Shown: piece after piece, positions 1-56,317 of the stretch
How the letters are laid out: each line of letters begins with the position of its first letter
Numbering within the stretch: the first letter of the stretch is position 1
DNA from: a virus
Lineage: Duplodnaviria > Caudoviricetes
IMG/VR virus record: IMGVR_UViG_3300050138_000012
Span: 1-56,317 of that record
Strand: one strand, 5' to 3'
DNA length: 56,317 bases
The notes under the pieces: model-generated
What the model was told of the DNA's origin: nothing
What the model saw: only the letters and a program-made list of their open reading frames with translations
Databases searched by the model: none
Program-made: the position numbers and the translations under genes

Positions 1-240
1 CTCAGGTCAGCACTACTCAGGTCAGCACTACTCAGGTCAGCACTACTCAGGTTAGCACCACTAAGGTTAGCACTACTCAGGTTAGCACTACTCAGGTCAG
101 CACTACTCAGGTCAGCACTACTCAGGTCAGCACTACTCAGGTTAGCACCACTAAGGTTAGCACTACTCAGGTTAGCACTACTCAGGTTAGCACCACTCAG
201 GTCAGCACCACTCAGGTCAGCACCACGCAGGTTAGCCCTA
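1..240. repeat. 15-bp tandem repeat, ~16 copies (ctcaggtYagcacYa)
   Basis: Directly visible; encodes the pentapeptide repeats on the minus strand. Confidence 0.95.
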
Positions 241-368
241 TTTTTTATCACCCACTTAACCGCTAATCCCAGTTTAATAGAATTTGATTCACTTGGTGAA
301 CATTCAATCTCAGCTGTAAACATTACACGATCAGAGAATCTGTGTCGTACTTCAAACCTTTCAAGCAT
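1..368 (-). CDS. Pentapeptide-repeat protein, 3'-truncated at window edge (absent from ORF track)
   Basis: ATG at 368 after GGAG; reads MLERFEVRHRFSDRVMFTAEIECSPSESNSIKLGLAVKWVIKNRANLRGADLSGADLSGANLSS..., i.e. A(D/N)LSx repeats, with no stop before base 1. Confidence 0.9.
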   Translation of the reverse strand, partial: MLERFEVRHRFSDRVMFTAEIECSPSESNSIKLGLAVKWVIKNRANLRGADLSGADLSGANLSSANLSSANLSGANLSSADLSSADLSSADLSSANLSSANLSGANLSSADLSSADLSSADL

Positions 369-600
369 ACCTATATCTCCCTCTAATCTTCGTTAATACA
401 TTCAGCTCTTCATTGTTAAAAGCGATCTCATCATAATCATCAGACCAGCTATCTAAATGATTAGCATGCTTAGCAGGATATCTAACCACTGGTTTTAAGC
501 CAATCTTATAGCCTGTGAGATAGCCGAAGCCTTTGATAGGTACAGGAGTAGCAGATATTCCTTCCTCTATTCCTAGAGCCTCTAATCGATGCTCAAGCAT
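361..600 (-). CDS. Hypothetical early protein
   Basis: ORF; start moved to ATG 600 overlapping the upstream stop, same junction style as at 361-368. Confidence 0.6.
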   Translation of the reverse strand: MLEHRLEALGIEEGISATPVPIKGFGYLTGYKIGLKPVVRYPAKHANHLDSWSDDYDEIAFNNEELNVLTKIRGRYRYA

Positions 601-988
601 ATGCCCGTCGTTCAAAGGCGCTCTTAATACGCAGCCTCATCAACTTAGTCAGGTGATCTGCCCCTAATTTCATGGCAAGGGACATAGCCGTATTACCAAA
701 ACGATCCTGCATCAAAGCATACTCAACATCAAGATCAAGGATTGCTTCAATGCGCTGAACATGATTGGTTACGACAGCTTCAAGCAATTCAATCACCATC
801 ATTGGCGTTTCAGTTTCAACGATCAGATCGTATGATTTATCCCAGTTTGTTTTCTCATCTTTCTGATGTGAAGCTTTTCTAAACTCATTGAAGTTACGCT
901 TTTCAGCGTTAAACTCGCGGTCATCTTTGTTAAACAGGACGTTCAGAGTATTGATTGCAATAACAGCTTCTTTCGAATGTGCTTTCAT
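593..988 (-). CDS. Ankyrin-repeat-like protein
   Basis: GGAG RBS before ATG 988; C-terminal LLEAV..NHVQRIEAIL and QDRFGNTAMSLAMKLGADHLTKLM resemble the ankyrin D..G.T(P/A)L..A...G consensus. Confidence 0.6.
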   Translation of the reverse strand: MKAHSKEAVIAINTLNVLFNKDDREFNAEKRNFNEFRKASHQKDEKTNWDKSYDLIVETETPMMVIELLEAVVTNHVQRIEAILDLDVEYALMQDRFGNTAMSLAMKLGADHLTKLMRLRIKSAFERRAYA

Positions 989-1213
989 TATAGACTCCAT
1001 GCTAAAGTGTTTAAGAATTCATAAGTTTCTTGTTTAGGCCAAAGGCTCTGCACAAGGATGACTTCCCACGACATGACAGACGTGATAAAACCTAGTCATT
1101 TAGAAACGTATTAGGCTTCGTATGACCGTTTACAATCTTTATTTGGTGCATAAAAGGTTAGGTTTTGGACATGCAAAACTTCCGCACGTTGCAGCGGATT
1201 GGTATGATAGTAA

Positions 1214-1360
1214 TCAGCTCTGATCTTCACCGACAATTTGATTGTGGTGGTAGGCTTGCTTTGAGTCGTATTTCATTAACCAGATAAAGAGTTTCCAAGC
1301 GATAGATGAATCATAATCGTGAGAGATATCAAAGAGATAGCTTCTGATATAGTTAATCAT
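1214..1360 (-). CDS. Small hypothetical protein (48 aa)
   Basis: AAGGA upstream; MINYIRSYLFDISHDYDSSIAWKLFIWLMKY...; below ORF-track cutoff. Confidence 0.4.
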   Translation of the reverse strand: MINYIRSYLFDISHDYDSSIAWKLFIWLMKYDSKQAYHHNQIVGEDQS

Positions 1361-1619
1361 TTGGATTCTGTTCCTTGCGATGACGACTTGCCAGAACTTA
1401 TGTCCAGCTTTGTCAGATTAATTAAACGATTTGGTGGATTTAGATACCACGAATGTGGTGTTTTGATTTAGACATTTTTGATAAAGCCTCAATCCAATTA
1501 CCCATCTATGAGTCTGTAATGGCGCATGCTGAGAGCATACGTATTCACTAGGCAATCCTTAAACTGCAAAGCGTCTCATAGCACATTACTATGCTATTCC
1601 GGCACATAATATTCCCGTA

Positions 1620-1856
1620 TTATGTGTTAGTGCAAGCGTGCTTGCCTTTTATAAACTTATTAATAAAGGTTTGCTTGCTTGGTGCTGCTACTAACGCTGC
1701 AAAGTCAGCGACATCAACATTAGCATATTCGTATGTTGAATTAGTCCGTCTGTAGGTCACAATAAGATTATGTGTAACGATATCATATTCAATACGCTGT
1801 ACATTCTCACTATGAAAATCAACACCATCTTCAATGACTAGATTTAAAGCTTCCAT
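1620..1856 (-). CDS. KTSC domain protein
   Basis: SENVQRIEYD...LIVTY..STYEYANV....FAALVAAPSKQTFINKFIKG matches the KTSC pattern; GGAG RBS. Confidence 0.85.
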   Translation of the reverse strand: MEALNLVIEDGVDFHSENVQRIEYDIVTHNLIVTYRRTNSTYEYANVDVADFAALVAAPSKQTFINKFIKGKHACTNT

Positions 1857-1865
1857 AATAGACTC

Positions 1866-1946
1866 CTATATGAAAACAAACAATGCACATATGAAAACTA
1901 TTGCTAATGTGATAGCAATAACCTGATCTTCTTCTGCGTCTGACAT
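1866..1946 (-). CDS. Small single-pass membrane peptide (26 aa)
   Basis: AAAGGAA RBS; MSDAEEDQVIAITLAIVFICALFVFI; stop abuts RBS of KTSC gene. Confidence 0.55.
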   Translation of the reverse strand: MSDAEEDQVIAITLAIVFICALFVFI

Positions 1947-2104
1947 ATCGTAGTTCCTTTTCTATTCAATCGTTGCCGCCAATTAACACGATGATAGTAG
2001 TGACCTAACAGCCCTATATGGAAAACACCATATAAGTTAACATAATTATACAAAGACATTCACTACACTACGCTTCTTTATGGTAATCGTAGTGGATTAC
2101 ACAT

Positions 2105-2145
2105 AATAAAACCCTAGGTCTGGGATTATCCATAACCTAGGGCTT
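2105..2145 (-). terminator. Rho-independent terminator
   Basis: CCCTAGGT...ACCTAGGG stem followed by TTTTATT on minus strand, just after the 2167 stop. Confidence 0.7.
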
Positions 2146-2166
2146 CGTTATAGCTTAGTGCAGGGA

Positions 2167-2811
2167 CTAGGCAGCGACTGCCTTTTCCGTAACAACGGGC
2201 GTGTTCTTTTTAACTTCCGCTGTAGTCAACGGTTTAAGCACCATAACAATCTCTTGTTCTAGAGCATGGACTCGAGCCATTGTGGCGTCCAGTGTAATCT
2301 TGCCATCTTTGATTGACTTGTCAATAAGCGTAATTGACTTGTCAGCGCGGTCATACAAGCGGTCATACACGGTTGCTTCTGTCTTTTCTTCCGCCATTTC
2401 AAACTTGTAGAAAGGCAAGAGTCTAGCTTTGGCAAGTAATTCAGAGCCGATTTCCTGATCTTCCTGATAATTCTTTTTTACGGAATTCAGGTTAACGTTT
2501 TTGGAAAACTTCTTTGACCCATCGCTAAATGCGGCATTGGAAAATTCCTTTACCCATTTAACAAATGCCGCTTTACGGAAAAGATTTCCGTCTTCATTCA
2601 GAATGTCGTAAAACTCTTGAATTTTGACGGGATTGCCACAATTATGGAAATGGCGCAGGGATTCGAATGAACCTGTTACCATATCGTCGCGTAAAGTGTT
2701 TTTGTTTTCGCGGATACTTTTCAGAATCGTTGTGAGCGCCGTATCGTCAGCCTTCGTCCACCTGTAATTCGCTACAGGTGTTACAGCGGCATTGTTTTGA
2801 GCGTTTGTCAT
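2167..2811 (-). CDS. Hypothetical early protein
   Basis: Long ORF; GGAAGGA RBS favours ATG 2811 (MTNAQ); followed by terminator. Confidence 0.8.
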   Translation of the reverse strand: MTNAQNNAAVTPVANYRWTKADDTALTTILKSIRENKNTLRDDMVTGSFESLRHFHNCGNPVKIQEFYDILNEDGNLFRKAAFVKWVKEFSNAAFSDGSKKFSKNVNLNSVKKNYQEDQEIGSELLAKARLLPFYKFEMAEEKTEATVYDRLYDRADKSITLIDKSIKDGKITLDATMARVHALEQEIVMVLKPLTTAEVKKNTPVVTEKAVAA

Positions 2812-2890
2812 ATTATAGTTTCCTTCCATATCAAAGCATGTTTTAACGCATGGCTTTGTCGTAATACAGGATTATTTTACACGCCCCTGA

Positions 2891-3076
2891 TTAAGCGTGA
2901 TTCTTACGAATAAGGTTAAGCCGTTCTTGACTCGGCTTTTCTAAATGGTCATAACGCATGAACCGATTATTTGCTTTGCCATAACCGGAAAGCTTGCGTG
3001 TTTTTCTGGTTAACTCTGGTTTATGGTTGAATGTTTTCAAGGGCTTAACAATGAAATGTGCAGCCATGTTATGCAA
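2891..3076 (-). CDS. Small basic hypothetical protein
   Basis: ORF overlapping the upstream stop; AGGAG RBS. Confidence 0.55.
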   Translation of the reverse strand: MHNMAAHFIVKPLKTFNHKPELTRKTRKLSGYGKANNRFMRYDHLEKPSQERLNLIRKNHA

Positions 3077-3422
3077 TCTCCTTACTATGGAAAATTGCCA
3101 ATTGTCGTGACCAGCGTTCGGATTCGCCCGTTGCTCTTGTCGCTTGTTTTTGTTTAACAGGTTTATGGAAAGGGCGTTTATTTTCCTTAATAATACGCTT
3201 GGATTTAATCGCCTCGGTTTTCGCCATTGGCTGTAACACCCTATAGCCCTTTGCAGAGCGATTCTGCTTTACACCATTGCGGTCATAGAATTCAACATCC
3301 CATGTTGCCTTGCCAACACCTGCAACACGATTAGGGATTAATGCCATATCTTGTCGCCATTGTTTCGCGTGCTCATTAGCTTTTTGCAATCTTTTGACCG
3401 CTTGCGATAATTCGTTAAGCAT
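3069..3422 (-). CDS. Basic hypothetical early protein
   Basis: ORF in tightly packed minus-strand chain. Confidence 0.65.
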   Translation of the reverse strand: MLNELSQAVKRLQKANEHAKQWRQDMALIPNRVAGVGKATWDVEFYDRNGVKQNRSAKGYRVLQPMAKTEAIKSKRIIKENKRPFHKPVKQKQATRATGESERWSRQLAIFHSKEIA

Positions 3423-3660
3423 GCCTCGCCCCTTCCGGTAAAATGCCTTTTACAACATTATGGATGCGCCGTTTTTGGAAATTGGCATAATCTGATCTAA
3501 GCTTTAGGGATTTTTCGTAAGAAGCTTTAATTTCCGCTTGGCGCTTTTCCATATTGGATACTGCGTTTTTGGCAGCGTAATAAGCTTTCCTCGGTTTAAG
3601 CCTAGCAGACTCAGCTTTACGTGCTTGAATCCGTTCAAGCTTATCATTTATGGTAAACAT
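3415..3660 (-). CDS. Basic hypothetical protein, first gene of early arm
   Basis: GGAG RBS; chain with 8-nt overlaps. Confidence 0.7.
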   Translation of the reverse strand: MFTINDKLERIQARKAESARLKPRKAYYAAKNAVSNMEKRQAEIKASYEKSLKLRSDYANFQKRRIHNVVKGILPEGARHA

Positions 3661-3684
3661 AGTTATTCACTCCATGTTATTTGA

Positions 3685-3892
3685 CATATAGCTCGACTCC
3701 CTAGTGACTAGTAACTTCTTTACCGTGCCAACAAGCGCAATTATTATGGAAATACTTTGCCATATTTCAGACATAGTTTTTCACCGTAGTTGACCTATAT
3801 TTGAATCTCAGTTTCACCCAAGTCCAATAGGACAATTACCATAATGATTCACCCATTGGCACGCCTTGCACCGTAGGGAGTCGGGCTATATG
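3685..3892. ncRNA. Candidate structured RNA leader / fold-back element
   Basis: Nested inverted repeats: 3685-3703 with 3874-3892, 3724-3731 with 3856-3863, 3743-3753 with 3835-3845, inner hairpin 3766-3805. Confidence 0.5.
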
Positions 3893-3924
3893 CCCTAGGA
3901 AAGTCAATCACTGTCCATCTTTCA

Positions 3925-3953
3925 AGCCTACTCCGATTCGGGATAGAAAGCAA
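3925..3953 (-). promoter_or_regulatory. Putative early promoter with YGATTCG motif in the spacer
   Basis: TTGCTT-17 nt-TAGGCT on minus strand pointing into early genes. Confidence 0.45.
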
Positions 3954-4047
3954 CATAAGATATTATCCTATGATATCATGGGGATATAAAGCTTTGCTAA
4001 TCTCATAACGAATCAGGAAAGGCGAATCACTGCCCTGAATAGTATTT

Positions 4048-4473
4048 CCATAATACTGTTTTTGGCTGGCATTATAGCATAGTATCCGATTCGTTTCTAT
4101 TTCAAAGATAGGTAATGGATTGAAAGATTATTAGTTTTCCATAAAGTTTAGAATACTATTTCCATAATAGTTTTGCAAGGGATTAGTCATAATAATTTGA
4201 GTTAACATATTAATAAAAGGTTAACGGCATTTGTCATAATGTTAGTTGTCATAACTCTGGGCGTTAATAAAGGTTAACATACTACTAATGGTATTTACCA
4301 TAACACAATGTCATAAGAGTTAATGTCTTACTTTAAGTCTTATGTGAAAGTAAATTACATTGTCATAATCGTTTGTCATAAGTATTTTCCGTAATAAATA
4401 GCCCGTTGTAGGTCACGCCCATATATATTTCCCATAAGAATTCTGGTACATTTACCATAATCATTTCCCATAA
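4048..4473 (+). repeat. Array of ~14 co-oriented YCATAA motifs (TTTCCATAA / TTGTCATAA)
   Basis: Copies at 4048, 4139, 4162, 4187, 4234, 4249, 4298, 4311, 4363, 4376, (4389 variant), 4432, 4455, 4468. Confidence 0.8.
4210..4225. promoter_or_regulatory. CtrA-box-like site TTAA-N7-TTAAC
   Basis: TTAATAAAAGGTTAAC; near-copy with N6 spacer at 4264-4278; AT-rich context lowers significance. Confidence 0.4.
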
Positions 4474-4772
4474 TGCTGGAATGTTAGGGAAAATAGTCTG
4501 TTAGAATGTTATGGTTAATGTTAGTATTATGTAAATTGATTATGGCAGAAGGTGGGGGGAAAGATTTGGGGGGTGTCTTTGTTAGTATTCACACCCAATA
4601 GAAATTTATAGTATATTTACAAAGGCTTAAGTACCTGAATATATTTTTACATATATTTCCTATATAAACCCCCTATGTTGCCTGTATAATCCCTATATCT
4701 GATATAATATAGTTATGTGTAATGGGTATATTTGTGTTATAATAATATAATAGATGACAATTAGGAGATATT

Positions 4773-5261
4773 ATGGCTAATTTACCAGCCCACATCCAGA
4801 CTATATTCGATAACCTGACCGTATTCCAGAGAACCTACTGCGAATACCGTTCAAAGGGATTGTCTCAAGCTACCTCTTCTGAGAAAGCTGGTTCTAATGG
4901 CAAGGATAAGAATGCTCTTGCCTGTGTCGGGTATGCCATTGAGCAGTTGGATGGTGTAAAGGAGTACATCTCCCATCTCCAGCAGGAGAGAGCTAAGGTA
5001 TTTCCAATTGATGAGCTGGAGATTGTTGCTAAACTCAGAGATGTTTACACTGAGTGTATGCGTAATGAAGATTACAAGGAAGCTAATAAAGCTTTGGAAC
5101 TAATGGGAGCTATAATTGGTCTGTTTGGTAAGAATAAGATTATGGTTAAATCAGATACCAGCTCAGAGGCGTTCAAGGATGAGGGCTTAGAGACCAGTGC
5201 CAGTGAGAGAATGGCTAAGCTTCAGTCTATGATGAAGGATCTAAAGAAGGGTAATGACTAA
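4773..5261 (+). CDS. terS: Terminase small subunit
   Basis: AGGAG RBS; N-terminal LTVFQRTYCEY...QATSSEKAG HTH-like segment, KALELMG motif; directly upstream of terL. Confidence 0.75.
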   Translation: MANLPAHIQTIFDNLTVFQRTYCEYRSKGLSQATSSEKAGSNGKDKNALACVGYAIEQLDGVKEYISHLQQERAKVFPIDELEIVAKLRDVYTECMRNEDYKEANKALELMGAIIGLFGKNKIMVKSDTSSEAFKDEGLETSASERMAKLQSMMKDLKKGND

Positions 5262-5405
5262 GATCAATGGGTTAGCAATATCCGCTAAGTAGTCTAAGAC
5301 ATATTCTAGAACATTACTTAGACAAGTTAATTCCCTAGATCCATCCCCCAAACCCCCTTCATTATAAAGAAAGCCAATTACAAGTATACCACAAACTACA
5401 AGGAC

Positions 5406-6995
5406 ATGCAAATGGTATTCAACATAAAGGACATTGAGAGGCTGGAGAGGGAGCTCCTCGATCAGCTCATTGTCCAGTCAAGGACTTGTTTTTACACATT
5501 TGTTAAGCTGATGGCTCCGACAGTCCTCCCAGAAGACTTCGTAGACGGTCAACACATCGGTATCATCTGCTCCCAGCTACAGGATGTTGTCGAATCAGTA
5601 GAAAACAAAGACCGTCGCCCCAGACGGCTACAGATCATGCTCCCTCCTGGCTCCATGAAATCCAAGATCGCTTCCAATCTATTCCCAGCCTGGTGCCTAG
5701 GTAGAAATCCAAACTGGTGCTTCCTAGCTATTGGGTCAGATCTTGAATTCGCAATAGACAACTTTGGGAGGCCTACAAAGGACCTGATTGATTCCCCCCA
5801 GTACCGGTCCATCTTCCCTAACACAGCGCTTAAAAGGGACGTCCAGGCCTCAGGACGATGGGATACAACTAAGAAGGGTCGATTTGTAGCTAAAGGGGTA
5901 GGTCAGAACATCGCAGGTCGTAGAGCCCACATCTCCATCTGTGACGATGTTATCACTGAGCAGACCAATGATAACGGCAGAGCAGATATCAACAAATGGT
6001 ATCAGAAGGGTCTTAGAACACGCTTACTCCCAAGAGGAGCTGAGATCATCATCAACACTAGGTGGTTTGTCGAAGATCTGTCTGGTTTTATGATCAGGAA
6101 GGATGAGAAGACCTCAAGACCTTGGGATGTTATCCAGATACCAGCTATTCTGCACCAGAAGGCTTCTGACGCCCTCAGAGTTGGTCTTCCTGCATCTGAT
6201 ACCCGATTCGCCGTGGGTACGAGCTTCTGGCCTGAGTTCTGGCCTACTCAACTGCTTCTAGAGAAGAAGGAGACAATGAACCCTGCTGAATGGACCGCAC
6301 TATACCAGCAGGAGCCTATATCAGACGACAGTGGCCTTGTAAAAAGGTCAGACTTCCAAATCTGGGACAAGAAGGAGCCGCCTAAATGTCGCTATGTAAT
6401 AGTTTCAATAGACACAGCCCTCTCTCAAAAGGATGCCGCAAATTTCTCTGCGTATACGGTGTGGGGGGTATTTACCAACCTTGTTCAATCGATGGATACC
6501 CAGATAGCCCAGGATTCAATGATCCTTTTATCCGCAGGAAGAGGCAGATGGGACTTCACCGAGCTTTGTGGCCAGATGCGAGAGATAGACCTAAAATACG
6601 CCCCTGAGTACTTCATTGTGGAAGAGGCATCAGCTGGTCTACTTCTGATCCCTGAAATGCAGAAGCGGGGGATGCCGGTTCTACCTCATAAGCCAAAAGG
6701 GGATAAAACATCAAGACTGCAAGCCTGTACCCCCTATTTCCAAGCGGGTAGGGTGTTTGTACCTTCTGGTAAACAGTGGGCTGAGGATGTAGTTCTGGAA
6801 GTAATCTCATTCCAGCCCAGGTTAAGGAACCAGGTTGACGACTATACCGATACAGTTTCACAGGCTGTTATATGGATGCGAGATAACTATAAGATTGATA
6901 ATGATGGATATTCTAATCATTGGGATGAAGAAATCATGACAGCAAGGCGTAAAACCTACTGGTCCTCGATGATGGAAGGCACCCTCAGAAACTAA
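5406..6995 (+). CDS. terL: Terminase large subunit
   Basis: Walker A-like MLPPGSMKS, GRRAHISICDD Walker B, TRW coupling motif, nuclease SIDTA...DDYTD. Confidence 0.95.
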   Translation: MQMVFNIKDIERLERELLDQLIVQSRTCFYTFVKLMAPTVLPEDFVDGQHIGIICSQLQDVVESVENKDRRPRRLQIMLPPGSMKSKIASNLFPAWCLGRNPNWCFLAIGSDLEFAIDNFGRPTKDLIDSPQYRSIFPNTALKRDVQASGRWDTTKKGRFVAKGVGQNIAGRRAHISICDDVITEQTNDNGRADINKWYQKGLRTRLLPRGAEIIINTRWFVEDLSGFMIRKDEKTSRPWDVIQIPAILHQKASDALRVGLPASDTRFAVGTSFWPEFWPTQLLLEKKETMNPAEWTALYQQEPISDDSGLVKRSDFQIWDKKEPPKCRYVIVSIDTALSQKDAANFSAYTVWGVFTNLVQSMDTQIAQDSMILLSAGRGRWDFTELCGQMREIDLKYAPEYFIVEEASAGLLLIPEMQKRGMPVLPHKPKGDKTSRLQACTPYFQAGRVFVPSGKQWAEDVVLEVISFQPRLRNQVDDYTDTVSQAVIWMRDNYKIDNDGYSNHWDEEIMTARRKTYWSSMMEGTLRN

Positions 6996-7000
6996 ATCCT

Positions 7001-7029
7001 TTGACTTTAACCCCTTAGTATGGTATAAT
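7001..7029 (+). promoter_or_regulatory. sigma70-type promoter for portal
   Basis: TTGACT-17-TATAAT. Confidence 0.8.
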
Positions 7030-7037
7030 GGTTGATC

Positions 7038-9668
7038 ATGGCAAAATCTAAGAAATCCAAAAAGATTATGAAACCTGACCCTGAGGCTGAACAAGCCCAA
7101 GGCAGTCTTGACGACGCACAGGATCAGGGCTCGTCACTAGGTGATAAAGCTCAAGAAGGAGAGCCTAACGAAGATGGCTCCGTTACGGTCTCTTTCTCAG
7201 ACGCCGCAGATGAAGAACTAGAGGGTGGTCTTGGTGAGTACGATATCAAAGACGAGCACTATGGTAATCTAGTTAAGAAGATCACTGATGACCAGCAGCT
7301 GAAAGCCCTGGGTGCCTTGGTAATTACGAATACGAGTGCAGATGAAAATTCCAGATCTGATTGGATGCGGACTGTTAAGTTCGGACTTGATCTTATTGGT
7401 GTTAAAGTTGAAGAGAAGAACACCCCATTCCAAGGAGCCTGTTCTGCTCAACACCCCCTCCTCATGGAGAGTGCGGTTAAGTTCCAATCCAAAGCATCTA
7501 ATGAACTATTACCTGCTGCTGGACCTGTTAAAGTCTCTATCCTAGGCGATTGTACGCAGGATAAAGAACAACAGGCTAATCGTGTTAAAGCTCATATGAA
7601 CTACCAGATCGTCGAAGAGATGACGGAGTTCTATACCGATTCAGAAAGGATGCTGCTTTATGTTCCCCTCGTCGGTTCGGGGTTTAAAAAGACCTATTAT
7701 AACTCTCATCTGGAACGACCCTGCTCGGAATTCGTACCGGCAGATCAGTTCATTGTACCCAATTCCGCTTCTGACCTTCAGCGGGCAGATCGTTACACTC
7801 ATATCCTCTACAAAACCGACTACGAACTCGAAGCTGACTACGCCGCAGGTCTATACACGAAGCCAGAAGATGGCCTTGGTATACCGTCTTCTCCAAAACT
7901 AACTGATGTAGCGAAGAAAGTAAATGAGCTCATCGGTATTACCATTGGCATAGGGGATAGAGATAAGGTCTACACCCTGTATGAACACCACATCATGCTT
8001 CATATCGAGGGCCTGGATGGACAAGAAGGAAAAGACAAGACGAAATATAAACTTGCTTCGCCGTATATTCTCACAGTTGATGCGGCATCAGGAAAGCTTA
8101 TTGGCCTCAGACGCAATTGGAAGAAAGAAGATAAGAAGCGCAAGAAGAAAGTTCAATTCACGCATTACTGCTTTGTTCCGTCTTTTAACTTTTATGGTTT
8201 TGGTTTTCTTCACCTCTTGGGTAATCTGCAATTGTCGCTCACTGCATCACTTAGATCATTGGTGGACGCTGGGCAATTCGCCACGCTACAAGGCGGTTTC
8301 AAGCTTAAAGGGGTGAGAATTGTTGATGATGGCTCACCCATTCATCCTGGTCAGTTTAAAGAGATCGAGAGCTCTGTGCAGGACATCAATAAGGCAATTA
8401 TGAACCTGCCGTTCAAGGAGCCTTCGAATGTATTGTTCCAAATGCTGGAATTCCTTGATCAGAAAGGTCAGCAGTTTGCAGACCAGACGGATGCAGTTGT
8501 TTCAGACTCCACAAACTACGGACCAGTTGGCACTACTATGGCTCTGCTCGAAGCATCAGCCAAGTTCTTCTCCGCTATCCACAAGAGACTTCACCAGTCC
8601 CTGAAGAATGAGCTAAAGATGATTGCTGATATCAACGCAGAAACCCTGCCTGATAATCTGGAGTATAACATCGAGAACGCTACGATGAAGATCACCAGAG
8701 AAGACTATTCTGGCTCTTGCTCTGTTGTGCCTGTCTCTGATCCGAATATCCCATCCAGTGCACATCGTATGGCTAAGGCACAAGCTTTGCTCACCATGGC
8801 CCAGCAAGCACCTCCTGGTCTTTACGACATGCGGGAGATCAATCGTCACGTCCTCATTAATATGGATTATGAAAACATTGACAAACTCATGCCATTGCCT
8901 ACTCAGACACAGCCACAAGACCCTCTTACTGACCTGCAGTCTGTCGTGGCAGGCAAGCCTATCAAAGCGTTCCCAGGACAAGATCACAAGGCACACATCG
9001 CTATTAAACAGGCTTTCATGCAAGACCCTATGTCTGGTCAGAACCCGATGATGCAGAAGGCTTCGGTTCAAATCCAAGCCAATATACAAGAACATATGAT
9101 GGCTCAGTTTATCGAGCAGATCCAAGCAACCGTGCAAGCAGGACAACAACAAGATGGCGGTCAAACGCAAGCTAACGCAGCATCAGCCCCTGCAATGGGT
9201 AATCAAAATCAAGAACAGCCCGCTGCAGCTCCCGATCCCATGGTACAAGCGGCTCAGCAAGTGGCTCAGATCAATCAACAGATCTTGAAGAACCAAGCTA
9301 CACCTCCTCCGCAACCTAAGGATCAAGCAGCTCTTATGCTGGCCCAAGCAGAGCAACAAGATACCCAGACTAAGGCCAAGGCTCAGGACTTCAATCAGGT
9401 TCACAAGACAGCTGAACTTGAACTTAAGAAGGAAGCTCTTCAGATCCAAAAGGCTCAGGTTGTTTCTCAGCATGTGCTGGCAGATAAGAAACAAAAGGGT
9501 GATATCGACAAGATCGTTACCACTAAGGGTCTTGACAGCATGATACAAGCAATGTCTCAAGGGCACCAGGCAGATACCCAGCATTCACTGCAGCATCAAA
9601 AGACCCTAGGAGCAATTGCTACTATGCCGCCTCCTCCTGTTCCAAAGCCTACTAAAGAAACACCTTGA
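7038..9668 (+). CDS. Portal protein with Gln-rich C-terminal extension
   Basis: Follows terL; HPLLMESAVKFQ, GSGFKKTYY, FYGFGFLHLLG, PVGTTMALLE, PVSDPNI motifs typical of P22-like podophage portals. Confidence 0.9.
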   Translation: MAKSKKSKKIMKPDPEAEQAQGSLDDAQDQGSSLGDKAQEGEPNEDGSVTVSFSDAADEELEGGLGEYDIKDEHYGNLVKKITDDQQLKALGALVITNTSADENSRSDWMRTVKFGLDLIGVKVEEKNTPFQGACSAQHPLLMESAVKFQSKASNELLPAAGPVKVSILGDCTQDKEQQANRVKAHMNYQIVEEMTEFYTDSERMLLYVPLVGSGFKKTYYNSHLERPCSEFVPADQFIVPNSASDLQRADRYTHILYKTDYELEADYAAGLYTKPEDGLGIPSSPKLTDVAKKVNELIGITIGIGDRDKVYTLYEHHIMLHIEGLDGQEGKDKTKYKLASPYILTVDAASGKLIGLRRNWKKEDKKRKKKVQFTHYCFVPSFNFYGFGFLHLLGNLQLSLTASLRSLVDAGQFATLQGGFKLKGVRIVDDGSPIHPGQFKEIESSVQDINKAIMNLPFKEPSNVLFQMLEFLDQKGQQFADQTDAVVSDSTNYGPVGTTMALLEASAKFFSAIHKRLHQSLKNELKMIADINAETLPDNLEYNIENATMKITREDYSGSCSVVPVSDPNIPSSAHRMAKAQALLTMAQQAPPGLYDMREINRHVLINMDYENIDKLMPLPTQTQPQDPLTDLQSVVAGKPIKAFPGQDHKAHIAIKQAFMQDPMSGQNPMMQKASVQIQANIQEHMMAQFIEQIQATVQAGQQQDGGQTQANAASAPAMGNQNQEQPAAAPDPMVQAAQQVAQINQQILKNQATPPPQPKDQAALMLAQAEQQDTQTKAKAQDFNQVHKTAELELKKEALQIQKAQVVSQHVLADKKQKGDIDKIVTTKGLDSMIQAMSQGHQADTQHSLQHQKTLGAIATMPPPPVPKPTKETP

Positions 9669-9693
9669 CTATAAAAACTAGTTATGGTATAAT
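9665..9693 (+). promoter_or_regulatory. sigma70-type promoter for head operon
   Basis: TTGACT-17-TATAAT. Confidence 0.8.
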
Positions 9694-9719
9694 AGGGATA
9701 AAGCGTCGGAGTATTTAAA

Positions 9720-9926
9720 ATTTCATTCCCTCTAGAATACAGTTTCGTTCAAGATTATCTTAAACGTATCCGAGAAAAGAAACAATTTCATACTGATGCT
9801 GTTCTCAACTCTACGTTGGAGCAAATGGACTATGCCGAAAGGCGTGGTTACATTCAGGCATTGATTGAAGCTGAAATTATTATTCTAGATTTACAGAAAC
9901 ATTACTTCCCAGAATATAGGACTTAA
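9720..9926 (+). CDS. Small head-module protein, probable ATT start (absent from ORF track)
   Basis: GGAG-8 nt-ATT; 68 codons (I/M)SFPLEYSFVQDYLKRIREKKQFH...RGYIQALIEAE...; fills the portal-GroES gap. Confidence 0.6.
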   Translation: MSFPLEYSFVQDYLKRIREKKQFHTDAVLNSTLEQMDYAERRGYIQALIEAEIIILDLQKHYFPEYRT

Positions 9927-9928
9927 AA

Positions 9929-10456
9929 ATGGCTGATTCTACTCTTACTCCCTCTACCATGGTTAAAACTACAGGATTTGATAATACCTATGAAGCAAAG
10001 AATAAGCTCAGTTCTAATGGGTGGATTACAGATCCTCGTGTATCTGATCCGGAGCATCTGCCTGAGCCTCTTGGCTGGCATATACTTATTAGGCCTTATC
10101 CTGTTGTAACGAGTGCTAAGACCACTCTTATCATCCCTGGTTCAGAAGTAGACTTCCTCAACTACATCACCAACATTGGACGTGTGGTCTCAATTGGACC
10201 AGCTTGCTGGAACCGTTCAGAGCATAAGTTCGATGGGCATCGACACCCGTGGGTTAAGGTAGGGGATTTTGTATCATTCCCTAAGAATGTGGGTGCAAAA
10301 CGTAAGTTTAAGGGTGTTTCATTCGTGATCCTGCAAGATGACGAGATTGTAGAACGCCTTTCTGATCCTCAAGTATTTAATGATTCATTCTACCAGCTGG
10401 ATGTCCCTGAAGAGCACATGCTGAAATACAATACATATAAAAAGGAAACTGAATAA
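9929..10456 (+). CDS. GroES-like co-chaperonin
   Basis: PLGWHILIRP, GRVVSIGP, WVKVGDFV.F, ILQDDEI match the Cpn10 pattern. Confidence 0.85.
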   Translation: MADSTLTPSTMVKTTGFDNTYEAKNKLSSNGWITDPRVSDPEHLPEPLGWHILIRPYPVVTSAKTTLIIPGSEVDFLNYITNIGRVVSIGPACWNRSEHKFDGHRHPWVKVGDFVSFPKNVGAKRKFKGVSFVILQDDEIVERLSDPQVFNDSFYQLDVPEEHMLKYNTYKKETE

Positions 10457-11499
10457 TGGAAACAGGCTATAAACCAATCAATACCACTCAACCTACCCTT
10501 CAAGAGCTTGTAGATGCAGGCTCTAAGGTTGTAGATGTCGAATTGGAAGAAGATGTCAATGGCAAGGTCACAGAGCCAGAACCCGTTCCAGAGCTAGAGT
10601 TGACCCCTGCCCCTGTAGTCGAAGATAAAGAGATTAAGCGTAAGTCTCGTGCTCGGGAGCGTATCAAGGAGGTTCTTGCCGAAAGAGACGACTTTGCGGC
10701 TCAATTTGCTGCTGAGCGTAGGGAAAAAGAAGAACTTAAGAAGCAACTCCTCTATGGCAATACCCAGACTAAGGAATCCTTTAAACTGGCACTTGAGGAT
10801 CAGATCAAGTCTCTTACCCAGCAAATGTCAGCTGCCATGCGGGATGGCCAGTCAGATCTGGTTGTAGCTTTGCAGGATCAGCTTATCAATGCGAAAATGG
10901 AGTTGAAGCCCCTTACTACTGAACTTCTTGCGAATCGGCAAGAGATTCAAAAGACCGAATCGGCTCCTAAAACACAAGCACAAGCTCCGAATCAGATTCC
11001 TGAGAAAGCTCTTGAATGGATCTCCGATCATCCTGAGTTCCGCACTGATGAAGTATTCAATGCAGCAGCAATTGCTACGAATAATCAACTACTTAGAGAA
11101 GGCTTTGACCCTAAGACTGATGAGTTTTATGAAGAAATTGACACACGTCTTTCTAAGCGCTTTCCAGAATTGTTTGGTGTAGCGTCTCAGAATAGTGTAC
11201 AATTAAGTAATAAAACTATTTCGTCTGACGGAAAACAACCGGACGTTAAAGATCAAGTTGTGGACGTGGCTCCAGCCGCGAGTACTAAGGTAAGAACTGT
11301 AGAACAAGTTGTGTCCGGTTCCTCACGCCCCTCAGCGAATACTATTTCCAAGAGCAGAACTACTCAAGTAACTCTATCCGCGCAGGATGTTAAGCAAGCA
11401 GAAGCGTGGGGTTGGTCGCTAGAACGCATGGCTCGAAGAATAGCTCACCAAGAGGCTAATAGATCAGAAAATGGGTATGTTCCCATTCACATGTCTTAA
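10456..11499 (+). CDS. Putative capsid scaffolding protein
   Basis: Acidic N-terminus, coiled coil, position upstream of capsid genes. Confidence 0.65.
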   Translation: METGYKPINTTQPTLQELVDAGSKVVDVELEEDVNGKVTEPEPVPELELTPAPVVEDKEIKRKSRARERIKEVLAERDDFAAQFAAERREKEELKKQLLYGNTQTKESFKLALEDQIKSLTQQMSAAMRDGQSDLVVALQDQLINAKMELKPLTTELLANRQEIQKTESAPKTQAQAPNQIPEKALEWISDHPEFRTDEVFNAAAIATNNQLLREGFDPKTDEFYEEIDTRLSKRFPELFGVASQNSVQLSNKTISSDGKQPDVKDQVVDVAPAASTKVRTVEQVVSGSSRPSANTISKSRTTQVTLSAQDVKQAEAWGWSLERMARRIAHQEANRSENGYVPIHMS

Positions 11500-11517
11500 T
11501 AGAAGGAATAGAACAAC

Positions 11518-12027
11518 ATGGCTAAAACACCTAAAACTACAGATTCGGATAAGATTGATGAAGTCGTTGAACAAGGCGCATCAAAAGCTCGCAAACCCCG
11601 TAAAAAGGTCTATGAGCGCATTCAAGAGACAGAACTCCCTGAATCCTTGATTGAACTGTTCAAAAAAGACAACTATGAGCTTCGTTTGAAGCGCTGGTCT
11701 GTGTTTGGAGACGAAGACTACCGCTATCTCACCCAGTGTGAACAAGAAGGCTATGAGTTTGTAAAAGCAGATGAATTGCCTGAATCGTTCCTTACCGCTG
11801 TGCGTATTATGGATACAAGAGGTAGAAAAGGACTTGTTATTATGGGCGATCTTTGCTTGATGAAGATTGACTGTGATCTTAACAAATCCAGGATACAACA
11901 TTTTCAGGATCTTTCTGACGCTCAGGTTGAGGCAGTTAGTGTCCACGTACTTACTAAGAAACATGGATTTAAAGATCTTGGTACTAAATCCAAAGTGTTA
12001 ATGAAAGAGCCTACGTTCCAAGAGTAG
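11518..12027 (+). CDS. Hypothetical head-module protein
   Basis: AAGGA RBS; EGYEFV and GDLCLMKI motifs; between scaffold and capsid genes. Confidence 0.7.
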   Translation: MAKTPKTTDSDKIDEVVEQGASKARKPRKKVYERIQETELPESLIELFKKDNYELRLKRWSVFGDEDYRYLTQCEQEGYEFVKADELPESFLTAVRIMDTRGRKGLVIMGDLCLMKIDCDLNKSRIQHFQDLSDAQVEAVSVHVLTKKHGFKDLGTKSKVLMKEPTFQE

Positions 12028-12054
12028 GCATAAATGAAGTAGGAGATATATAAT

Positions 12055-12909
12055 ATGGCTACTGCACCTCGCCTTGGTCTAAACCCTTGCAAATCTGTGG
12101 GCTCAGGCAGCTTTAATGCTGGTCTGACAGAGTACACGATTGCCAATGGCTACAGCACCGCTCTCGGAGTCGGTGATCTTGTTACGCTGTCGTCCGGTAC
12201 GGTTGTACAAGGCGTAAACAACGCAGCTAACCTTGGTGTATTCCAAGGTGTGACGTATGTTGACAGCACTGGTCGTGAACAGATCCAGAAGTACTGGCCT
12301 GCTTCCACGACTTCACTGGTAACTCCTGTCACGGCCCTTATTATGGATTCTCCTGACACAACTTACACTGTTGTAGCAACTTCTCCTTTGACCCTTGCTA
12401 TTCCTGGCGCATGGTACGCTCTTAATCTGAACGCACCTAACTCCAGCACTGGTCGTTCTACGATGACGCTTAACAACACGCCTACCAGCACTGGTACGCT
12501 GGATATGCACAATCAAACGAACATGGCATCGATCACAGCCAACGGCGCTATCTTTACTGTGAAAAGCTCTATTGCCAACGTTCTTACGACTGTGACTATT
12601 ATCACCAACATGACGTCAGCTCAGCTTCTTGCTGCCATTAACGTAGCTGGTAATGGCCTGACTGCATCATACGCTGCAACGACTGGTTTCCTGGTCGTAT
12701 CAACGACTGATGGTGGTAACTTGGTTATTGCTGATAGCACCGATACTCCTGTTGCTAGTTATGGTGTTCTTGCTGCTACTGGTACGGTCAACTCAATCGT
12801 TGCCGACAGTGCTGGCGCAGTAGAAATCGTTAAGGTTATCGACACTGTAAACAATGTGGCTGAAGTCAGATTGACGAATGCTTACTTCCGCGCAAATCTT
12901 AGCGTTTAA
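12055..12909 (+). CDS. Putative capsid decoration/cement protein
   Basis: AGGAG RBS, beta-rich, GDLV...LGVFQGVTYVD motif, immediately before the major capsid gene. Confidence 0.6.
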   Translation: MATAPRLGLNPCKSVGSGSFNAGLTEYTIANGYSTALGVGDLVTLSSGTVVQGVNNAANLGVFQGVTYVDSTGREQIQKYWPASTTSLVTPVTALIMDSPDTTYTVVATSPLTLAIPGAWYALNLNAPNSSTGRSTMTLNNTPTSTGTLDMHNQTNMASITANGAIFTVKSSIANVLTTVTIITNMTSAQLLAAINVAGNGLTASYAATTGFLVVSTTDGGNLVIADSTDTPVASYGVLAATGTVNSIVADSAGAVEIVKVIDTVNNVAEVRLTNAYFRANLSV

Positions 12910-12937
12910 CTAGTAGTATAGAAAAGGATAAAGTAAT

Positions 12938-13879
12938 ATGACTGTAGTTCGTGGGCAAATCCCTAAATCACTAGTACCTGGCGTACACGAGTTCGTCGGT
13001 ATGGCTTATGGGGCCACTCCAGAAGAGCACGCTCCTCTCTTTGAAGTTCAGAAGTCTATCCGTGCATGGGAAGAAGAAGTCATGCTCTCTGGTATGGGCG
13101 GTGCTCCTACCAAGACTGAAGGCCAAGCTGTTACGTTCGATGACATCCAAGAAACCTACACGGCTCGCTATGTCATGCAGACGGTTGCTATCGGCTTCGC
13201 AGTCACTAAAGAAGCATTCGATGATGATCTCTACTCGAACATTGCTAAAGCAAAGGCTCAAGAACTGGGCCGCTCAATGGCTGACACGAAGCAGGTTCTT
13301 GCTGCTGCTGTCTTCAACAACGGCTTTAGCTCTGGTACAACTTACGGCGATGGTGTTTCTCTCTTTAGCACTGCTCACCCGACCAGTTCAGGCGTAAACT
13401 TCAATAACACCACGACTGCCGATCTTTCTGAAACGGCTCTTGAGAATAACGTCATTACGATTTCGCTTTTCAAGAATGACCGTGGTATTCTGATCTCTGC
13501 TATGCCGGAATCTCTCCACATTCCTCCGCAATTGGTGTTCCTTGCAGATAAGCTGACGAAGGCTGAATTCTCCTCGACCCAAACTGCGTTGGTCCCTAAC
13601 CGCGCAAACACTGAGAACCAAGGCTCGATCCTGTACCAACCGAATATCGTTGGTGGTCGTTTTGCCAAGGGCATCCATATGAACCGTCGTTTCACGAGCC
13701 CGACTGCTTGGTTCATGAAGACCTCCGTTCCGAATGGTACGAAGATGTTTGTTCGCGAAGCTCTTAGTGGTTCTGAAGATATCGACTTCGTCACGGACAA
13801 CATGCTCTTCAAGTTCCGTGAGCGTTACGTGTTTGGTTCGACCGATCCTCGTGGTTGGCTGGGTAACAACGGCGCTTAA
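12938..13879 (+). CDS. Major capsid protein
   Basis: RGQIPKSLVPG, KTEGQAVTFD, GDGVSLFSTAHP, FRERYVFG..DPRG; biased codon usage; followed by terminator. Confidence 0.9.
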   Translation: MTVVRGQIPKSLVPGVHEFVGMAYGATPEEHAPLFEVQKSIRAWEEEVMLSGMGGAPTKTEGQAVTFDDIQETYTARYVMQTVAIGFAVTKEAFDDDLYSNIAKAKAQELGRSMADTKQVLAAAVFNNGFSSGTTYGDGVSLFSTAHPTSSGVNFNNTTTADLSETALENNVITISLFKNDRGILISAMPESLHIPPQLVFLADKLTKAEFSSTQTALVPNRANTENQGSILYQPNIVGGRFAKGIHMNRRFTSPTAWFMKTSVPNGTKMFVREALSGSEDIDFVTDNMLFKFRERYVFGSTDPRGWLGNNGA

Positions 13880-13902
13880 TAGAAACTGATTAAAATGATT
13901 TA

Positions 13903-13942
13903 AGGGGTATGGGAGTAAAATACCTGTACCCCTTTTCTCTTT
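13903..13942 (+). terminator. Rho-independent terminator after capsid gene
   Basis: AGGGGTATGGG...CCTGTACCCCT then TTTCTCTTT. Confidence 0.75.
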
Positions 13943-13953
13943 AGGGTATATAA

Positions 13954-14283
13954 ATGACATCGGCAAAAAGATATGTCCAACTCTATAATGCAACTGCTGC
14001 TGGTACTAGCCCTTGGTATAGGTTGGATTCTCGCTACGAGAAGATTTCTGTAAGACCTATCCATTTTGCTATTACATCAGGTGATACCTTTACCTTGCAA
14101 GCAATTGTAAAGGATGTAAAGGGTATCGATGAAACATACCTTAATAGCCTGCTTTCCACAGACATTGCCACCATCGGTACATTCACTACAACCAGCGATG
14201 AGCTTTTGGAAGGCAACTATACTTGGGTTAGAGTTATTAAGACTGGAACTGCTGGTTTGGGAGTAGTAGAAGGGTTTATCTAA
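13954..14283 (+). CDS. Hypothetical virion protein
   Basis: ORF in structural operon. Confidence 0.7.
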   Translation: MTSAKRYVQLYNATAAGTSPWYRLDSRYEKISVRPIHFAITSGDTFTLQAIVKDVKGIDETYLNSLLSTDIATIGTFTTTSDELLEGNYTWVRVIKTGTAGLGVVEGFI

Positions 14284-14286
14284 TAA

Positions 14287-14556
14287 ATGGCAAACTCTTC
14301 TGCTATACTCTTAAGTCCTTTGCAACTGCCTTTATGGGGTGCTTTACAGCCCCCGAGAGTAAGTCAAAGTCAAGGTGTTTCCTATAACGAGCAATCTGGA
14401 GGTGCTTTTAGCAACGCTTTCAGTTTCGCATTTGATGTAGTTAATAGTTACGAATTTAGTTCTGCTTTCAGTTCTGCTTTCGCCATTACAACTTTTGCTA
14501 AACAACAAAGTTTCAGTTACGCATTTAGCACCGCATTTGACACATTAGAAGGATAA
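14287..14556 (+). CDS. Small protein with three FSxAFSxAF repeats
   Basis: FSNAFSFAFD, FSSAFSSAFA, FSYAFSTAFD. Confidence 0.65.
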   Translation: MANSSAILLSPLQLPLWGALQPPRVSQSQGVSYNEQSGGAFSNAFSFAFDVVNSYEFSSAFSSAFAITTFAKQQSFSYAFSTAFDTLEG

Positions 14557-14563
14557 AAAGACT

Positions 14564-15610
14564 ATGACACAAAAGACAAGAGCAGCGATCACCTCAGAAA
14601 TTGCTTCCCTACTCGCTGATAACGGTACTGGTGCAATTACAGCTGCCGACCTTCGTACAGTTGTTCAAGATATCAATGACTCTGCAGATATGACTCTGAC
14701 TGACACCACTCTTATTGTTGGTCTAGTTGCAGGCTCAGGTGCTGGCTCAGTTACAATCTATCCGGCAACGACAGCCAATGGTTATCTGGCTCTTACCCCC
14801 ATTAATAACACGGGTAACTTCATTAGCACGATTTCCAATTCTAACATTGGTCAGTCAACCACCTATAGCCTTCCTGATCCTGGTGCTGCTACAACTACCA
14901 TTATGTGTCTTGCTGGTGCGCAAACTGTTACTGGTCAAAAAACCTTTGTTGCTCCTGTTCTTGGTGCAGCTACAGCTACGACGCTTGGTACAGGTACTGT
15001 AACCCTCACGAATGCTGCTGCTCTGCAATCGGATGGCACTACAGGCCATACAGCAACTATTAGCGGCTTCCAAACGACTGGCTCAGCCTATGTTGCTCTT
15101 GCTACAATTACCAATGGCTCTACAGCTAATCTTAACCTACAAGCAGGCACTAACGGCACTGTGTCTATGCTTGATGTTATCAATAAGAACGTTGTAACAT
15201 GTGGTACGCTCAATACACATACAAGCTCCACAGCTCTTAGCACTGTTATCGGTCTCTCCATCGCCTTGAGTGTTGGTACTTATCATATCTCTGGTCGTTT
15301 GATTGGATCTGCAGCAGCTGCTGGTGGTTTGAATGCTCAGCTGATCGCTTCTGGCGGTCTTGTGCTTACTTCTGCTAATATCGTAGGTGAGAACTGGAAT
15401 GGCGTTACACCCAATGCCAGAACGACGATTACAGCTCTTGCTTCTGACTTCTCTAACACTGCTGCTGCCTATACTGACTGCTACTTAGATGGTTCTTTGA
15501 TCGTTTCTACTGCAGGTACAATCAATGTTCAAGCTACTCAGCATACTTCGAATGGCACGCCCACAACGGTTACTGTTGGTTCTTGGTTAGAAGCTATCAG
15601 AACAGCTTAA
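14564..15610 (+). CDS. Putative head/tail fibre protein
   Basis: Thr/Gly/Ala-rich; N-terminal ADNGTGAITAADLR, AQTVTGQKTF fibre motif. Confidence 0.65.
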   Translation: MTQKTRAAITSEIASLLADNGTGAITAADLRTVVQDINDSADMTLTDTTLIVGLVAGSGAGSVTIYPATTANGYLALTPINNTGNFISTISNSNIGQSTTYSLPDPGAATTTIMCLAGAQTVTGQKTFVAPVLGAATATTLGTGTVTLTNAAALQSDGTTGHTATISGFQTTGSAYVALATITNGSTANLNLQAGTNGTVSMLDVINKNVVTCGTLNTHTSSTALSTVIGLSIALSVGTYHISGRLIGSAAAAGGLNAQLIASGGLVLTSANIVGENWNGVTPNARTTITALASDFSNTAAAYTDCYLDGSLIVSTAGTINVQATQHTSNGTPTTVTVGSWLEAIRTA

Positions 15611-15662
15611 AACTACTTAGCGGGATTTAGTACTCCTATACCGCACAACCTAGGAGATTTCT

Positions 15663-16373
15663 ATGGCTACATTAACAACATCCGGCACAGACGTATTCCA
15701 ACTTAGTGTCGATGATATAATTGAGCAGTCCTTGCAGTCCTTAGGTGATGAATTTACCTCAGGTATTGAAGCGAGTAAAGCCAGACGCGTCTTAAATCTT
15801 CTGTTAATTGAGCTCCAAAACAAAAACATTCCATTATCTAAGATAGCCACTGTAAACCTCAATACAGTGGCCTCTACAACGACGCCTACTCCTACTTATA
15901 CTCTTGATCCATCTATTTTAGATGTATTGAATGTTACTGTATCCATTTCTCCTACCAGTGTTCAACCTCAGACTGATATAAAGATTGAGAAGATTGGTTT
16001 AAAGCAGTTTCAAGAGATCCCGAATAAGTCACAGACTAATCGACCTAATACCTGTGCCATAAATCGTTTGGATACTGGCTGTACTATTACGTTCTGGCCT
16101 GTGCCGGATCAAATCTACGCCTGCACACTTCTTTGCTCTGTAAAGATACAAGATGTAAATGCAGCCTATCAGACCATTGATCTTCCTACTAAATACCTTC
16201 CTTTGCTTATTGCTTGGCTCTCTTATAAGCTTTCCTTTACTAGAACTGTTCAAGATCCAAATCTTCGTCCGCAGTTGCAGGCAGAGTATAAAGAGATCTA
16301 TATGGATACAGTAGAAGAGGATAGGGAACGAGCTGACTTTAACATCACTATTGGAGGAGTATCAGGTCGCTAA
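15663..16373 (+). CDS. Putative head-tail adaptor protein
   Basis: TSGT..F, ARRVLNLL, IPNK....RP, FWPVPD, EEDRE motifs seen in podophage adaptor proteins. Confidence 0.65.
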   Translation: MATLTTSGTDVFQLSVDDIIEQSLQSLGDEFTSGIEASKARRVLNLLLIELQNKNIPLSKIATVNLNTVASTTTPTPTYTLDPSILDVLNVTVSISPTSVQPQTDIKIEKIGLKQFQEIPNKSQTNRPNTCAINRLDTGCTITFWPVPDQIYACTLLCSVKIQDVNAAYQTIDLPTKYLPLLIAWLSYKLSFTRTVQDPNLRPQLQAEYKEIYMDTVEEDRERADFNITIGGVSGR

Positions 16374-16711
16374 TGGCTTTTAAAGGCACACCAGATAAGA
16401 GGTATTCTAAGGCTTGGGCTATTTGCGATAGAACTGGGACTAGATTTCCCATGTCTGAGATGATCAAAGAACCTGGCACAGGATACCTTATTCACTATTC
16501 AGTTTCAGATGGTATGTGGAATATGGTCGATCATCCTCAGGCTAATCTGCAGAAGTGGGCACAACTTTCAGGAGATCCCTATCCAGTGCCTAATGCGCGT
16601 CCAGATATTAATTGGGCCGCTGACTACTCAATACAGTCTAGTGATAATACTGATCTAGTCGATATAAATGGAACTACAATTGATTTGGGCAAAGAGGACC
16701 CGTTAGTATAA
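16373..16711 (+). CDS. Hypothetical virion-associated protein
   Basis: AICDRTG.RF...HPQ...PNARPD pattern; coupled start/stop. Confidence 0.65.
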   Translation: MAFKGTPDKRYSKAWAICDRTGTRFPMSEMIKEPGTGYLIHYSVSDGMWNMVDHPQANLQKWAQLSGDPYPVPNARPDINWAADYSIQSSDNTDLVDINGTTIDLGKEDPLV

Positions 16712-19700
16712 TGGCTTTTATTGAAGACTTACCGCAAGCTAAAACACCCTTAAACTCAGGGGATATCTTACCCATTTATCAGAATGGGGTATTAAAGCAG
16801 GTAGCGCAGGCCCAAGTAGGCACAGCTAACACGCCTATTACCCCTGCTGATTTGCCTATTGCGACGACCAGTGAGCTAGGTGGCGTTATTGCTGATGGTT
16901 CTACTATTACGGTAGATGGCTCTGGCGTAATCACTGCACACGCTACGGTCACTGGTGCGACTATTACTGGCTCTCCCTCGACTGGTGAGCTGACTAAGTT
17001 TGCAAGCGGGTCTACCATTACGAATGGCGATTTATCAGGCGATGTCACAACCAGTGGTAGTTTAGTAACTTCTGTAGTTAAGATTGACGGTACTTCAGTA
17101 TCAGGCACTACAGGTACTGTTAATGTGGTGTTCAGCAGTTCCCCTACCCTCATAACTCCTAACCTTGGCACTCCATCAGCTATCGTATTGACCAATGCTA
17201 CGGGTACGGCTTCAGGTCTGACTGCTGGCAATGTAACAACCATTCCTACTTTAACTGGCGATATTCAGAACACTGGCAATGCCACGACCGTCACAGAGAT
17301 TAAAGGCACATCGGTTGGTGGTACTACTGGCTCTGGTAATGTAGTATTTAGTACATCCCCAACTCTAATAACCCCTGCTTTAGGCACTCCTGCCTCAGGT
17401 GTAATGACACATGTCACAGGCACAGCTACAGGTCTTACGGCTGGTGCTTTGTCTGCACAATCAGATAATTCTATTGCTGGTTTCGATAGCTCTGGTAATT
17501 ATACTAACATCACTGTTGGTAGTGGTTTAAGTCTATTCGGCAATAACTTAACAGCCGCCGCTTCAGCACCTACTTTTGATCAAATAGAAACAGGAACTAA
17601 CACTGCTGCGACTTTGACTATAGGATCTGGTGCAACTTTAGGCCCTTCAGGAACAGGCACTATTACAGCAACGACCTTAGCTACTCCTAGGGCTATTGGT
17701 GGTGTAAACTTTGATGGCTCAGCTGCAATTACCCCAACTAATATCCAGCCCGCGAGTGAGTCTAGTGATACGACCTGCTTCCCTGCGTTCTTTAACACCG
17801 CTTCAGGTACAGCACAACAGCCTAAATACAACGCTTCATTCGGCTACAATGCTTCAACTAATGCCTTAACAGCTACGACATTTGTTGGTGCTCTGACTGG
17901 CAATGCGTCAACTGTAACGACTAACGCTAACTTAACAGGTGTAGTTACTTCATCTGGTAACACCACCTCTTTTGGTACGTTCACTTCTGCCACTCTAGCC
18001 AGCGCTTTAAGCGATGAGACAGGGTCTGGAGCAGCAGTCTTTGCAAGCTCACCTACTTTGGTTACACCTAATCTAGGCACACCTTCAGCTATCGTATTAA
18101 CCAATGCTACGGGCACCGCGGCCAGTTTAACTGCGGGTACAGCCACAGCCTTAGCTAATAACACCGCGAATACTCTTGCTGGTTTTGGTGCAACTGGCGT
18201 ATACTCTGATGTTACAGTAAGTACTGGACTTAGCTTATCTGCTGGTGTTTTAACAGCAACTGCGGGTGCTCCAGCGTTTAGCGCAATTACTAGTGCGACT
18301 AACACTACTGCAGCCATGGTAGTTGGTAGTGGAGCCTCCTTAGCTGCTACTGGTTCAGGCACTATTACAGCAACTGCTATCGCTGTGGGTGGCATTACTG
18401 GTCTTGGTACAGGTGTAGGCACATGGTTAGCTACACCTTCTAGTGCTAACCTTGCCAGTGCAATGACTACTAAAACTGGCTCAGGCAATGTTGTCTTTGC
18501 CTCATCCCCATCTCTAGTAACCCCTGCTTTAGGTACAGCGACAGCTACTGGATTAATTGTTACCTCAACTGCATCTACTTCTTTAGTATCTGGTGCTAAT
18601 GGTTCAACTAACCCGAGCTTCCAAGTAGACAATTCTATTGCCAGCCCTGTTAATGGTCTGAGTATTCAAGGTAATGCTACTGGCTCTGCACCCACTATTC
18701 TCAATATTGGCAGTGATACTACAGGTGCTGGTTTAGGCATAAACATCACAGCTAAAACAGCCACAGCAACTGGTGCTGGTGGTGGTATTGGTATTACTGC
18801 AGGTGCTGGTTTAGGTGGTACATCTGCAGGTGTCGGTGGTGCAGTTACAATTACTGGTGGTGCTAATAATACAGGTAATACGACAACTGGCAGTGGTGTA
18901 AGTATCCAAGGTGGTACTGCCACATCTGGTAATGGCGGTAATGTCACCATTCAAGGTGGTTCTGCCTCTTCAGGGTTTGCTTCCGGCACAGTAACTATTA
19001 ATGGTGCTAATGGCTTAGGTGCTGCAGGTGGTACTGTTACTATCGCAGCAGGTGGTTCTAATACAACTCAGTCTGGTGTGAATGCAACTCTTACTGGCGG
19101 CTCTGGTGGTACATCTGGCAGCCAACCGGGTGGTGCAGGCATCGTAGGCGGTGGTGCAGGTAATTCTGGTGGTACAGGCGGTGCAGCTCAATTAACTGCA
19201 GGTGCTGGTGGTGCTACTGGTGCTGGTGGTGTTGCTACTGTATCTGGTGGTGCTGGTGGTGCTACTTCAGGTGCTGGTGGTGCAGCGACTATCCAAGGTG
19301 GTGCGCCCGCTACTTCAGGTGCTGGTGGTGCAGTTAATATAACAGGTGCTGCTGGTGTCGGAACTAACCAAAATGGTGGTAATGTTAACATCACTGCTGG
19401 TGCAGCTACTGGTGGTGGTACTGCTGGTATTGTCTCAGTTACAGGCGCTGTCCACTTAGGCACTGTTCTTGGTGTTACATACGGTGGTACTGGTGCATCT
19501 TTAGCCGCTACTGGTGGTACTTCTCAAGTTCTTCAACAAACCTCTTCTGGTGGGGTGGTAACTGTTGGGCAACTGGCTGCCTCTAATCTCAGCGATGGTA
19601 CAACAGGATCTGGCAATATAGTCCTCGCCTCATCCCCATCTCTAGTAACCCCTGCTTTAGGCACTCCTGCTTCTGGGGTTCTAACCAATTGTACTGGCAC

Positions 19701-21033
19701 AGCTTCAGGTTTGACAGCTGGTAATGCCACAGCAGCTGCAGGTTTGACCTCGGCTACAACAACGGTTGTCGTTTCTTCAGCGACTGCTCCCAGTGCAGGT
19801 CAAGTTCTTACTGCATCCTCCTCGACTGCAGCATCTTGGGCAGCTGCTACTGGTGGTGGTGGGTATCGTGCGCTATCTTATACTGATACTGTGATTGCAT
19901 CTGATAATAGCAAAACATTATCTATTGGAGCAGCATGTGCATTAGCCTTAACTGCGGCGGCTACGGTAGGTAAATTTTCGTGCTTTATCCGCAACGCAGC
20001 TGTTACAAATCTTCTTATCACTGCTACACCCCATAGTGGCGATACAGTAGATGGCTCGATTAGCGCGTTTATCATCTTGCCTGGAGAGACAAGAGAGTTT
20101 AATTGTGATGGGACATCGGCATGGTTTACACAGATCATAACCCCATTCTATTTATCGACTACAGCGACAACAACCCTTAGTTTCAGCGGTACTAATGGAT
20201 ACGCAGGTGTCTCTGGCAAGCTATGGGGCGGCGGTGCTTCTGGCGGTGCTGGCGCAACTGATGGTGGTGGCGGTGGTGGCGGTGCTGGCTATAACAGCTT
20301 CACCTTCATGAATAACAACAGGTGCAGTTTAAATAACTCCTCTCTCATACTTACCGTCGGAGCCGGAGGTGCTTCACAAACTTCTGCTAATACAGCAGGT
20401 AGCGCTGGCGGCGCGTCTAGTGTGCAAGAAGGCGAGAACAGCACCTTCTTAGCTTTCGCATATGGTGGTGGTGCCGGTGGTGGTTCATCATTAGGAGCTG
20501 GCGGAGGTGGCGGCGGCGCGGGTTCTAACTATAGCAATGCGGGTAATGCAAATGGCACACCATTTACAAGTGGTGTTGGTGCTAACGGAGCCTTAACAGT
20601 AGCCGGTGCTGGTGGTCCATCTCTCACATCTTCGATAACTCCTGGTACGAGTGGTCCTGGCGTAGCTGGTGGCGGAAACGGTCAGTTCGATGCTGGTGGA
20701 GGTGGGGGTAATTCATCAACTCACCTTGGTGGTTCAGCCCCGTACTATGGGACGGCTTGCGGCGGGGGCGGTGGTGGTGGTGCAGCTGTGGCTACGACAG
20801 GCGGTGCAGGTGGTAATGCCTACTGGGGCGGTGCAGGGGGTGGTGGAGCTTCTAATGTGACAGCTGGTAGTGGTGGTCAATCCACATATGGTGGTGGTGG
20901 TGGTGTGGGTGCTGCTTCAGGTACAGCTGGTAGTGGTTCTATTCCAGGCGGTGGCGGTGGCGGTGTAGTCGGCACAGGTGGGTCTGGCGCTGGTGCTGGT
21001 GGTATGATTATTATATGGGGTATCGCTCAATGA
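16711..21033 (+). CDS. Long Gly/Thr-rich tail fibre
   Basis: 1440 aa; five SP(T/S)L(I/V)TPxLGT repeats, Gly-rich middle and C-terminal GGGG domain. Confidence 0.8.
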   Translation: MAFIEDLPQAKTPLNSGDILPIYQNGVLKQVAQAQVGTANTPITPADLPIATTSELGGVIADGSTITVDGSGVITAHATVTGATITGSPSTGELTKFASGSTITNGDLSGDVTTSGSLVTSVVKIDGTSVSGTTGTVNVVFSSSPTLITPNLGTPSAIVLTNATGTASGLTAGNVTTIPTLTGDIQNTGNATTVTEIKGTSVGGTTGSGNVVFSTSPTLITPALGTPASGVMTHVTGTATGLTAGALSAQSDNSIAGFDSSGNYTNITVGSGLSLFGNNLTAAASAPTFDQIETGTNTAATLTIGSGATLGPSGTGTITATTLATPRAIGGVNFDGSAAITPTNIQPASESSDTTCFPAFFNTASGTAQQPKYNASFGYNASTNALTATTFVGALTGNASTVTTNANLTGVVTSSGNTTSFGTFTSATLASALSDETGSGAAVFASSPTLVTPNLGTPSAIVLTNATGTAASLTAGTATALANNTANTLAGFGATGVYSDVTVSTGLSLSAGVLTATAGAPAFSAITSATNTTAAMVVGSGASLAATGSGTITATAIAVGGITGLGTGVGTWLATPSSANLASAMTTKTGSGNVVFASSPSLVTPALGTATATGLIVTSTASTSLVSGANGSTNPSFQVDNSIASPVNGLSIQGNATGSAPTILNIGSDTTGAGLGINITAKTATATGAGGGIGITAGAGLGGTSAGVGGAVTITGGANNTGNTTTGSGVSIQGGTATSGNGGNVTIQGGSASSGFASGTVTINGANGLGAAGGTVTIAAGGSNTTQSGVNATLTGGSGGTSGSQPGGAGIVGGGAGNSGGTGGAAQLTAGAGGATGAGGVATVSGGAGGATSGAGGAATIQGGAPATSGAGGAVNITGAAGVGTNQNGGNVNITAGAATGGGTAGIVSVTGAVHLGTVLGVTYGGTGASLAATGGTSQVLQQTSSGGVVTVGQLAASNLSDGTTGSGNIVLASSPSLVTPALGTPASGVLTNCTGTASGLTAGNATAAAGLTSATTTVVVSSATAPSAGQVLTASSSTAASWAAATGGGGYRALSYTDTVIASDNSKTLSIGAACALALTAAATVGKFSCFIRNAAVTNLLITATPHSGDTVDGSISAFIILPGETREFNCDGTSAWFTQIITPFYLSTTATTTLSFSGTNGYAGVSGKLWGGGASGGAGATDGGGGGGGAGYNSFTFMNNNRCSLNNSSLILTVGAGGASQTSANTAGSAGGASSVQEGENSTFLAFAYGGGAGGGSSLGAGGGGGGAGSNYSNAGNANGTPFTSGVGANGALTVAGAGGPSLTSSITPGTSGPGVAGGGNGQFDAGGGGGNSSTHLGGSAPYYGTACGGGGGGGAAVATTGGAGGNAYWGGAGGGGASNVTAGSGGQSTYGGGGGVGAASGTAGSGSIPGGGGGGVVGTGGSGAGAGGMIIIWGIAQ

Positions 21034-21206
21034 TTTATTGTCTCGTTGATGTAAGTGGAAATGTAGCTAACATTATTGTCTATGATGGCATCTCTCCTTA
21101 TACCCCACCTTCTGGATACACATTGCAACTAGATCCTGCACAGCAAGCAGGAATAGGTTGGGCTTATGTAAATGGTGTATTTACAAATCCTAATGTAGGA
21201 TCGTAA
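21030..21206 (+). CDS. Small tail-fibre-associated (assembly) protein
   Basis: ATGA overlap with fibre stop; V.NIIVYDG...AGIGWAY.NG.F motif. Confidence 0.65.
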   Translation: MIYCLVDVSGNVANIIVYDGISPYTPPSGYTLQLDPAQQAGIGWAYVNGVFTNPNVGS

Positions 21207-21208
21207 CA

Positions 21209-21892
21209 ATGGCTAATGGCGTAATCGTAGACTACCCCTCTCTATTAGCTGCTGTACAGGCTACAGCGGAGGACACTGGTACTGAGTTTGCCGCGTACCT
21301 TCCTATTGCGTGTGACTTGGCTGAAGAATTCCTATTCAGGGATTTGGAATTACCTGATTTAGAAACGAAGACGCCTCCATCTACTCTATCTTCAGGCAGT
21401 AATGTGGTCCCTAAGCCTGCGGGCTATAAGTTTGCCAACTACTTTAAGATTATTGTCAATGGGGTAAATATCTTTTTAAAGAAGCGCAGAGATGACTATA
21501 TACAAGATTACTGGCCTGATCCTACAGTAACAGATGTGCCCAAGTATTACTCCGATTCTTCAGCAACAACCTTTACCATTGCCCCAACACCAATTCAAAA
21601 CTGGTCGTATGAGATTAAGTATAGTTCTAAACCTGCTAAGCTTTCGCCTACAAATACAACCAACTACTACACAGCTAATTGTGAAGACTTGCTGTATTTG
21701 GCGATGATGGTAGAAATGGCTAAGTTTATGAAAGCATGGCCGCAAGTACAGGTTTGGGTGCAGGCCTATGCTCAAGCTCAAGCAGCTTGGAATACTGAAG
21801 CTATGCGCCGTCGTCGTGATGATGGCCAGACACCTACCAATGCTACGAATGGTCCTAACGATATCAAGCACACTATTAAATCTAATTCATAA
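21209..21892 (+). CDS. Putative tail adaptor/tubular protein
   Basis: PKYY, IAPTP, DLLYLAM motifs; position in tail module. Confidence 0.6.
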   Translation: MANGVIVDYPSLLAAVQATAEDTGTEFAAYLPIACDLAEEFLFRDLELPDLETKTPPSTLSSGSNVVPKPAGYKFANYFKIIVNGVNIFLKKRRDDYIQDYWPDPTVTDVPKYYSDSSATTFTIAPTPIQNWSYEIKYSSKPAKLSPTNTTNYYTANCEDLLYLAMMVEMAKFMKAWPQVQVWVQAYAQAQAAWNTEAMRRRRDDGQTPTNATNGPNDIKHTIKSNS

Positions 21893-21903
21893 GGATAAAA
21901 TCG

Positions 21904-22956
21904 ATGGTTGCAGTTTACGACCCTAATTTACGAATTACTGAACAAGGTACTGGGGACAATCCCAATACATGGGGCGCAGTACTGAATCAACAAGTATTTG
22001 CCTTGTTGAGCAATGCCATTGCTGGTGTTACTCAAATCGATTTCTCGGCAGGCGCGAATATCGACATCTCAACAGCTGCGCTTGTTCCTCCTAATGATTT
22101 TCCTGGTGTGGCAAATGGAGCGACAGACACCGCTAGGAACATGGTCTTAGAACTAACTGATGTGACTTTACCGATAACATCAGGTCTTACCTTAACGCTT
22201 CCTGCTCTGGAAAAAGTCTATATCATCAGAGCAGCTCAAACTGGTGGTTTTCCGATTAATGTAATGTGTAAAGGCGGCTCAACTTCTATCGCCTTCAATC
22301 TTGGAATGATGGCTTTAGTTTACACTAATGGCACTAATATCTTTGCTTTAGATGCCAATGGCCTTCTCGAATCTGCTAATAATCTGAGTGATCTTGCAAA
22401 TGCAGCGACAGCCAGAACTAATCTTGGCCTAGGCTCTGCCGCTGTTCTTACAGCTGGTACTGCGGCTAACAATGCTGTTCAGCTAAATTCTAGTGGTAAA
22501 TTACCGGCTGTTGACGGGTCATTGCTAACTAATGTTACTGGAACACCTACTGGTGTCGGTACTGCGGCTTTCTTGAATGTTGGTACTGCTGCTGGTAATG
22601 TAGTCCAATTAAATGGCTCTGGACAGCTGCCCGCTGTTGACGGGTCATTGCTAACTAATCTTCCTAATCAGGCAGCTTCAACATCTAGTGGCTTTGTAAA
22701 TAAAGTTGTGATTGGCAGTGTAACCATACAGACAGGTTTCAGTCCATTATCTGCTGGTGCCAATCCATCTATTGTATTTCCAACTCAATTTAGTGCTGCA
22801 CCAGTAGTGACTTTTGGTCCAGGTGCATTCGCGCAAGGGGTATGGCTGAATGGGGCTCCGACGGTAACTGGATTCTCTACGCATACCGCACCAACCGATG
22901 AACAAGGCAGCCCTTCAGCCACGCCTTTCTATTGGACAGCAATAGGGACGACATAA
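21904..22956 (+). CDS. Tail fibre/spike protein
   Basis: GDNPNTWG..LN N-terminus, NNLSDL..AATARTNLGLG, duplicated VQLN..G.LPAVDGSLLTN, gp53-like C-terminus (IQTG...FPTQF). Confidence 0.7.
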   Translation: MVAVYDPNLRITEQGTGDNPNTWGAVLNQQVFALLSNAIAGVTQIDFSAGANIDISTAALVPPNDFPGVANGATDTARNMVLELTDVTLPITSGLTLTLPALEKVYIIRAAQTGGFPINVMCKGGSTSIAFNLGMMALVYTNGTNIFALDANGLLESANNLSDLANAATARTNLGLGSAAVLTAGTAANNAVQLNSSGKLPAVDGSLLTNVTGTPTGVGTAAFLNVGTAAGNVVQLNGSGQLPAVDGSLLTNLPNQAASTSSGFVNKVVIGSVTIQTGFSPLSAGANPSIVFPTQFSAAPVVTFGPGAFAQGVWLNGAPTVTGFSTHTAPTDEQGSPSATPFYWTAIGTT

Positions 22957-22961
22957 TCTAA

Positions 22962-24941
22962 ATGGTTAATTATCTCTCATATAAAGACGTTGGGCAGGGT
23001 ACTTCCACAGTACTCAAGACGATGGCTGTTGCTCCAGGGATACGTAAAGACTTAACTCTTTATCAAGCTGAGGGTGGATGGATTGACTCTAACCTTATCA
23101 GGTTCAGAGACGGGAGAGCACAAACTATCGGTGGCTGGGCTTCAGAAACTGTAGAACAGGCTTTAAATCCTTCGAATGCCTTATTCACTGGGGTTTCTAG
23201 AAGTATATTGGCATGGGTAGCTTTAGATAGCTCTCAATGGTTGGCTGTTGGCGGCAATGCTAAACTAGAGATAATGAATAATGGTCTTATCTATGATATA
23301 ACGCCTTCTCGACAGCAAGTCACAATTACTGGAATGGGTACTGTGCAGGGTTCTACTATTGTCACGTTAATAGAAGATAACCATGACTTGGTAATAGGCG
23401 ATTATATCTTTGTAGTTTCGCAGAACCTGGAATTCGAAGGCATACTGTTATCAGGTAGTTACGAAGTATTAACAGTGCCTGATAACAATACGTTCACTAT
23501 TGATTCCAGACAAACTGCTATATCCACATCCCTGAATATGTTCAGTTCAGACTTTGGTACTTCTTACGACCATGGTACAAACATAGGCAGCTCATTCAAT
23601 GCCGACTTTAACAATGACTTTGGTGGGGAGAACGTTATCCTAGTCATAAACTTCCTCGTGCCAACTGGTGCAGTATCAAACGGCAACCTAACAGGCTATG
23701 GCGGTGGTCCGTATGGTGAGCCGAATGGCTATAACGAACCCACAGCCGGAACTGGCGGTGTAAATCTTCGCAAGTGGTCTATGGATAACTGGGGTGAAGA
23801 TCTTATCGCCTGTCCTGCCGGAAACACTCTGTACTACTGGACTAAGGCTAATGGCGCTAACGTGGCAGCACAGCCTATCTTAAATGCACCAGCACAAGTT
23901 GGTTTCGTCTTAGTTGCTGAACCAGCACGGTTCTTATGCGCTTTTGGCTGCAATACCCTCGCTACTGGTATCTACGATCCACTGAATATCCGATGGGCTG
24001 CTGAAGAAACAACTACTGACTGGGAAATCAATCAGTTCAACACTGCAGGTGAATATCGTATACCGACAGGGAATAAGATTGTCGCTGTATGTCAGACCTC
24101 TCAGGAAATCTTTGTATTGACGGATACAGCTGTATACTCGATGGTATTCCTTGGAGCTAATGACCCCACTAATGCTATCTTTCAGTTCACCTTAATTGGC
24201 ACGAATGTATCGTGTGCATCTCCTACTGGTGTTGCGACTTTGAATGGTGCTGTATACTGGATGGGATTGGACAACTTCTATACATACAATGGTGCTGTCG
24301 TTAACATTGTGCCCAATACTCTTTCCAGATTCCTCTTTCAACAGGGTGGTGAAGGCCAGTACAATTTCGCTCAGAAGGAGAAGATCTACTGTGGCTTAAA
24401 TAAAGAGTTCAATGAGATCTGGTGGTTCTACCCTCGATTTGATGAAGATGAATGTGGACACTATGTTAAGGTTAATTTCCTAGATCAAGTGTGGGATGTA
24501 GGGGCAATTGACCGAACTGTATGGTTAGATAAAGGTGTATTCCAATATCCCTATAGTATCGCTGCTACCGCGAATCCAGGCCAACTCTACTCTCAAGAGA
24601 ATGGACTTACTGCAGATGGCGCTTCATTACCGGCGTACATCACCTCTGCTTATTTCGATATTGATGACGGTGAGAATTTGACCTTCTGCGATAGAATGGT
24701 TCCTGACATTGATCTTCAGCCGAATCAACCTGTTCAAGTCACCATCTATTCTAAGAAGTTTCCTTACCCTGTTACTGAAAATACAGTTAAAGGACCATTT
24801 AACTTTGATAATACTGATAACTTTATATCCATGCGAGTTAGGGGTAGGCAGATAGCTGTGCAGTTCGCTGCCGTGTCAACAGGATCTTCCTTTGCCTTAG
24901 GTAAAATCCGATTAGCTTACGCTATAGATGGAGAACGGTAA
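22962..24941 (+). CDS. Putative tail nozzle / DNA stabilisation protein
   Basis: WID...RFR, WSMDNWGEDL, FNEIWWFYP, RVRGRQ..V, DGER C-terminus. Confidence 0.7.
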   Translation: MVNYLSYKDVGQGTSTVLKTMAVAPGIRKDLTLYQAEGGWIDSNLIRFRDGRAQTIGGWASETVEQALNPSNALFTGVSRSILAWVALDSSQWLAVGGNAKLEIMNNGLIYDITPSRQQVTITGMGTVQGSTIVTLIEDNHDLVIGDYIFVVSQNLEFEGILLSGSYEVLTVPDNNTFTIDSRQTAISTSLNMFSSDFGTSYDHGTNIGSSFNADFNNDFGGENVILVINFLVPTGAVSNGNLTGYGGGPYGEPNGYNEPTAGTGGVNLRKWSMDNWGEDLIACPAGNTLYYWTKANGANVAAQPILNAPAQVGFVLVAEPARFLCAFGCNTLATGIYDPLNIRWAAEETTTDWEINQFNTAGEYRIPTGNKIVAVCQTSQEIFVLTDTAVYSMVFLGANDPTNAIFQFTLIGTNVSCASPTGVATLNGAVYWMGLDNFYTYNGAVVNIVPNTLSRFLFQQGGEGQYNFAQKEKIYCGLNKEFNEIWWFYPRFDEDECGHYVKVNFLDQVWDVGAIDRTVWLDKGVFQYPYSIAATANPGQLYSQENGLTADGASLPAYITSAYFDIDDGENLTFCDRMVPDIDLQPNQPVQVTIYSKKFPYPVTENTVKGPFNFDNTDNFISMRVRGRQIAVQFAAVSTGSSFALGKIRLAYAIDGER

Positions 24942-25255
24942 TGACTGTAATACGCATACCAGATCCACCAGTGAATATACAGGATAAGGCCGTTCAATCC
25001 TACCTTGTTTCATTAGCAAAAGCTATCCGTTTAAATGTTCAATCTTTGAACCAAGGAGCCGTCTTCACACAATCTAGTGAGGGCACTAGTTCCGTTTATA
25101 ATAATAAGAGCCCTTGGATTAACGGCACAGGTACACCAGAAGGGGTTGTTGCAGCTCCGGTAGGAAGCCTTTACACAGACAACAATGGCTCTCCAGGACT
25201 CACTTTATATGTTAAAGAGACCGGTACAGGAAATACAGGCTGGACTTCTAAATAA
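24941..25255 (+). CDS. Small tail-associated protein
   Basis: GTGTPEGVVAAPVGSLY...LYVKETGTGNTGW motif common in phage fibre/tail proteins. Confidence 0.65.
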   Translation: MTVIRIPDPPVNIQDKAVQSYLVSLAKAIRLNVQSLNQGAVFTQSSEGTSSVYNNKSPWINGTGTPEGVVAAPVGSLYTDNNGSPGLTLYVKETGTGNTGWTSK

Positions 25256-25284
25256 TTGACTTAACCTTTTAGATATGGTATAAT
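25256..25284 (+). promoter_or_regulatory. sigma70-type promoter for ejection-protein operon
   Basis: TTGACT-17-TATAAT, ATG 5 nt downstream. Confidence 0.8.
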
Positions 25285-25289
25285 AAGAC

Positions 25290-25790
25290 ATGGCTAATCT
25301 TCCAAGTAAATCATCGATTATCGAACGCAATGCGGGCATGATGACAAAATCAGCTCAAGCAGCCCAAATGGGGGTGCCTCCTACAGGACAGCCTGCGATG
25401 GCTCCTTTAGCCGGACAGCCTTTGCCTCAGAATGGAGCAGCCTTAGCCGCTGGTCCTGATAACATGAATGCCCAGATAACTGACCATACAGGAGCCCCAC
25501 AAGGCCCAGCTACCATTAAATCAGGGGAGATAGTCTTCTCTGTAGAGAGTGTTATTGGGGCAGGTAATGGTGACTACGATAAAGGAGCTAAGCTGCTGTT
25601 AGGCTTGCATGATAAGCTTCAAGACCATGGTGAAGCCCTAGTACAGAAGCAGAGCATTGCTGGTTCCGATAAGGCTCCTCAAGCACCTACAGGACCCCCT
25701 CAAGGCCTGGCTGCTCCCCAAGCCCCTGTAATGGCTCCTAATAGCCCTTCCCTAGCCCAGTCTGGTCTGATGCCTGGCCAACCAACCTAA
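25290..25790 (+). CDS. Pro/Gln-rich protein with PA..(K)SGE.V...GNG...GAK.L domain
   Basis: Central PATIKSGEIVFSVESVIGAGNGDYDKGAKLL resembles the PAxLSxGExV motif of phage internal/tape-measure proteins. Confidence 0.65.
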   Translation: MANLPSKSSIIERNAGMMTKSAQAAQMGVPPTGQPAMAPLAGQPLPQNGAALAAGPDNMNAQITDHTGAPQGPATIKSGEIVFSVESVIGAGNGDYDKGAKLLLGLHDKLQDHGEALVQKQSIAGSDKAPQAPTGPPQGLAAPQAPVMAPNSPSLAQSGLMPGQPT

Positions 25791-25822
25791 GTCTTTGTGT
25801 TAAGACAAGAAATGTGATATAA

Positions 25823-26281
25823 TTGTATATTAAAGAGATACTACTTACCGAGAAACTTGATGAATGTTGGGATCTAGTAGAGGCGCATAGACAAGAGTTA
25901 GCGACCTACCAAGACCACATGATACTAAAGCCTGACAGAGCTAGATATAAGCACTTAGAAGAGACAGGTTGCTTACGTACTTTAGCTCTTTATGACGAAG
26001 AAGATAAGATGGTCGGGTACAGTGCCGTTGTATTCTCCCAAAGTCTACACTACTCTGATCTTCCTATCGCCCAGAATGATGTTATATATGTCAGGAAGGA
26101 TCTTAGGAAAGGTCGATGGGGTCTAAAGCTGATCGAGGCCACTGAGCAAATGTGTAAAGATCTGTTTAATGGTAGGCCTTTTATGATGCTTTGGCACGCT
26201 AAAGAAGACACAGCTTTTGCTTCTATTATGCCTAAGCTGGACTATAGTGTGCAAGATATACTGTTTAGTAAGATACTATGA
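25823..26281 (+). CDS. GNAT-family acyltransferase
   Basis: DVIYVRKDLRKGRWGLKLIEATE resembles acyl-CoA binding motif A; MVGY strand; TTG start. Confidence 0.75.
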   Translation: MYIKEILLTEKLDECWDLVEAHRQELATYQDHMILKPDRARYKHLEETGCLRTLALYDEEDKMVGYSAVVFSQSLHYSDLPIAQNDVIYVRKDLRKGRWGLKLIEATEQMCKDLFNGRPFMMLWHAKEDTAFASIMPKLDYSVQDILFSKIL

Positions 26282-26826
26282 AGAATTTTGCTTTCTTAGG
26301 CAATATAGATGCCCAGCCCTTACTTAAAGAGCTTGAAGAGCATCCAGAGCTTTGGGATCAAAATAACCTTCGTACCTGCAATCTAATGCATGTCGCTGAT
26401 GGTATATCAGATATATGGGGTAGGTTCCCTGACTACAAGAAGCATATTACAAATATTATGGGTATGCTTGATGATTTAGAATGCATTGACTACCCTGCTA
26501 TGCAGGTGCTAAAGACCTTACAGCCTATCCTTGATGAAGTAATGCTCAGGACTAAAGGTAAAGAATTAAATCGAGTGCTTATTACAAGCATGGCTCCAGA
26601 GGGTAGAATATATCCTCACACTGATGCCGGAGAGTTTGCCAGGGTTTTCGAACGGTTTCATGTGGTTCTACAGAGTGATGAAGGCAACATATTTAGAACA
26701 GAAGGTGAATTTGTTCATATGAAGCCAAACGAGTTCTGGTGGTTCAATAACTTGAATGAACATGAGCTCTACAATGGATCTAAAAGAGCACGGATACATC
26801 TTGTGCTAGATATTAAAGGGGAATAG
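26278..26826 (+). CDS. Aspartyl/asparaginyl beta-hydroxylase-like 2OG-Fe(II) oxygenase
   Basis: IYPHTD (HxD), RFHVVL, WWFNN..EHE..N...RIHLVLD. Confidence 0.85.
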   Translation: MKNFAFLGNIDAQPLLKELEEHPELWDQNNLRTCNLMHVADGISDIWGRFPDYKKHITNIMGMLDDLECIDYPAMQVLKTLQPILDEVMLRTKGKELNRVLITSMAPEGRIYPHTDAGEFARVFERFHVVLQSDEGNIFRTEGEFVHMKPNEFWWFNNLNEHELYNGSKRARIHLVLDIKGE

Positions 26827-26828
26827 AC

Positions 26829-29800
26829 ATGGCAGCAGCAGTTGGCGCAGGAGCCGCAGTAGTAGGAGTTGGTGCTCAGCTATTAGGTGGATCGCAGGGC
26901 AATCAAGGTACTGCCACTCAAGGCACCACAACGCCTCAAGTTCCTTCTTGGCTTCTCCCCTATCTTCAGCAGAATGCTGCTACAGCCAATACACTCGCTT
27001 CTCAGCCCTATCAACCATACACTGGACAACAAGTCAATCCCCTGACTGCTATGCAGAATCAGGCTGGAACCATGTCTCAGAGCTTAGCTGATAATGGTGC
27101 TGCCATCACAGGCATGAACGCTGCTAATGCCGTTCAAACAAACGTGGCTAACCAAGGGCAGAATGGTCTGAATCCAGCTACAATTCAGAGCTATATGAAC
27201 CCCTATACTAACTCTGTTATTGATGCAACCAATCTTAGGGCTCAACAACAAGAGCAGCTCCAGCAGAACCAACTTCAAGCCCAGCAAGGCCAAACAGGTG
27301 CTTTCGGTGGTTCAAGAGCATCATTGGCTCAGGGACAGCTACAATCTAACTTTGCTCAGCAACAGTCTCAGAATAACGCTACCATGATGCAGAATAACTT
27401 CACTAACGCTGAAAACATGGGTATGCAAGGCTTAGGCCAAGCTAATTCAGCAGCTCAGGGTATGATGCAATCCACTGCTGGAGCTCAGACTGCTCAATTA
27501 CAAAACATTGGAGCGCTGCAAACGGCTGGTGGCTTACAGCAAACCACAGGGCAAAATCAGGATAATGCAGCATATCAGGATTTCTTAACTCAACAGGCCT
27601 ATCCATATCAACAGCTTGCGAACTCTCAAAACATTCTTAATCCGATTGGCTCATTGACAACTGGAACTAATGCCACAGGTTTCACTCAACAAAGTGGATC
27701 GCCTGGTCTTCTGCAAACCGCCCTTGGCTCAGCTGCTGCTGGTGCAAGCATAGGTAATTCTTTAAGTGGCAGTAATGCTTTTGGGTTTTTAAATAGCAGT
27801 GCTCCTTACAATAGCAGTGCTACTGACAATAGCGGGATACCGTCTCTTTCTGATGCACAAGCTTCAGTAGCTGACGATACTGCAAATGTTGCAAATGGTT
27901 CTATCTCACAAGGAAATCTTGATTTCAGTCAAGCTGAGGTCAGTAATATTAGAGATGCTCTGGCAACAGGCGGCATGGTTCCTCACTCTAGGGGCTATGC
28001 ACAAGGCGGTCAAGTTCAGCAGCCATCTCTTTCAGACCATATCAATCATTTCATTGATACCTACGCTAAGCATTTTGCTAATGGCGGTTTGATCAAATCC
28101 GACAAGACAGACATTCCTGGTGTTCCTACGCAGTACGGTATGACGCAAGAAGAAATGCCTTACACCAGTCAAAAGCCTAAGTACTTAATTCCTGCGTATG
28201 CTAAGGGTGGGCAGATACCTTTGCAAAGTGGTTTAAGCGATGCAAATGTTCCTGGCATTAAGAGAGAACGTCAGCACTGGGGTAAGCCCTACGTGCCACA
28301 AACTAAGAACGATCCAGGCTACCTGCGACCTGACGTTAAGAATGCTCTGGCAACAGGCGGCATGATCGGTATCCCACAATTCTCTAATGGCGGGCTGACA
28401 GCTCACTACGGCATCCCTGGATTCGAGGAAGGTGGTGTTGCTCCTGACATTGGTCTTATTATGGGTGACGCTGACAATGGTCAGTCTGGTATTGATGCTA
28501 TGTTCGGCGATCCTACTCAAGCCGCATCTTCTACAAACACCATGACAACTCCAGGTTCTATCGCTGATGAGACACCTGAATATGCGGCATGGCGAGCTCA
28601 GCAAATGCAGTCATCCTCACCGACACTTGATAAGCTTTCTGCTTGGGCTGATCAACCCTCACCTCTGTGGAATATTGGCAATGGTCCGGCAGCTCCTCCC
28701 AATCCAACTACTGGACTAAACTTCAATCCTGGTGCTGGTACAAAGTCCGGCTCTGACTGGTCTACACCATCAGGAAATAGTGGAGGTTATGGTCCTGCAC
28801 AAGGCCCTGCGACAATGGGCAGTGTTGCTCATGGAGATATCAATTCTCTTGCAAATACTGTTTTAAATCCTCAAAGCACTAATGCTCCTGGGTCAGCGAA
28901 CTATGCACCTGATAAGGACTATGTAGGTAAAGCTGAAGATGCTGTGAGCAATCTGTTTAAGATGTTTGTGCCGTCTGGTAAAGTTGGCGATACTTCTGCA
29001 ACTGCCCCTACTAAGGATGCATCAGAGCCAACACCTCAGCAGCATGCGACTGATGTGGCTGCTAGTGGAGCTGCGGCTGATATTCTTGCAGCTGGAGGGA
29101 CTGAAGCACAAGCTAAATCTGCGTATATTGCCAAAGGTGGTAATCCCACTACATGGGCTGACGCATCAGCAAGCTTTGCTGGCGATAAGACAGGTACACG
29201 TGCAGCTGCTCCAGTTCAAAGGACATCAGCTATTGCCCCTGATGCCGGTCAGCAAACAAGCTCTGCAACTGGCGATATCGATAATACTATTAATAGCGGC
29301 GATACTCCTCAAGAGAAGTACGAGAAGTATCAGAACCTCATGATGAACAAGATCCTGAACGGCCCTGGTGGCCCTAATTCTAAAGTAAATCTCCCACTTC
29401 TCTCGATGGGTGCTGCGATTTTAGGCAACAGATCTAACAGTCTTGCTGGTGCTATTGGGGCAGGTGGTGAAGCTTACACTAAGACAGCTCAGGCACAGTC
29501 TGCTCAGAATATGGAACTTATGCAGAAGATGATGATGGCGCACTACTACGAAGGTAGAAACGGTATCCAACAGCAAAGAGTTGATCAGAATGCACCTCTC
29601 GTAGCAGCTAAGATCAATAATCTTGAGCAATTGCCACAGGGCGATCCGCAAAAGAAGCAGTATGACATGGCTGTTCAGAATGGTCTGAAGAATGGTATGT
29701 CAGCTCAGGATGCAAAAGCACAAGCTGCTGCTGCGTTCCCCGATAGTCTTACTACACCTAACACCTCTACTTCTGGACAAGCAGCGCCTGCTATCGGCGC

Positions 29801-29867
29801 TATCGTGGATGGTCATAGATTCTTGGGTGGCGATCCTTCTGATCCTAACAGCTGGGCGGCACAATAA
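26829..29867 (+). CDS. Internal virion / DNA ejection protein
   Basis: Hydrophobic Gly/Ala N-terminus, Gln-rich, YMNPY and GAFGGSR motifs, seven [FYL]xxGG repeats, C-terminal DGHRFLGGDP...W. Confidence 0.75.
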   Translation: MAAAVGAGAAVVGVGAQLLGGSQGNQGTATQGTTTPQVPSWLLPYLQQNAATANTLASQPYQPYTGQQVNPLTAMQNQAGTMSQSLADNGAAITGMNAANAVQTNVANQGQNGLNPATIQSYMNPYTNSVIDATNLRAQQQEQLQQNQLQAQQGQTGAFGGSRASLAQGQLQSNFAQQQSQNNATMMQNNFTNAENMGMQGLGQANSAAQGMMQSTAGAQTAQLQNIGALQTAGGLQQTTGQNQDNAAYQDFLTQQAYPYQQLANSQNILNPIGSLTTGTNATGFTQQSGSPGLLQTALGSAAAGASIGNSLSGSNAFGFLNSSAPYNSSATDNSGIPSLSDAQASVADDTANVANGSISQGNLDFSQAEVSNIRDALATGGMVPHSRGYAQGGQVQQPSLSDHINHFIDTYAKHFANGGLIKSDKTDIPGVPTQYGMTQEEMPYTSQKPKYLIPAYAKGGQIPLQSGLSDANVPGIKRERQHWGKPYVPQTKNDPGYLRPDVKNALATGGMIGIPQFSNGGLTAHYGIPGFEEGGVAPDIGLIMGDADNGQSGIDAMFGDPTQAASSTNTMTTPGSIADETPEYAAWRAQQMQSSSPTLDKLSAWADQPSPLWNIGNGPAAPPNPTTGLNFNPGAGTKSGSDWSTPSGNSGGYGPAQGPATMGSVAHGDINSLANTVLNPQSTNAPGSANYAPDKDYVGKAEDAVSNLFKMFVPSGKVGDTSATAPTKDASEPTPQQHATDVAASGAAADILAAGGTEAQAKSAYIAKGGNPTTWADASASFAGDKTGTRAAAPVQRTSAIAPDAGQQTSSATGDIDNTINSGDTPQEKYEKYQNLMMNKILNGPGGPNSKVNLPLLSMGAAILGNRSNSLAGAIGAGGEAYTKTAQAQSAQNMELMQKMMMAHYYEGRNGIQQQRVDQNAPLVAAKINNLEQLPQGDPQKKQYDMAVQNGLKNGMSAQDAKAQAAAAFPDSLTTPNTSTSGQAAPAIGAIVDGHRFLGGDPSDPNSWAAQ

Positions 29868-32800
29868 TGACTTCGGGACCTTGGGATAATTACACACCAT
29901 CTAGTCTGCCTCCTGCACTTACAGACATAGGGCCAGATCAAGGTGCTACGAGTGATGGTCCTACAGTACCGCAGCTGCTTGCCAGCAATCCTTCAGCTGG
30001 CCCTTGGGATAAATACGCAGCTCCTGTAGCTGATGGTCCTTGGTCTAAGTATGCCTCTATGAACACCCCTGCTGCCAGCGATGACGGGGAAGCTTACAAA
30101 GGTCTTCGCAGAGGCTTGACTGAGACTGGTGAAGCTTTAAAGATGCTTCCTGATGTAGCTGAGGCCTCATTCAATAAGCACATTGCCCCTGTATTTGACC
30201 AAGATAAGATTAAACAAGATGCATTAGCATATCAGAAAGCTATCGATGCTTCTAATGCACAATATCCCGATGCAGTTCCTTCCTATAAAGACATACACAG
30301 TGCATCAGATCTTGCAAAATACGGTGCCAGTGCCTTAGGTGGCGCTGCTCCTGGTCTTGCGATGATGGCAATTCCTGGTGGTTTTGCAGGCAGTATGGCT
30401 AAAGAAGGTGCAGAATTGGCTGCTAAAGAAGCTGTTCAGTCTGCTGCTGTTGAGGCTATCGGTGGTCTCAGTGAACAAGCTGGTACAAAGATTGCCGACA
30501 AAGCAGCACAATCATTCATAAATAAAGCAACTGTTGCTGGCTCTGCAGCTGGTGCTGCTTCAACTGCTATCCCTCAAGACTACACATCATGGTTGAACCG
30601 TGGAGTTGATGCTCCTGATACAGCCATCTTTGCTGGTGGTGTGACGGGCGGTCTAATGGCCGTGATGCCAGGAACTGTTATGGGCAAGGTCTTAGGTGAT
30701 GACCTAGGCTCTCAGGTATTAGGCGCTAATTTAATGGAGAAGGTCGGTATCAGATCACCTCTCATCCAGAAAGTTCTTTCACATGCTGTTGTAGGTGCGG
30801 CTGAACTTGGTACTGCTGGGGCCACAGCTGAAGGATTGAATTTACTTGCTGAGCATGAGATAGGTTTAAATCCTAATCTCTACACTAAAGAGAATCTCAA
30901 TCGTGTATTCGAAGCTGGTTTTACAAACGCTATAGGCGGTGCTATTATGGGTGCTGCAGCTGCTCCATTCATCAACCATGCAGAACTGGGTACTACTCTA
31001 TCTAAGGAGGGGAATAGGCCTGCTAATGTAAAGCCTTTAGATTTGACTTCTACTGAGCATACCAAAGCATTTCAAGAAGCCCAAGATCTTAAAGAGAAGA
31101 CTGCTGTTACAGCTGAACAGAAACAAGCCGTAGCTGATGACAAGATGAATGTGGGTATTAAGAACGATGATATCAAAGCTCAAGTGGCAGCTGGTCCTTC
31201 GCATTCTGAAGACGCTCAACTTACACCTGTCTGGATGTCTAAAGAACAGGTGAAGAAATATCAGGATATGGGTCTTAGCGTAGAAGACATGCAGAAAATC
31301 AATCCTCTTGATCAGATCTTTGCTGAACATCTTATCGCCGAATCTCAAGATCCTAAGAACAAAACCTTCGATGACTATTCTAAAGCACCTGAAGGAACTG
31401 ATCCAAGACCATTAGAAAAAGTTGGTATTAAGGATCAAAATCGACTACAGGAATGGTCTGATGAGGCGCTAAACGCTAAGTTCCAACGTACCACACCTAC
31501 TCTGGATTCATTTAAATCTTGGTTCGGTGGTAGCAAGGTAGTGGATGCTCAAGGTCAACCCCAAGTCATGTACCATGGCACTAGTAAAGATGTTGACTTT
31601 AAAAGATTTAATATCGGTCAAAGAGGAGCCTGGTTTCATCCAGATCCAAAAGAAGCCAGTATGTATGCCGAAAGCAATGACAGCCAAGGACATAAATTAG
31701 ATCCGGATAAACCTGGTTGGAATTTAATTCCTACGAATACTCGCTCTAGAGTAATCCCCACGTATTTAAAAATGGAAAATCCCTATTTCCCTTCTTCTGA
31801 AGACTACAAAAAACTTTATGGCGATGGGAATGGTAATTCTTATCAGAAAAATCAAAGAGACATAGCGAATAAGGCAAAAAAGCTTGGTCATGATGGCATA
31901 GTTCTGCCTGGCGGCACTCACGTGGTATTCGATCCTAGGCAGATTAAGTCTATTTGGAATGGAGAATTTGATCCGCATGATTCTAAATTTCAGCGTTCCC
32001 TAACAGGGCACCCTAATCTCCACCAATCCTTCTTGCAAGCTCACACATTTGGTAATGCTTTCGAAGGCCTTGAGCATACTAAAGAAGGACTAGAGAAGCA
32101 TGTCGATGTAGCCAATGCTCTGAATAGAATCGGTCAAGAGCTTACTGGCTCGGCTAAGTTTAAGTTCTGGGACCATCTTCAAACACGTTTTGAAAAAGAC
32201 CCTGTGCGTGGTGCGCAATACCTGAATATGATACACGTCGCCATCAATGATAGTACCTCCTTTGCCAATGCCAAAGAAACGCTCTACCATGAAGTTTGGC
32301 ATTACTTAGAGGGCAATGGCTTTATTACTGATGCGGATAGAGCCTTGTTCGATAAGAACCGTGACCTCGCTATAGAGTACATGCGTAAAGATGGATGGTT
32401 AAAGGATCAAGACTATGATCACTTGATGAAGACCCAAGAAGGTCGTGAAGAAATTAGAGCCAATATGTATGGTAAAATGTCAAGGGAAATGAACCTTGAT
32501 AATAAGAATACATTGCCAGGAATATTCAAAGGCATGTTTGGCAAAGCTAGATCGCTAATACAGCGGATTAAGTATATGCTAAAGGGTCAAGATATTAAGG
32601 CCCTACAAGACTTTGTTCGAAACACTAGTGAAGGCGGTAAGATGGATCAAGAAGGTAAAGGAACTGTAGAGAAAGGAAGAGGTCAAGAGCCTATATCATC
32701 TGTAGAGAAGATCCATGAAAATCTAATGTATAATGCAGCTACGTTCAGAGCACAGCGCATGGAACAGTCTCAAAGAAAAGCTGAAAGTGATGAAGCTATG

Positions 32801-35800
32801 GCTAAGCACAGAGAGATCTTACAGCAATACGTAGATGGTAAAGTACCGTTTAGAGATGCAGTAAAATCCTCTGTAATCTTTGATAAGAATCGTATGATAA
32901 GGGACAATGTAGGTGATAGGGCTCTATGGGCTCAATGGCTCCAAACCCCTGCTAGGCTATCTGAAGAAAGCCCTTTCTTCTCTTTGCTTACTAATCACTT
33001 CCGTAATATTAAAAATTCTACAGCTAATCATATGTCTCGCTATAATGAATCCTTGAAAGAATGGAACAAGGCTGACCCTATGCTGAAGGCACAGGTAGGA
33101 GATCTTACAGCTAAAATGAAGATTGCAGGGCTAAAAAGCAAACTTAACCCAGATGGTCAGATGGAGTTTATGAATGAGAGTGGGAGCATTATACATCTTC
33201 TTAAAGACAAAGAGGCTTCCACCCTATACGGCCATTTACAAAAGGCAATGGCAGATGTTCATGAAGACCGACTGAACGGTTATAAAACCAAGGCGCGTGA
33301 AGTATTCAAAGACATCCTTCCAAAAGATTACCATACAGCTGAAGTAGACTCAGCTATACTGGCTTTGCACGGCACAGATAAAATCTCTTCAGAACGTATG
33401 GATATGCTGAAAGAACTCTCGGAGAACCTGCATAACTCTGATGTTATGAAGATGCACGACTATATTCCATTCTCTCGCTTCGGTCATTTTGGTATTACCG
33501 TCAGAGATCGTAACCAGCCAGTGTTAGATAAGAATGGTAAGAAGACAGGCGACTACAAGCAGGTTGCGCTGCACACGGTTGAATCCCAGCACTTTAATGT
33601 TCCTGGCAATCGTGGCAACTATAACATGCACCAACTGCAAAGAGAAGTCGCTAAGATCAAGGCCTTATACAGCGACACTAAGCGCTATGATGTTATTGGC
33701 GGTCAAGGCAAGATTACCAACTTTGATGATCATACTAAGATCCACCCATTCACCATTGATAAAAATGCTGTCGGCAATCAATTAGACCCACGTTATCTGA
33801 ACACTGAACTCCTGACCTCAATGATCAACTCGTCCTCTATGGACCCAGAAATGCATAAAGAGATTAAAGAGAAGCTGATGGGTGTGGTGGATGCTGAAGC
33901 CAATCGTAGAAGCTTTGGTAAGTTGTTTGGTAAGAGTGAGAAAACAGCGGGATACTCACAAGACTGGAACAGAGTGATACACACTTACGCTTCCGGATCT
34001 GCTCATATCTTGTCTAATCTGGAACATGCTCAAGATCGCGCTGCTTTAGACGCAGCTGTTAAGACCTTAGCCGATCATGGACTGCGTAAGCAGAGTGAAG
34101 CCTATATGTCTTATGTAGGAAAGCCTCAGGACGACTTACAAACCCTAAGAGCCTTCAATTACCTGTGGGCGATGGGTGGTAATTTCTCCTCAATGCTGGT
34201 TCAAATGTCAACATTGCCAACTATGTCATTAGGTCAGATGTGTAAGTACTCGCCTCATGTCCTACAAAATATGACCCTGATCGGTAAGCAATTTGTACAT
34301 GCTGCTGTCTATTACGCAAAAGGTGCAGATCACGCAGCTTTAGAGCACATGGTTAAGTCTGGTCGCTGGACTGTTGATCAAGCCAATACCTTCAGACGTG
34401 CAGAGATGGACTCTCATATCCAATCCCCCTCCCAATTAGAAGCTTTGGGTCAAAGACCTTATGAGAGGGAATCTGATGCAGGTAAGTTCAAGGGCAAGGT
34501 TAAATCCATTACCAATATGCTTTCCCTGCCTGTGTTTGTAGGTGAGCAAATAACCAGAGCCGCCACCTTTATGGCCACTCATGAGATGTTACAGGATAAG
34601 GCGGTAATGGATCGGTTTGAGAAAGTTCATAAGAACGATATGAATTGGCAAACCCAGAAATCAACCAATAACAAGCTATCTCCTGCCGAGAATGCGGGCA
34701 GGTATGTTCTTGATACGGCACACGGAGTATATGGCAAAGAGGGCAGGGTTGCAACGTATCGGGGTGTTGGTGGGGCATTATTCTTTCCTTTTATGACTTT
34801 CCCCCATAGAGCAATTGAGAGAATGATTACAGAGACCCATAAACAGGGCTCAGAGGGCCGTATAGCGCTTGGAGTTACTTTAGGTGCCTTAGCCCTCACC
34901 TCTGGTCTGATGGGCCTTCCTGGGGCTTCTGCAGCCACTAAATTAGCAGATGAATATGAAAAGCGCCACAAAGGTATCGAAACTAATACTGAGCAGATGA
35001 TTTATGAGAAGATGGCCCATATGACAGGGGATAGCCCTACAGCTGCTAAGATGCTTACTTACGGGGTAGGCAGAGCCTTCTTAGGGACAACCATTGGGGC
35101 TAGGTTTGGTCTTCCTGAATTGCCAATGCAGAATGCTTTGTTTAACTTCTTAGGAGTGGGTACGTCTACTCCCTCTAGCCAATACGGCGTAGAAGGTTCG
35201 ATTATTAGTTCATTTGGAAATGCTTATAATGCCTATCAACAAGGCTTGGGTCCAGCTACGGTTGCTGGGGCTATGATGCCTAATGGCATTGCAAATCTAT
35301 TTAAAGCTTATGATTTATCTCAGAATGGACTTAGAGCTGGTGGTAAAGATCCCCAGACTATTATACCACCTAAAGATGTGAGTGTAGGAACCATACTCAG
35401 TAAGATGGGTGGAATAACTTCAGATCAAATAGCTTCAATGAAAACAATCTTCTATGCTGCTAAGCTCGATAAGAGCGCAGGGAAGTATGCTGGTGCCTTT
35501 GATAGGTTTAAGGAGCAGGGCATCTCTCTGGCTACGCAAAGGGATAAGGCTGCTGCTAGAGGCGATGGTGCGGGGGTATCAGACTACACTAATCAAATTA
35601 ACAGTCTTTTGGCTGATGCTCGGCAGTTCGTTAAAGAGAACCCAGGGGCTAAGTATCCTACGACACTAATTCGAGAGATCAATATGGAAGCAAGGCAGAG
35701 AGCCACTGGTGCCTTCCCACAAGCTAAGAACTACCAACAGAGACAGCAAGCAACGGAAACAAGCAAACTTTACGGATACCCAGGAGTGTATGATGGTGCA

Positions 35801-35809
35801 GTTAAATAG
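29867..35809 (+). CDS. Large polyvalent internal virion protein (ART-like + HExxH metallopeptidase + PLxRFG)
   Basis: FKSWFGGSKVVD..G.P.VMYHGT...VVFDPRQIKS; TLYHEVWHY...EE.RA; DYIPFSRFG; three N-terminal GPWxxY. Confidence 0.8.
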   Translation: MTSGPWDNYTPSSLPPALTDIGPDQGATSDGPTVPQLLASNPSAGPWDKYAAPVADGPWSKYASMNTPAASDDGEAYKGLRRGLTETGEALKMLPDVAEASFNKHIAPVFDQDKIKQDALAYQKAIDASNAQYPDAVPSYKDIHSASDLAKYGASALGGAAPGLAMMAIPGGFAGSMAKEGAELAAKEAVQSAAVEAIGGLSEQAGTKIADKAAQSFINKATVAGSAAGAASTAIPQDYTSWLNRGVDAPDTAIFAGGVTGGLMAVMPGTVMGKVLGDDLGSQVLGANLMEKVGIRSPLIQKVLSHAVVGAAELGTAGATAEGLNLLAEHEIGLNPNLYTKENLNRVFEAGFTNAIGGAIMGAAAAPFINHAELGTTLSKEGNRPANVKPLDLTSTEHTKAFQEAQDLKEKTAVTAEQKQAVADDKMNVGIKNDDIKAQVAAGPSHSEDAQLTPVWMSKEQVKKYQDMGLSVEDMQKINPLDQIFAEHLIAESQDPKNKTFDDYSKAPEGTDPRPLEKVGIKDQNRLQEWSDEALNAKFQRTTPTLDSFKSWFGGSKVVDAQGQPQVMYHGTSKDVDFKRFNIGQRGAWFHPDPKEASMYAESNDSQGHKLDPDKPGWNLIPTNTRSRVIPTYLKMENPYFPSSEDYKKLYGDGNGNSYQKNQRDIANKAKKLGHDGIVLPGGTHVVFDPRQIKSIWNGEFDPHDSKFQRSLTGHPNLHQSFLQAHTFGNAFEGLEHTKEGLEKHVDVANALNRIGQELTGSAKFKFWDHLQTRFEKDPVRGAQYLNMIHVAINDSTSFANAKETLYHEVWHYLEGNGFITDADRALFDKNRDLAIEYMRKDGWLKDQDYDHLMKTQEGREEIRANMYGKMSREMNLDNKNTLPGIFKGMFGKARSLIQRIKYMLKGQDIKALQDFVRNTSEGGKMDQEGKGTVEKGRGQEPISSVEKIHENLMYNAATFRAQRMEQSQRKAESDEAMAKHREILQQYVDGKVPFRDAVKSSVIFDKNRMIRDNVGDRALWAQWLQTPARLSEESPFFSLLTNHFRNIKNSTANHMSRYNESLKEWNKADPMLKAQVGDLTAKMKIAGLKSKLNPDGQMEFMNESGSIIHLLKDKEASTLYGHLQKAMADVHEDRLNGYKTKAREVFKDILPKDYHTAEVDSAILALHGTDKISSERMDMLKELSENLHNSDVMKMHDYIPFSRFGHFGITVRDRNQPVLDKNGKKTGDYKQVALHTVESQHFNVPGNRGNYNMHQLQREVAKIKALYSDTKRYDVIGGQGKITNFDDHTKIHPFTIDKNAVGNQLDPRYLNTELLTSMINSSSMDPEMHKEIKEKLMGVVDAEANRRSFGKLFGKSEKTAGYSQDWNRVIHTYASGSAHILSNLEHAQDRAALDAAVKTLADHGLRKQSEAYMSYVGKPQDDLQTLRAFNYLWAMGGNFSSMLVQMSTLPTMSLGQMCKYSPHVLQNMTLIGKQFVHAAVYYAKGADHAALEHMVKSGRWTVDQANTFRRAEMDSHIQSPSQLEALGQRPYERESDAGKFKGKVKSITNMLSLPVFVGEQITRAATFMATHEMLQDKAVMDRFEKVHKNDMNWQTQKSTNNKLSPAENAGRYVLDTAHGVYGKEGRVATYRGVGGALFFPFMTFPHRAIERMITETHKQGSEGRIALGVTLGALALTSGLMGLPGASAATKLADEYEKRHKGIETNTEQMIYEKMAHMTGDSPTAAKMLTYGVGRAFLGTTIGARFGLPELPMQNALFNFLGVGTSTPSSQYGVEGSIISSFGNAYNAYQQGLGPATVAGAMMPNGIANLFKAYDLSQNGLRAGGKDPQTIIPPKDVSVGTILSKMGGITSDQIASMKTIFYAAKLDKSAGKYAGAFDRFKEQGISLATQRDKAAARGDGAGVSDYTNQINSLLADARQFVKENPGAKYPTTLIREINMEARQRATGAFPQAKNYQQRQQATETSKLYGYPGVYDGAVK

Positions 35810-35829
35810 CAAACAAGGAGTACAGCGGC

Positions 35830-36066
35830 GTGGCAAGTGATGATGAACTACTCAGCTACATTAAAGATAGTGTAGATAAACTTCATGAGAAGGTGGATAC
35901 AGGCTTTACAGCTGTTGATGGTCGCCTTAAAGAACTGGAGATTGAAAAGGCCCGTGTTGGCGGTTATAGAGCAGCGGGTGCTAAGATTATCAGTGTGATT
36001 TGGGGATTGCTTGGTGGCGTCTGTAGTTCGATTGTTACTTGGGCCATTTACGCCCACAAGCAGTAG
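35830..36066 (+). CDS. Small coiled-coil protein with C-terminal TM helix (holin/XhlA-like)
   Basis: AAGGAG RBS, GTG start; hydrophobic C-terminus. Confidence 0.6.
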   Translation: MASDDELLSYIKDSVDKLHEKVDTGFTAVDGRLKELEIEKARVGGYRAAGAKIISVIWGLLGGVCSSIVTWAIYAHKQ

Positions 36067-36363
36067 AATCCGCTTTTCTATCGCCACACGCTTAGAATGA
36101 TCTGCTGTCATAGCGCCATGAATATCTGGATAGATATCTTTATCATATAATTCTATGTGCTTATTGCATGCATAGCACTGTAGTTCTTCTGGACGAACCA
36201 TCAATTGAGAGTAATATTCAGGATAGTCTATTAATTCACCTACTCTATAGTTTAAAGTAGGTAGAATATGATATTTATTAAGTCGCCAGTCGTGGTATCC
36301 AAACACACACAGGTATTTACGTTTACTTTTAAACCAACGCTTAACTCTTTTAACTATTGACAT
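35848..36363 (-). CDS. Hypothetical protein (C..GYHDW, CxxC), last gene of minus arm
   Basis: N-terminal ~100 aa fill an otherwise empty gap; 3' part overlaps the opposite-strand gene. Confidence 0.45.
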   Translation of the reverse strand: MSIVKRVKRWFKSKRKYLCVFGYHDWRLNKYHILPTLNYRVGELIDYPEYYSQLMVRPEELQCYACNKHIELYDKDIYPDIHGAMTADHSKRVAIEKRILLLVGVNGPSNNRTTDATKQSPNHTDNLSTRCSITANTGLFNLQFFKATINSCKACIHLLMKFIYTIFNVAE

Positions 36364-36569
36364 ACTCTACTCTGATCTCTTGTTACCACGTAGTCTTCCA
36401 TCTGACTATCGATTTCATCGCATTTAGCACAAGTCTTCAGTTCATCTGCAGCTTCTTTCTGCTGAGCCTGAGTATACGCTACGATTGGGGGACAGATATT
36501 ATTACTCTCGACCGGCGTACATCCGCTTAAGAAGAGTATCGAGATCAGGACGATGAGTTGCGATTTCAA
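36354..36569 (-). CDS. Putative o-spanin lipoprotein (Rz1-like)
   Basis: Signal peptide with lipobox LSGC, overlaps i-spanin candidate. Confidence 0.65.
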   Translation of the reverse strand: MKSQLIVLISILFLSGCTPVESNNICPPIVAYTQAQQKEAADELKTCAKCDEIDSQMEDYVVTRDQSRVCQ

Positions 36570-36762
36570 GTTGCTTATCCTTTATAACGAATGATTGCTG
36601 CATAGCTTGTGCCTGACAGGCTTGAAAACCCAGATGGTGGTCGTACAGCAATGCCCCACTCAAACCCAGTACAATAAAGAAATAGATTACTGACGTAGTA
36701 GACGCACTACTTAGTAGGCTCAATAGTATTTTCAGCATTACTCTTACTCCCAATAGCATCAA
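36502..36762 (-). CDS. Putative i-spanin (Rz-like)
   Basis: N-terminal TM segment then helical region; true start probably a downstream Met. Confidence 0.55.
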   Translation of the reverse strand: MMLLGVRVMLKILLSLLSSASTTSVIYFFIVLGLSGALLYDHHLGFQACQAQAMQQSFVIKDKQLEIATHRPDLDTLLKRMYAGRE

Positions 36763-36952
36763 TTAAATTACCACCATGCTTGCCGCCTAGGTATCCAGCA
36801 GTGTAGGTAGTTACAAACATAGACATATCTTGTCCAGTCATGAATACGTGATAAGCAGCAGGAAAGAAGGATAGGAAGTAGACAAGTCTAGAGATGGAGT
36901 ATTTACCAACCCCAGAATTATCTACTTCCTTAAAGAAATCTGCGAGAGACAT
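36707..36952 (-). CDS. Putative holin
   Basis: AAGGA RBS; GKYSISRL followed by two short hydrophobic segments; in lysis cassette. Confidence 0.55.
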   Translation of the reverse strand: MSLADFFKEVDNSGVGKYSISRLVYFLSFFPAAYHVFMTGQDMSMFVTTYTAGYLGGKHGGNLIDAIGSKSNAENTIEPTK

Positions 36953-36967
36953 CTTATCCTTTATTAG

Positions 36968-37216
36968 TTAAGCAGCAGTGGTTGTAGTAGCAGTCAAAGG
37001 CGCTACAGTCGCCGGAGCTTTTGTAGGAGCTACCGCAGCAGCCACTTTCTTATCGATCAAGGCTTCAATCAGAGCCAATGCATCAGCAGAAAGTGAAGCA
37101 TTAGGGTTTTTAGCAAGTGTCTTAATACGAGCTACGAGAAACGAACCACCTACTTCAGCGATAGTGCCCAGTGCAAAGTACAGAGCGTGGTCGAGTGTGA
37201 GAATAGAGTCAAGCAT
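36968..37216 (-). CDS. Small membrane-associated protein in lysis cassette
   Basis: AAGGA RBS; hydrophobic N-terminus, Ala/Thr tail. Confidence 0.6.
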   Translation of the reverse strand: MLDSILTLDHALYFALGTIAEVGGSFLVARIKTLAKNPNASLSADALALIEALIDKKVAAAVAPTKAPATVAPLTATTTTAA

Positions 37217-37227
37217 TATATTTATCC

Positions 37228-37605
37228 TTAGTGTTGTATTGTTAGAGTGAAAGTATCAGGAAGTGTATCGTTTAAATGGGCTAGTGCAGCTACAGATGAA
37301 TAGACGCCTTGAGTGCTTTGTATCATGCCAACCAGTATACAACCTAAAGTATCTTTAAGCGTATTACCAGTGTGTATCAATACATTAGAGCGATTAGGGA
37401 CGTCATTAACTTGCCATGTATTCGGATGGTCGCTAGAATTGTGTCGAGTACAGGTATAAGTGCCCTCAGGAATGCAGGATTCATCAGGTGTGTTATCTTC
37501 CCATGGAAGTTCTTCTGTATAGCACAGAAAGGTGATTCCATTGTAAAGACTACCATGAGTTCCGTTGGCATCTTGCGAGGTTCGCTGTAACGTTACACTT
37601 ACCAA
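37228..37605 (-). CDS. DUF5675-family protein, probable endolysin
   Basis: CYTEELPW..N....SCIPEGTY, VPNRS.VLIH.GN...DT.GCILVG; GGAG RBS before TTG 37605; upstream of holin/spanin candidates. Confidence 0.75.
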   Translation of the reverse strand: MVSVTLQRTSQDANGTHGSLYNGITFLCYTEELPWEDNTPDESCIPEGTYTCTRHNSSDHPNTWQVNDVPNRSNVLIHTGNTLKDTLGCILVGMIQSTQGVYSSVAALAHLNDTLPDTFTLTIQH

Positions 37606-37606
37606 T

Positions 37607-37912
37607 TTATGCCAACTCCACAATCGCTTGAGAATAGAGTTCATTCTTAGCCATCTCTAATGCACCGAGCACAGGAATCAACTCAATGTTCCCAGCCCAG
37701 ACGATCTCTGGATAATTGTCTTCATTAAATACCACAGCAACAAACCCTTTAGGGCTATTGTGCAGCATTTGTAAAAAGACTTCAAATCCACTATCCATCA
37801 GTTCTTGAGCAGTAGGTTCAGCTTCTTCAAGATTCTTAGCACCCTTTTTAGGGGTAAAGACACGAATATTAGATGGCTGGGTTAAATCCAGCTCTGTTGT
37901 TTCTTCATTCAT
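37607..37912 (-). CDS. Hypothetical protein
   Basis: ORF with coupled start/stop. Confidence 0.65.
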   Translation of the reverse strand: MNEETTELDLTQPSNIRVFTPKKGAKNLEEAEPTAQELMDSGFEVFLQMLHNSPKGFVAVVFNEDNYPEIVWAGNIELIPVLGALEMAKNELYSQAIVELA

Positions 37913-38070
37913 TACTTAGACTTCTTTCCTTTAGGTGAACCTTTGCCTTTGTATCCATTAGCATAAGCAGCAGCACCTTGTTTAGCAGCCTTAGCTTTGG
38001 CTCCTTTACCTTTATAGACCTTGCCTTTACCGCCCCATTGAAAGCCACCGCCTTCTGAGTGTACAGGCAT
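37912..38070 (-). CDS. Small Lys/Gly-rich basic protein (52 aa)
   Basis: MPVHSEGGGFQWGGKGKVYKGKGAKAKAAKQGAAAYANGY; start trimmed from track ORF 37912..38241. Confidence 0.65.
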   Translation of the reverse strand: MPVHSEGGGFQWGGKGKVYKGKGAKAKAAKQGAAAYANGYKGKGSPKGKKSK

Positions 38071-38074
38071 AGTC

Positions 38075-38410
38075 TTACATCCACCGCTGGTGAATAGGGA
38101 ACGAATTGAATGAAGTAGAGCCCGTTTGAGAACGGAGAATTGGGTTGCGATTGACAGTCCTTTTAGTGACGGTTTTCGTTTCGGTGTATACAATAGGAGC
38201 TGCTTCCTGCATTGCTGCAAATGTGGTTTTAGTTGGAACATGGGCTGTCTGCTTAGTCACGAATTTAACAGGCATATATTCACCTTTAAACCGACGACCA
38301 TTGGCAGCCTTACGAGCTGCACTACGTGTTGCGTAGGCAAAGGTAGGATAGATCTTACCAGTTACTTTGCTCTTGAGAACCCATTTTGTAGCGGTGTTAG
38401 TCTTTGTCAT
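38075..38410 (-). CDS. Basic hypothetical protein
   Basis: ORF with AAGGA RBS in packed chain. Confidence 0.6.
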   Translation of the reverse strand: MTKTNTATKWVLKSKVTGKIYPTFAYATRSAARKAANGRRFKGEYMPVKFVTKQTAHVPTKTTFAAMQEAAPIVYTETKTVTKRTVNRNPILRSQTGSTSFNSFPIHQRWM

Positions 38411-38412
38411 TA

Positions 38413-38559
38413 TTACTTCTTTCCTTTAGGGATACCGGCATGTACAGTACCGCCCTTTTTATAAGCAGGGGTATTAGCATCGGCTTCTACAGCTGCACCT
38501 TTATTCTTATCTTGAGGCTTCTTGCCTTTGCTTTCTTTGGATTTATCTCCGCGTGCCAT
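38413..38559 (-). CDS. Small basic protein with YKKGG motif (48 aa)
   Basis: MARGDKSKESKGKKPQDKNKGAAVEADANTPAYKKGGTVHAGIPKGKK fills the gap exactly. Confidence 0.6.
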   Translation of the reverse strand: MARGDKSKESKGKKPQDKNKGAAVEADANTPAYKKGGTVHAGIPKGKK

Positions 38560-38561
38560 TG

Positions 38562-38855
38562 TTATTTCTTTCTTTTGTTAGCAGGTTTAGTACCTGTGAT
38601 TTCAGTATCGCCACCCTTAGAGTCTCTCGCATAAGAGCGATTAGCAGATTTAGATTGTACTCTTAGGTTGCCAGCACCATTGCCAGCAGCGACCCCATGT
38701 TTGTGGTCTACGTCCTTACCGTCGCCTTTATGAACACGACCAGCTTTTTCAAGCTTGGAACGAGCTGCATTGCGTTTAGCTCTAGCTTTCTTTTGCTTTT
38801 CCGAGCCTTGGTAGGAATCGTATTCATTTCTATAATTACGTGGTTTATCAGTCAT
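38562..38855 (-). CDS. HNH-like endonuclease
   Basis: RNYR.EY, RAKRNAAR, GKDVDH...N...NLRV....NRS. Confidence 0.75.
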   Translation of the reverse strand: MTDKPRNYRNEYDSYQGSEKQKKARAKRNAARSKLEKAGRVHKGDGKDVDHKHGVAAGNGAGNLRVQSKSANRSYARDSKGGDTEITGTKPANKRKK

Positions 38856-39091
38856 TAGGCAACTGCCGCTTCATTAACTTCTTCTACCACAGCATCTACT
38901 ACGGCAGGAGTTTCCACAGCAGCGGGTAACTCAACAGGATAGGCAATAGTTGCCATCGACTGAGCAGCCGCAATAATTTGGATTTGCGATTCTGCATTAC
39001 CCCATACCAGATTACCACCGTTAGTATTAGCGATCATACCAGTTACGATAGAGCAGAACAGCTTGAATCGCTTTTCATCATTATTCATCAT
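38855..39091 (-). CDS. Hypothetical protein
   Basis: AAGGA RBS, coupled chain. Confidence 0.6.
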   Translation of the reverse strand: MMNNDEKRFKLFCSIVTGMIANTNGGNLVWGNAESQIQIIAAAQSMATIAYPVELPAAVETPAVVDAVVEEVNEAAVA

Positions 39092-39254
39092 TATTTTCCT
39101 TACAGTCTTCGATTGCCAATTCCGCTACTTCAATGACCTTAGGGTATTCGCCCTTCACATCATCAGCTCGGCCAGCTCTACGAGCAGCATCTTCTTTAGG
39201 CATTTCAGTTGGGTTAAAGGTATTCTCTTTACTCCCACCACTCTTCTTTCTCAT
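39081..39254 (-). CDS. Small hypothetical protein (57 aa)
   Basis: GAGGA RBS; MRKKSGGSKENTFNP...; fills gap. Confidence 0.5.
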   Translation of the reverse strand: MRKKSGGSKENTFNPTEMPKEDAARRAGRADDVKGEYPKVIEVAELAIEDCKENNDE

Positions 39255-39257
39255 TAT

Positions 39258-39557
39258 TTAGTTTCCTCTTGGTGCTTTAAATTTTGGAATATGTCCAGTT
39301 TGAGTTTCAGTACGCACATTAATGGATAGGTGCGCTGTTTCCGTTAGCGTATTAGCGTTTACATTGCGGTCAAATATTTCTGGAAGCTCTCCTGCAGATT
39401 TCTCTACAATATCTGTATGCCTATCCGTAATACGCCAATGCTGGACACCACCAATCCATGACTTCGCTTCTTCTCTTGTTGGTTTAAAGGTTTCGATCCA
39501 ACGACTTTCGTCAGAATATCTCTCAACAGTAAAACGGTTCTCAATTGCTGTGTCCAT
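39258..39557 (-). CDS. Hypothetical protein
   Basis: ORF directly downstream of consensus promoter. Confidence 0.65.
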   Translation of the reverse strand: MDTAIENRFTVERYSDESRWIETFKPTREEAKSWIGGVQHWRITDRHTDIVEKSAGELPEIFDRNVNANTLTETAHLSINVRTETQTGHIPKFKAPRGN

Positions 39558-39562
39558 ATCTT

Positions 39563-39591
39563 ATTATACCTTATATTATTGAGTTTGTCAA
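39563..39591 (-). promoter_or_regulatory. sigma70-type promoter driving small-basic-protein and lysis genes
   Basis: TTGACA-17-TATAAT. Confidence 0.8.
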
Positions 39592-39596
39592 GTAGT

Positions 39597-40397
39597 CTAT
39601 AGATAGTTTTTTAATAGCCTTTCGATGCTTATCTCTTCTAGATCGTAGTCTCCTTTGAAGACATCGTGCTTGTGACACAACCCACTGAAGTATAATTTAT
39701 CGACTTGGGGACCGGCAAAACCTTTATACTCGGGGTCGAGGAGGCATCCAGCGACCAAACCACGAATACGCGTACCATCAGGTTTAGTAAGGGAAGCAGA
39801 ATCAAGGACGTGAGTGTGGCCCATGGTTCCCGAAACCCCTTTCTTAGCAAGAATTGCCTTAGCGTTAGGGACAGGGCGACCAAGCACCCCACTAGCCCAG
39901 TAGTGAGTATAGCTAACTCCATCAACAGTGATCCAATCCATAAAATCTGTTACAACTTCATTAATGGGCTGCCTTGTCTTAAAGGCATCCATATTAATAG
40001 TCTTAGACGCCCAACGCGGTTCATAGTCCAAGAGCTTCTTTAAACGATACTCATGATTGCCAATTAGCTTAACATAGAGGGGATTGTATTGTGCCTTCTT
40101 TAGTTTGGCTAGATTCTTATTCAAAGCTAAGAGAGGGGCGAATAGTGCTTCTTCAGCTGTGTGGTATGATTCAATATCATCCTGTACATTCTGAAATACG
40201 AACTCTTTCTTACCAGCATCGTAAGAAGATAGGGAGCCGAAGTCAATGAAGTCCCCTAGCTGTACGATAACAGGGGGTTGATGGGTTATGATATAATTCC
40301 CAACAGCTGTATAGCGCCTTAGATTGTCGCCTTTATAGGTGTGGCTGTCGGGAATAATTAAATGGTCACGTGGTTCAATATGGTTTAGAATTTGCAA
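39597..40397 (-). CDS. Calcineurin-like metallophosphoesterase
   Basis: IPDSH, LGDFID, GNHE, GHTH motifs all intact. Confidence 0.9.
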   Translation of the reverse strand: MQILNHIEPRDHLIIPDSHTYKGDNLRRYTAVGNYIITHQPPVIVQLGDFIDFGSLSSYDAGKKEFVFQNVQDDIESYHTAEEALFAPLLALNKNLAKLKKAQYNPLYVKLIGNHEYRLKKLLDYEPRWASKTINMDAFKTRQPINEVVTDFMDWITVDGVSYTHYWASGVLGRPVPNAKAILAKKGVSGTMGHTHVLDSASLTKPDGTRIRGLVAGCLLDPEYKGFAGPQVDKLYFSGLCHKHDVFKGDYDLEEISIERLLKNYL

Positions 40398-40408
40398 TAT
40401 TTAATACC

Positions 40409-40741
40409 TTATTTTATAAGTTTTAATAGTCGTTTAAAAAACCTAGGATTATCCCTAATGAAGGCAATAAGACCATTAGTCATGGCAAGCACGATCTTCT
40501 CTTCTTCTTTTTCTTTGTAGATGAGACCGCGTTCAGTAAATATTGCGTGAATGATCTCATGCAGAACAGTATTGCCTTTTTCTAAAGGAGCCATGCCTGT
40601 CTTAATTCTTATCCAGCCCTTCTCATAGTCATGAGCGAACTCTTTTAAACATACCCCCTGCTCATCCTTAAGCATCTTATTAAAGGATATTATGTAGTCT
40701 CTAGCTCCTATTCGAAGCGTAGCTTTCCGATCTGCTCTCAT
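40409..40741 (-). CDS. Small HExxH zinc-peptidase-like protein
   Basis: NTVLHEIIHAI...EEKIV...DNP. Confidence 0.7.
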   Translation of the reverse strand: MRADRKATLRIGARDYIISFNKMLKDEQGVCLKEFAHDYEKGWIRIKTGMAPLEKGNTVLHEIIHAIFTERGLIYKEKEEEKIVLAMTNGLIAFIRDNPRFFKRLLKLIK

Positions 40742-40772
40742 CTTCTCACTCCCTACGTTAGCAGCCTAATCT

Positions 40773-41447
40773 TCATCCTCGTTCGAACGCTCGAATAAAT
40801 AAACGGCATAGCCCGCTCCTAACACAATCATCGCTGCTGAAGCGAACTGAACCAATGCTATTAGCAAGCTCTTCATTCTCTACATCCTCTAATAAGTATT
40901 CTAGATACTCTAGTCCCGACTGCTCATTATTCTTCAAATCGCACTGAAAGGTATCCCCATTGATAACAGTTTTAGAATCCTTACCAAGTCTCGTAACAAA
41001 GGCAATAGCCTCTGCCTTAGTGCAATTCTGTGCTTCGTCCAATATAATAAAGGCATTATCAAATGTAAGCCCTCTGATAAGGTCAAGGGATGTGACCTGT
41101 AGTTTGCCATTCTTCACCATGCAATCGACTTCACCCTTAGACAAGAACTGCTCGATAACAGATATCACAGGTCTAGCCCAAGGTTCTAATTTCTCTTCTA
41201 GAGTTCCTGGCAAGAAGCCAACACCTTTGCCAACAGGCACATTAGGCCTAACGACGATGATCTTATCGACTACACCAGTATGGTAGAAGTAGGCTGCGTA
41301 GGCAGCTGGAATAAAGGTTTTACCTGTGCCAGCAGATCCAGTGACGATTGTCATCTCTTTAGAACAGATGGCTTGCACAAGATCAAACTGATGCTTTGTT
41401 AATGGTTTTGGTAAGTGAAAGGATTTAGTCTGTGGTTTTTTACCCAT
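40773..41447 (-). CDS. phoH: PhoH-family ATPase
   Basis: GSAGTGKT, GFLPGTLEEK, RGLTF, ILDEAQN, TRLG, GD..Q.D. Confidence 0.95.
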   Translation of the reverse strand: MGKKPQTKSFHLPKPLTKHQFDLVQAICSKEMTIVTGSAGTGKTFIPAAYAAYFYHTGVVDKIIVVRPNVPVGKGVGFLPGTLEEKLEPWARPVISVIEQFLSKGEVDCMVKNGKLQVTSLDLIRGLTFDNAFIILDEAQNCTKAEAIAFVTRLGKDSKTVINGDTFQCDLKNNEQSGLEYLEYLLEDVENEELANSIGSVRFSSDDCVRSGLCRLFIRAFERG

Positions 41448-41453
41448 GCTCTA

Positions 41454-41483
41454 ATTATACCATACTTAGAGTCTGTATGTCAA
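41454..41483 (-). promoter_or_regulatory. sigma70-type promoter for phoH
   Basis: TTGACA-18-TATAAT, ATG 6 nt downstream. Confidence 0.75.
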
Positions 41484-41488
41484 GCATT

Positions 41489-41626
41489 TTAGCAATGAGT
41501 CACCACTCTTTTCTTTGCAATCTTTAACTTCTTCATCAGAAGATCTGGTTTAGGCACTACTGCCTTCATTAAGAAGTGGGTTAAGTTAGCCCGATTTGGG
41601 TCGGGTCGAGGTTTTTTAATCAGCAT
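41489..41626 (-). CDS. Small basic hypothetical protein (45 aa)
   Basis: GGAGG RBS; MLIKKPRPDPNRANL... Confidence 0.5.
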   Translation of the reverse strand: MLIKKPRPDPNRANLTHFLMKAVVPKPDLLMKKLKIAKKRVVTHC

Positions 41627-41785
41627 CGTGAAGACCTCCAAATATTAGATAAATTTACATAGGCCAGTTTGCCTGTGTATCGCAGCTCTATAGTGTAGGA
41701 TTCACCGTTACGGTCTATGATTGTACCAAAGTCTGAGATACCCACTTGTGGTACACTACAGTATACAAACTCTCCGATAGCGTAT

Positions 41786-42091
41786 TCATCGGGTGCGGTC
41801 GTCCTCTCCAATATCTCTGGCTTGGTAGGTGATGAGGAAGGCGACGCATGCAAGGGCATGGTAAAGATGGGGGAGCTTGCTTTCTTCGTCAAGGTCTTTT
41901 CCTGACCAGAAAGCCCAGAGGTGTCGCATAGCTGCTCCGAAGAGCCGATGCCATTGCATTCCTTTGAGCCAATTATGATCCCCGTATTTGACAGCTCCAT
42001 AGGTAAGGACATCTCCGAGCGCTTGAATAGTCTCTGGAGGAATAAGATCCAGCCGACTCTTGGCTTGGTCATATTTTACTCCTTCATTCAT
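41786..42091 (-). CDS. dATP/dGTP diphosphohydrolase domain protein (DUF5664)
   Basis: GVKYD..K.RLDLIP, GAVKYGDHNW.KG, AAMRH, DEES.LPHL.HA. Confidence 0.9.
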   Translation of the reverse strand: MNEGVKYDQAKSRLDLIPPETIQALGDVLTYGAVKYGDHNWLKGMQWHRLFGAAMRHLWAFWSGKDLDEESKLPHLYHALACVAFLITYQARDIGEDDRTR

Positions 42092-42324
42092 TTCATACTT
42101 ACTCTAGTTTGTGTTTTCGGCAAAGGATCGTTTCCAAACGCACGGATGGTCATTTCCGAGATCATCCTGGCTTTGAACATCTGGTACATTTCTTCAACAG
42201 AATTGGCATAGGTTGTTACTTTACCTGCTTCGTCAATAGAAGATCTATCGAATTGGCGGAAGTATCGTTCCCAATCTTCCCCTTGTTGGTTAGCGTACAT
42301 TTCTTCTCTCCTAATATAAATCAA
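42088..42324 (-). CDS. Hypothetical protein
   Basis: Coupled ORF, GGAG RBS. Confidence 0.6.
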   Translation of the reverse strand: MIYIRREEMYANQQGEDWERYFRQFDRSSIDEAGKVTTYANSVEEMYQMFKARMISEMTIRAFGNDPLPKTQTRVSMK

Positions 42325-42857
42325 TCAGCAAAGTTTATCTCCTTAGGGAAATTGAAACCATGCGTAACCCACATACCAGCAAACCAAGGCTTCCCTTTAA
42401 AGGTTCCATCAGGAAACTCAAAGTCTATCCGTTTAGGAAGCACTACTATTTCCACTCCGTGCGCCCTATACAGACTTTGCCTTTTCTTTCCTTCCAAGGC
42501 CGCAAAAGGCAGGAGTAGTGCAAAGGGTTTATTATACTCATAACACTTAGCCAGAAACTGGTCTTTAAGCGAGAATGGGGGATTGGTAATGATATAATCG
42601 AAGTTCTCCACGGGCCCTGTAGTCTCAAGGAAGTCTACTCCTGTCATTATGTCTGTACCAATACACGACTGGTTCATGGCTTTAAGTGCTTCTACTATTC
42701 GCCCTCTGCCACATGCTGGCTCCCATACAATGCCATTTAAAGGCTTAGGGAGGGCATTGAGAAGGCTTATTACAGGCCATCTGGGTGTTTGAAGGTTATC
42801 TGAATGGTTGCGCCCCATGCGGGCTAGAATACCTTGTGGTTTAGAAACCAGTGTCAT
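42321..42857 (-). CDS. DNA N6-adenine (or N4-cytosine) methyltransferase
   Basis: WEPACGRG (motif I) and ITNPPF (motif IV). Confidence 0.85.
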   Translation of the reverse strand: MTLVSKPQGILARMGRNHSDNLQTPRWPVISLLNALPKPLNGIVWEPACGRGRIVEALKAMNQSCIGTDIMTGVDFLETTGPVENFDYIITNPPFSLKDQFLAKCYEYNKPFALLLPFAALEGKKRQSLYRAHGVEIVVLPKRIDFEFPDGTFKGKPWFAGMWVTHGFNFPKEINFAD

Positions 42858-43080
42858 TACCGAATAGGCCTTTTAAAAATCTACTGACTGAACGCTCTTT
42901 AGGCGTTTTCTTCATAGTGTCAAGCAAACTGTTCATCTCTAGTTTAAGAGAGACCAAGTTCACGCTGTAGTCACCGTTCATAAAGTTACTAAGTACGGGA
43001 TAATCGGGAAAGAACCTACATCCCTCACTCTTAAGTGGTGCTAAGCCTAAGTCTCCACCATGATCAATCACTCTTCCCAC
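42841..43080 (-). CDS. Hypothetical protein
   Basis: ORF fills gap; exact start uncertain. Confidence 0.45.
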   Translation of the reverse strand: MGRVIDHGGDLGLAPLKSEGCRFFPDYPVLSNFMNGDYSVNLVSLKLEMNSLLDTMKKTPKERSVSRFLKGLFGNDTGF

Positions 43081-43235
43081 TCCACTTGATAATCAATTTC
43101 TGTATCTCCTCCAGTATCTTTCCAGTGATTATCTGGACTGGTCTTAGCTTTCTCCAAAGCTGCTTCTTCAGACTTAGCTGTAATTTCTATAGTCTCTACA
43201 GAATACCAGCCTCTGCTAATACAATACTTCGGCAT
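43068..43235 (-). CDS. Small hypothetical protein
   Basis: GGAGG RBS before ATG 43235; I.A.SEE.A...A motif. Confidence 0.6.
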   Translation of the reverse strand: MPKYCISRGWYSVETIEITAKSEEAALEKAKTSPDNHWKDTGGDTEIDYQVEWEE

Positions 43236-43498
43236 TAGTCTTCCTCCGCGATGTCGTCCCAAGGGAGCTTATCATCGTCCTCGAAATCCAATTCTTCCAT
43301 CTCAAGATTATCCTCAGCAAGGTATTCCTCCAAGTCTTCATCCAAAGCTTCTGCTGCGATCTCTTTCATTTCATCTATATTCTTGCTATCAAGCACCTCG
43401 TATAGCGCATTTGTAAGTCGCATGATCTGCTCATTCGCAGTCTCTACGAATTCTTTAACAGCTTTTACACTGCGAAAGTCAACAATCGCATTTGTCAT
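43235..43498 (-). CDS. Acidic hypothetical protein
   Basis: GGGAG RBS before ATG 43498; strongly acidic C-terminal half. Confidence 0.65.
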   Translation of the reverse strand: MTNAIVDFRSVKAVKEFVETANEQIMRLTNALYEVLDSKNIDEMKEIAAEALDEDLEEYLAEDNLEMEELDFEDDDKLPWDDIAEED

Positions 43499-43517
43499 TA
43501 GTCTCTCCCTATTGTAA

Positions 43518-43733
43518 TTATATTTGAGGTACGCGCATAACTGCGTTCGACCTAACATTCCAAAACATTCTGCCTGAGAATTGCTCGTCCGGTTCTAACC
43601 AAGCTTTAAACTTGATAAAGCCACGTGTATGATAGTAATGCATAAGCGCATCCACAATCGCCTGAGCCGCTTCACGATCTTCATAATAGTCCGGCTGTGA
43701 TCTAGTACCATTAAACATTACTACATTACTCAT
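43518..43733 (-). CDS. Hypothetical protein
   Basis: Coupled ORF. Confidence 0.6.
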   Translation of the reverse strand: MSNVVMFNGTRSQPDYYEDREAAQAIVDALMHYYHTRGFIKFKAWLEPDEQFSGRMFWNVRSNAVMRVPQI

Positions 43734-44091
43734 CTGTTGATTGTTTCTTCTCTCCGAACTTTGTAAATCTTGCCTTACGGCCTTTTAATATATCTTTCAT
43801 AAGATGAAAGCATTCATAGACCAAATCTGAATCTAGTCCTGCCCTGTCACAGCAATCGATAAAGTCTTGATTATCTTGCTTTAACCATTTTGCGACATCA
43901 GCTCTAACACGTTCAACACTGGAGAACGAATCTATTAAAGCCCTATCGAGGACAGCTCTGTGAAGCTTAAATTCCTTTAGGCCTTCAGAGCTTTGATCAT
44001 CCACATCCATTTTCTGAAACAGACCTGTCTTTGCAAGTCTGGTTAAAGACATATTATCTTGTAGCTCTTTAAGTAGCGTCGGCGGGAACAT
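43726..44091 (-). CDS. Hypothetical protein
   Basis: L.RAVLDRALID...W.....DF..CCD.AGLD pattern common in phage proteins. Confidence 0.7.
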   Translation of the reverse strand: MFPPTLLKELQDNMSLTRLAKTGLFQKMDVDDQSSEGLKEFKLHRAVLDRALIDSFSSVERVRADVAKWLKQDNQDFIDCCDRAGLDSDLVYECFHLMKDILKGRKARFTKFGEKKQSTDE

Positions 44092-44284
44092 CTGTGGCTA
44101 CCATATGCTGATAAAGTTCATCTTGAAATTCAGTTAATTTAAATCGGCAACTACTCATCATACACTCTCTAGCAACATCACCAATAGGCTTATTTAACTT
44201 AGTTGATAGCCTCTTAAGTTCTGTCAGCTCATCAGGCGTTATATCAAGCTCGACTGTCGCCATGAAGTTCACTGTGGTTGTCAT
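44069..44284 (-). CDS. Small putative DNA-binding (ribbon-helix-helix-like) protein
   Basis: GAGG RBS; V.LDITPDEL..LKRL......GDVARE; first gene after a promoter. Confidence 0.5.
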   Translation of the reverse strand: MTTTVNFMATVELDITPDELTELKRLSTKLNKPIGDVARECMMSSCRFKLTEFQDELYQHMVATDVPADAT

Positions 44285-44319
44285 TACTGCCTCAGTTAGT
44301 ATTTCTAGTTTATATAACT

Positions 44320-44348
44320 ATTATACTATGACTATAGTAAATTGTCAA
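44320..44348 (-). promoter_or_regulatory. sigma70-type promoter
   Basis: TTGACA-17-TATAAT. Confidence 0.8.
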
Positions 44349-44575
44349 ACATAGATTTGACGCCTCATCCATCTCCAAAGATCGTCCGGTTGGAGTGTGG
44401 TTCCGTAAATTCTAAAATGGATCGCAGGGTCTCGCGTATAACTAGCACTGTAAATCTTTTTTCGGAAGTGTCGAAATAGCGGCATGTTAGGAAATGGTCG
44501 CCTATAGTGGTATGCCTTGACACACTCATTAAAGAAGTGGTATTCAATACTTTCCTTAGGCAGAGTCACTTTCAT
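44345..44575 (-). CDS. Hypothetical protein
   Basis: AGGAG RBS. Confidence 0.55.
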   Translation of the reverse strand: MKVTLPKESIEYHFFNECVKAYHYRRPFPNMPLFRHFRKKIYSASYTRDPAIHFRIYGTTLQPDDLWRWMRRQIYV

Positions 44576-44996
44576 GCTTGCTCCTATAGTAGCGTCCTAA
44601 AATATTCGAATTGTAGTATTTGTACTCTCCGGTAGGTAGCCGAGAATAAAGCACGTCATTTAAAAACAATGCCTTAGTCTCGGCATAATTTACCTGCGCT
44701 CGTGTTTTGAACACTTCGAGTATTTCAAATCGAAATGAATCTTTGCCATACTTCTGGATTTCTGCATTCAGGTCATCTGAGCTACCAGTATAGTATCTCC
44801 AATCGCTTTCAGAAACAACAAGCTTGCGGCGTTTCTTGCCTTTAACTTTACGCCGATTCTTGGCATAAAAGTACTTACGACCAATATATGAACGGTCAGA
44901 CAAGACGTGTGTAATGCGATAAATGAATCCCGCTAAACCCACGGGGGTAAATCCAGCCGGTAATCCAGTCCATTCAACACACGTCTTAGTCTTCAC
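44556..44996 (-). CDS. GIY-YIG (Seg-like) endonuclease
   Basis: GFIY.IT......YIGRK, ESDWRYYTGSS, FRFEIL, YYNSNI. Confidence 0.85.
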   Translation of the reverse strand: MKTKTCVEWTGLPAGFTPVGLAGFIYRITHVLSDRSYIGRKYFYAKNRRKVKGKKRRKLVVSESDWRYYTGSSDDLNAEIQKYGKDSFRFEILEVFKTRAQVNYAETKALFLNDVLYSRLPTGEYKYYNSNILGRYYRSKHESDSA

Positions 44997-45102
44997 GTTA
45001 ACCTTAATAAGAGTAGCCTTGTCTATCTAGACGGGTGGAGGGTCTAGCTTCGTCCATAGCTTTGGAAAGACTTGGCACGTTATCGTTATTAGGGATTCGA
45101 GA

Positions 45103-45321
45103 TTAGGCAGCAAGCATCTTGTTAACTGCCGATGCTACATCAGCCAGTTCGATAGTCATGCCACTACGCAGGGTAACGGTGGTGCGATGGCGGGGATAGC
45201 CAAGGCGGTTAGATGCACGGACGCTATCGATTGCGTCAGCACGTACCGAGATCGTTTGCTCAACGAGACCGGTTTTGCCCTTGTTCTTGAAAACGCGGGT
45301 GAGTGTGAGGAACTTAGCCAT
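45103..45321 (-). CDS. Small protein with FlbD-like pattern
   Basis: AGGAG RBS; F.TLT...ISVRADAI..V...TTVTL.SG..IE......V; codon usage like capsid gene. Confidence 0.6.
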   Translation of the reverse strand: MAKFLTLTRVFKNKGKTGLVEQTISVRADAIDSVRASNRLGYPRHRTTVTLRSGMTIELADVASAVNKMLAA

Positions 45322-45483
45322 TGTTTAGTACTCCTATTTAGATTTAAATAATAGAGACAATCCCTATTACTTAGAAACTATACAATCTAAAATTGCTCCT
45401 CCCTCAATAACAGTGCCCTATTCTCCATAGGCGCAAGATTGCGAAGTAGTATTAGACAGTATAGTATTAGAGGCTTTCGACCT

Positions 45484-46329
45484 CTAAATTGTGTTAGTAA
45501 TTTCTTCAACTCTAGGAAGTGAATTAACTTCTACCAGAGGCACATCTTCTTTAGCGTATTTAAACCACCGCAAACCTTTACCACCATTAGCATCAGACCA
45601 ACAGTCCTTAGCATAGGGACAATAGGTGCAGTTCTTATTAAGAGTTAAATTCTCTCCCTTATTATAAGGGACGGGCGTATAACACTTCTTAGTTGGAATA
45701 GGCGCATCCGGTGCTACAATCTTCTTTACTTGGGCAATGCGTTGTGGAGCATCGATAAGATCGATCGACTGCAGGGGAAGGATGCAGAGTTCACCGTTCT
45801 CTTTGTTAACTCCGATGAAAGCTGCTTCGTCCACTCCATTAGCATGGGCGTAGGAAGATAGCTGAGCAATGTATCCGAAAGGGTCATCTCTGAAGATGGT
45901 ACGTTCAGAAAACTTTCGAAAGGCGTAAGAAGAAGCGGATTTGACATCCACCACTGTACCATCGATCTTTGCGTCTTGGTGTCCTTTAATGCCATCTATT
46001 TCAAACTCCTTTTGCTCATCTTCAACTGTATGGCCGGCCTCTTTAGCAAGAAAGATGATTAACTGTTCGATCAGGTCGCCATAAATAAACTTAAGCGCAT
46101 TCTTCGCATTAGTCTTCTCTAATGGCTGATGATGCTCATACCATAGTTTCCTATCGGGAGTTCCCAATTTACTCATGCGCAGTGTAGGCGGATCTTTACG
46201 AAGTGTTAAGCGATCAATCATAATCTGCTTTATATTGGCTAGAAAAGCATCCAAATTAGCTTCGTTAACCCCTTGGCCTTCGAAGAAGAGGTCGTCTATA
46301 TCTTGTGGTAATGTCGATAACTGTTTCAA
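45484..46329 (-). CDS. PD-(D/E)xK (Cas4-like) exonuclease
   Basis: LRMS.LG..R.LWY, GH.DA.IDG.VVDVKS, DPFGYI.QL..Y, C.YCPY...CW. Confidence 0.85.
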   Translation of the reverse strand: MKQLSTLPQDIDDLFFEGQGVNEANLDAFLANIKQIMIDRLTLRKDPPTLRMSKLGTPDRKLWYEHHQPLEKTNAKNALKFIYGDLIEQLIIFLAKEAGHTVEDEQKEFEIDGIKGHQDAKIDGTVVDVKSASSYAFRKFSERTIFRDDPFGYIAQLSSYAHANGVDEAAFIGVNKENGELCILPLQSIDLIDAPQRIAQVKKIVAPDAPIPTKKCYTPVPYNKGENLTLNKNCTYCPYAKDCWSDANGGKGLRWFKYAKEDVPLVEVNSLPRVEEITNTI

Positions 46330-46339
46330 TTTATATCCA

Positions 46340-46378
46340 AAAATAAAAGACCCCCGAATTTGCAGCTAGGCTCGGGAG
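46340..46378 (-). terminator. Rho-independent terminator after SSB gene
   Basis: CTCCCGAG...TTCGGGGG then TCTTTTATTTTT on minus strand. Confidence 0.55.
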
Positions 46379-46413
46379 AACACCTATGGGAGGATTATGC
46401 TGCTTGGAAGTTA

Positions 46414-46947
46414 TTAGGCGTCGAAACCATCAGCGGTTTTAGGAACCGGTACAGTAAAGCCAGTCTCATCATTGATCAGACCGCCATCCTTGCCAACATA
46501 AGGCACAAGCTTGCGAACTTGTACAGTGAACAAAGTGGAGCGAACCTTGTCCCCAAAGTAATAGGTGCCAAACTTACAGATGACCTCAGAGCCATTGCCT
46601 ACCAGCATATTAGCGGGCAGAGGTGTTTTGACAGCATCAATAACATCGGGCTTACAGGAAGCAGCTGTCTGACCTTTCTCAGGACGGATCTTTCTTTGAA
46701 GCAGAACATGCGGTCCTGGAATGCCTTTAGCGCCAGGAGTTGCAGGCAGGATCTCAAGGCCATAGGATTCGGCTTTAACTTGCTCTTCTGCGCTCAGAAT
46801 TAGATTGATTTGGTATTCATCATTCTTATACTTCTCAGAATGTTTTGGAGCTTGTACCCAAGCATAGTAGGCAGTGCCTTTCAAGACACGATTGGCACGA
46901 TCTGATTCTTTAAATGCGTTGAATTGCGCTTCAGTAAACTTACTCAT
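46414..46947 (-). CDS. Single-stranded DNA-binding protein (T7 gp2.5-like)
   Basis: G.A.YA.V..P, P.V.D, VGNGS.V, VQV..LVPY, acidic/aromatic tail; alternative leaderless start at 46998. Confidence 0.75.
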   Translation of the reverse strand: MSKFTEAQFNAFKESDRANRVLKGTAYYAWVQAPKHSEKYKNDEYQINLILSAEEQVKAESYGLEILPATPGAKGIPGPHVLLQRKIRPEKGQTAASCKPDVIDAVKTPLPANMLVGNGSEVICKFGTYYFGDKVRSTLFTVQVRKLVPYVGKDGGLINDETGFTVPVPKTADGFDA

Positions 46948-47004
46948 TAATATCTTTCTTTCTAGGTTCAGGATAGGCCTTTGCTTATCCAGTATCATAA
47001 TATT

Positions 47005-47033
47005 ATTATACCCCATGTAAGTCGATTTGTCAA
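47005..47033 (-). promoter_or_regulatory. sigma70-type promoter for SSB gene
   Basis: TTGACA-17-TATAAT. Confidence 0.8.
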
Positions 47034-47040
47034 GCAGACT

Positions 47041-47994
47041 TTACGTACGGAAAACATCATCTACAATTGCATAGCGTATCTCATTCCGCACAGTAAGCCC
47101 TCTGCGTTCGTTGTCCCTATAGATCTGTGCCTCCGCTAGAGTTGTAAAGCGAGCTAAGAAACCATTTGGCATCTGTAGAGTCCAAGTAGCATTAGTAGGG
47201 TCCTCTGCTATCCACCAATCAGGTTGGCGAGGTGCCGTTTTATGAGCTTTTGTACCAAAATAATCTTCTTGAGCATACTTACTGCCAGTTAAACCAAGTC
47301 TTCTCATCTTAGTTTCAGGACCACCTGAGCCCTCTTCACGCAACTCTTCTTCTACCATCTCCAGAGGTCCTTTACCAGCTATCTGGCCTATAAGGTGTAG
47401 CAAAGAAGAATCTTGAATCTTAAAACCATCGTTCATAAACCGCAATGCGCGCTTAAATAAACGCACTTTGTCTTTCCATGTCTTACATTTCAGATTGTAT
47501 TCACCAATCTTATTAAAAGTATCAACATCAAAAGACATCTCATAGGTGCTCTGATTAAAGTAGTGCTGGTTAAAACTGAAGTCAAACTCGGAAATTAACG
47601 TCATAGGAGCTGCTGCACCTTTAGTGATAAAGGACAGAGGCGGATCTTTTCTGCTAGGACCATACCAGTTAAAGGTGCCATGATGCGTAATATCCGACTC
47701 TAGGAACAAGGGCTTCTGACCTTTTGGAAGAACGTGGGGCTTCATAAATCGATCTTTGAATTCTAAAGCAGCGTCCAGTGACGTAAACCAAACATCGATA
47801 TCGTTTACTGGCATTCTTGTAAAGACAGAGCGAAACACACCACCTGCAAATACAGTGTTCTGCAATAGAAAATGCTTAATCTGCGAAGCCTCTTCTTTGG
47901 AGTATTTAGCGTCCAAAGCATTGCAGAATGAAGCAAAGCGTTTCTCACACAATAGAATCGCCTCATTAATCTTATCTTTGTGATTCTTGTCCAC
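47041..47994 (-). CDS. Pol-beta-superfamily nucleotidyltransferase (CCA/poly(A) polymerase-like head)
   Basis: FAGG.FRS......NDIDVWF and FDFS motifs. Confidence 0.75.
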   Translation of the reverse strand: MDKNHKDKINEAILLCEKRFASFCNALDAKYSKEEASQIKHFLLQNTVFAGGVFRSVFTRMPVNDIDVWFTSLDAALEFKDRFMKPHVLPKGQKPLFLESDITHHGTFNWYGPSRKDPPLSFITKGAAAPMTLISEFDFSFNQHYFNQSTYEMSFDVDTFNKIGEYNLKCKTWKDKVRLFKRALRFMNDGFKIQDSSLLHLIGQIAGKGPLEMVEEELREEGSGGPETKMRRLGLTGSKYAQEDYFGTKAHKTAPRQPDWWIAEDPTNATWTLQMPNGFLARFTTLAEAQIYRDNERRGLTVRNEIRYAIVDDVFRT

Positions 47995-48136
47995 TTGGCA
48001 TCTCCTTGCAATACATAGATTCGTAGTTTATCCATTCAACATAGACATGCATACAGGTTGGGCAGCCTGTAGGACTAGGTCTCTTCTCTGTCCAGCGAGA
48101 CTCACATCTCTTGCACTCATAAAGAGGCTCTTCCAT
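47972..48136 (-). CDS. Small zinc-ribbon protein (54 aa; absent from ORF track)
   Basis: MEEPLYECKRC...GCPTCMHVYVEWINY; two CxxC. Confidence 0.65.
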   Translation of the reverse strand: MEEPLYECKRCESRWTEKRPSPTGCPTCMHVYVEWINYESMYCKEMPSGQESQR

Positions 48137-48138
48137 TC

Positions 48139-48420
48139 CTACTCTACTTTCCTAAGTTCATAAATAGAAGTCCATGTAAGAAAATGTACACAGTTTTCAT
48201 CTATCTTAGTCACCTCTTGAACTGGTGATGTTTGTAAGAACTTAGTGCCTCTAGAAAGGATAACATTCCAACCTATTTCTAGTTTATGGATGTCATCAAT
48301 CTCTTTAGCGTCTTCTTCACCGATCTTAAAGATCATAAGACGATTTGAGTCTTGCGTATGTCCTACTTTTACCATAGAATTATGACCAGGCACTAGACTT
48401 AGCTTTTTTAACGTGTACAT
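48139..48420 (-). CDS. Hypothetical protein
   Basis: TSPV.EV......F.T..S.YEL motif seen in phage hypotheticals. Confidence 0.65.
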   Translation of the reverse strand: MYTLKKLSLVPGHNSMVKVGHTQDSNRLMIFKIGEEDAKEIDDIHKLEIGWNVILSRGTKFLQTSPVQEVTKIDENCVHFLTWTSIYELRKVE

Positions 48421-48421
48421 A

Positions 48422-48688
48422 CTACACCTTTGCTTTCATTTCAGGCACTTCTTTCAATCTCAGCCTAAGCTCCTGCAAGCACATATCCAAAGGTCTTGTC
48501 ATAAGTACTCTACATGAGCCAAGAGTAATAGGATGAAACTCTCTACCAGAGTCAGTCTCTTCTGTATAGTCCAAGTAGGATATAAACTCCTCTACTAGCT
48601 GAGGTAAATCCTTTTTAGACAAGATCTGATTATACTCTTTAACTAGTTCTTTTGATACATCAGATCTAACTGCAAGACTAAATACCAT
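48422..48688 (-). CDS. Hypothetical protein
   Basis: AGGTAGG RBS, coupled ORF. Confidence 0.6.
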   Translation of the reverse strand: MVFSLAVRSDVSKELVKEYNQILSKKDLPQLVEEFISYLDYTEETDSGREFHPITLGSCRVLMTRPLDMCLQELRLRLKEVPEMKAKV

Positions 48689-50012
48689 TTTTACCTACCT
48701 TCTGCATTTCTGGTTGCACTGTACGTGTCAAGAAGTAGTGGAAACCATCTGCATGGCATTCAGGAAGTGTTGTCCAGTGCGTGATAGGATCTTGCTTAAA
48801 GTAGTGCTTCAAGCCCTTTTCCTTAGCTGAGTGGACAAAGTATTCAAACGCAGGAAGTGTTGACTTGTTCAAAGCAAAGTGCTCTGTAGGGCACTGGCCT
48901 GTCACTTGGCCGATCAGTGGTTCAATCTTCTTATAGTTCTGAAGAGCCAGATCAAAGTCATTCTCATTGATGGCTTTTTGAACATCAACTTGATTCACTG
49001 AACCCAAAAAGGCTTCAATAAACTTCTGGTTATTAGCCTTATCAGCGACCAATTCGATAGCAAGACGAGCTGTACCAAAGGCAAAGGACATCAAATGATA
49101 GGATTCCAACCAGAAATTGGACAAGGTGCGGTATTCCAGACCATGCTTAGGCAGACGGTATTCACCAGCACGACCATAGAGCTTACGACGCTCCTTATTA
49201 CCTTCATCGCGATCAATAAGAACGCAGGTATTGCCACAGATAAGATCCAACATCTGGACTACTTTATCAGGGTCTTTTGCTACCATTTCTTTAAGGCCTA
49301 CATTATGACTCTCAACTCCAATATGGATATGACCACCAGCAGAGCGTTGCAGATGTTTTGTACCATCTACTTCAGCTAGTTTTACACCAGCATTTGCATA
49401 CACACTCTTAGAGGGCATACAACCCAGCTTCTGGTTCTCTTTATCGAGGCTTGACAGCTCTTGTTCAGTCAGGGTAATGGAACGAGACAGGTCTACAGAT
49501 ACGCCTTTGCCCTGCTTCTCCAACTCTTTCTTGAGTGTCTTAAAGCAAGCAGAGATCTCATTTGCAAGATTAGCTCTGCAAGTATTAGGACGGGGATTAA
49601 GCTCGGCTTGCACACCATCGATAATGAACTTAGACTCTGTACCCTGAACTACACAAAGATCATTGACAGAAGGTACAGTATTACGCAGACCATTCTTCTC
49701 AAAGACCTTCTCAGCGCCAATTACAACGCCATCCAGTTTAAAGAAGAATTCTGGATCACATCCCAGAGGAGGGTTGAAATGTGCCACAGCTGGCAGTTTT
49801 AGCACCTTATTTACCAAGGGAGGTACAATCGGAGGCGCTGGTGTTGCAACAATAGGCTCTGGAATAATTTCTGCTTTTAAAATAACAGTTTCTACTTTGT
49901 CTTTCTTTTTAACCAATTTCTCAATTACCTTAGCTACTACAGCATCAATACGTTTACGCACTGTAGGTTTCTTAGAAGTAAGCGTCTTAGTCTTTCTCAT
50001 TACCATAGTCAT
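48678..50012 (-). CDS. phiEco32-like COOH-NH2 ligase type 2
   Basis: LGCDPEFF, DGVQAELNP, GC.PS, RSAGGHIHIG, RRKLYGRAGEYR, GLEYRTLSNFW. Confidence 0.9.
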   Translation of the reverse strand: MTMVMRKTKTLTSKKPTVRKRIDAVVAKVIEKLVKKKDKVETVILKAEIIPEPIVATPAPPIVPPLVNKVLKLPAVAHFNPPLGCDPEFFFKLDGVVIGAEKVFEKNGLRNTVPSVNDLCVVQGTESKFIIDGVQAELNPRPNTCRANLANEISACFKTLKKELEKQGKGVSVDLSRSITLTEQELSSLDKENQKLGCMPSKSVYANAGVKLAEVDGTKHLQRSAGGHIHIGVESHNVGLKEMVAKDPDKVVQMLDLICGNTCVLIDRDEGNKERRKLYGRAGEYRLPKHGLEYRTLSNFWLESYHLMSFAFGTARLAIELVADKANNQKFIEAFLGSVNQVDVQKAINENDFDLALQNYKKIEPLIGQVTGQCPTEHFALNKSTLPAFEYFVHSAKEKGLKHYFKQDPITHWTTLPECHADGFHYFLTRTVQPEMQKVGKNGI

Positions 50013-50140
50013 TCTCCCGTGTTGTTGTTAATTTCCTCAGCTTCTTTTTCGATTGCGTCCATGTCTTCTCGTGTTAGTATTTTAGTAGCATCAGAAAGAC
50101 ACCATCCTAATGCAATTGTCTTGTGTATGTATGTAGACAT
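50009..50140 (-). CDS. Small hypothetical protein
   Basis: Fills gap between PolA and ligase, ATGA overlap. Confidence 0.4.
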   Translation of the reverse strand: MSTYIHKTIALGWCLSDATKILTREDMDAIEKEAEEINNNTGE

Positions 50141-50145
50141 ACACT

Positions 50146-52329
50146 TTAATGAGTCTGTGCCCACGATAACCCCACTTTGTACTCCCCATCTAGTGGGCAA
50201 TTCGTTTTAAATTGTTCCCCAGCACGCACAATTCCAGACACCATAGCATTACCCACAATGTGTGCGTTACGTGGATCGGTTTCGACTTGCCACTCATCGT
50301 GTGTGAAGCTGAGTAGTTTAAAATCGACGTTCTCAGATCTAAGTTGCTCATGAAAATTCCTCTTAGCCTGTTTCATAATAACAGCTTCAAAGCCCTGAAG
50401 ATAAATTGACATCGCCAAATGCTCTGACGGCAGCCATAGTTTACGACCGTCCAGACCTATAAGATAACCCTGCTTAACCGCTTCTGGCATATCTTTCTTA
50501 CGAAGTCTCTTCAAGGCAGGGGTACGATCTAGAAACTGCTCTTTTGTTTTAAATCCTTTGATGATAGTAGCAACCGTCTTCTTATCCGCTTTACGACCTT
50601 TATCTCTAAGCGACTTCATAAAACGTTCTAGGAGTGTTGTATCCCATTGTTTTCTATCTGAAGCAAACTTAAAGAGATCCTCATATTCTTCCTCTTTAAC
50701 TGTGACAATAGAGCCAATCTTCTCATCCCCACCACCCATGAGCCATGAATAGATGAAGGTCTTCGCTCTAGCGCGTGTACTAATACCAGCAGCTTTCTGA
50801 TTGACTATATGAATATCAGACTTTAGAAGAGCCTCTGTATAAGTATCATCATCCATGTAGTGGGCAAGAGCCCGTAATTGTATCCCTGCAGCATCAGCCC
50901 CAACCAAAATCCTGCCATCAGGGACACTCCAGCAGTCTCTAGAATCCCAGCCATAAGCACCTTTCAGGCCTGTTAGGGCCACTTCATCTTCTTTTAAGTA
51001 AATATTCCCATCAGGCAGAATATCAAACTTATTAAACTTTGTAAGTACAGTACCAGAACTAACCCTCTTTCCCGTAACAACCCTAGCGATATTAGCCATA
51101 TTAGGAGCATAGTGACTACAACGATGAGTACCAGCACCAATCGGATTAATAGCACCATGAACTCTACCATCGTATTCAACCTTTCCAGTTATAGGATCTA
51201 CGGTTCCCCAGTCTGCTTGTTGACTTAATTCCAGCCATGTAAGGGCTGTATCGTGCCTATTAGCAACGATAGAGTAGTCGGCTAGGCACCTGATAGCCTC
51301 CATATTAGGACCCTTCCTAGGGCCTTCTAATAGACCCTGTATGGCCTCCTGTAAGGTTAGTTTATCAGTTTTTATATTTCCCTTATCGGTCAGATACTTA
51401 GGTATCCATCCTAATAATAGTAATCGTTCGGCGATTTGTGCACCTGACTGTGGGTTAAAGACCTCTTCAACCATAAGATCATAGGTGGAGTCAGCTTTAA
51501 GTACGGCCTTATGGCCTGGAGTTTCTTGATACGTCTGTAAGATACGAGCTGAAACCTTTCCAATTGTGCCATCCTTATTTAGCTTTAAAGCATAATTCCG
51601 AACCGTCTTATAAACCGGAGGAAAGAGGGACTGTAGCTTTCCATCCATTTCCGCCAATAGCGCTTTTGTCTCGTCTCTAAGTCTCTCTGCTTTAGTCTTA
51701 TCAAGGTAAAACCCATTATCTACCTGCTGGTGCAGCATAGCCGCTACATGATGTTCAAGCTCTATACAATAGTCTGAAAAGCCCTCTTGCTCTTTAAGAA
51801 GCTCAAGGTATATTTTTATTCCAAGTTCTACGTCTCTAACGCAATATTCTAACATAGTCTCAGAGAACTTATCAAACTCGTGAAAATCGCCTTTAGGGAA
51901 GTTTAGATACCTGCCCCAAGCGGCTAATGAGTGTCCCCATTGTCTATTGTATTTCGACCGTACTTCTTGTTGCGGAGGTACTGGGCAGAATAATCTAGAC
52001 ATAACCAAAGTATCAAGGCACTTATCCAGCGCGACCAACTCAAGTCCAAATAGCCTATTAATGTGAGGAGCATCATAGCTAATAATGTTATGACCGACAA
52101 ACAATGTAACAGACTTACAAAACTCGATAAATTCTTTAGCGAAATCATTGTGGCCTCCATATGGGGAATTAGGTCTAAACTTAAAGACTTCTCCGCTGTC
52201 TAAGTCCGTGCAAACTATACACCAGATCTTAGTTGGTCGAACTATTCGATTAGCTTCGCAGTCCAGATAGACTCTTCTACCAGTTAATTTCTTCTGTATG
52301 TGTAACGATTTTAATTCCGTTAGGGTCAA
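50146..52329 (-). CDS. Family A DNA polymerase (T7 gp5-like) with 3'-5' exonuclease
   Basis: Exo motifs DCE, GHNI..YD, YC..DV; Pol motifs DAAGIQLR, R..AKTFIY, HDE. Confidence 0.95.
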   Translation of the reverse strand: MTLTELKSLHIQKKLTGRRVYLDCEANRIVRPTKIWCIVCTDLDSGEVFKFRPNSPYGGHNDFAKEFIEFCKSVTLFVGHNIISYDAPHINRLFGLELVALDKCLDTLVMSRLFCPVPPQQEVRSKYNRQWGHSLAAWGRYLNFPKGDFHEFDKFSETMLEYCVRDVELGIKIYLELLKEQEGFSDYCIELEHHVAAMLHQQVDNGFYLDKTKAERLRDETKALLAEMDGKLQSLFPPVYKTVRNYALKLNKDGTIGKVSARILQTYQETPGHKAVLKADSTYDLMVEEVFNPQSGAQIAERLLLLGWIPKYLTDKGNIKTDKLTLQEAIQGLLEGPRKGPNMEAIRCLADYSIVANRHDTALTWLELSQQADWGTVDPITGKVEYDGRVHGAINPIGAGTHRCSHYAPNMANIARVVTGKRVSSGTVLTKFNKFDILPDGNIYLKEDEVALTGLKGAYGWDSRDCWSVPDGRILVGADAAGIQLRALAHYMDDDTYTEALLKSDIHIVNQKAAGISTRARAKTFIYSWLMGGGDEKIGSIVTVKEEEYEDLFKFASDRKQWDTTLLERFMKSLRDKGRKADKKTVATIIKGFKTKEQFLDRTPALKRLRKKDMPEAVKQGYLIGLDGRKLWLPSEHLAMSIYLQGFEAVIMKQAKRNFHEQLRSENVDFKLLSFTHDEWQVETDPRNAHIVGNAMVSGIVRAGEQFKTNCPLDGEYKVGLSWAQTH

Positions 52330-52828
52330 ATTTTACTTCTTCTTTCGGGATAATCTTAGCGATTAAAGTATTCAATTTCTTAAACTCAGACTGCATTTCA
52401 CTAATGCCATAGACATCGTCGAATGAGTCTTTCTCCATGCGAACCAAGGCATCTTTAAATACGTGGTCAACACGATCAATTACAGGTGCGAGTTCTTTTA
52501 GGAATGAAGCTTGCTTTTCTAACTGCTTCTTCAGAGCCGTTAGCTCCTTACGCACTTCATTCGTCGAATCAAGAAACGGCGGAGCCTCGATCTTCTTCGT
52601 CGCAGCTACTGGTTTTGGTTCTGGCTTACGAGCCTCTCTACGTCGAACCCTGCCAATGTCCGTTGCCCAAAAAGATACATCGTCTGCCTCATCAAAATGA
52701 ATGCTGTCTATGTCCATTGTATTCCCCTGTGTTCGCAAATGTTTTAACCACTCTGTCTCTGTTAGCATTAAGTATTCTTTAAGCTGTCGATCTTCCTCGT
52801 GCCAAAGATGAATTAGATTTACATCCAT
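52277..52828 (-). CDS. Hypothetical protein
   Basis: GGGGAG RBS; coiled-coil C-terminal part; start uncertain. Confidence 0.6.
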   Translation of the reverse strand: MDVNLIHLWHEEDRQLKEYLMLTETEWLKHLRTQGNTMDIDSIHFDEADDVSFWATDIGRVRRREARKPEPKPVAATKKIEAPPFLDSTNEVRKELTALKKQLEKQASFLKELAPVIDRVDHVFKDALVRMEKDSFDDVYGISEMQSEFKKLNTLIAKIIPKEEVKFDPNGIKIVTHTEEINW

Positions 52829-52833
52829 TTACA

Positions 52834-53130
52834 CTACTCCCCGTGATATTGCCATAAGACAGCGTTGCAATAAGCGTGCACTGCTCCAATAGTTAAGCCA
52901 GTGTCGTGTGAATGATGTAGATGAATAGGGTTGTCAAAAAACCCTGTAGGAAAGTATCTACGGACTATCCACTTCACCAAAATGGACTCAGGAGGATCGC
53001 TGTGCAAAGAAGTCTTACAGTGATAGCAGAGACTTTCTTGCCTATTTATATACTGCTCTCTGCAAGCTTTTCTTTGCGCCCAATCCATCGTTTCATAGTT
53101 AGCTGGCAGTTCTATAGGAATTTCCATCAT
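52834..53130 (-). CDS. Endonuclease VII-like protein
   Basis: Q..LC..C...HLHHSHDTG...G.VH..CN; start trimmed from track ORF. Confidence 0.75.
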   Translation of the reverse strand: MMEIPIELPANYETMDWAQRKACREQYINRQESLCYHCKTSLHSDPPESILVKWIVRRYFPTGFFDNPIHLHHSHDTGLTIGAVHAYCNAVLWQYHGE

Positions 53131-53134
53131 GCCC

Positions 53135-54793
53135 TCACTCATCGAATTTAAGCGTGCGCTCTTTCTCTGCTGGTAGGTCCAGCTCTTCCATCCGCCCCGT
53201 ATCTGGATTGAAGTACAGATGACAAGCTGTTCCGGATTTACCCTTCTTCCTATTCTCCTCAACTACAACCTCAGTTGTATTAGCAATAATAGGATCAATG
53301 TTCATCTTATCCCTAATAAGGTTAATAAGAATATTACATAGCTGTACGGGTGCTCTCGAACCTCTGGTCTTTCCATCATCATTGACGTGAGTGACAGCAA
53401 TGATACCAATGTTAAGAGTAGTAGTAGCTGCCTTAAGATCCGCAACAAGCTTATCCAAAAACCTTCTTTCATCACCATCCCCGTTTTGATAAGCCAGCAT
53501 AGAAATATGGTCAAGAATAATGAAGCGGCAATCCTGCGCCTTAACAAAGTACATGATCTTATTAAAGATGTTCTCAACAGTGCGTTCATCTTCAGGATCG
53601 AATACAGTAAGACGGTCGTCTTCTGACATAAACTCATGGGATTTCTGCAGCTCTTCCAGAGTATAGGGAATATCGCCAAACTGAATTGGCTTGTTCATAT
53701 GCAGAGCACACATACCTATGCCGATAGACTTCTTCGTGTCCTCCAAGAAGATCAGGCCGACATTATGCTTAGTGTTTGACCGCAGATGATAAGCGATCTC
53801 TCTCAATAGCTGTGTTTTTCCGAGCTTCGGGGGGGCCTTAACAATGACCAGTTCTCCAGTGCGCAAGCCCCCAGTCATTCTATTAAGGCCTTCCCAAGGG
53901 TATGGAGCTGTGAGATCGCTGTCCTCTTTAATCATAGTATCCCAAAGAGACTTGAAGGTGCAAACACCAGGGGGCGTCAGCTTCTCTGCTCTCCACCACA
54001 TATTAACAAACTCTTTGGACTTACCGCCTTTAAGGTAGTCATTAGAATCTTTCCAGATCCAGTTACCTTCTTTGTCTTTAATAGCAGGGAATAGAACTAC
54101 CTTCGGCTTATAATTAAAGAGCTTAACAATCTTTTCCGCAGCCTTTTGGCCAATATCGTCTCCATCAAACGCAAGAATAATATTCTCGAAAGAGTTAATG
54201 AACTCCCACGACTTCTTACAGGACTTGTCTGCAGATAAAGCACCATCAGGAATCGAGACCACCACCGGTTCGAAATTAGGGCTGGCAGCTTTAAGCATCT
54301 GGAAGCATGCCATTGCATCTTCTTCACCTTCTGTAATAGTGATATACTTTCCACCTGCTGGAAACAGCTGCTGACCAAACAAAGCGACTTCAGAATGATC
54401 ACCATTCCAATGCATACCTTGCTTGTTCATCTTCTTAATCTTTTGAGCGACGATATCATCCGCACCATTATAATGATTGTACGCATAGCCATATGGGATC
54501 TCACCATTAAACAGTCTCTCGACGCGGTACTTCTCCGCTGTCTCTCTTGAGATTGCCCTGTCTTCTAAGGCAGTTACAATACCGCGTTCGAATACTACAG
54601 GCTTAGTCGGGATAGCAAGTAAGTTAGTCTGATTCAAACCTAGCTCCATTTCAATTATTTCTTCTTCTGATAAGTCGTATTTCTGCTTATTACAAGCAAA
54701 GCAATGTAGATGAGGTGTATCTAATTGGAAAAATGAACAACCACTGTTTGTTTTACCGCACCAACAGGGAATGTTGTATTTATTACTACCCAT
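53135..54793 (-). CDS. DNA primase-helicase (T7 gp4-like)
   Basis: N-terminal Cys zinc finger, TOPRIM ITEGEEDA and FDGD..G, Walker A-like APPKLGKT, ILDHIS, RGS, ENR..G. Confidence 0.95.
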   Translation of the reverse strand: MGSNKYNIPCWCGKTNSGCSFFQLDTPHLHCFACNKQKYDLSEEEIIEMELGLNQTNLLAIPTKPVVFERGIVTALEDRAISRETAEKYRVERLFNGEIPYGYAYNHYNGADDIVAQKIKKMNKQGMHWNGDHSEVALFGQQLFPAGGKYITITEGEEDAMACFQMLKAASPNFEPVVVSIPDGALSADKSCKKSWEFINSFENIILAFDGDDIGQKAAEKIVKLFNYKPKVVLFPAIKDKEGNWIWKDSNDYLKGGKSKEFVNMWWRAEKLTPPGVCTFKSLWDTMIKEDSDLTAPYPWEGLNRMTGGLRTGELVIVKAPPKLGKTQLLREIAYHLRSNTKHNVGLIFLEDTKKSIGIGMCALHMNKPIQFGDIPYTLEELQKSHEFMSEDDRLTVFDPEDERTVENIFNKIMYFVKAQDCRFIILDHISMLAYQNGDGDERRFLDKLVADLKAATTTLNIGIIAVTHVNDDGKTRGSRAPVQLCNILINLIRDKMNIDPIIANTTEVVVEENRKKGKSGTACHLYFNPDTGRMEELDLPAEKERTLKFDE

Positions 54794-54820
54794 TATATCA
54801 CGCCTTATTAATAAAGTCAA
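54792..54820 (-). promoter_or_regulatory. sigma70-type promoter overlapping primase start codon
   Basis: TTGACT-17-TATAAT with extended -10 TG; the -10 box overlaps ATG 54793. Confidence 0.65.
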
Positions 54821-54826
54821 CCACGT

Positions 54827-55543
54827 CTATTCTTTAACGGTAATTACTTCTTCTACAAGCTTTTTCTCTTTGAGGGTATCGTTCAGTACATAGCATGCCA
54901 AGGTCTTAGCGTGTCCTTGCCCGATACCGAATCGGTTCCTAGCATAGATTGGCTTGCTATCTTTATGAGAGTGGATAATCATCTGATTATAGACTTTACC
55001 ACTCTTGTAGAATTCGTCTTGGATAAACATAAACCCTCCCAGATTTTGCTTATCCAAGTCTTTTTCAGGATTGACTCCTGAATGAACGAAGAAATACTTA
55101 TTAGACTGGTAGTACATAGGAAGTGTACCCAACCACATTGTATCTTTGATATAGGATTCAACTTGAAGATCATTAATCTTAGGCTGATATATACTGCCAG
55201 CTCTACGATAGGAGCGAAGAATGCCCTTGCCAAGGTTAGATTTAAAGAAGTTAGGTTTCGCACAAAGCATCTTCTGCTCACGAGCGCCTCTAAGGATAAT
55301 AGCCTGATCCTTGCGATCTTTCTGGTAATCCTTTAGAACATCAATAACCGATTGCGAATCACCAGAGGCTCCGATAAAGTCGCCAAGGAACACAACCTTA
55401 TCGTTCTTACAGAAGATCTGAGACTCTTCAATCTCTTCGATCAACTTCATAAGAAGAAGGTAGTTGCCATTAATATTACCGACTGTCCAAATCAACTGTC
55501 GGGATGGATCGCTTGCCAAATCCTCTGCGCGTGCTAATTTCAT
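54827..55543 (-). CDS. Degenerate Ser/Thr phosphatase-like metallophosphoesterase
   Basis: PPP-like spacing (VGNING, FLGDFI, LRGARE, FVHSG) but metal ligands substituted; GGAGGAG RBS. Confidence 0.75.
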   Translation of the reverse strand: MKLARAEDLASDPSRQLIWTVGNINGNYLLLMKLIEEIEESQIFCKNDKVVFLGDFIGASGDSQSVIDVLKDYQKDRKDQAIILRGAREQKMLCAKPNFFKSNLGKGILRSYRRAGSIYQPKINDLQVESYIKDTMWLGTLPMYYQSNKYFFVHSGVNPEKDLDKQNLGGFMFIQDEFYKSGKVYNQMIIHSHKDSKPIYARNRFGIGQGHAKTLACYVLNDTLKEKKLVEEVITVKE

Positions 55544-55571
55544 ACTATTTCTCCTCCGAAATTGTTATTGG

Positions 55572-55796
55572 TCATTCTTCATCCTCATCATCAAACGCTA
55601 GGTCTTCATCATGGATGGATTCTTCACCTGTGATCTCTACAAACTCTTCCAAGTCCTCCATCATATCGTCTAGCAATGGCCCTATGTATTTATTATAGGC
55701 TGAACCGTACTGTGCTTTAAGCATCGGCCTAGATTCTTTGATATGGTTCTTAAACATCTCTAGTTCTTCAAAGTCTTGGGTTGAAACTATTCTCAT
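55572..55796 (-). CDS. Small acidic hypothetical protein
   Basis: ATGA overlap with upstream stop; acidic C-terminus. Confidence 0.55.
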   Translation of the reverse strand: MRIVSTQDFEELEMFKNHIKESRPMLKAQYGSAYNKYIGPLLDDMMEDLEEFVEITGEESIHDEDLAFDDEDEE

Positions 55797-56317
55797 GGTG
55801 TTGGTGCTCTCATGAGACGATCTAGTTCCGCCTCGTCTGCAGGAGGCAGAGCAATCTGTTGACGAATAGCCGACCAAACTGGCGACTCACGCTTTGTGTG
55901 TGAACCTATCCTAATAAACTCTTTATCATACCAGTTGCGGTATGAGTTCAACGTTGAGCGTGCGACTACAGCTTTTGGGAATACAAAAGGCTTCTTGTTA
56001 TTATCTTGCTGATAAGGATCTGGAACATTGTAAGGAGGGGTTTTAAAAGCTTTTTCCACCTCGTTCCTATCCCAGTAATTAAGCTGTGCTGCATAGTTCT
56101 TATGCAATCTTGAAAGTAATGGTTTTGTGACATGCTCTTTTTCAAAGCGGTACTCATACTCAGTAAATAGCTCTGCCCACATCTTATAAAGCCATTTCCA
56201 ATTTTGATCTGACGCTTTCAACCATGATAAGTACAGAGTATCTACATCCATTTTCGGATGATAAATTGTCTTCATAATGTCTTCATCATCACAGGCTACC
56301 CTACACACATATGATAG
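55793..56317 (-). CDS. Pyrimidine-dimer DNA glycosylase (DenV/Pyr_excise)-like protein, 5'-truncated
   Basis: W...S..NWKWL.....L..EY..RF.K.H and SYR.WY motifs; frame open to window end (LSYVCRV...). Confidence 0.6.
   Translation of the reverse strand, partial: LSYVCRVACDDEDIMKTIYHPKMDVDTLYLSWLKASDQNWKWLYKMWAELFTEYEYRFEKEHVTKPLLSRLHKNYAAQLNYWDRNEVEKAFKTPPYNVPDPYQQDNNKKPFVFPKAVVARSTLNSYRNWYDKEFIRIGSHTKRESPVWSAIRQQIALPPADEAELDRLMRAPTP

Follow-up and report, generated by a model that had tools for sequence, protein, structure and literature searches.

In the classical coliphages, when the very first phage genes are expressed, and how strongly, is governed by structured leaders and RNase III sites. 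The RNase III sites of the T7 type are single hairpins of ~50-60 nt, in which an upper and a lower stem are arranged around an internal loop, and it is this internal loop that lies at the scissile position. The helix that joins the leader and the trailer of rRNA is an RNase III site as well. New RNA motifs are not rare in phage metagenomes, and, to our knowledge, almost nothing is known of such control in the abundant, uncultivated podoviruses of aquatic environments. Early or leader RNAs of lambda, T7, and T3 are among the targets of RNase III, and the lambda N leader is processed (PMC5371410). In the case of rRNA, the long-range leader-trailer helix encloses structured RNA, and the leader also bears small box hairpins (PMC10250234). 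The Correia repeat enclosed elements can bind RNase III and be either cleaved or protected by it (PMC2649163).

The locus described here belongs to a podovirus-like phage represented by a linear, complete-looking (95%) IMG/VR virus record, the nearest named relatives of which are the HTVC023P-type pelagiphages, with a TerL identity of only 33-35%. By the window, we mean the whole stretch of DNA that was analyzed, 56,317 bases. On the plus strand are terS (4773-5261), terL (5406-6995), the gene for the portal protein, and a set of structural genes that extends to 35809; the minus-strand genes, which include those for a T7-type primase-helicase, DNA polymerase A, and PhoH, among others, occupy 35848-56317 and 1-3660. 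The end of the structural block (29867-35809, plus strand) encodes a 1980-aa protein that adjoins a DNA-ejection-type protein and contains an ART-PolyVal domain, the ADP-ribosyltransferase of polyvalent proteins (E 4e-18); this is probably a virion-borne, injected multi-domain protein. The fold-back is located within the 1.1-kb stretch between the first leftward gene (ATG at 3660) and terS.

The fold-back and its putative transcription unit

The original prediction placed a nested fold-back of ~210 nt in this stretch. Its outer stem was recovered as claimed, namely, two arms of 19 nt (3685-3703 and 3874-3892) that are 95% complementary and 170 nt apart, and in the minus sense, one G-U and one G-C pair are added to this stem, which then has 21 positions. 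The nesting of the interior was confirmed as well, but the helix lengths differ from those originally listed: in the minus-sense minimum-energy fold, the 19-bp closing helix (P1) is followed by a helix of 5 bp and an imperfect one of 23 bp, after which come two hairpins and, on the 3' side, a further small hairpin. The parts of the element are the following.

3683..3894, minus strand: whole fold-back, the putative structured leader element, 212 nt in the minus sense
3874..3894, minus strand: 5' strand of the closing helix P1, 21 positions with 19 Watson-Crick pairs, 1 G-U pair, and 1 C-A mismatch
3683..3703, minus strand: 3' strand of P1, from the inverted-repeat list and a pair-by-pair check
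3858..3872, minus strand: HP1, with the conserved block CAAGGCG and a possible 5-bp stem with the pentaloop AAGGC
3835..3849, minus strand: 5' strand of the inner helix P2, one copy of the motif of the neighboring array (UUAUGG in the RNA sense)
3739..3753, minus strand: 3' strand of P2, an inverted copy of the array motif (CCAUAA)

Over a 226-nt stretch, the minus sense folds to -84.5 kcal/mol vs -53.5 +/- 4.3 for dinucleotide shuffles (z -7.2), and the plus sense to -69.8 kcal/mol (z -6.05), with none of 200 shuffles as good in either case. P1 is the sole inverted repeat with a score of at least 14 and a spacer of 60-260 nt in all 56,317 bases. A sliding-window fold scan (210 nt, step 35) under-rates the element because no window contained both arms of P1. 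A second strong fold (z -5.07) was noticed at 54860-55110, also in the minus sense, inside a gene for a NinI-like phosphatase; it also contains a CCGATTCGG site.

No known RNA family was recognized when the element was first noticed, and this assessment stands: a search of 3300-5000 against Rfam 15 (E <= 10) returned five chance-level hits, none of which overlaps 3685-3892, and in the same kind of search with five relatives taken whole (E <= 1), only tRNA and two weak hits elsewhere were found. One of the relatives, L150, has a tRNA gene at 2875-2950 (minus strand). There is no ORF of at least 40 aa in 3685-4672, and a coding region was rejected for the fold-back. Also rejected were a riboswitch, with the conserved core absent and P1 far too long, and an intrinsic terminator, with the U run absent after P1. 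Among the structured RNAs with dedicated functions, we discarded retron msr-msd RNA (no reverse transcriptase domain in 35 proteins compared with PHROGs or in 18 and 28 compared with Pfam, partly the same ORFs), 6S RNA (no Rfam hit; the fold is branched, not a rod with a central bubble), and phi29 pRNA (no Rfam hit; the phage has terS and terL, whereas the phi29-type packaging motor works without a small terminase).

The element had been described as standing at the head of the early operon. It does lie directly before the first ribosome-binding site of the leftward gene set, but it heads a short unit rather than the whole early arm: because a terminator follows the 220-aa gene, the module comprises the leader, small genes, the 220-aa gene, and this terminator.

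3658..3673, minus strand: ribosome-binding site GGAG (3670-3673) and start codon ATG (3658-3660) of the first gene, with 22 nt between P1 and the start codon
3415..3660, minus strand: first gene, 81 aa, very basic, no family
3069..3422, minus strand: second gene, 117 aa, no family
2167..2829, minus strand: 220-aa gene, phrog_1448, function unknown, the one gene found after the fold-back in all relatives
2098..2146, minus strand: intrinsic terminator, a 13-bp G+C-rich stem followed by a U run, which ends the unit

In the window, the genes downstream of the fold-back encode proteins of 81, 117, 61, and 220 aa. Homologs of the 81- and 117-aa genes are found in some relatives and the 220-aa family in all; in L150 and L152, the 220-aa gene comes directly after the fold-back, without the 81-aa gene. 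A strong intrinsic terminator follows the 220-aa family in each of seven loci (the window, L143, L132, L153, L142, L152, and L150), and several of these terminators have a common CCCUAG...CUAGGG stem. The 81-aa protein has no match in Pfam or PHROGs. For the 220-aa protein, no match was found in Pfam, in a PDB profile search, by tblastn against named phages, or, at E <= 0.001, in a Foldseek comparison of its AlphaFold model (pLDDT 71) with the PDB, and in the Atlas, it falls into viral hypothetical clusters only; a search with a 4-sequence alignment of the family recovered only the L132 contig again, whereas a 7-sequence alignment was too diverged to serve as a query. The early genes further include those for a pentapeptide-repeat protein (3-368, minus strand), cut by the end of the record, and for a KTSC-domain protein (1620-1856, minus strand).

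The promoter originally proposed at 3925-3953 is weak and absent from the list produced by a sigma-70 scan, although its -10-like hexamer falls within a block of 45 nt upstream of P1 that is well conserved between the window and L143; this block may mark where the leader begins or may act as a weak promoter. The upstream region contains the following features.

3895..3940, minus strand: block upstream of P1, conserved in the alignment of the window and L143, including the -10-like hexamer
3990-3962, minus strand: second sigma-70-like site, 9 of 12 positions
4071..4099, minus strand: best upstream sigma-70-like promoter, TAGAAA, 17-nt spacer, and TATAAT with TG, 10 of 12 positions

The -10 of the best site (4099-4071) ends 178 nt before P1, and promoter-like sites in L005, L132, and L152 likewise have a -10 whose end is 172-214 nt from P1. 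The site of the window and its L005 counterpart have the motif CGAATCG in common, located in the spacer. Other genes on the minus strand have perfect TTGACA / TATAAT promoters (12 of 12 positions; 47033-47005, 44348-44320, 41483-41454, and 39591-39563). From these consensus sigma-70 promoters in the minus-strand block, it follows that the phage probably relies on the host polymerase, and the ORFs that were scanned did not include a gene for an RNA polymerase of its own. A sigma-70 site matching at 11 of 12 positions was also observed at 54820-54792, within the minus-strand gene block.

Place and shape in diverged relatives

TerL-anchored searches of viral and metagenome contigs yielded 27 distinct related contigs, with three metagenome duplicates of viral rows counted once. 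Eight loci, the window included, span the region, and their TerL proteins are 66-100% identical to that of the window. The structure is kept, and covaries, in seven of the eight, where a fold-back of 138-220 nt with a closing helix of 17-26 positions lies directly before the first leftward start codon, at a distance of 4-43 nt from the end of P1.

Window, 3683-3894: 212 nt
L143, 1847-2017: 171 nt
L132, 5249-5468: 220 nt
L153, 5094-5263: 170 nt
L005, 305-482: 178 nt
L150, 5661-5798: 138 nt
L152: helix at 5284-5393, within 5265-5440

All seven fold-backs beat their own shuffles in the minus sense (z -5.2 to -8.8). The eighth locus, L142, retains the conserved sequence block considered below and a structured region of 300 nt (z -2.7), without the long closing helix. 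Apart from the pair formed by the window and L143, the fold-backs share no alignable primary sequence, so that what is kept is place, size, and shape. Across the seven loci, the P1 helices comprise 132 Watson-Crick pairs and 16 G-U pairs; of their mismatches, 5 are A-C and 4 are of other kinds. In five of them, a single mismatch is found at position 10-14 from the base of the helix, and in four (the window, L143, L132, and L153), it is a C in the 5' strand opposite an A, in the window at position 11 (3884 opposite 3693). The P1 helices of L132 and L153 are unrelated in sequence to that of the window, yet have the same C-A mismatch.

A covariance model built from L143 alone (R1) detected the window element at 50.1 bits (E 1.2e-10), and in a search of 235 kb, it had no match besides this element and its own source in L143. 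No equivalent fold-back was recognizable in the more distant L151; L154 and L155 were inspected at the level of the inverted-repeat list. In L154, the TerL match is split into two pieces (6357-6998 and 8001-8915) that are ~1 kb apart, which suggests an insertion in terL, such as an intron, an intein, or a homing endonuclease; the window has a gene for a SegE-type GIY-YIG homing endonuclease at 44556-44996 (minus strand). In a blastn search with 3400-4900, no named phage matched, and scans of viral contigs with a two-motif pattern and a 14-nt block produced, among the matches listed, only chance hits after filtering. The 18-nt P1 pattern matched viral contigs twice, both times in unrelated coding sequence, and these candidates were rejected. 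No description of the element was found in a small literature search, including a term search of PMC9599517, a scope that falls short of proof that the element is unpublished.

The covariation counts come from two to seven sequences in alignments fitted to the structure; whole-fold-back alignments produced with MAFFT and RNAalifold misalign the 3' arms and were left out of the counts. In the model-fitted alignment of the window and L143, eight pairs are changed on both sides, two each in P1, HP1, P2, and an inner hairpin, and all seven one-sided changes keep a G-U pair in the minus sense. The fraction of paired cells is 95.6% vs 27-42% with the partners slid, and the slid controls show zero or one double change. 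All the counts from this alignment are tilted toward the structure, to which it was fitted.

The strand can be addressed as well. G-U pairs account for 59 of the 464 pairs in the minus-sense folds vs 22 of the 400 in the plus-sense folds, P1 has 16 G-U pairs vs 5 A-C mismatches, and z is better in the minus sense in six of the seven loci, the exception being the window itself. However, the plus strand also folds far beyond chance (z -3.2 to -9.4), and part of the asymmetry is base composition because the minus-sense shuffles themselves fold ~10 kcal/mol better than the plus-sense ones. Taken together with the constant position before the ribosome-binding site, the asymmetry in G-U pairs and z provides moderate evidence that the element acts as an RNA with the same sense as the early genes. 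The same strand may also have a role as single-stranded DNA, although the more specific suggestion that the fold-back acts as an ssDNA hairpin during DNA entry found no support.

Within the fold-back, only one block of sequence is conserved, YCARGRCG, which is located just inside P1 in the window, L143, L132, L153, and L005, and elsewhere in the element in L152 and L142; it was not found in the L150 fold-back. In the window, this block can form HP1, and hairpins of this exact kind occur only twice in 112 kb, that is, in both strands of the window. The covariation of HP1 over seven aligned sequences is 0.444 vs 0.213 +/- 0.077 after shuffling, a value reached in only 2 of 500 shuffles, and slid controls score 0.06-0.19. 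A hairpin of this kind can be formed in five of the seven aligned loci: it is free or nearly so in L153, L143, and L005 but disfavored in the other two, with a forcing cost of 9.0 kcal/mol in the window and 9.7 kcal/mol in L132, because there its 3' half pairs with a distal segment. In the minimum-energy fold of the window, this segment is 3711-3735, and the pairing is part of a long helix. Given that both HP1 and the alternative long-range pairing show compensatory differences between loci, a switch between the hairpin and the long-range helix is possible. The next helix is P2, which in the window, L143, L132, and L153 pairs UUAUG in its 5' strand with CAUAA in its 3' strand and is thus an inverted pair of the motif of the neighboring array.

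Readings at the RNA and DNA levels

The reading that we tentatively prefer, while giving it somewhat less than an even chance, is that the fold-back is a new structured 5' leader RNA of a short immediate-early unit, the long closing helix of which serves as an RNase III-type processing or stability site. Host RNA polymerase would start at the candidate sigma-70-like sites 69-178 nt upstream of the element, and the nascent leader would fold into a multi-branched domain closed by the 17-26-bp P1. With a length of about two helical turns and one mismatch about one turn from its base, P1 is long enough for a double-strand-specific nuclease such as RNase III, in keeping with the RNase III substrate suggested at the outset, and the host enzyme would then be expected to recognize and cut it. 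Such a cut would separate the upstream leader from the coding part. The 5' end left behind would be a defined one, 4-43 nt from the first start codon, and would set the stability or translation of the early mRNA; the cut and would also release the inner domain of 130-190 nt.

A hint in the opposite direction comes from P2, which, being an inverted pair of the array motif, suggests a role of the DNA itself. The array has the following extent.

3954..4771, plus strand: array of ~20 copies of WTTKNCATAAY (TTNCATAA repeats), between the fold-back and terS (4773-5261)

The array fills the whole space between the fold-back and terS and occurs nowhere else in the 56 kb; its orientation flips at ~4490, and the closest spacing is 13 bp. 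In the relatives, it was located in L005 (720-2400), L131 (1-1050), L153 (5550-6850), L143 (2290-2720), and L132 (5660-6000), with 53 copies in L005, and across the 12 loci where it is kept next to terS, there are 229 plus vs 76 minus CATAA cores. L151, with a TerL identity of 46%, has upstream of terS, at 100-950, an array of the CCAAGG / CCTAGG type in tandem repeats of ~60-70 nt; with a different motif at the same place, the array seems to be kept as a feature while the motif changes. As to its function, we can only guess at an origin, a genome end, or a region recognized by the terminase. The array is the larger unexplained feature of the region and may be more unusual than the fold-back.

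It is conceivable that the fold-back is a cruciform-prone or protein-bound site in the same system as the array, be it packaging by the small terminase, an origin, a genome end, or an early operator, with the inverted motif copies as binding sites of the array protein. We regard this as unlikely but as the best placed of the alternatives. Beyond P2 and the retention of the array next to terS, it draws on the fact that, in L132, L153, and L150, the arms of P1 also contain copies of this motif, on the significant folding of both strands, and on the clustering of GANTC sites at the fold-back region. GANTC is the CcrM methylation site of alphaproteobacteria and is under-represented in the window (2.4 per kb vs 3.8 per kb expected), yet 10 sites lie in the 480 bp of 3608-4088 vs 2.4 per kb window-wide; an extended form, CGATTCG, is found 145-223 nt upstream of P1 in five loci and is contained in the spacer of the best promoter. 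As the target of CcrM, the clustered sites may hint at the host and at methylation-dependent early promoters. Furthermore, 16 of the 27 distinct related contigs (L129-L138, L139, L144-L146, L148, and L151) terminate in the array or at its edge, no more than 2.3 kb upstream of terL, with five of these contigs longer than 10 kb and the enrichment being mild for short contigs; such ends could be physical genome ends, population variability, or an assembly problem. Yet, what a DNA site would have to explain is that the P1 sequences are unrelated between loci while their pairing is kept, whereas protein-binding sites normally keep sequence rather than complementarity. Only the minus sense has the 16 G-U pairs of P1 (59 overall); in the other arm of a cruciform, each of them would become an A-C mismatch. 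Moreover, the element always abuts the first leftward ribosome-binding site, and no helical phasing is seen in the array.

The remaining explanations accept an RNA and differ in what it does. The closing helix might merely release a stable RNA of 130-190 nt that would act in trans, titrating a defense sensor or an RNA-binding factor of the host as a decoy or sponge, with the ARGRC loop as the contact site. Structured RNA enclosed by a long processing stem is the topology of the rRNA leader-trailer helix (PMC10250234), the loop sequence is conserved while the stems vary, and the element comes first in the earliest unit, all of which fits an excised RNA; nevertheless, with an interior that is poorly conserved in length (138-220 nt) and branching, and with HP1 missing in L150 and of doubtful formation in L152 and L142, we consider this function rather improbable.

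Still less probable, in our estimate, is processive antitermination, whether by the leader alone, in the manner of HK022 put, or by HP1 together with the basic product of the first gene, in the manner of lambda N and boxB, which would allow read-through of the terminator after the 220-aa gene. The predicted 5-bp stem and pentaloop of HP1 in the leader, the very basic 81-aa first product of the operon, and the strong terminator that closes the unit in seven of seven loci, with further minus-strand genes beyond, speak for such a mechanism. Against it, the 81-aa protein lacks a Pfam or PHROGs match, the fold-back is kept in L150 and L152 without the 81-aa gene, no boxA-like element was recognized, shuffled sequence has as many terminator-like sites as the minus strand of 1-3700, and the later genes have consensus promoters of their own. 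We also know of no nut or put site that features a closing helix of 17-26 bp.

A selfish or neutral palindromic insert without phage function, similar to the MITE-like Correia repeat enclosed elements in its ~20-bp terminal inverted repeats around a 130-170-bp core in a leader, is highly implausible for an element that is present in a single copy in 56 kb, occupies the same position in seven of eight diverged relatives with compensatory change, and shows no flanking target duplication in the sequence, with no transposase among the ORFs scanned.

The structured leader with a processing helix therefore stays in first place among our readings, and it lends itself to a bolder version. The fold-back could represent a new family of phage regulatory RNAs, in which either an RNase III-released RNA of 130-190 nt with a protein-read ARGRC loop or a switch of the loop segment between hairpin and helix decides on read-through of the terminator after the 220-aa gene or on whether the early mRNA is translated. 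The reader of the loop could be the small basic protein encoded by the first gene. We put this forward as a speculation that is rather more likely to fail than to hold, by a wide measure. If true, a lineage of uncultivated, lytic podoviruses, probably of alphaproteobacteria, would have an early switch that is riboregulatory or resembles that of lambda N. In any case, the locus defines a candidate RNA family, recognizable by the C-A mismatch in its closing helix, its conserved loop block, and the array motif in its inner helix. The family belongs to a conserved module with three parts, namely, the leader, the 220-aa gene of unknown function, and the terminator. It thus offers a concrete target for metatranscriptome mining, covariance-model searches, and reporter and cleavage assays.

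Comparison with known systems

The closest parallel is apparently provided by the RNase III sites of T7 and T3, located before gene 0.3, and of the lambda N leader. As in these phages, a double-stranded RNA feature, here known from sequence, is predicted in the leader of the first early gene, just upstream of the first ribosome-binding site, in a phage that would be transcribed by the host polymerase. The likeness to the T7-type sites in shape is limited to the mid-helix mismatch, and there is no sequence or Rfam similarity: at 138-220 nt, the element has 3-4 times their size, and it is multi-branched, its structured domain with the conserved loop being enclosed by a nearly perfect helix of 17-26 bp. 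The rRNA processing helices share the enclosing architecture but differ in that the RNA enclosed here is only 130-190 nt long and variable, would belong to an mRNA leader, and carries its small hairpin inside the helix and not before it.

With lambda nut/N and HK022 put, the locus has in common a possible stem-loop with a 5-nt loop in the putative early leader, a small basic protein encoded by the first gene, and a downstream terminator. In contrast to those systems, Pfam and PHROGs revealed no homology for the small protein, no boxA was found, the loop sequence of HP1 differs from that of boxB, two relatives lack the small protein, and the long closing helix has no counterpart. The Correia elements, which are MITEs of Neisseria, resemble the fold-back in their inverted repeats around a core of ~100-150 bp and in their occurrence in 5' leaders, but they are multi-copy, mobile, and conserved in sequence, whereas the fold-back is single-copy, syntenic, and diverged in sequence. 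The fold-back thus matches no curated RNA family of Rfam 15 and departs in shape from the T7-type sites, but it would work most like the RNase III sites in phage leaders and the processing stems of rRNA.

Follow-up and report, generated by a model that had tools for sequence, protein, structure and literature searches.

A cluster of four YGATTCG heptamers was identified in the divergent control region of an uncultured phage genome and, judged by comparison with related loci, constitutes a genuine conserved cis-regulatory element on a predicted early promoter. The best single candidate for the reader of these sites is a host system of the GcrA/CcrM type, to which we assign a probability of roughly 40%, and the conservation of the cluster hints that the phage may read the cell-cycle state of its host.

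The heptamer cluster in the divergent control region

The window analyzed was the whole of IMG/VR virus record IMGVR_UViG_3300050138_000012 (56,317 bp; estimated completeness 95%). Plus-strand genes, among them terS (4773), terL, portal, GroES-like, scaffold-like, major capsid and tail genes, extend to 35809, and minus-strand genes run leftward from 3660 past the start of the record and occupy its far end back to 35848. The minus-strand arm encodes a primase-helicase, a family A DNA polymerase, a Cas4-like exonuclease, PhoH and a small methyltransferase. The last plus-strand protein, a 1980-residue product of the virion arm (29867-35809), carries an ART-PolyVal ADP-ribosyltransferase domain at residues 560-698. 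Because the leftward genes begin at 3660 and terS at 4773, the heptamers fall in a divergent non-coding region of 1112 bp (3661-4772), in which the G+C content is 33% compared with 43.8% in the record. The original prediction had described this stretch as an early control region; it is indeed the divergent control region, and the name is a reasonable one.

The phage had also been described as showing no repressor of its own, and repressor-like, GcrA or CcrM-type genes were not found in it. The GcrA family PF07750 gave no match in six frames of the window but did match in the control genome of Caulobacter vibrioides, and the CcrM-type family PF01555 was not found in the window. The small N6-adenine DNA methyltransferase (42321-42857, minus strand; motifs EPACGRG and NPPF) is not CcrM-type, and comparison with PDB sequences yielded weak matches that give no specificity. 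Nothing usable was obtained from NCBIfam for 13 proteins, the window contained no tRNA genes and no Rfam matches at the gathering score, and positions 3000-6000 had no DNA similarity to any of 50,697 phage records.

All four heptamers were located within 160 bp as originally reported: CGATTCG at 3934-3940 (plus strand), TGATTCG at 4009-4015 and 4023-4029 (minus strand), and CGATTCG at 4087-4093 (plus strand). The two minus-strand copies form a tandem pair 14 bp apart, the second in the extended form GTGATTCGC. The strong signal is this clustering, which is non-random: the maximum of four per 160 bp was reached in none of 1000 dinucleotide shuffles, and three were reached in 2 of 1000. Enrichment of the heptamer was thus marked locally and weaker over the whole window, where the total of 13 (7.13 ± 2.94 expected) was equalled or exceeded in 4 of 100 shuffles.

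Four further GANTC sites had been listed beside the cluster, at 3695, 3803, 3846 and 3878. The sites exist, but 3695 pairs with 3878 and 3803 with 3846 in a predicted stem, and they therefore represent two events rather than four. Near the heptamers, GANTC occurred 10 times in 500 bp, a density reached in 10 of 1000 shuffles, although the shuffled sequences held more GANTC in total. Over the genome GANTC was depleted (134 sites against 205 ± 12 expected; Markov O/E 0.72, the second lowest among the 16 NN-N-NN palindrome classes), with O/E values of 0.94 in the early arm (1-3660), 2.02 in the control region, 0.56 in the structural arm and 0.79 in the rest of the minus arm. Scored against the count expected from base composition alone (O/E0), the early arm gave 1.37. 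By the same ratio the early arm and control region were enriched (1.4-2.3) and the structural arm depleted in the window and in the related loci L011, L015 and L022; L024 and L027, conversely, purge GANTC from the early arm (0.17-0.27). The genome-wide depletion was considered as proof of a CcrM-type methylase and dropped: other palindromes were likewise depleted (CCNGG, O/E 0.48; GGTACC, 0 against 12.9; GGATCC, 0 against 8.1), so the depletion of GANTC alone is not specific. The strong avoidance of GGTACC, GGATCC and CCNGG suggests pressure by restriction systems.

Conservation and promoter context

TerL searches returned 7 viral-contig and 18 metagenome loci, and conservation was assessed in the six relatives (L011, L022, L025, L004, L015 and L024) that share 66% or more TerL identity and include no less than 3.3 kb of upstream sequence. 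Five of the six, all save L024, carried 2-7 heptamers within 200 bp, and the clusters were positioned alike, between the first leftward gene and the repeat array described below. No cluster was seen in the more distant loci, though several of these end early. When all 7-mers in six pre-array regions (2764 bp) were counted without bias and compared with the remaining 105,506 bp of those loci, CGAATCA/TGATTCG ranked first, with 18 occurrences against 0.69 expected and presence in 6/6 regions. The overlapping words that ranked next extended the consensus to aGTGATTCGc, and CGATTCG occurred 10 times against 0.28. The first base of the 32 heptamers collected was T in 21 and C in 11, with flanks that were weakly constrained, and a tandem spacing of 13-14 bp was shared by the window, L011 and L015.

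The early proteins beside the cluster have diverged. Among eight window proteins searched by tblastn, four were matched in L011 and two in L025, with no match in L015, L022 or L004. Among 38 early ORFs from the relatives, Pfam gave no name beyond one weak helix-turn-helix match. No relatives of the second early protein (117 residues) were found in viral contigs, and relatives of TerS were confined to two loci already in the collected set. As the early proteins and the flanks diverge while the heptamer stays, the motif has been kept amid changing surroundings. The sole early protein kept across relatives is that encoded at 2167-2829 (minus strand; phrog_1448, approximately 200-255 residues), with homologues in L011, L015, L022, L025 and L024. 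Its C-terminus was Ala-Ala in 6/6 sequences, an ending that presumably resembles a C-terminal protease tag.

A second cluster of three heptamers (10931-10994, minus strand) lies within the variable linker of the scaffold-like gene (10456-11499). One to four heptamers occupied the same part of the scaffold-like gene in 5/5 relatives with TerL at least 67% identical, compared with 1/7 of those at or below 63%, and the two clusters co-occurred solely in the sub-clade at or above 67% TerL identity. Across five genomes these heptamers fell in different reading phases, using two to three frames, and all seven Glu-Ser dipeptides counted in the linker were encoded C-GAA-TCR. The different phases together with the uniform codon choice point to selection at the level of DNA. 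An internal promoter at the second cluster was considered and dropped, there being no TGNTATAAT nearby.

The extended -10 motif TGNTATAAT occurred 13 times in the window against 3.18 ± 1.79 expected, a number reached in 0 of 100 shuffles, and the majority of copies point toward genes of their own strand. In the control region a single copy lies on the minus strand, the TGCTATAAT at 4079-4071, which forms part of a predicted leftward early promoter (4071-4099, minus strand; TAGAAA, 17 nt, TG-C-TATAAT) scoring 10/12 matches with the TG in the promoter scan. The heptamer at 4087-4093 occupies the upstream part of the spacer of this promoter, with its centre at approximately -26 from the predicted start, and the tandem pair at 4009/4023 falls at approximately +53 and +39 from the same predicted start. 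Two heptamers had been placed in the spacers of minus-strand promoters. The one at 4087 was borne out, but for the one at 3934 the scan returned no promoter, and the best that could be read there by eye was a weak TTGCTT-17-TAGGCT. A weaker leftward promoter-like site was present at 3962-3990 (minus strand; TTTATA-17-GATAAT, with TGATATCAT at 3970-3978), relative to which heptamer centres lie at approximately -49 and +27.

The arrangement recurs in relatives. L004 contains TTGACA-17-TGCTATGAT, with one heptamer centre at approximately -23 and another overlapping the -10 element. L015 and L025 contain TTGACG or TTGCGA followed after 17 nt by TAGGAG or TAGGAC, which comes after a conserved TATGC; here, read by eye, the heptamer overlaps the -35 element, with centres at approximately -28 and -29, and the downstream heptamers of L015 lie at approximately +10, +21 and +35 from the predicted start. 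A heptamer is thus found within the -35/-10 spacer of a predicted early promoter in the window, L004, L015 and L025. On the plus strand, two rightward extended -10 promoters (TGATATAAT and TGTTATAAT, 4700-4743) are predicted ahead of terS, and TGTTATAAT likewise precedes terS in L004 and L002. Elsewhere in the window, the extended -10 form TGGTATAAT was located at 7021-7029, 25276-25284 and 41454-41462, only 2-6 nt before called start codons, which suggests leaderless mRNAs or miscalled starts.

The repeat array, leader and neighboring elements

The interval singled out by the original prediction is filled mostly by an array of 16 same-strand TTnYCATAA repeats (3835-4480, plus strand; fuller form TTnYCATAAnnnT), conserved in relatives and closed by three inverted CATAA copies (4507-4547, minus strand). 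CATAA was counted 22 times in the 1112-bp region compared with 149 in the whole window. Forward copies numbered 55 in L004 (2.4 kb scanned) and 45 in L025, and forward arrays of 5-23 copies per kb were present in every relative sharing 60% or more TerL identity (at 730-2390 in L004, 1-330 in L006, and also in L025), against a density elsewhere of approximately 1-2.4 per kb per strand. As these relatives include heptamer-free ones, the array is older than the heptamers and more widely distributed. In several copies the sequence is TGTCATAAT, which resembles an extended -10. Two known sites were tried for the repeats and rejected: a Pho box for TGTCATAA, in that TGTCA occurs in some repeats only and the repeats lie 13-15 bp apart instead of 11, and a SciP/CtrA half-site TTAACCAT, of which a single exact copy was present with the register off by one base.

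After the array follows a G-run box, GGGGGGTGTC (4568-4577, plus strand). Similar boxes lie about as far from terL in L011, L022, L024, L006 and L005, and closer to it in L017. The terminal repeat of Lentibacter phage ICBM1 (L036) shares the 9-mer GGGGGTGTC, which may be chance. By analogy, the array may be tied to genome ends or packaging, since the annotated terminal repeats of ICBM1 occupy the equivalent divergent region. Phage T7 has short-repeat arrays (SRL/SRR) beside its terminal repeats, and these share with the CATAA array the presence of many irregularly spaced same-strand short repeats in the non-coding stretch that separates the early promoters from the start of the other arm. The repeat unit TTnYCATAA is, however, unrelated.

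On the opposite side of the cluster, the segment 3661-3900 (minus strand) would, if transcribed, form a structured leader of the leftward operon. Its closing stem (3685-3703 / 3874-3892) is a 19-nt inverted repeat with 95% complementarity, giving a stem of approximately 19-24 bp, and the folding z score was -6.42, with none of 200 shuffles folding as well. Values for relatives were -5.65 in L011, -5.82 in L022 and -3.57 in L015, whereas that of L004 (-0.76) was not better than shuffles. The four core heptamers fall outside the folded leader.

Candidate readers, rival explanations and host

The YGATTCG heptamers would act as protein-binding sites controlling the leftward early promoter or promoters of a lytic phage, and the likeliest reader would be a host cofactor of the main sigma factor of the GcrA type. 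Early transcription would then depend on how much GcrA the host contains and on whether the phage DNA carries CcrM-type methylation, because GcrA prefers N6-methylated GANTC in exactly this context; binding protein and methylation are both inferred here. Published descriptions give the GcrA consensus as TGATTCG, or in its wider form YGAKTCK, and place boxes near -20 and at +2 to +30 (PMC4647560); a later one writes it as YGAKTCG, with boxes at -20 ± 1, -30 ± 2 and +5 to +30 (PMC9976885); the identity of the phage heptamer with the published preference, as first proposed, was upheld. All 4 window sites and all 32 collected sites fit the YGAKTCK/YGAKTCG context by construction. GcrA boxes of sigma-70 promoters of Caulobacter crescentus (for example PmipZ and PcsM) carry the same heptamer (PMC4647560, PMC9976885) and lie in the promoter spacer and just past the start, the same kind of place as in the predicted phage promoters. 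The phage spacer box, at approximately -26 from the predicted start, falls between the -20 ± 1 and -30 ± 2 given there (PMC9976885). GcrA is reported to bind as a monomer, which the asymmetric phage site fits and which is counted for the GcrA reading, and mostly with one box per promoter (PMC9976885); the phages, by contrast, carry four boxes in the window and 3-12 in relatives. The comparison is therefore exact in sequence, loose in geometry and a misfit in box number.

The retention of the heptamer in relatives provided an independent test of the first reading and supports GcrA. Counting against it, the broad motif YGAKTCK showed no enrichment over the window (38 against 45), the early arm was not depleted in GANTC, and the four phages of alphaproteobacterial hosts that were checked had neither the cluster nor enrichment of the extended -10. 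The match is also weakened as evidence by a selection effect, the motif having been picked in the first place for its resemblance to GcrA boxes. The literature retrieved with the word TGATTCG was mostly on GcrA, which counts for this reading, and the collection searched contained none joining GcrA, bacteriophage and early genes. phiCbK-like Caulobacter phages encode GcrA homologues (PMC3556154); GANTC has no occurrence in that phiCbK genome paper. Those phages carry a regulator gene, while the present phage has none by PF07750 and would bear the target sites instead.

Nearly as likely as a GcrA/CcrM-type reader is a dedicated sequence-specific DNA-binding protein of another kind, for which the heptamers would form an operator array with an incidental GANTC core; the binder could be encoded by the phage, for example as an early or middle protein that switches off or boosts the early promoter, or be another host factor. 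The many sites in both orientations, in tandem at 11-14 bp (4009/4023 in the window, 2161/2174 in L011 and 4546/4560/4571 in L015), look like cooperative operator binding, and the consensus aGTGATTCGc exceeds the length of the GcrA heptamer. The spacer site varies in position from -23 to -29, as compatible with a repressor as with an activator, and the confinement of the two joint clusters to a single sub-clade would be expected from a phage gene gained there. The promoter style is unlike that of the alpha-host phages checked, and a window protein (55793-56308) matches phrog_624, annotated 'DNA binding protein'. Such an array would, however, make the exact identity with the GcrA optimum a coincidence, and the dominance of the asymmetric TGATTCG (21/32) is unusual for a dimeric operator. 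A candidate binder was not found for the operator array, and the early genes beside the sites are not conserved among the phages that share the motif.

Other explanations are considerably less probable. Phage P1 pac consists of repeated TGATCA/G hexamers in which adenine methylation is required for cutting, and the present cluster resembles it in having short repeats, each with an adenine-methylation target, near terminase genes. That terminase reads the cluster as part of a signal for packaging or genome ends would agree with its non-coding location upstream of terS, beside the repeat array and the conserved G-run box, with the contigs of many relatives ending in or near the array, and with the annotated direct terminal repeats of ICBM1, whose replication genes resemble those of the window, in a divergent non-coding region. 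Such a role is nevertheless improbable: unlike pac, the cluster overlaps a good predicted leftward promoter and lies 0.7-0.85 kb upstream of terS; it is missing from L024, L005, L006 and L017, which keep the array and the G-box and must package; and a second cluster lies 5.5 kb into the structural operon. GANTC is palindromic around N, so that the arms of a stem make paired sites such as 3695/3878 and 3803/3846, and the heptamers might on that account be functionless by-products of composition, local duplication or RNA-structure arms. This is very hard to reconcile with a cluster that shuffling failed to reproduce, with a motif that stays while its flanks change, with the multiple reading frames of the scaffold-gene heptamers in five genomes, and with core sites outside the folded leader.

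Equally hard to credit is gating by CtrA, under which a TTAA-N7-TTAAC box and an N6 copy would tie early or late transcription to the swarmer or stalked state of the host. Both elements exist, TTAATAAAAGGTTAAC at 4210-4225 and TTAATAAAGGTTAAC at 4254-4268 (plus strand), the former being the one exact phage match to the CtrA consensus TTAA-N7-TTAA(C), and the element recurs in relatives. Their frequency, however, is that of chance: TTAA-N7-TTAA occurred three times in the window against 1.66 ± 1.20 expected, a number reached in 25 of 100 shuffles, and at least one copy arose in 268 of 2000 shuffles (13%) of the 1112-bp region. It was absent from the whole of L004 and from the control regions of L015 and L022, so that N7 is not kept in relatives. 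What is conserved in the window, L011, L015 and L022 is the entire 14-15-mer TTAATAAA(A)GGTTAA, with the spacer TAAA(A)GG maintained along with the half-sites and a spacing of N6 in three of five full copies. TTAATAAA(A)GGTTAA is a real element whose behaviour is unlike that of a CtrA site, and the CtrA part of the original prediction was not sustained.

An alphaproteobacterial host, which the GcrA/CcrM reading presumes, is inferred tentatively and at somewhat below an even chance. Siovirus, Lentibacter, Pelagibacter or Rhizobium phages (Alphaproteobacteria) made up 17 of the 20 best rows for the primase-helicase, the DNA polymerase, TerL, portal and capsid matches leaned the same way at approximately 30-43% identity, and the closest cultured phage by shared proteins was roseophage CRP-902 (11/65). 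GANTC O/E was 0.48, 0.54, 0.48 and 0.41 in four alpha-host phages and 0.93, 1.11, 0.88 and 0.86 in four non-alpha phages, one of which has a predicted host only; the value of 0.56 in the structural arm of the window is thus a hint of an alphaproteobacterial host. The same four alpha-host phages had 0, 0, 2 and 1 copies of TGNTATAAT, which was not enriched in them, against 13 in the window, and had 1-3 heptamers each without a cluster. The early region of ICBM1 looked as GANTC-depleted as the rest of its genome, compared with 0.94 for the early arm of the window. Phages that resemble the window in their two-arm layout and share ligase genes with it have Alcaligenes and Pseudoalteromonas as hosts. 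Also against an alphaproteobacterial host are the overall G+C content of 43.8% and the labelling of the sole listed run with the sequence as a peat metagenome, which may be its source; no RNA sequencing runs carrying the sequence were listed. A TerL profile found no relative in 185,579 species genomes, and therefore no prophage or binned relative reveals the host. The DUF5675 protein matched viral clusters only in the Protein Atlas, giving no host hint, and in HTVC027P the gene order upstream of terL differed, which precluded use of synteny.

The observations comprise the sites themselves, the fact that they cluster and are conserved, and the predicted promoter with which they overlap. It is less likely than not that an uncultured lytic phage lineage wrote the optimal GcrA/CcrM boxes of its host into both its early promoter and its capsid-assembly operon. 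If it did, infection would get fully under way only in replicating (S-phase) cells and only where the DNA is suitably methylated, and the phage, lacking a regulator gene of its own, would sense the cell cycle epigenetically through cis sites alone. Were the heptamers GcrA boxes, the early program would be timed by the methylation-plus-GcrA clock of the host, and the boxes would supply a sequence signature predicting alphaproteobacterial hosts of uncultured phages. Should another protein read them, the heptamers would still amount to a clean, conserved operator motif set in a defined promoter context, with a further site inside a gene.
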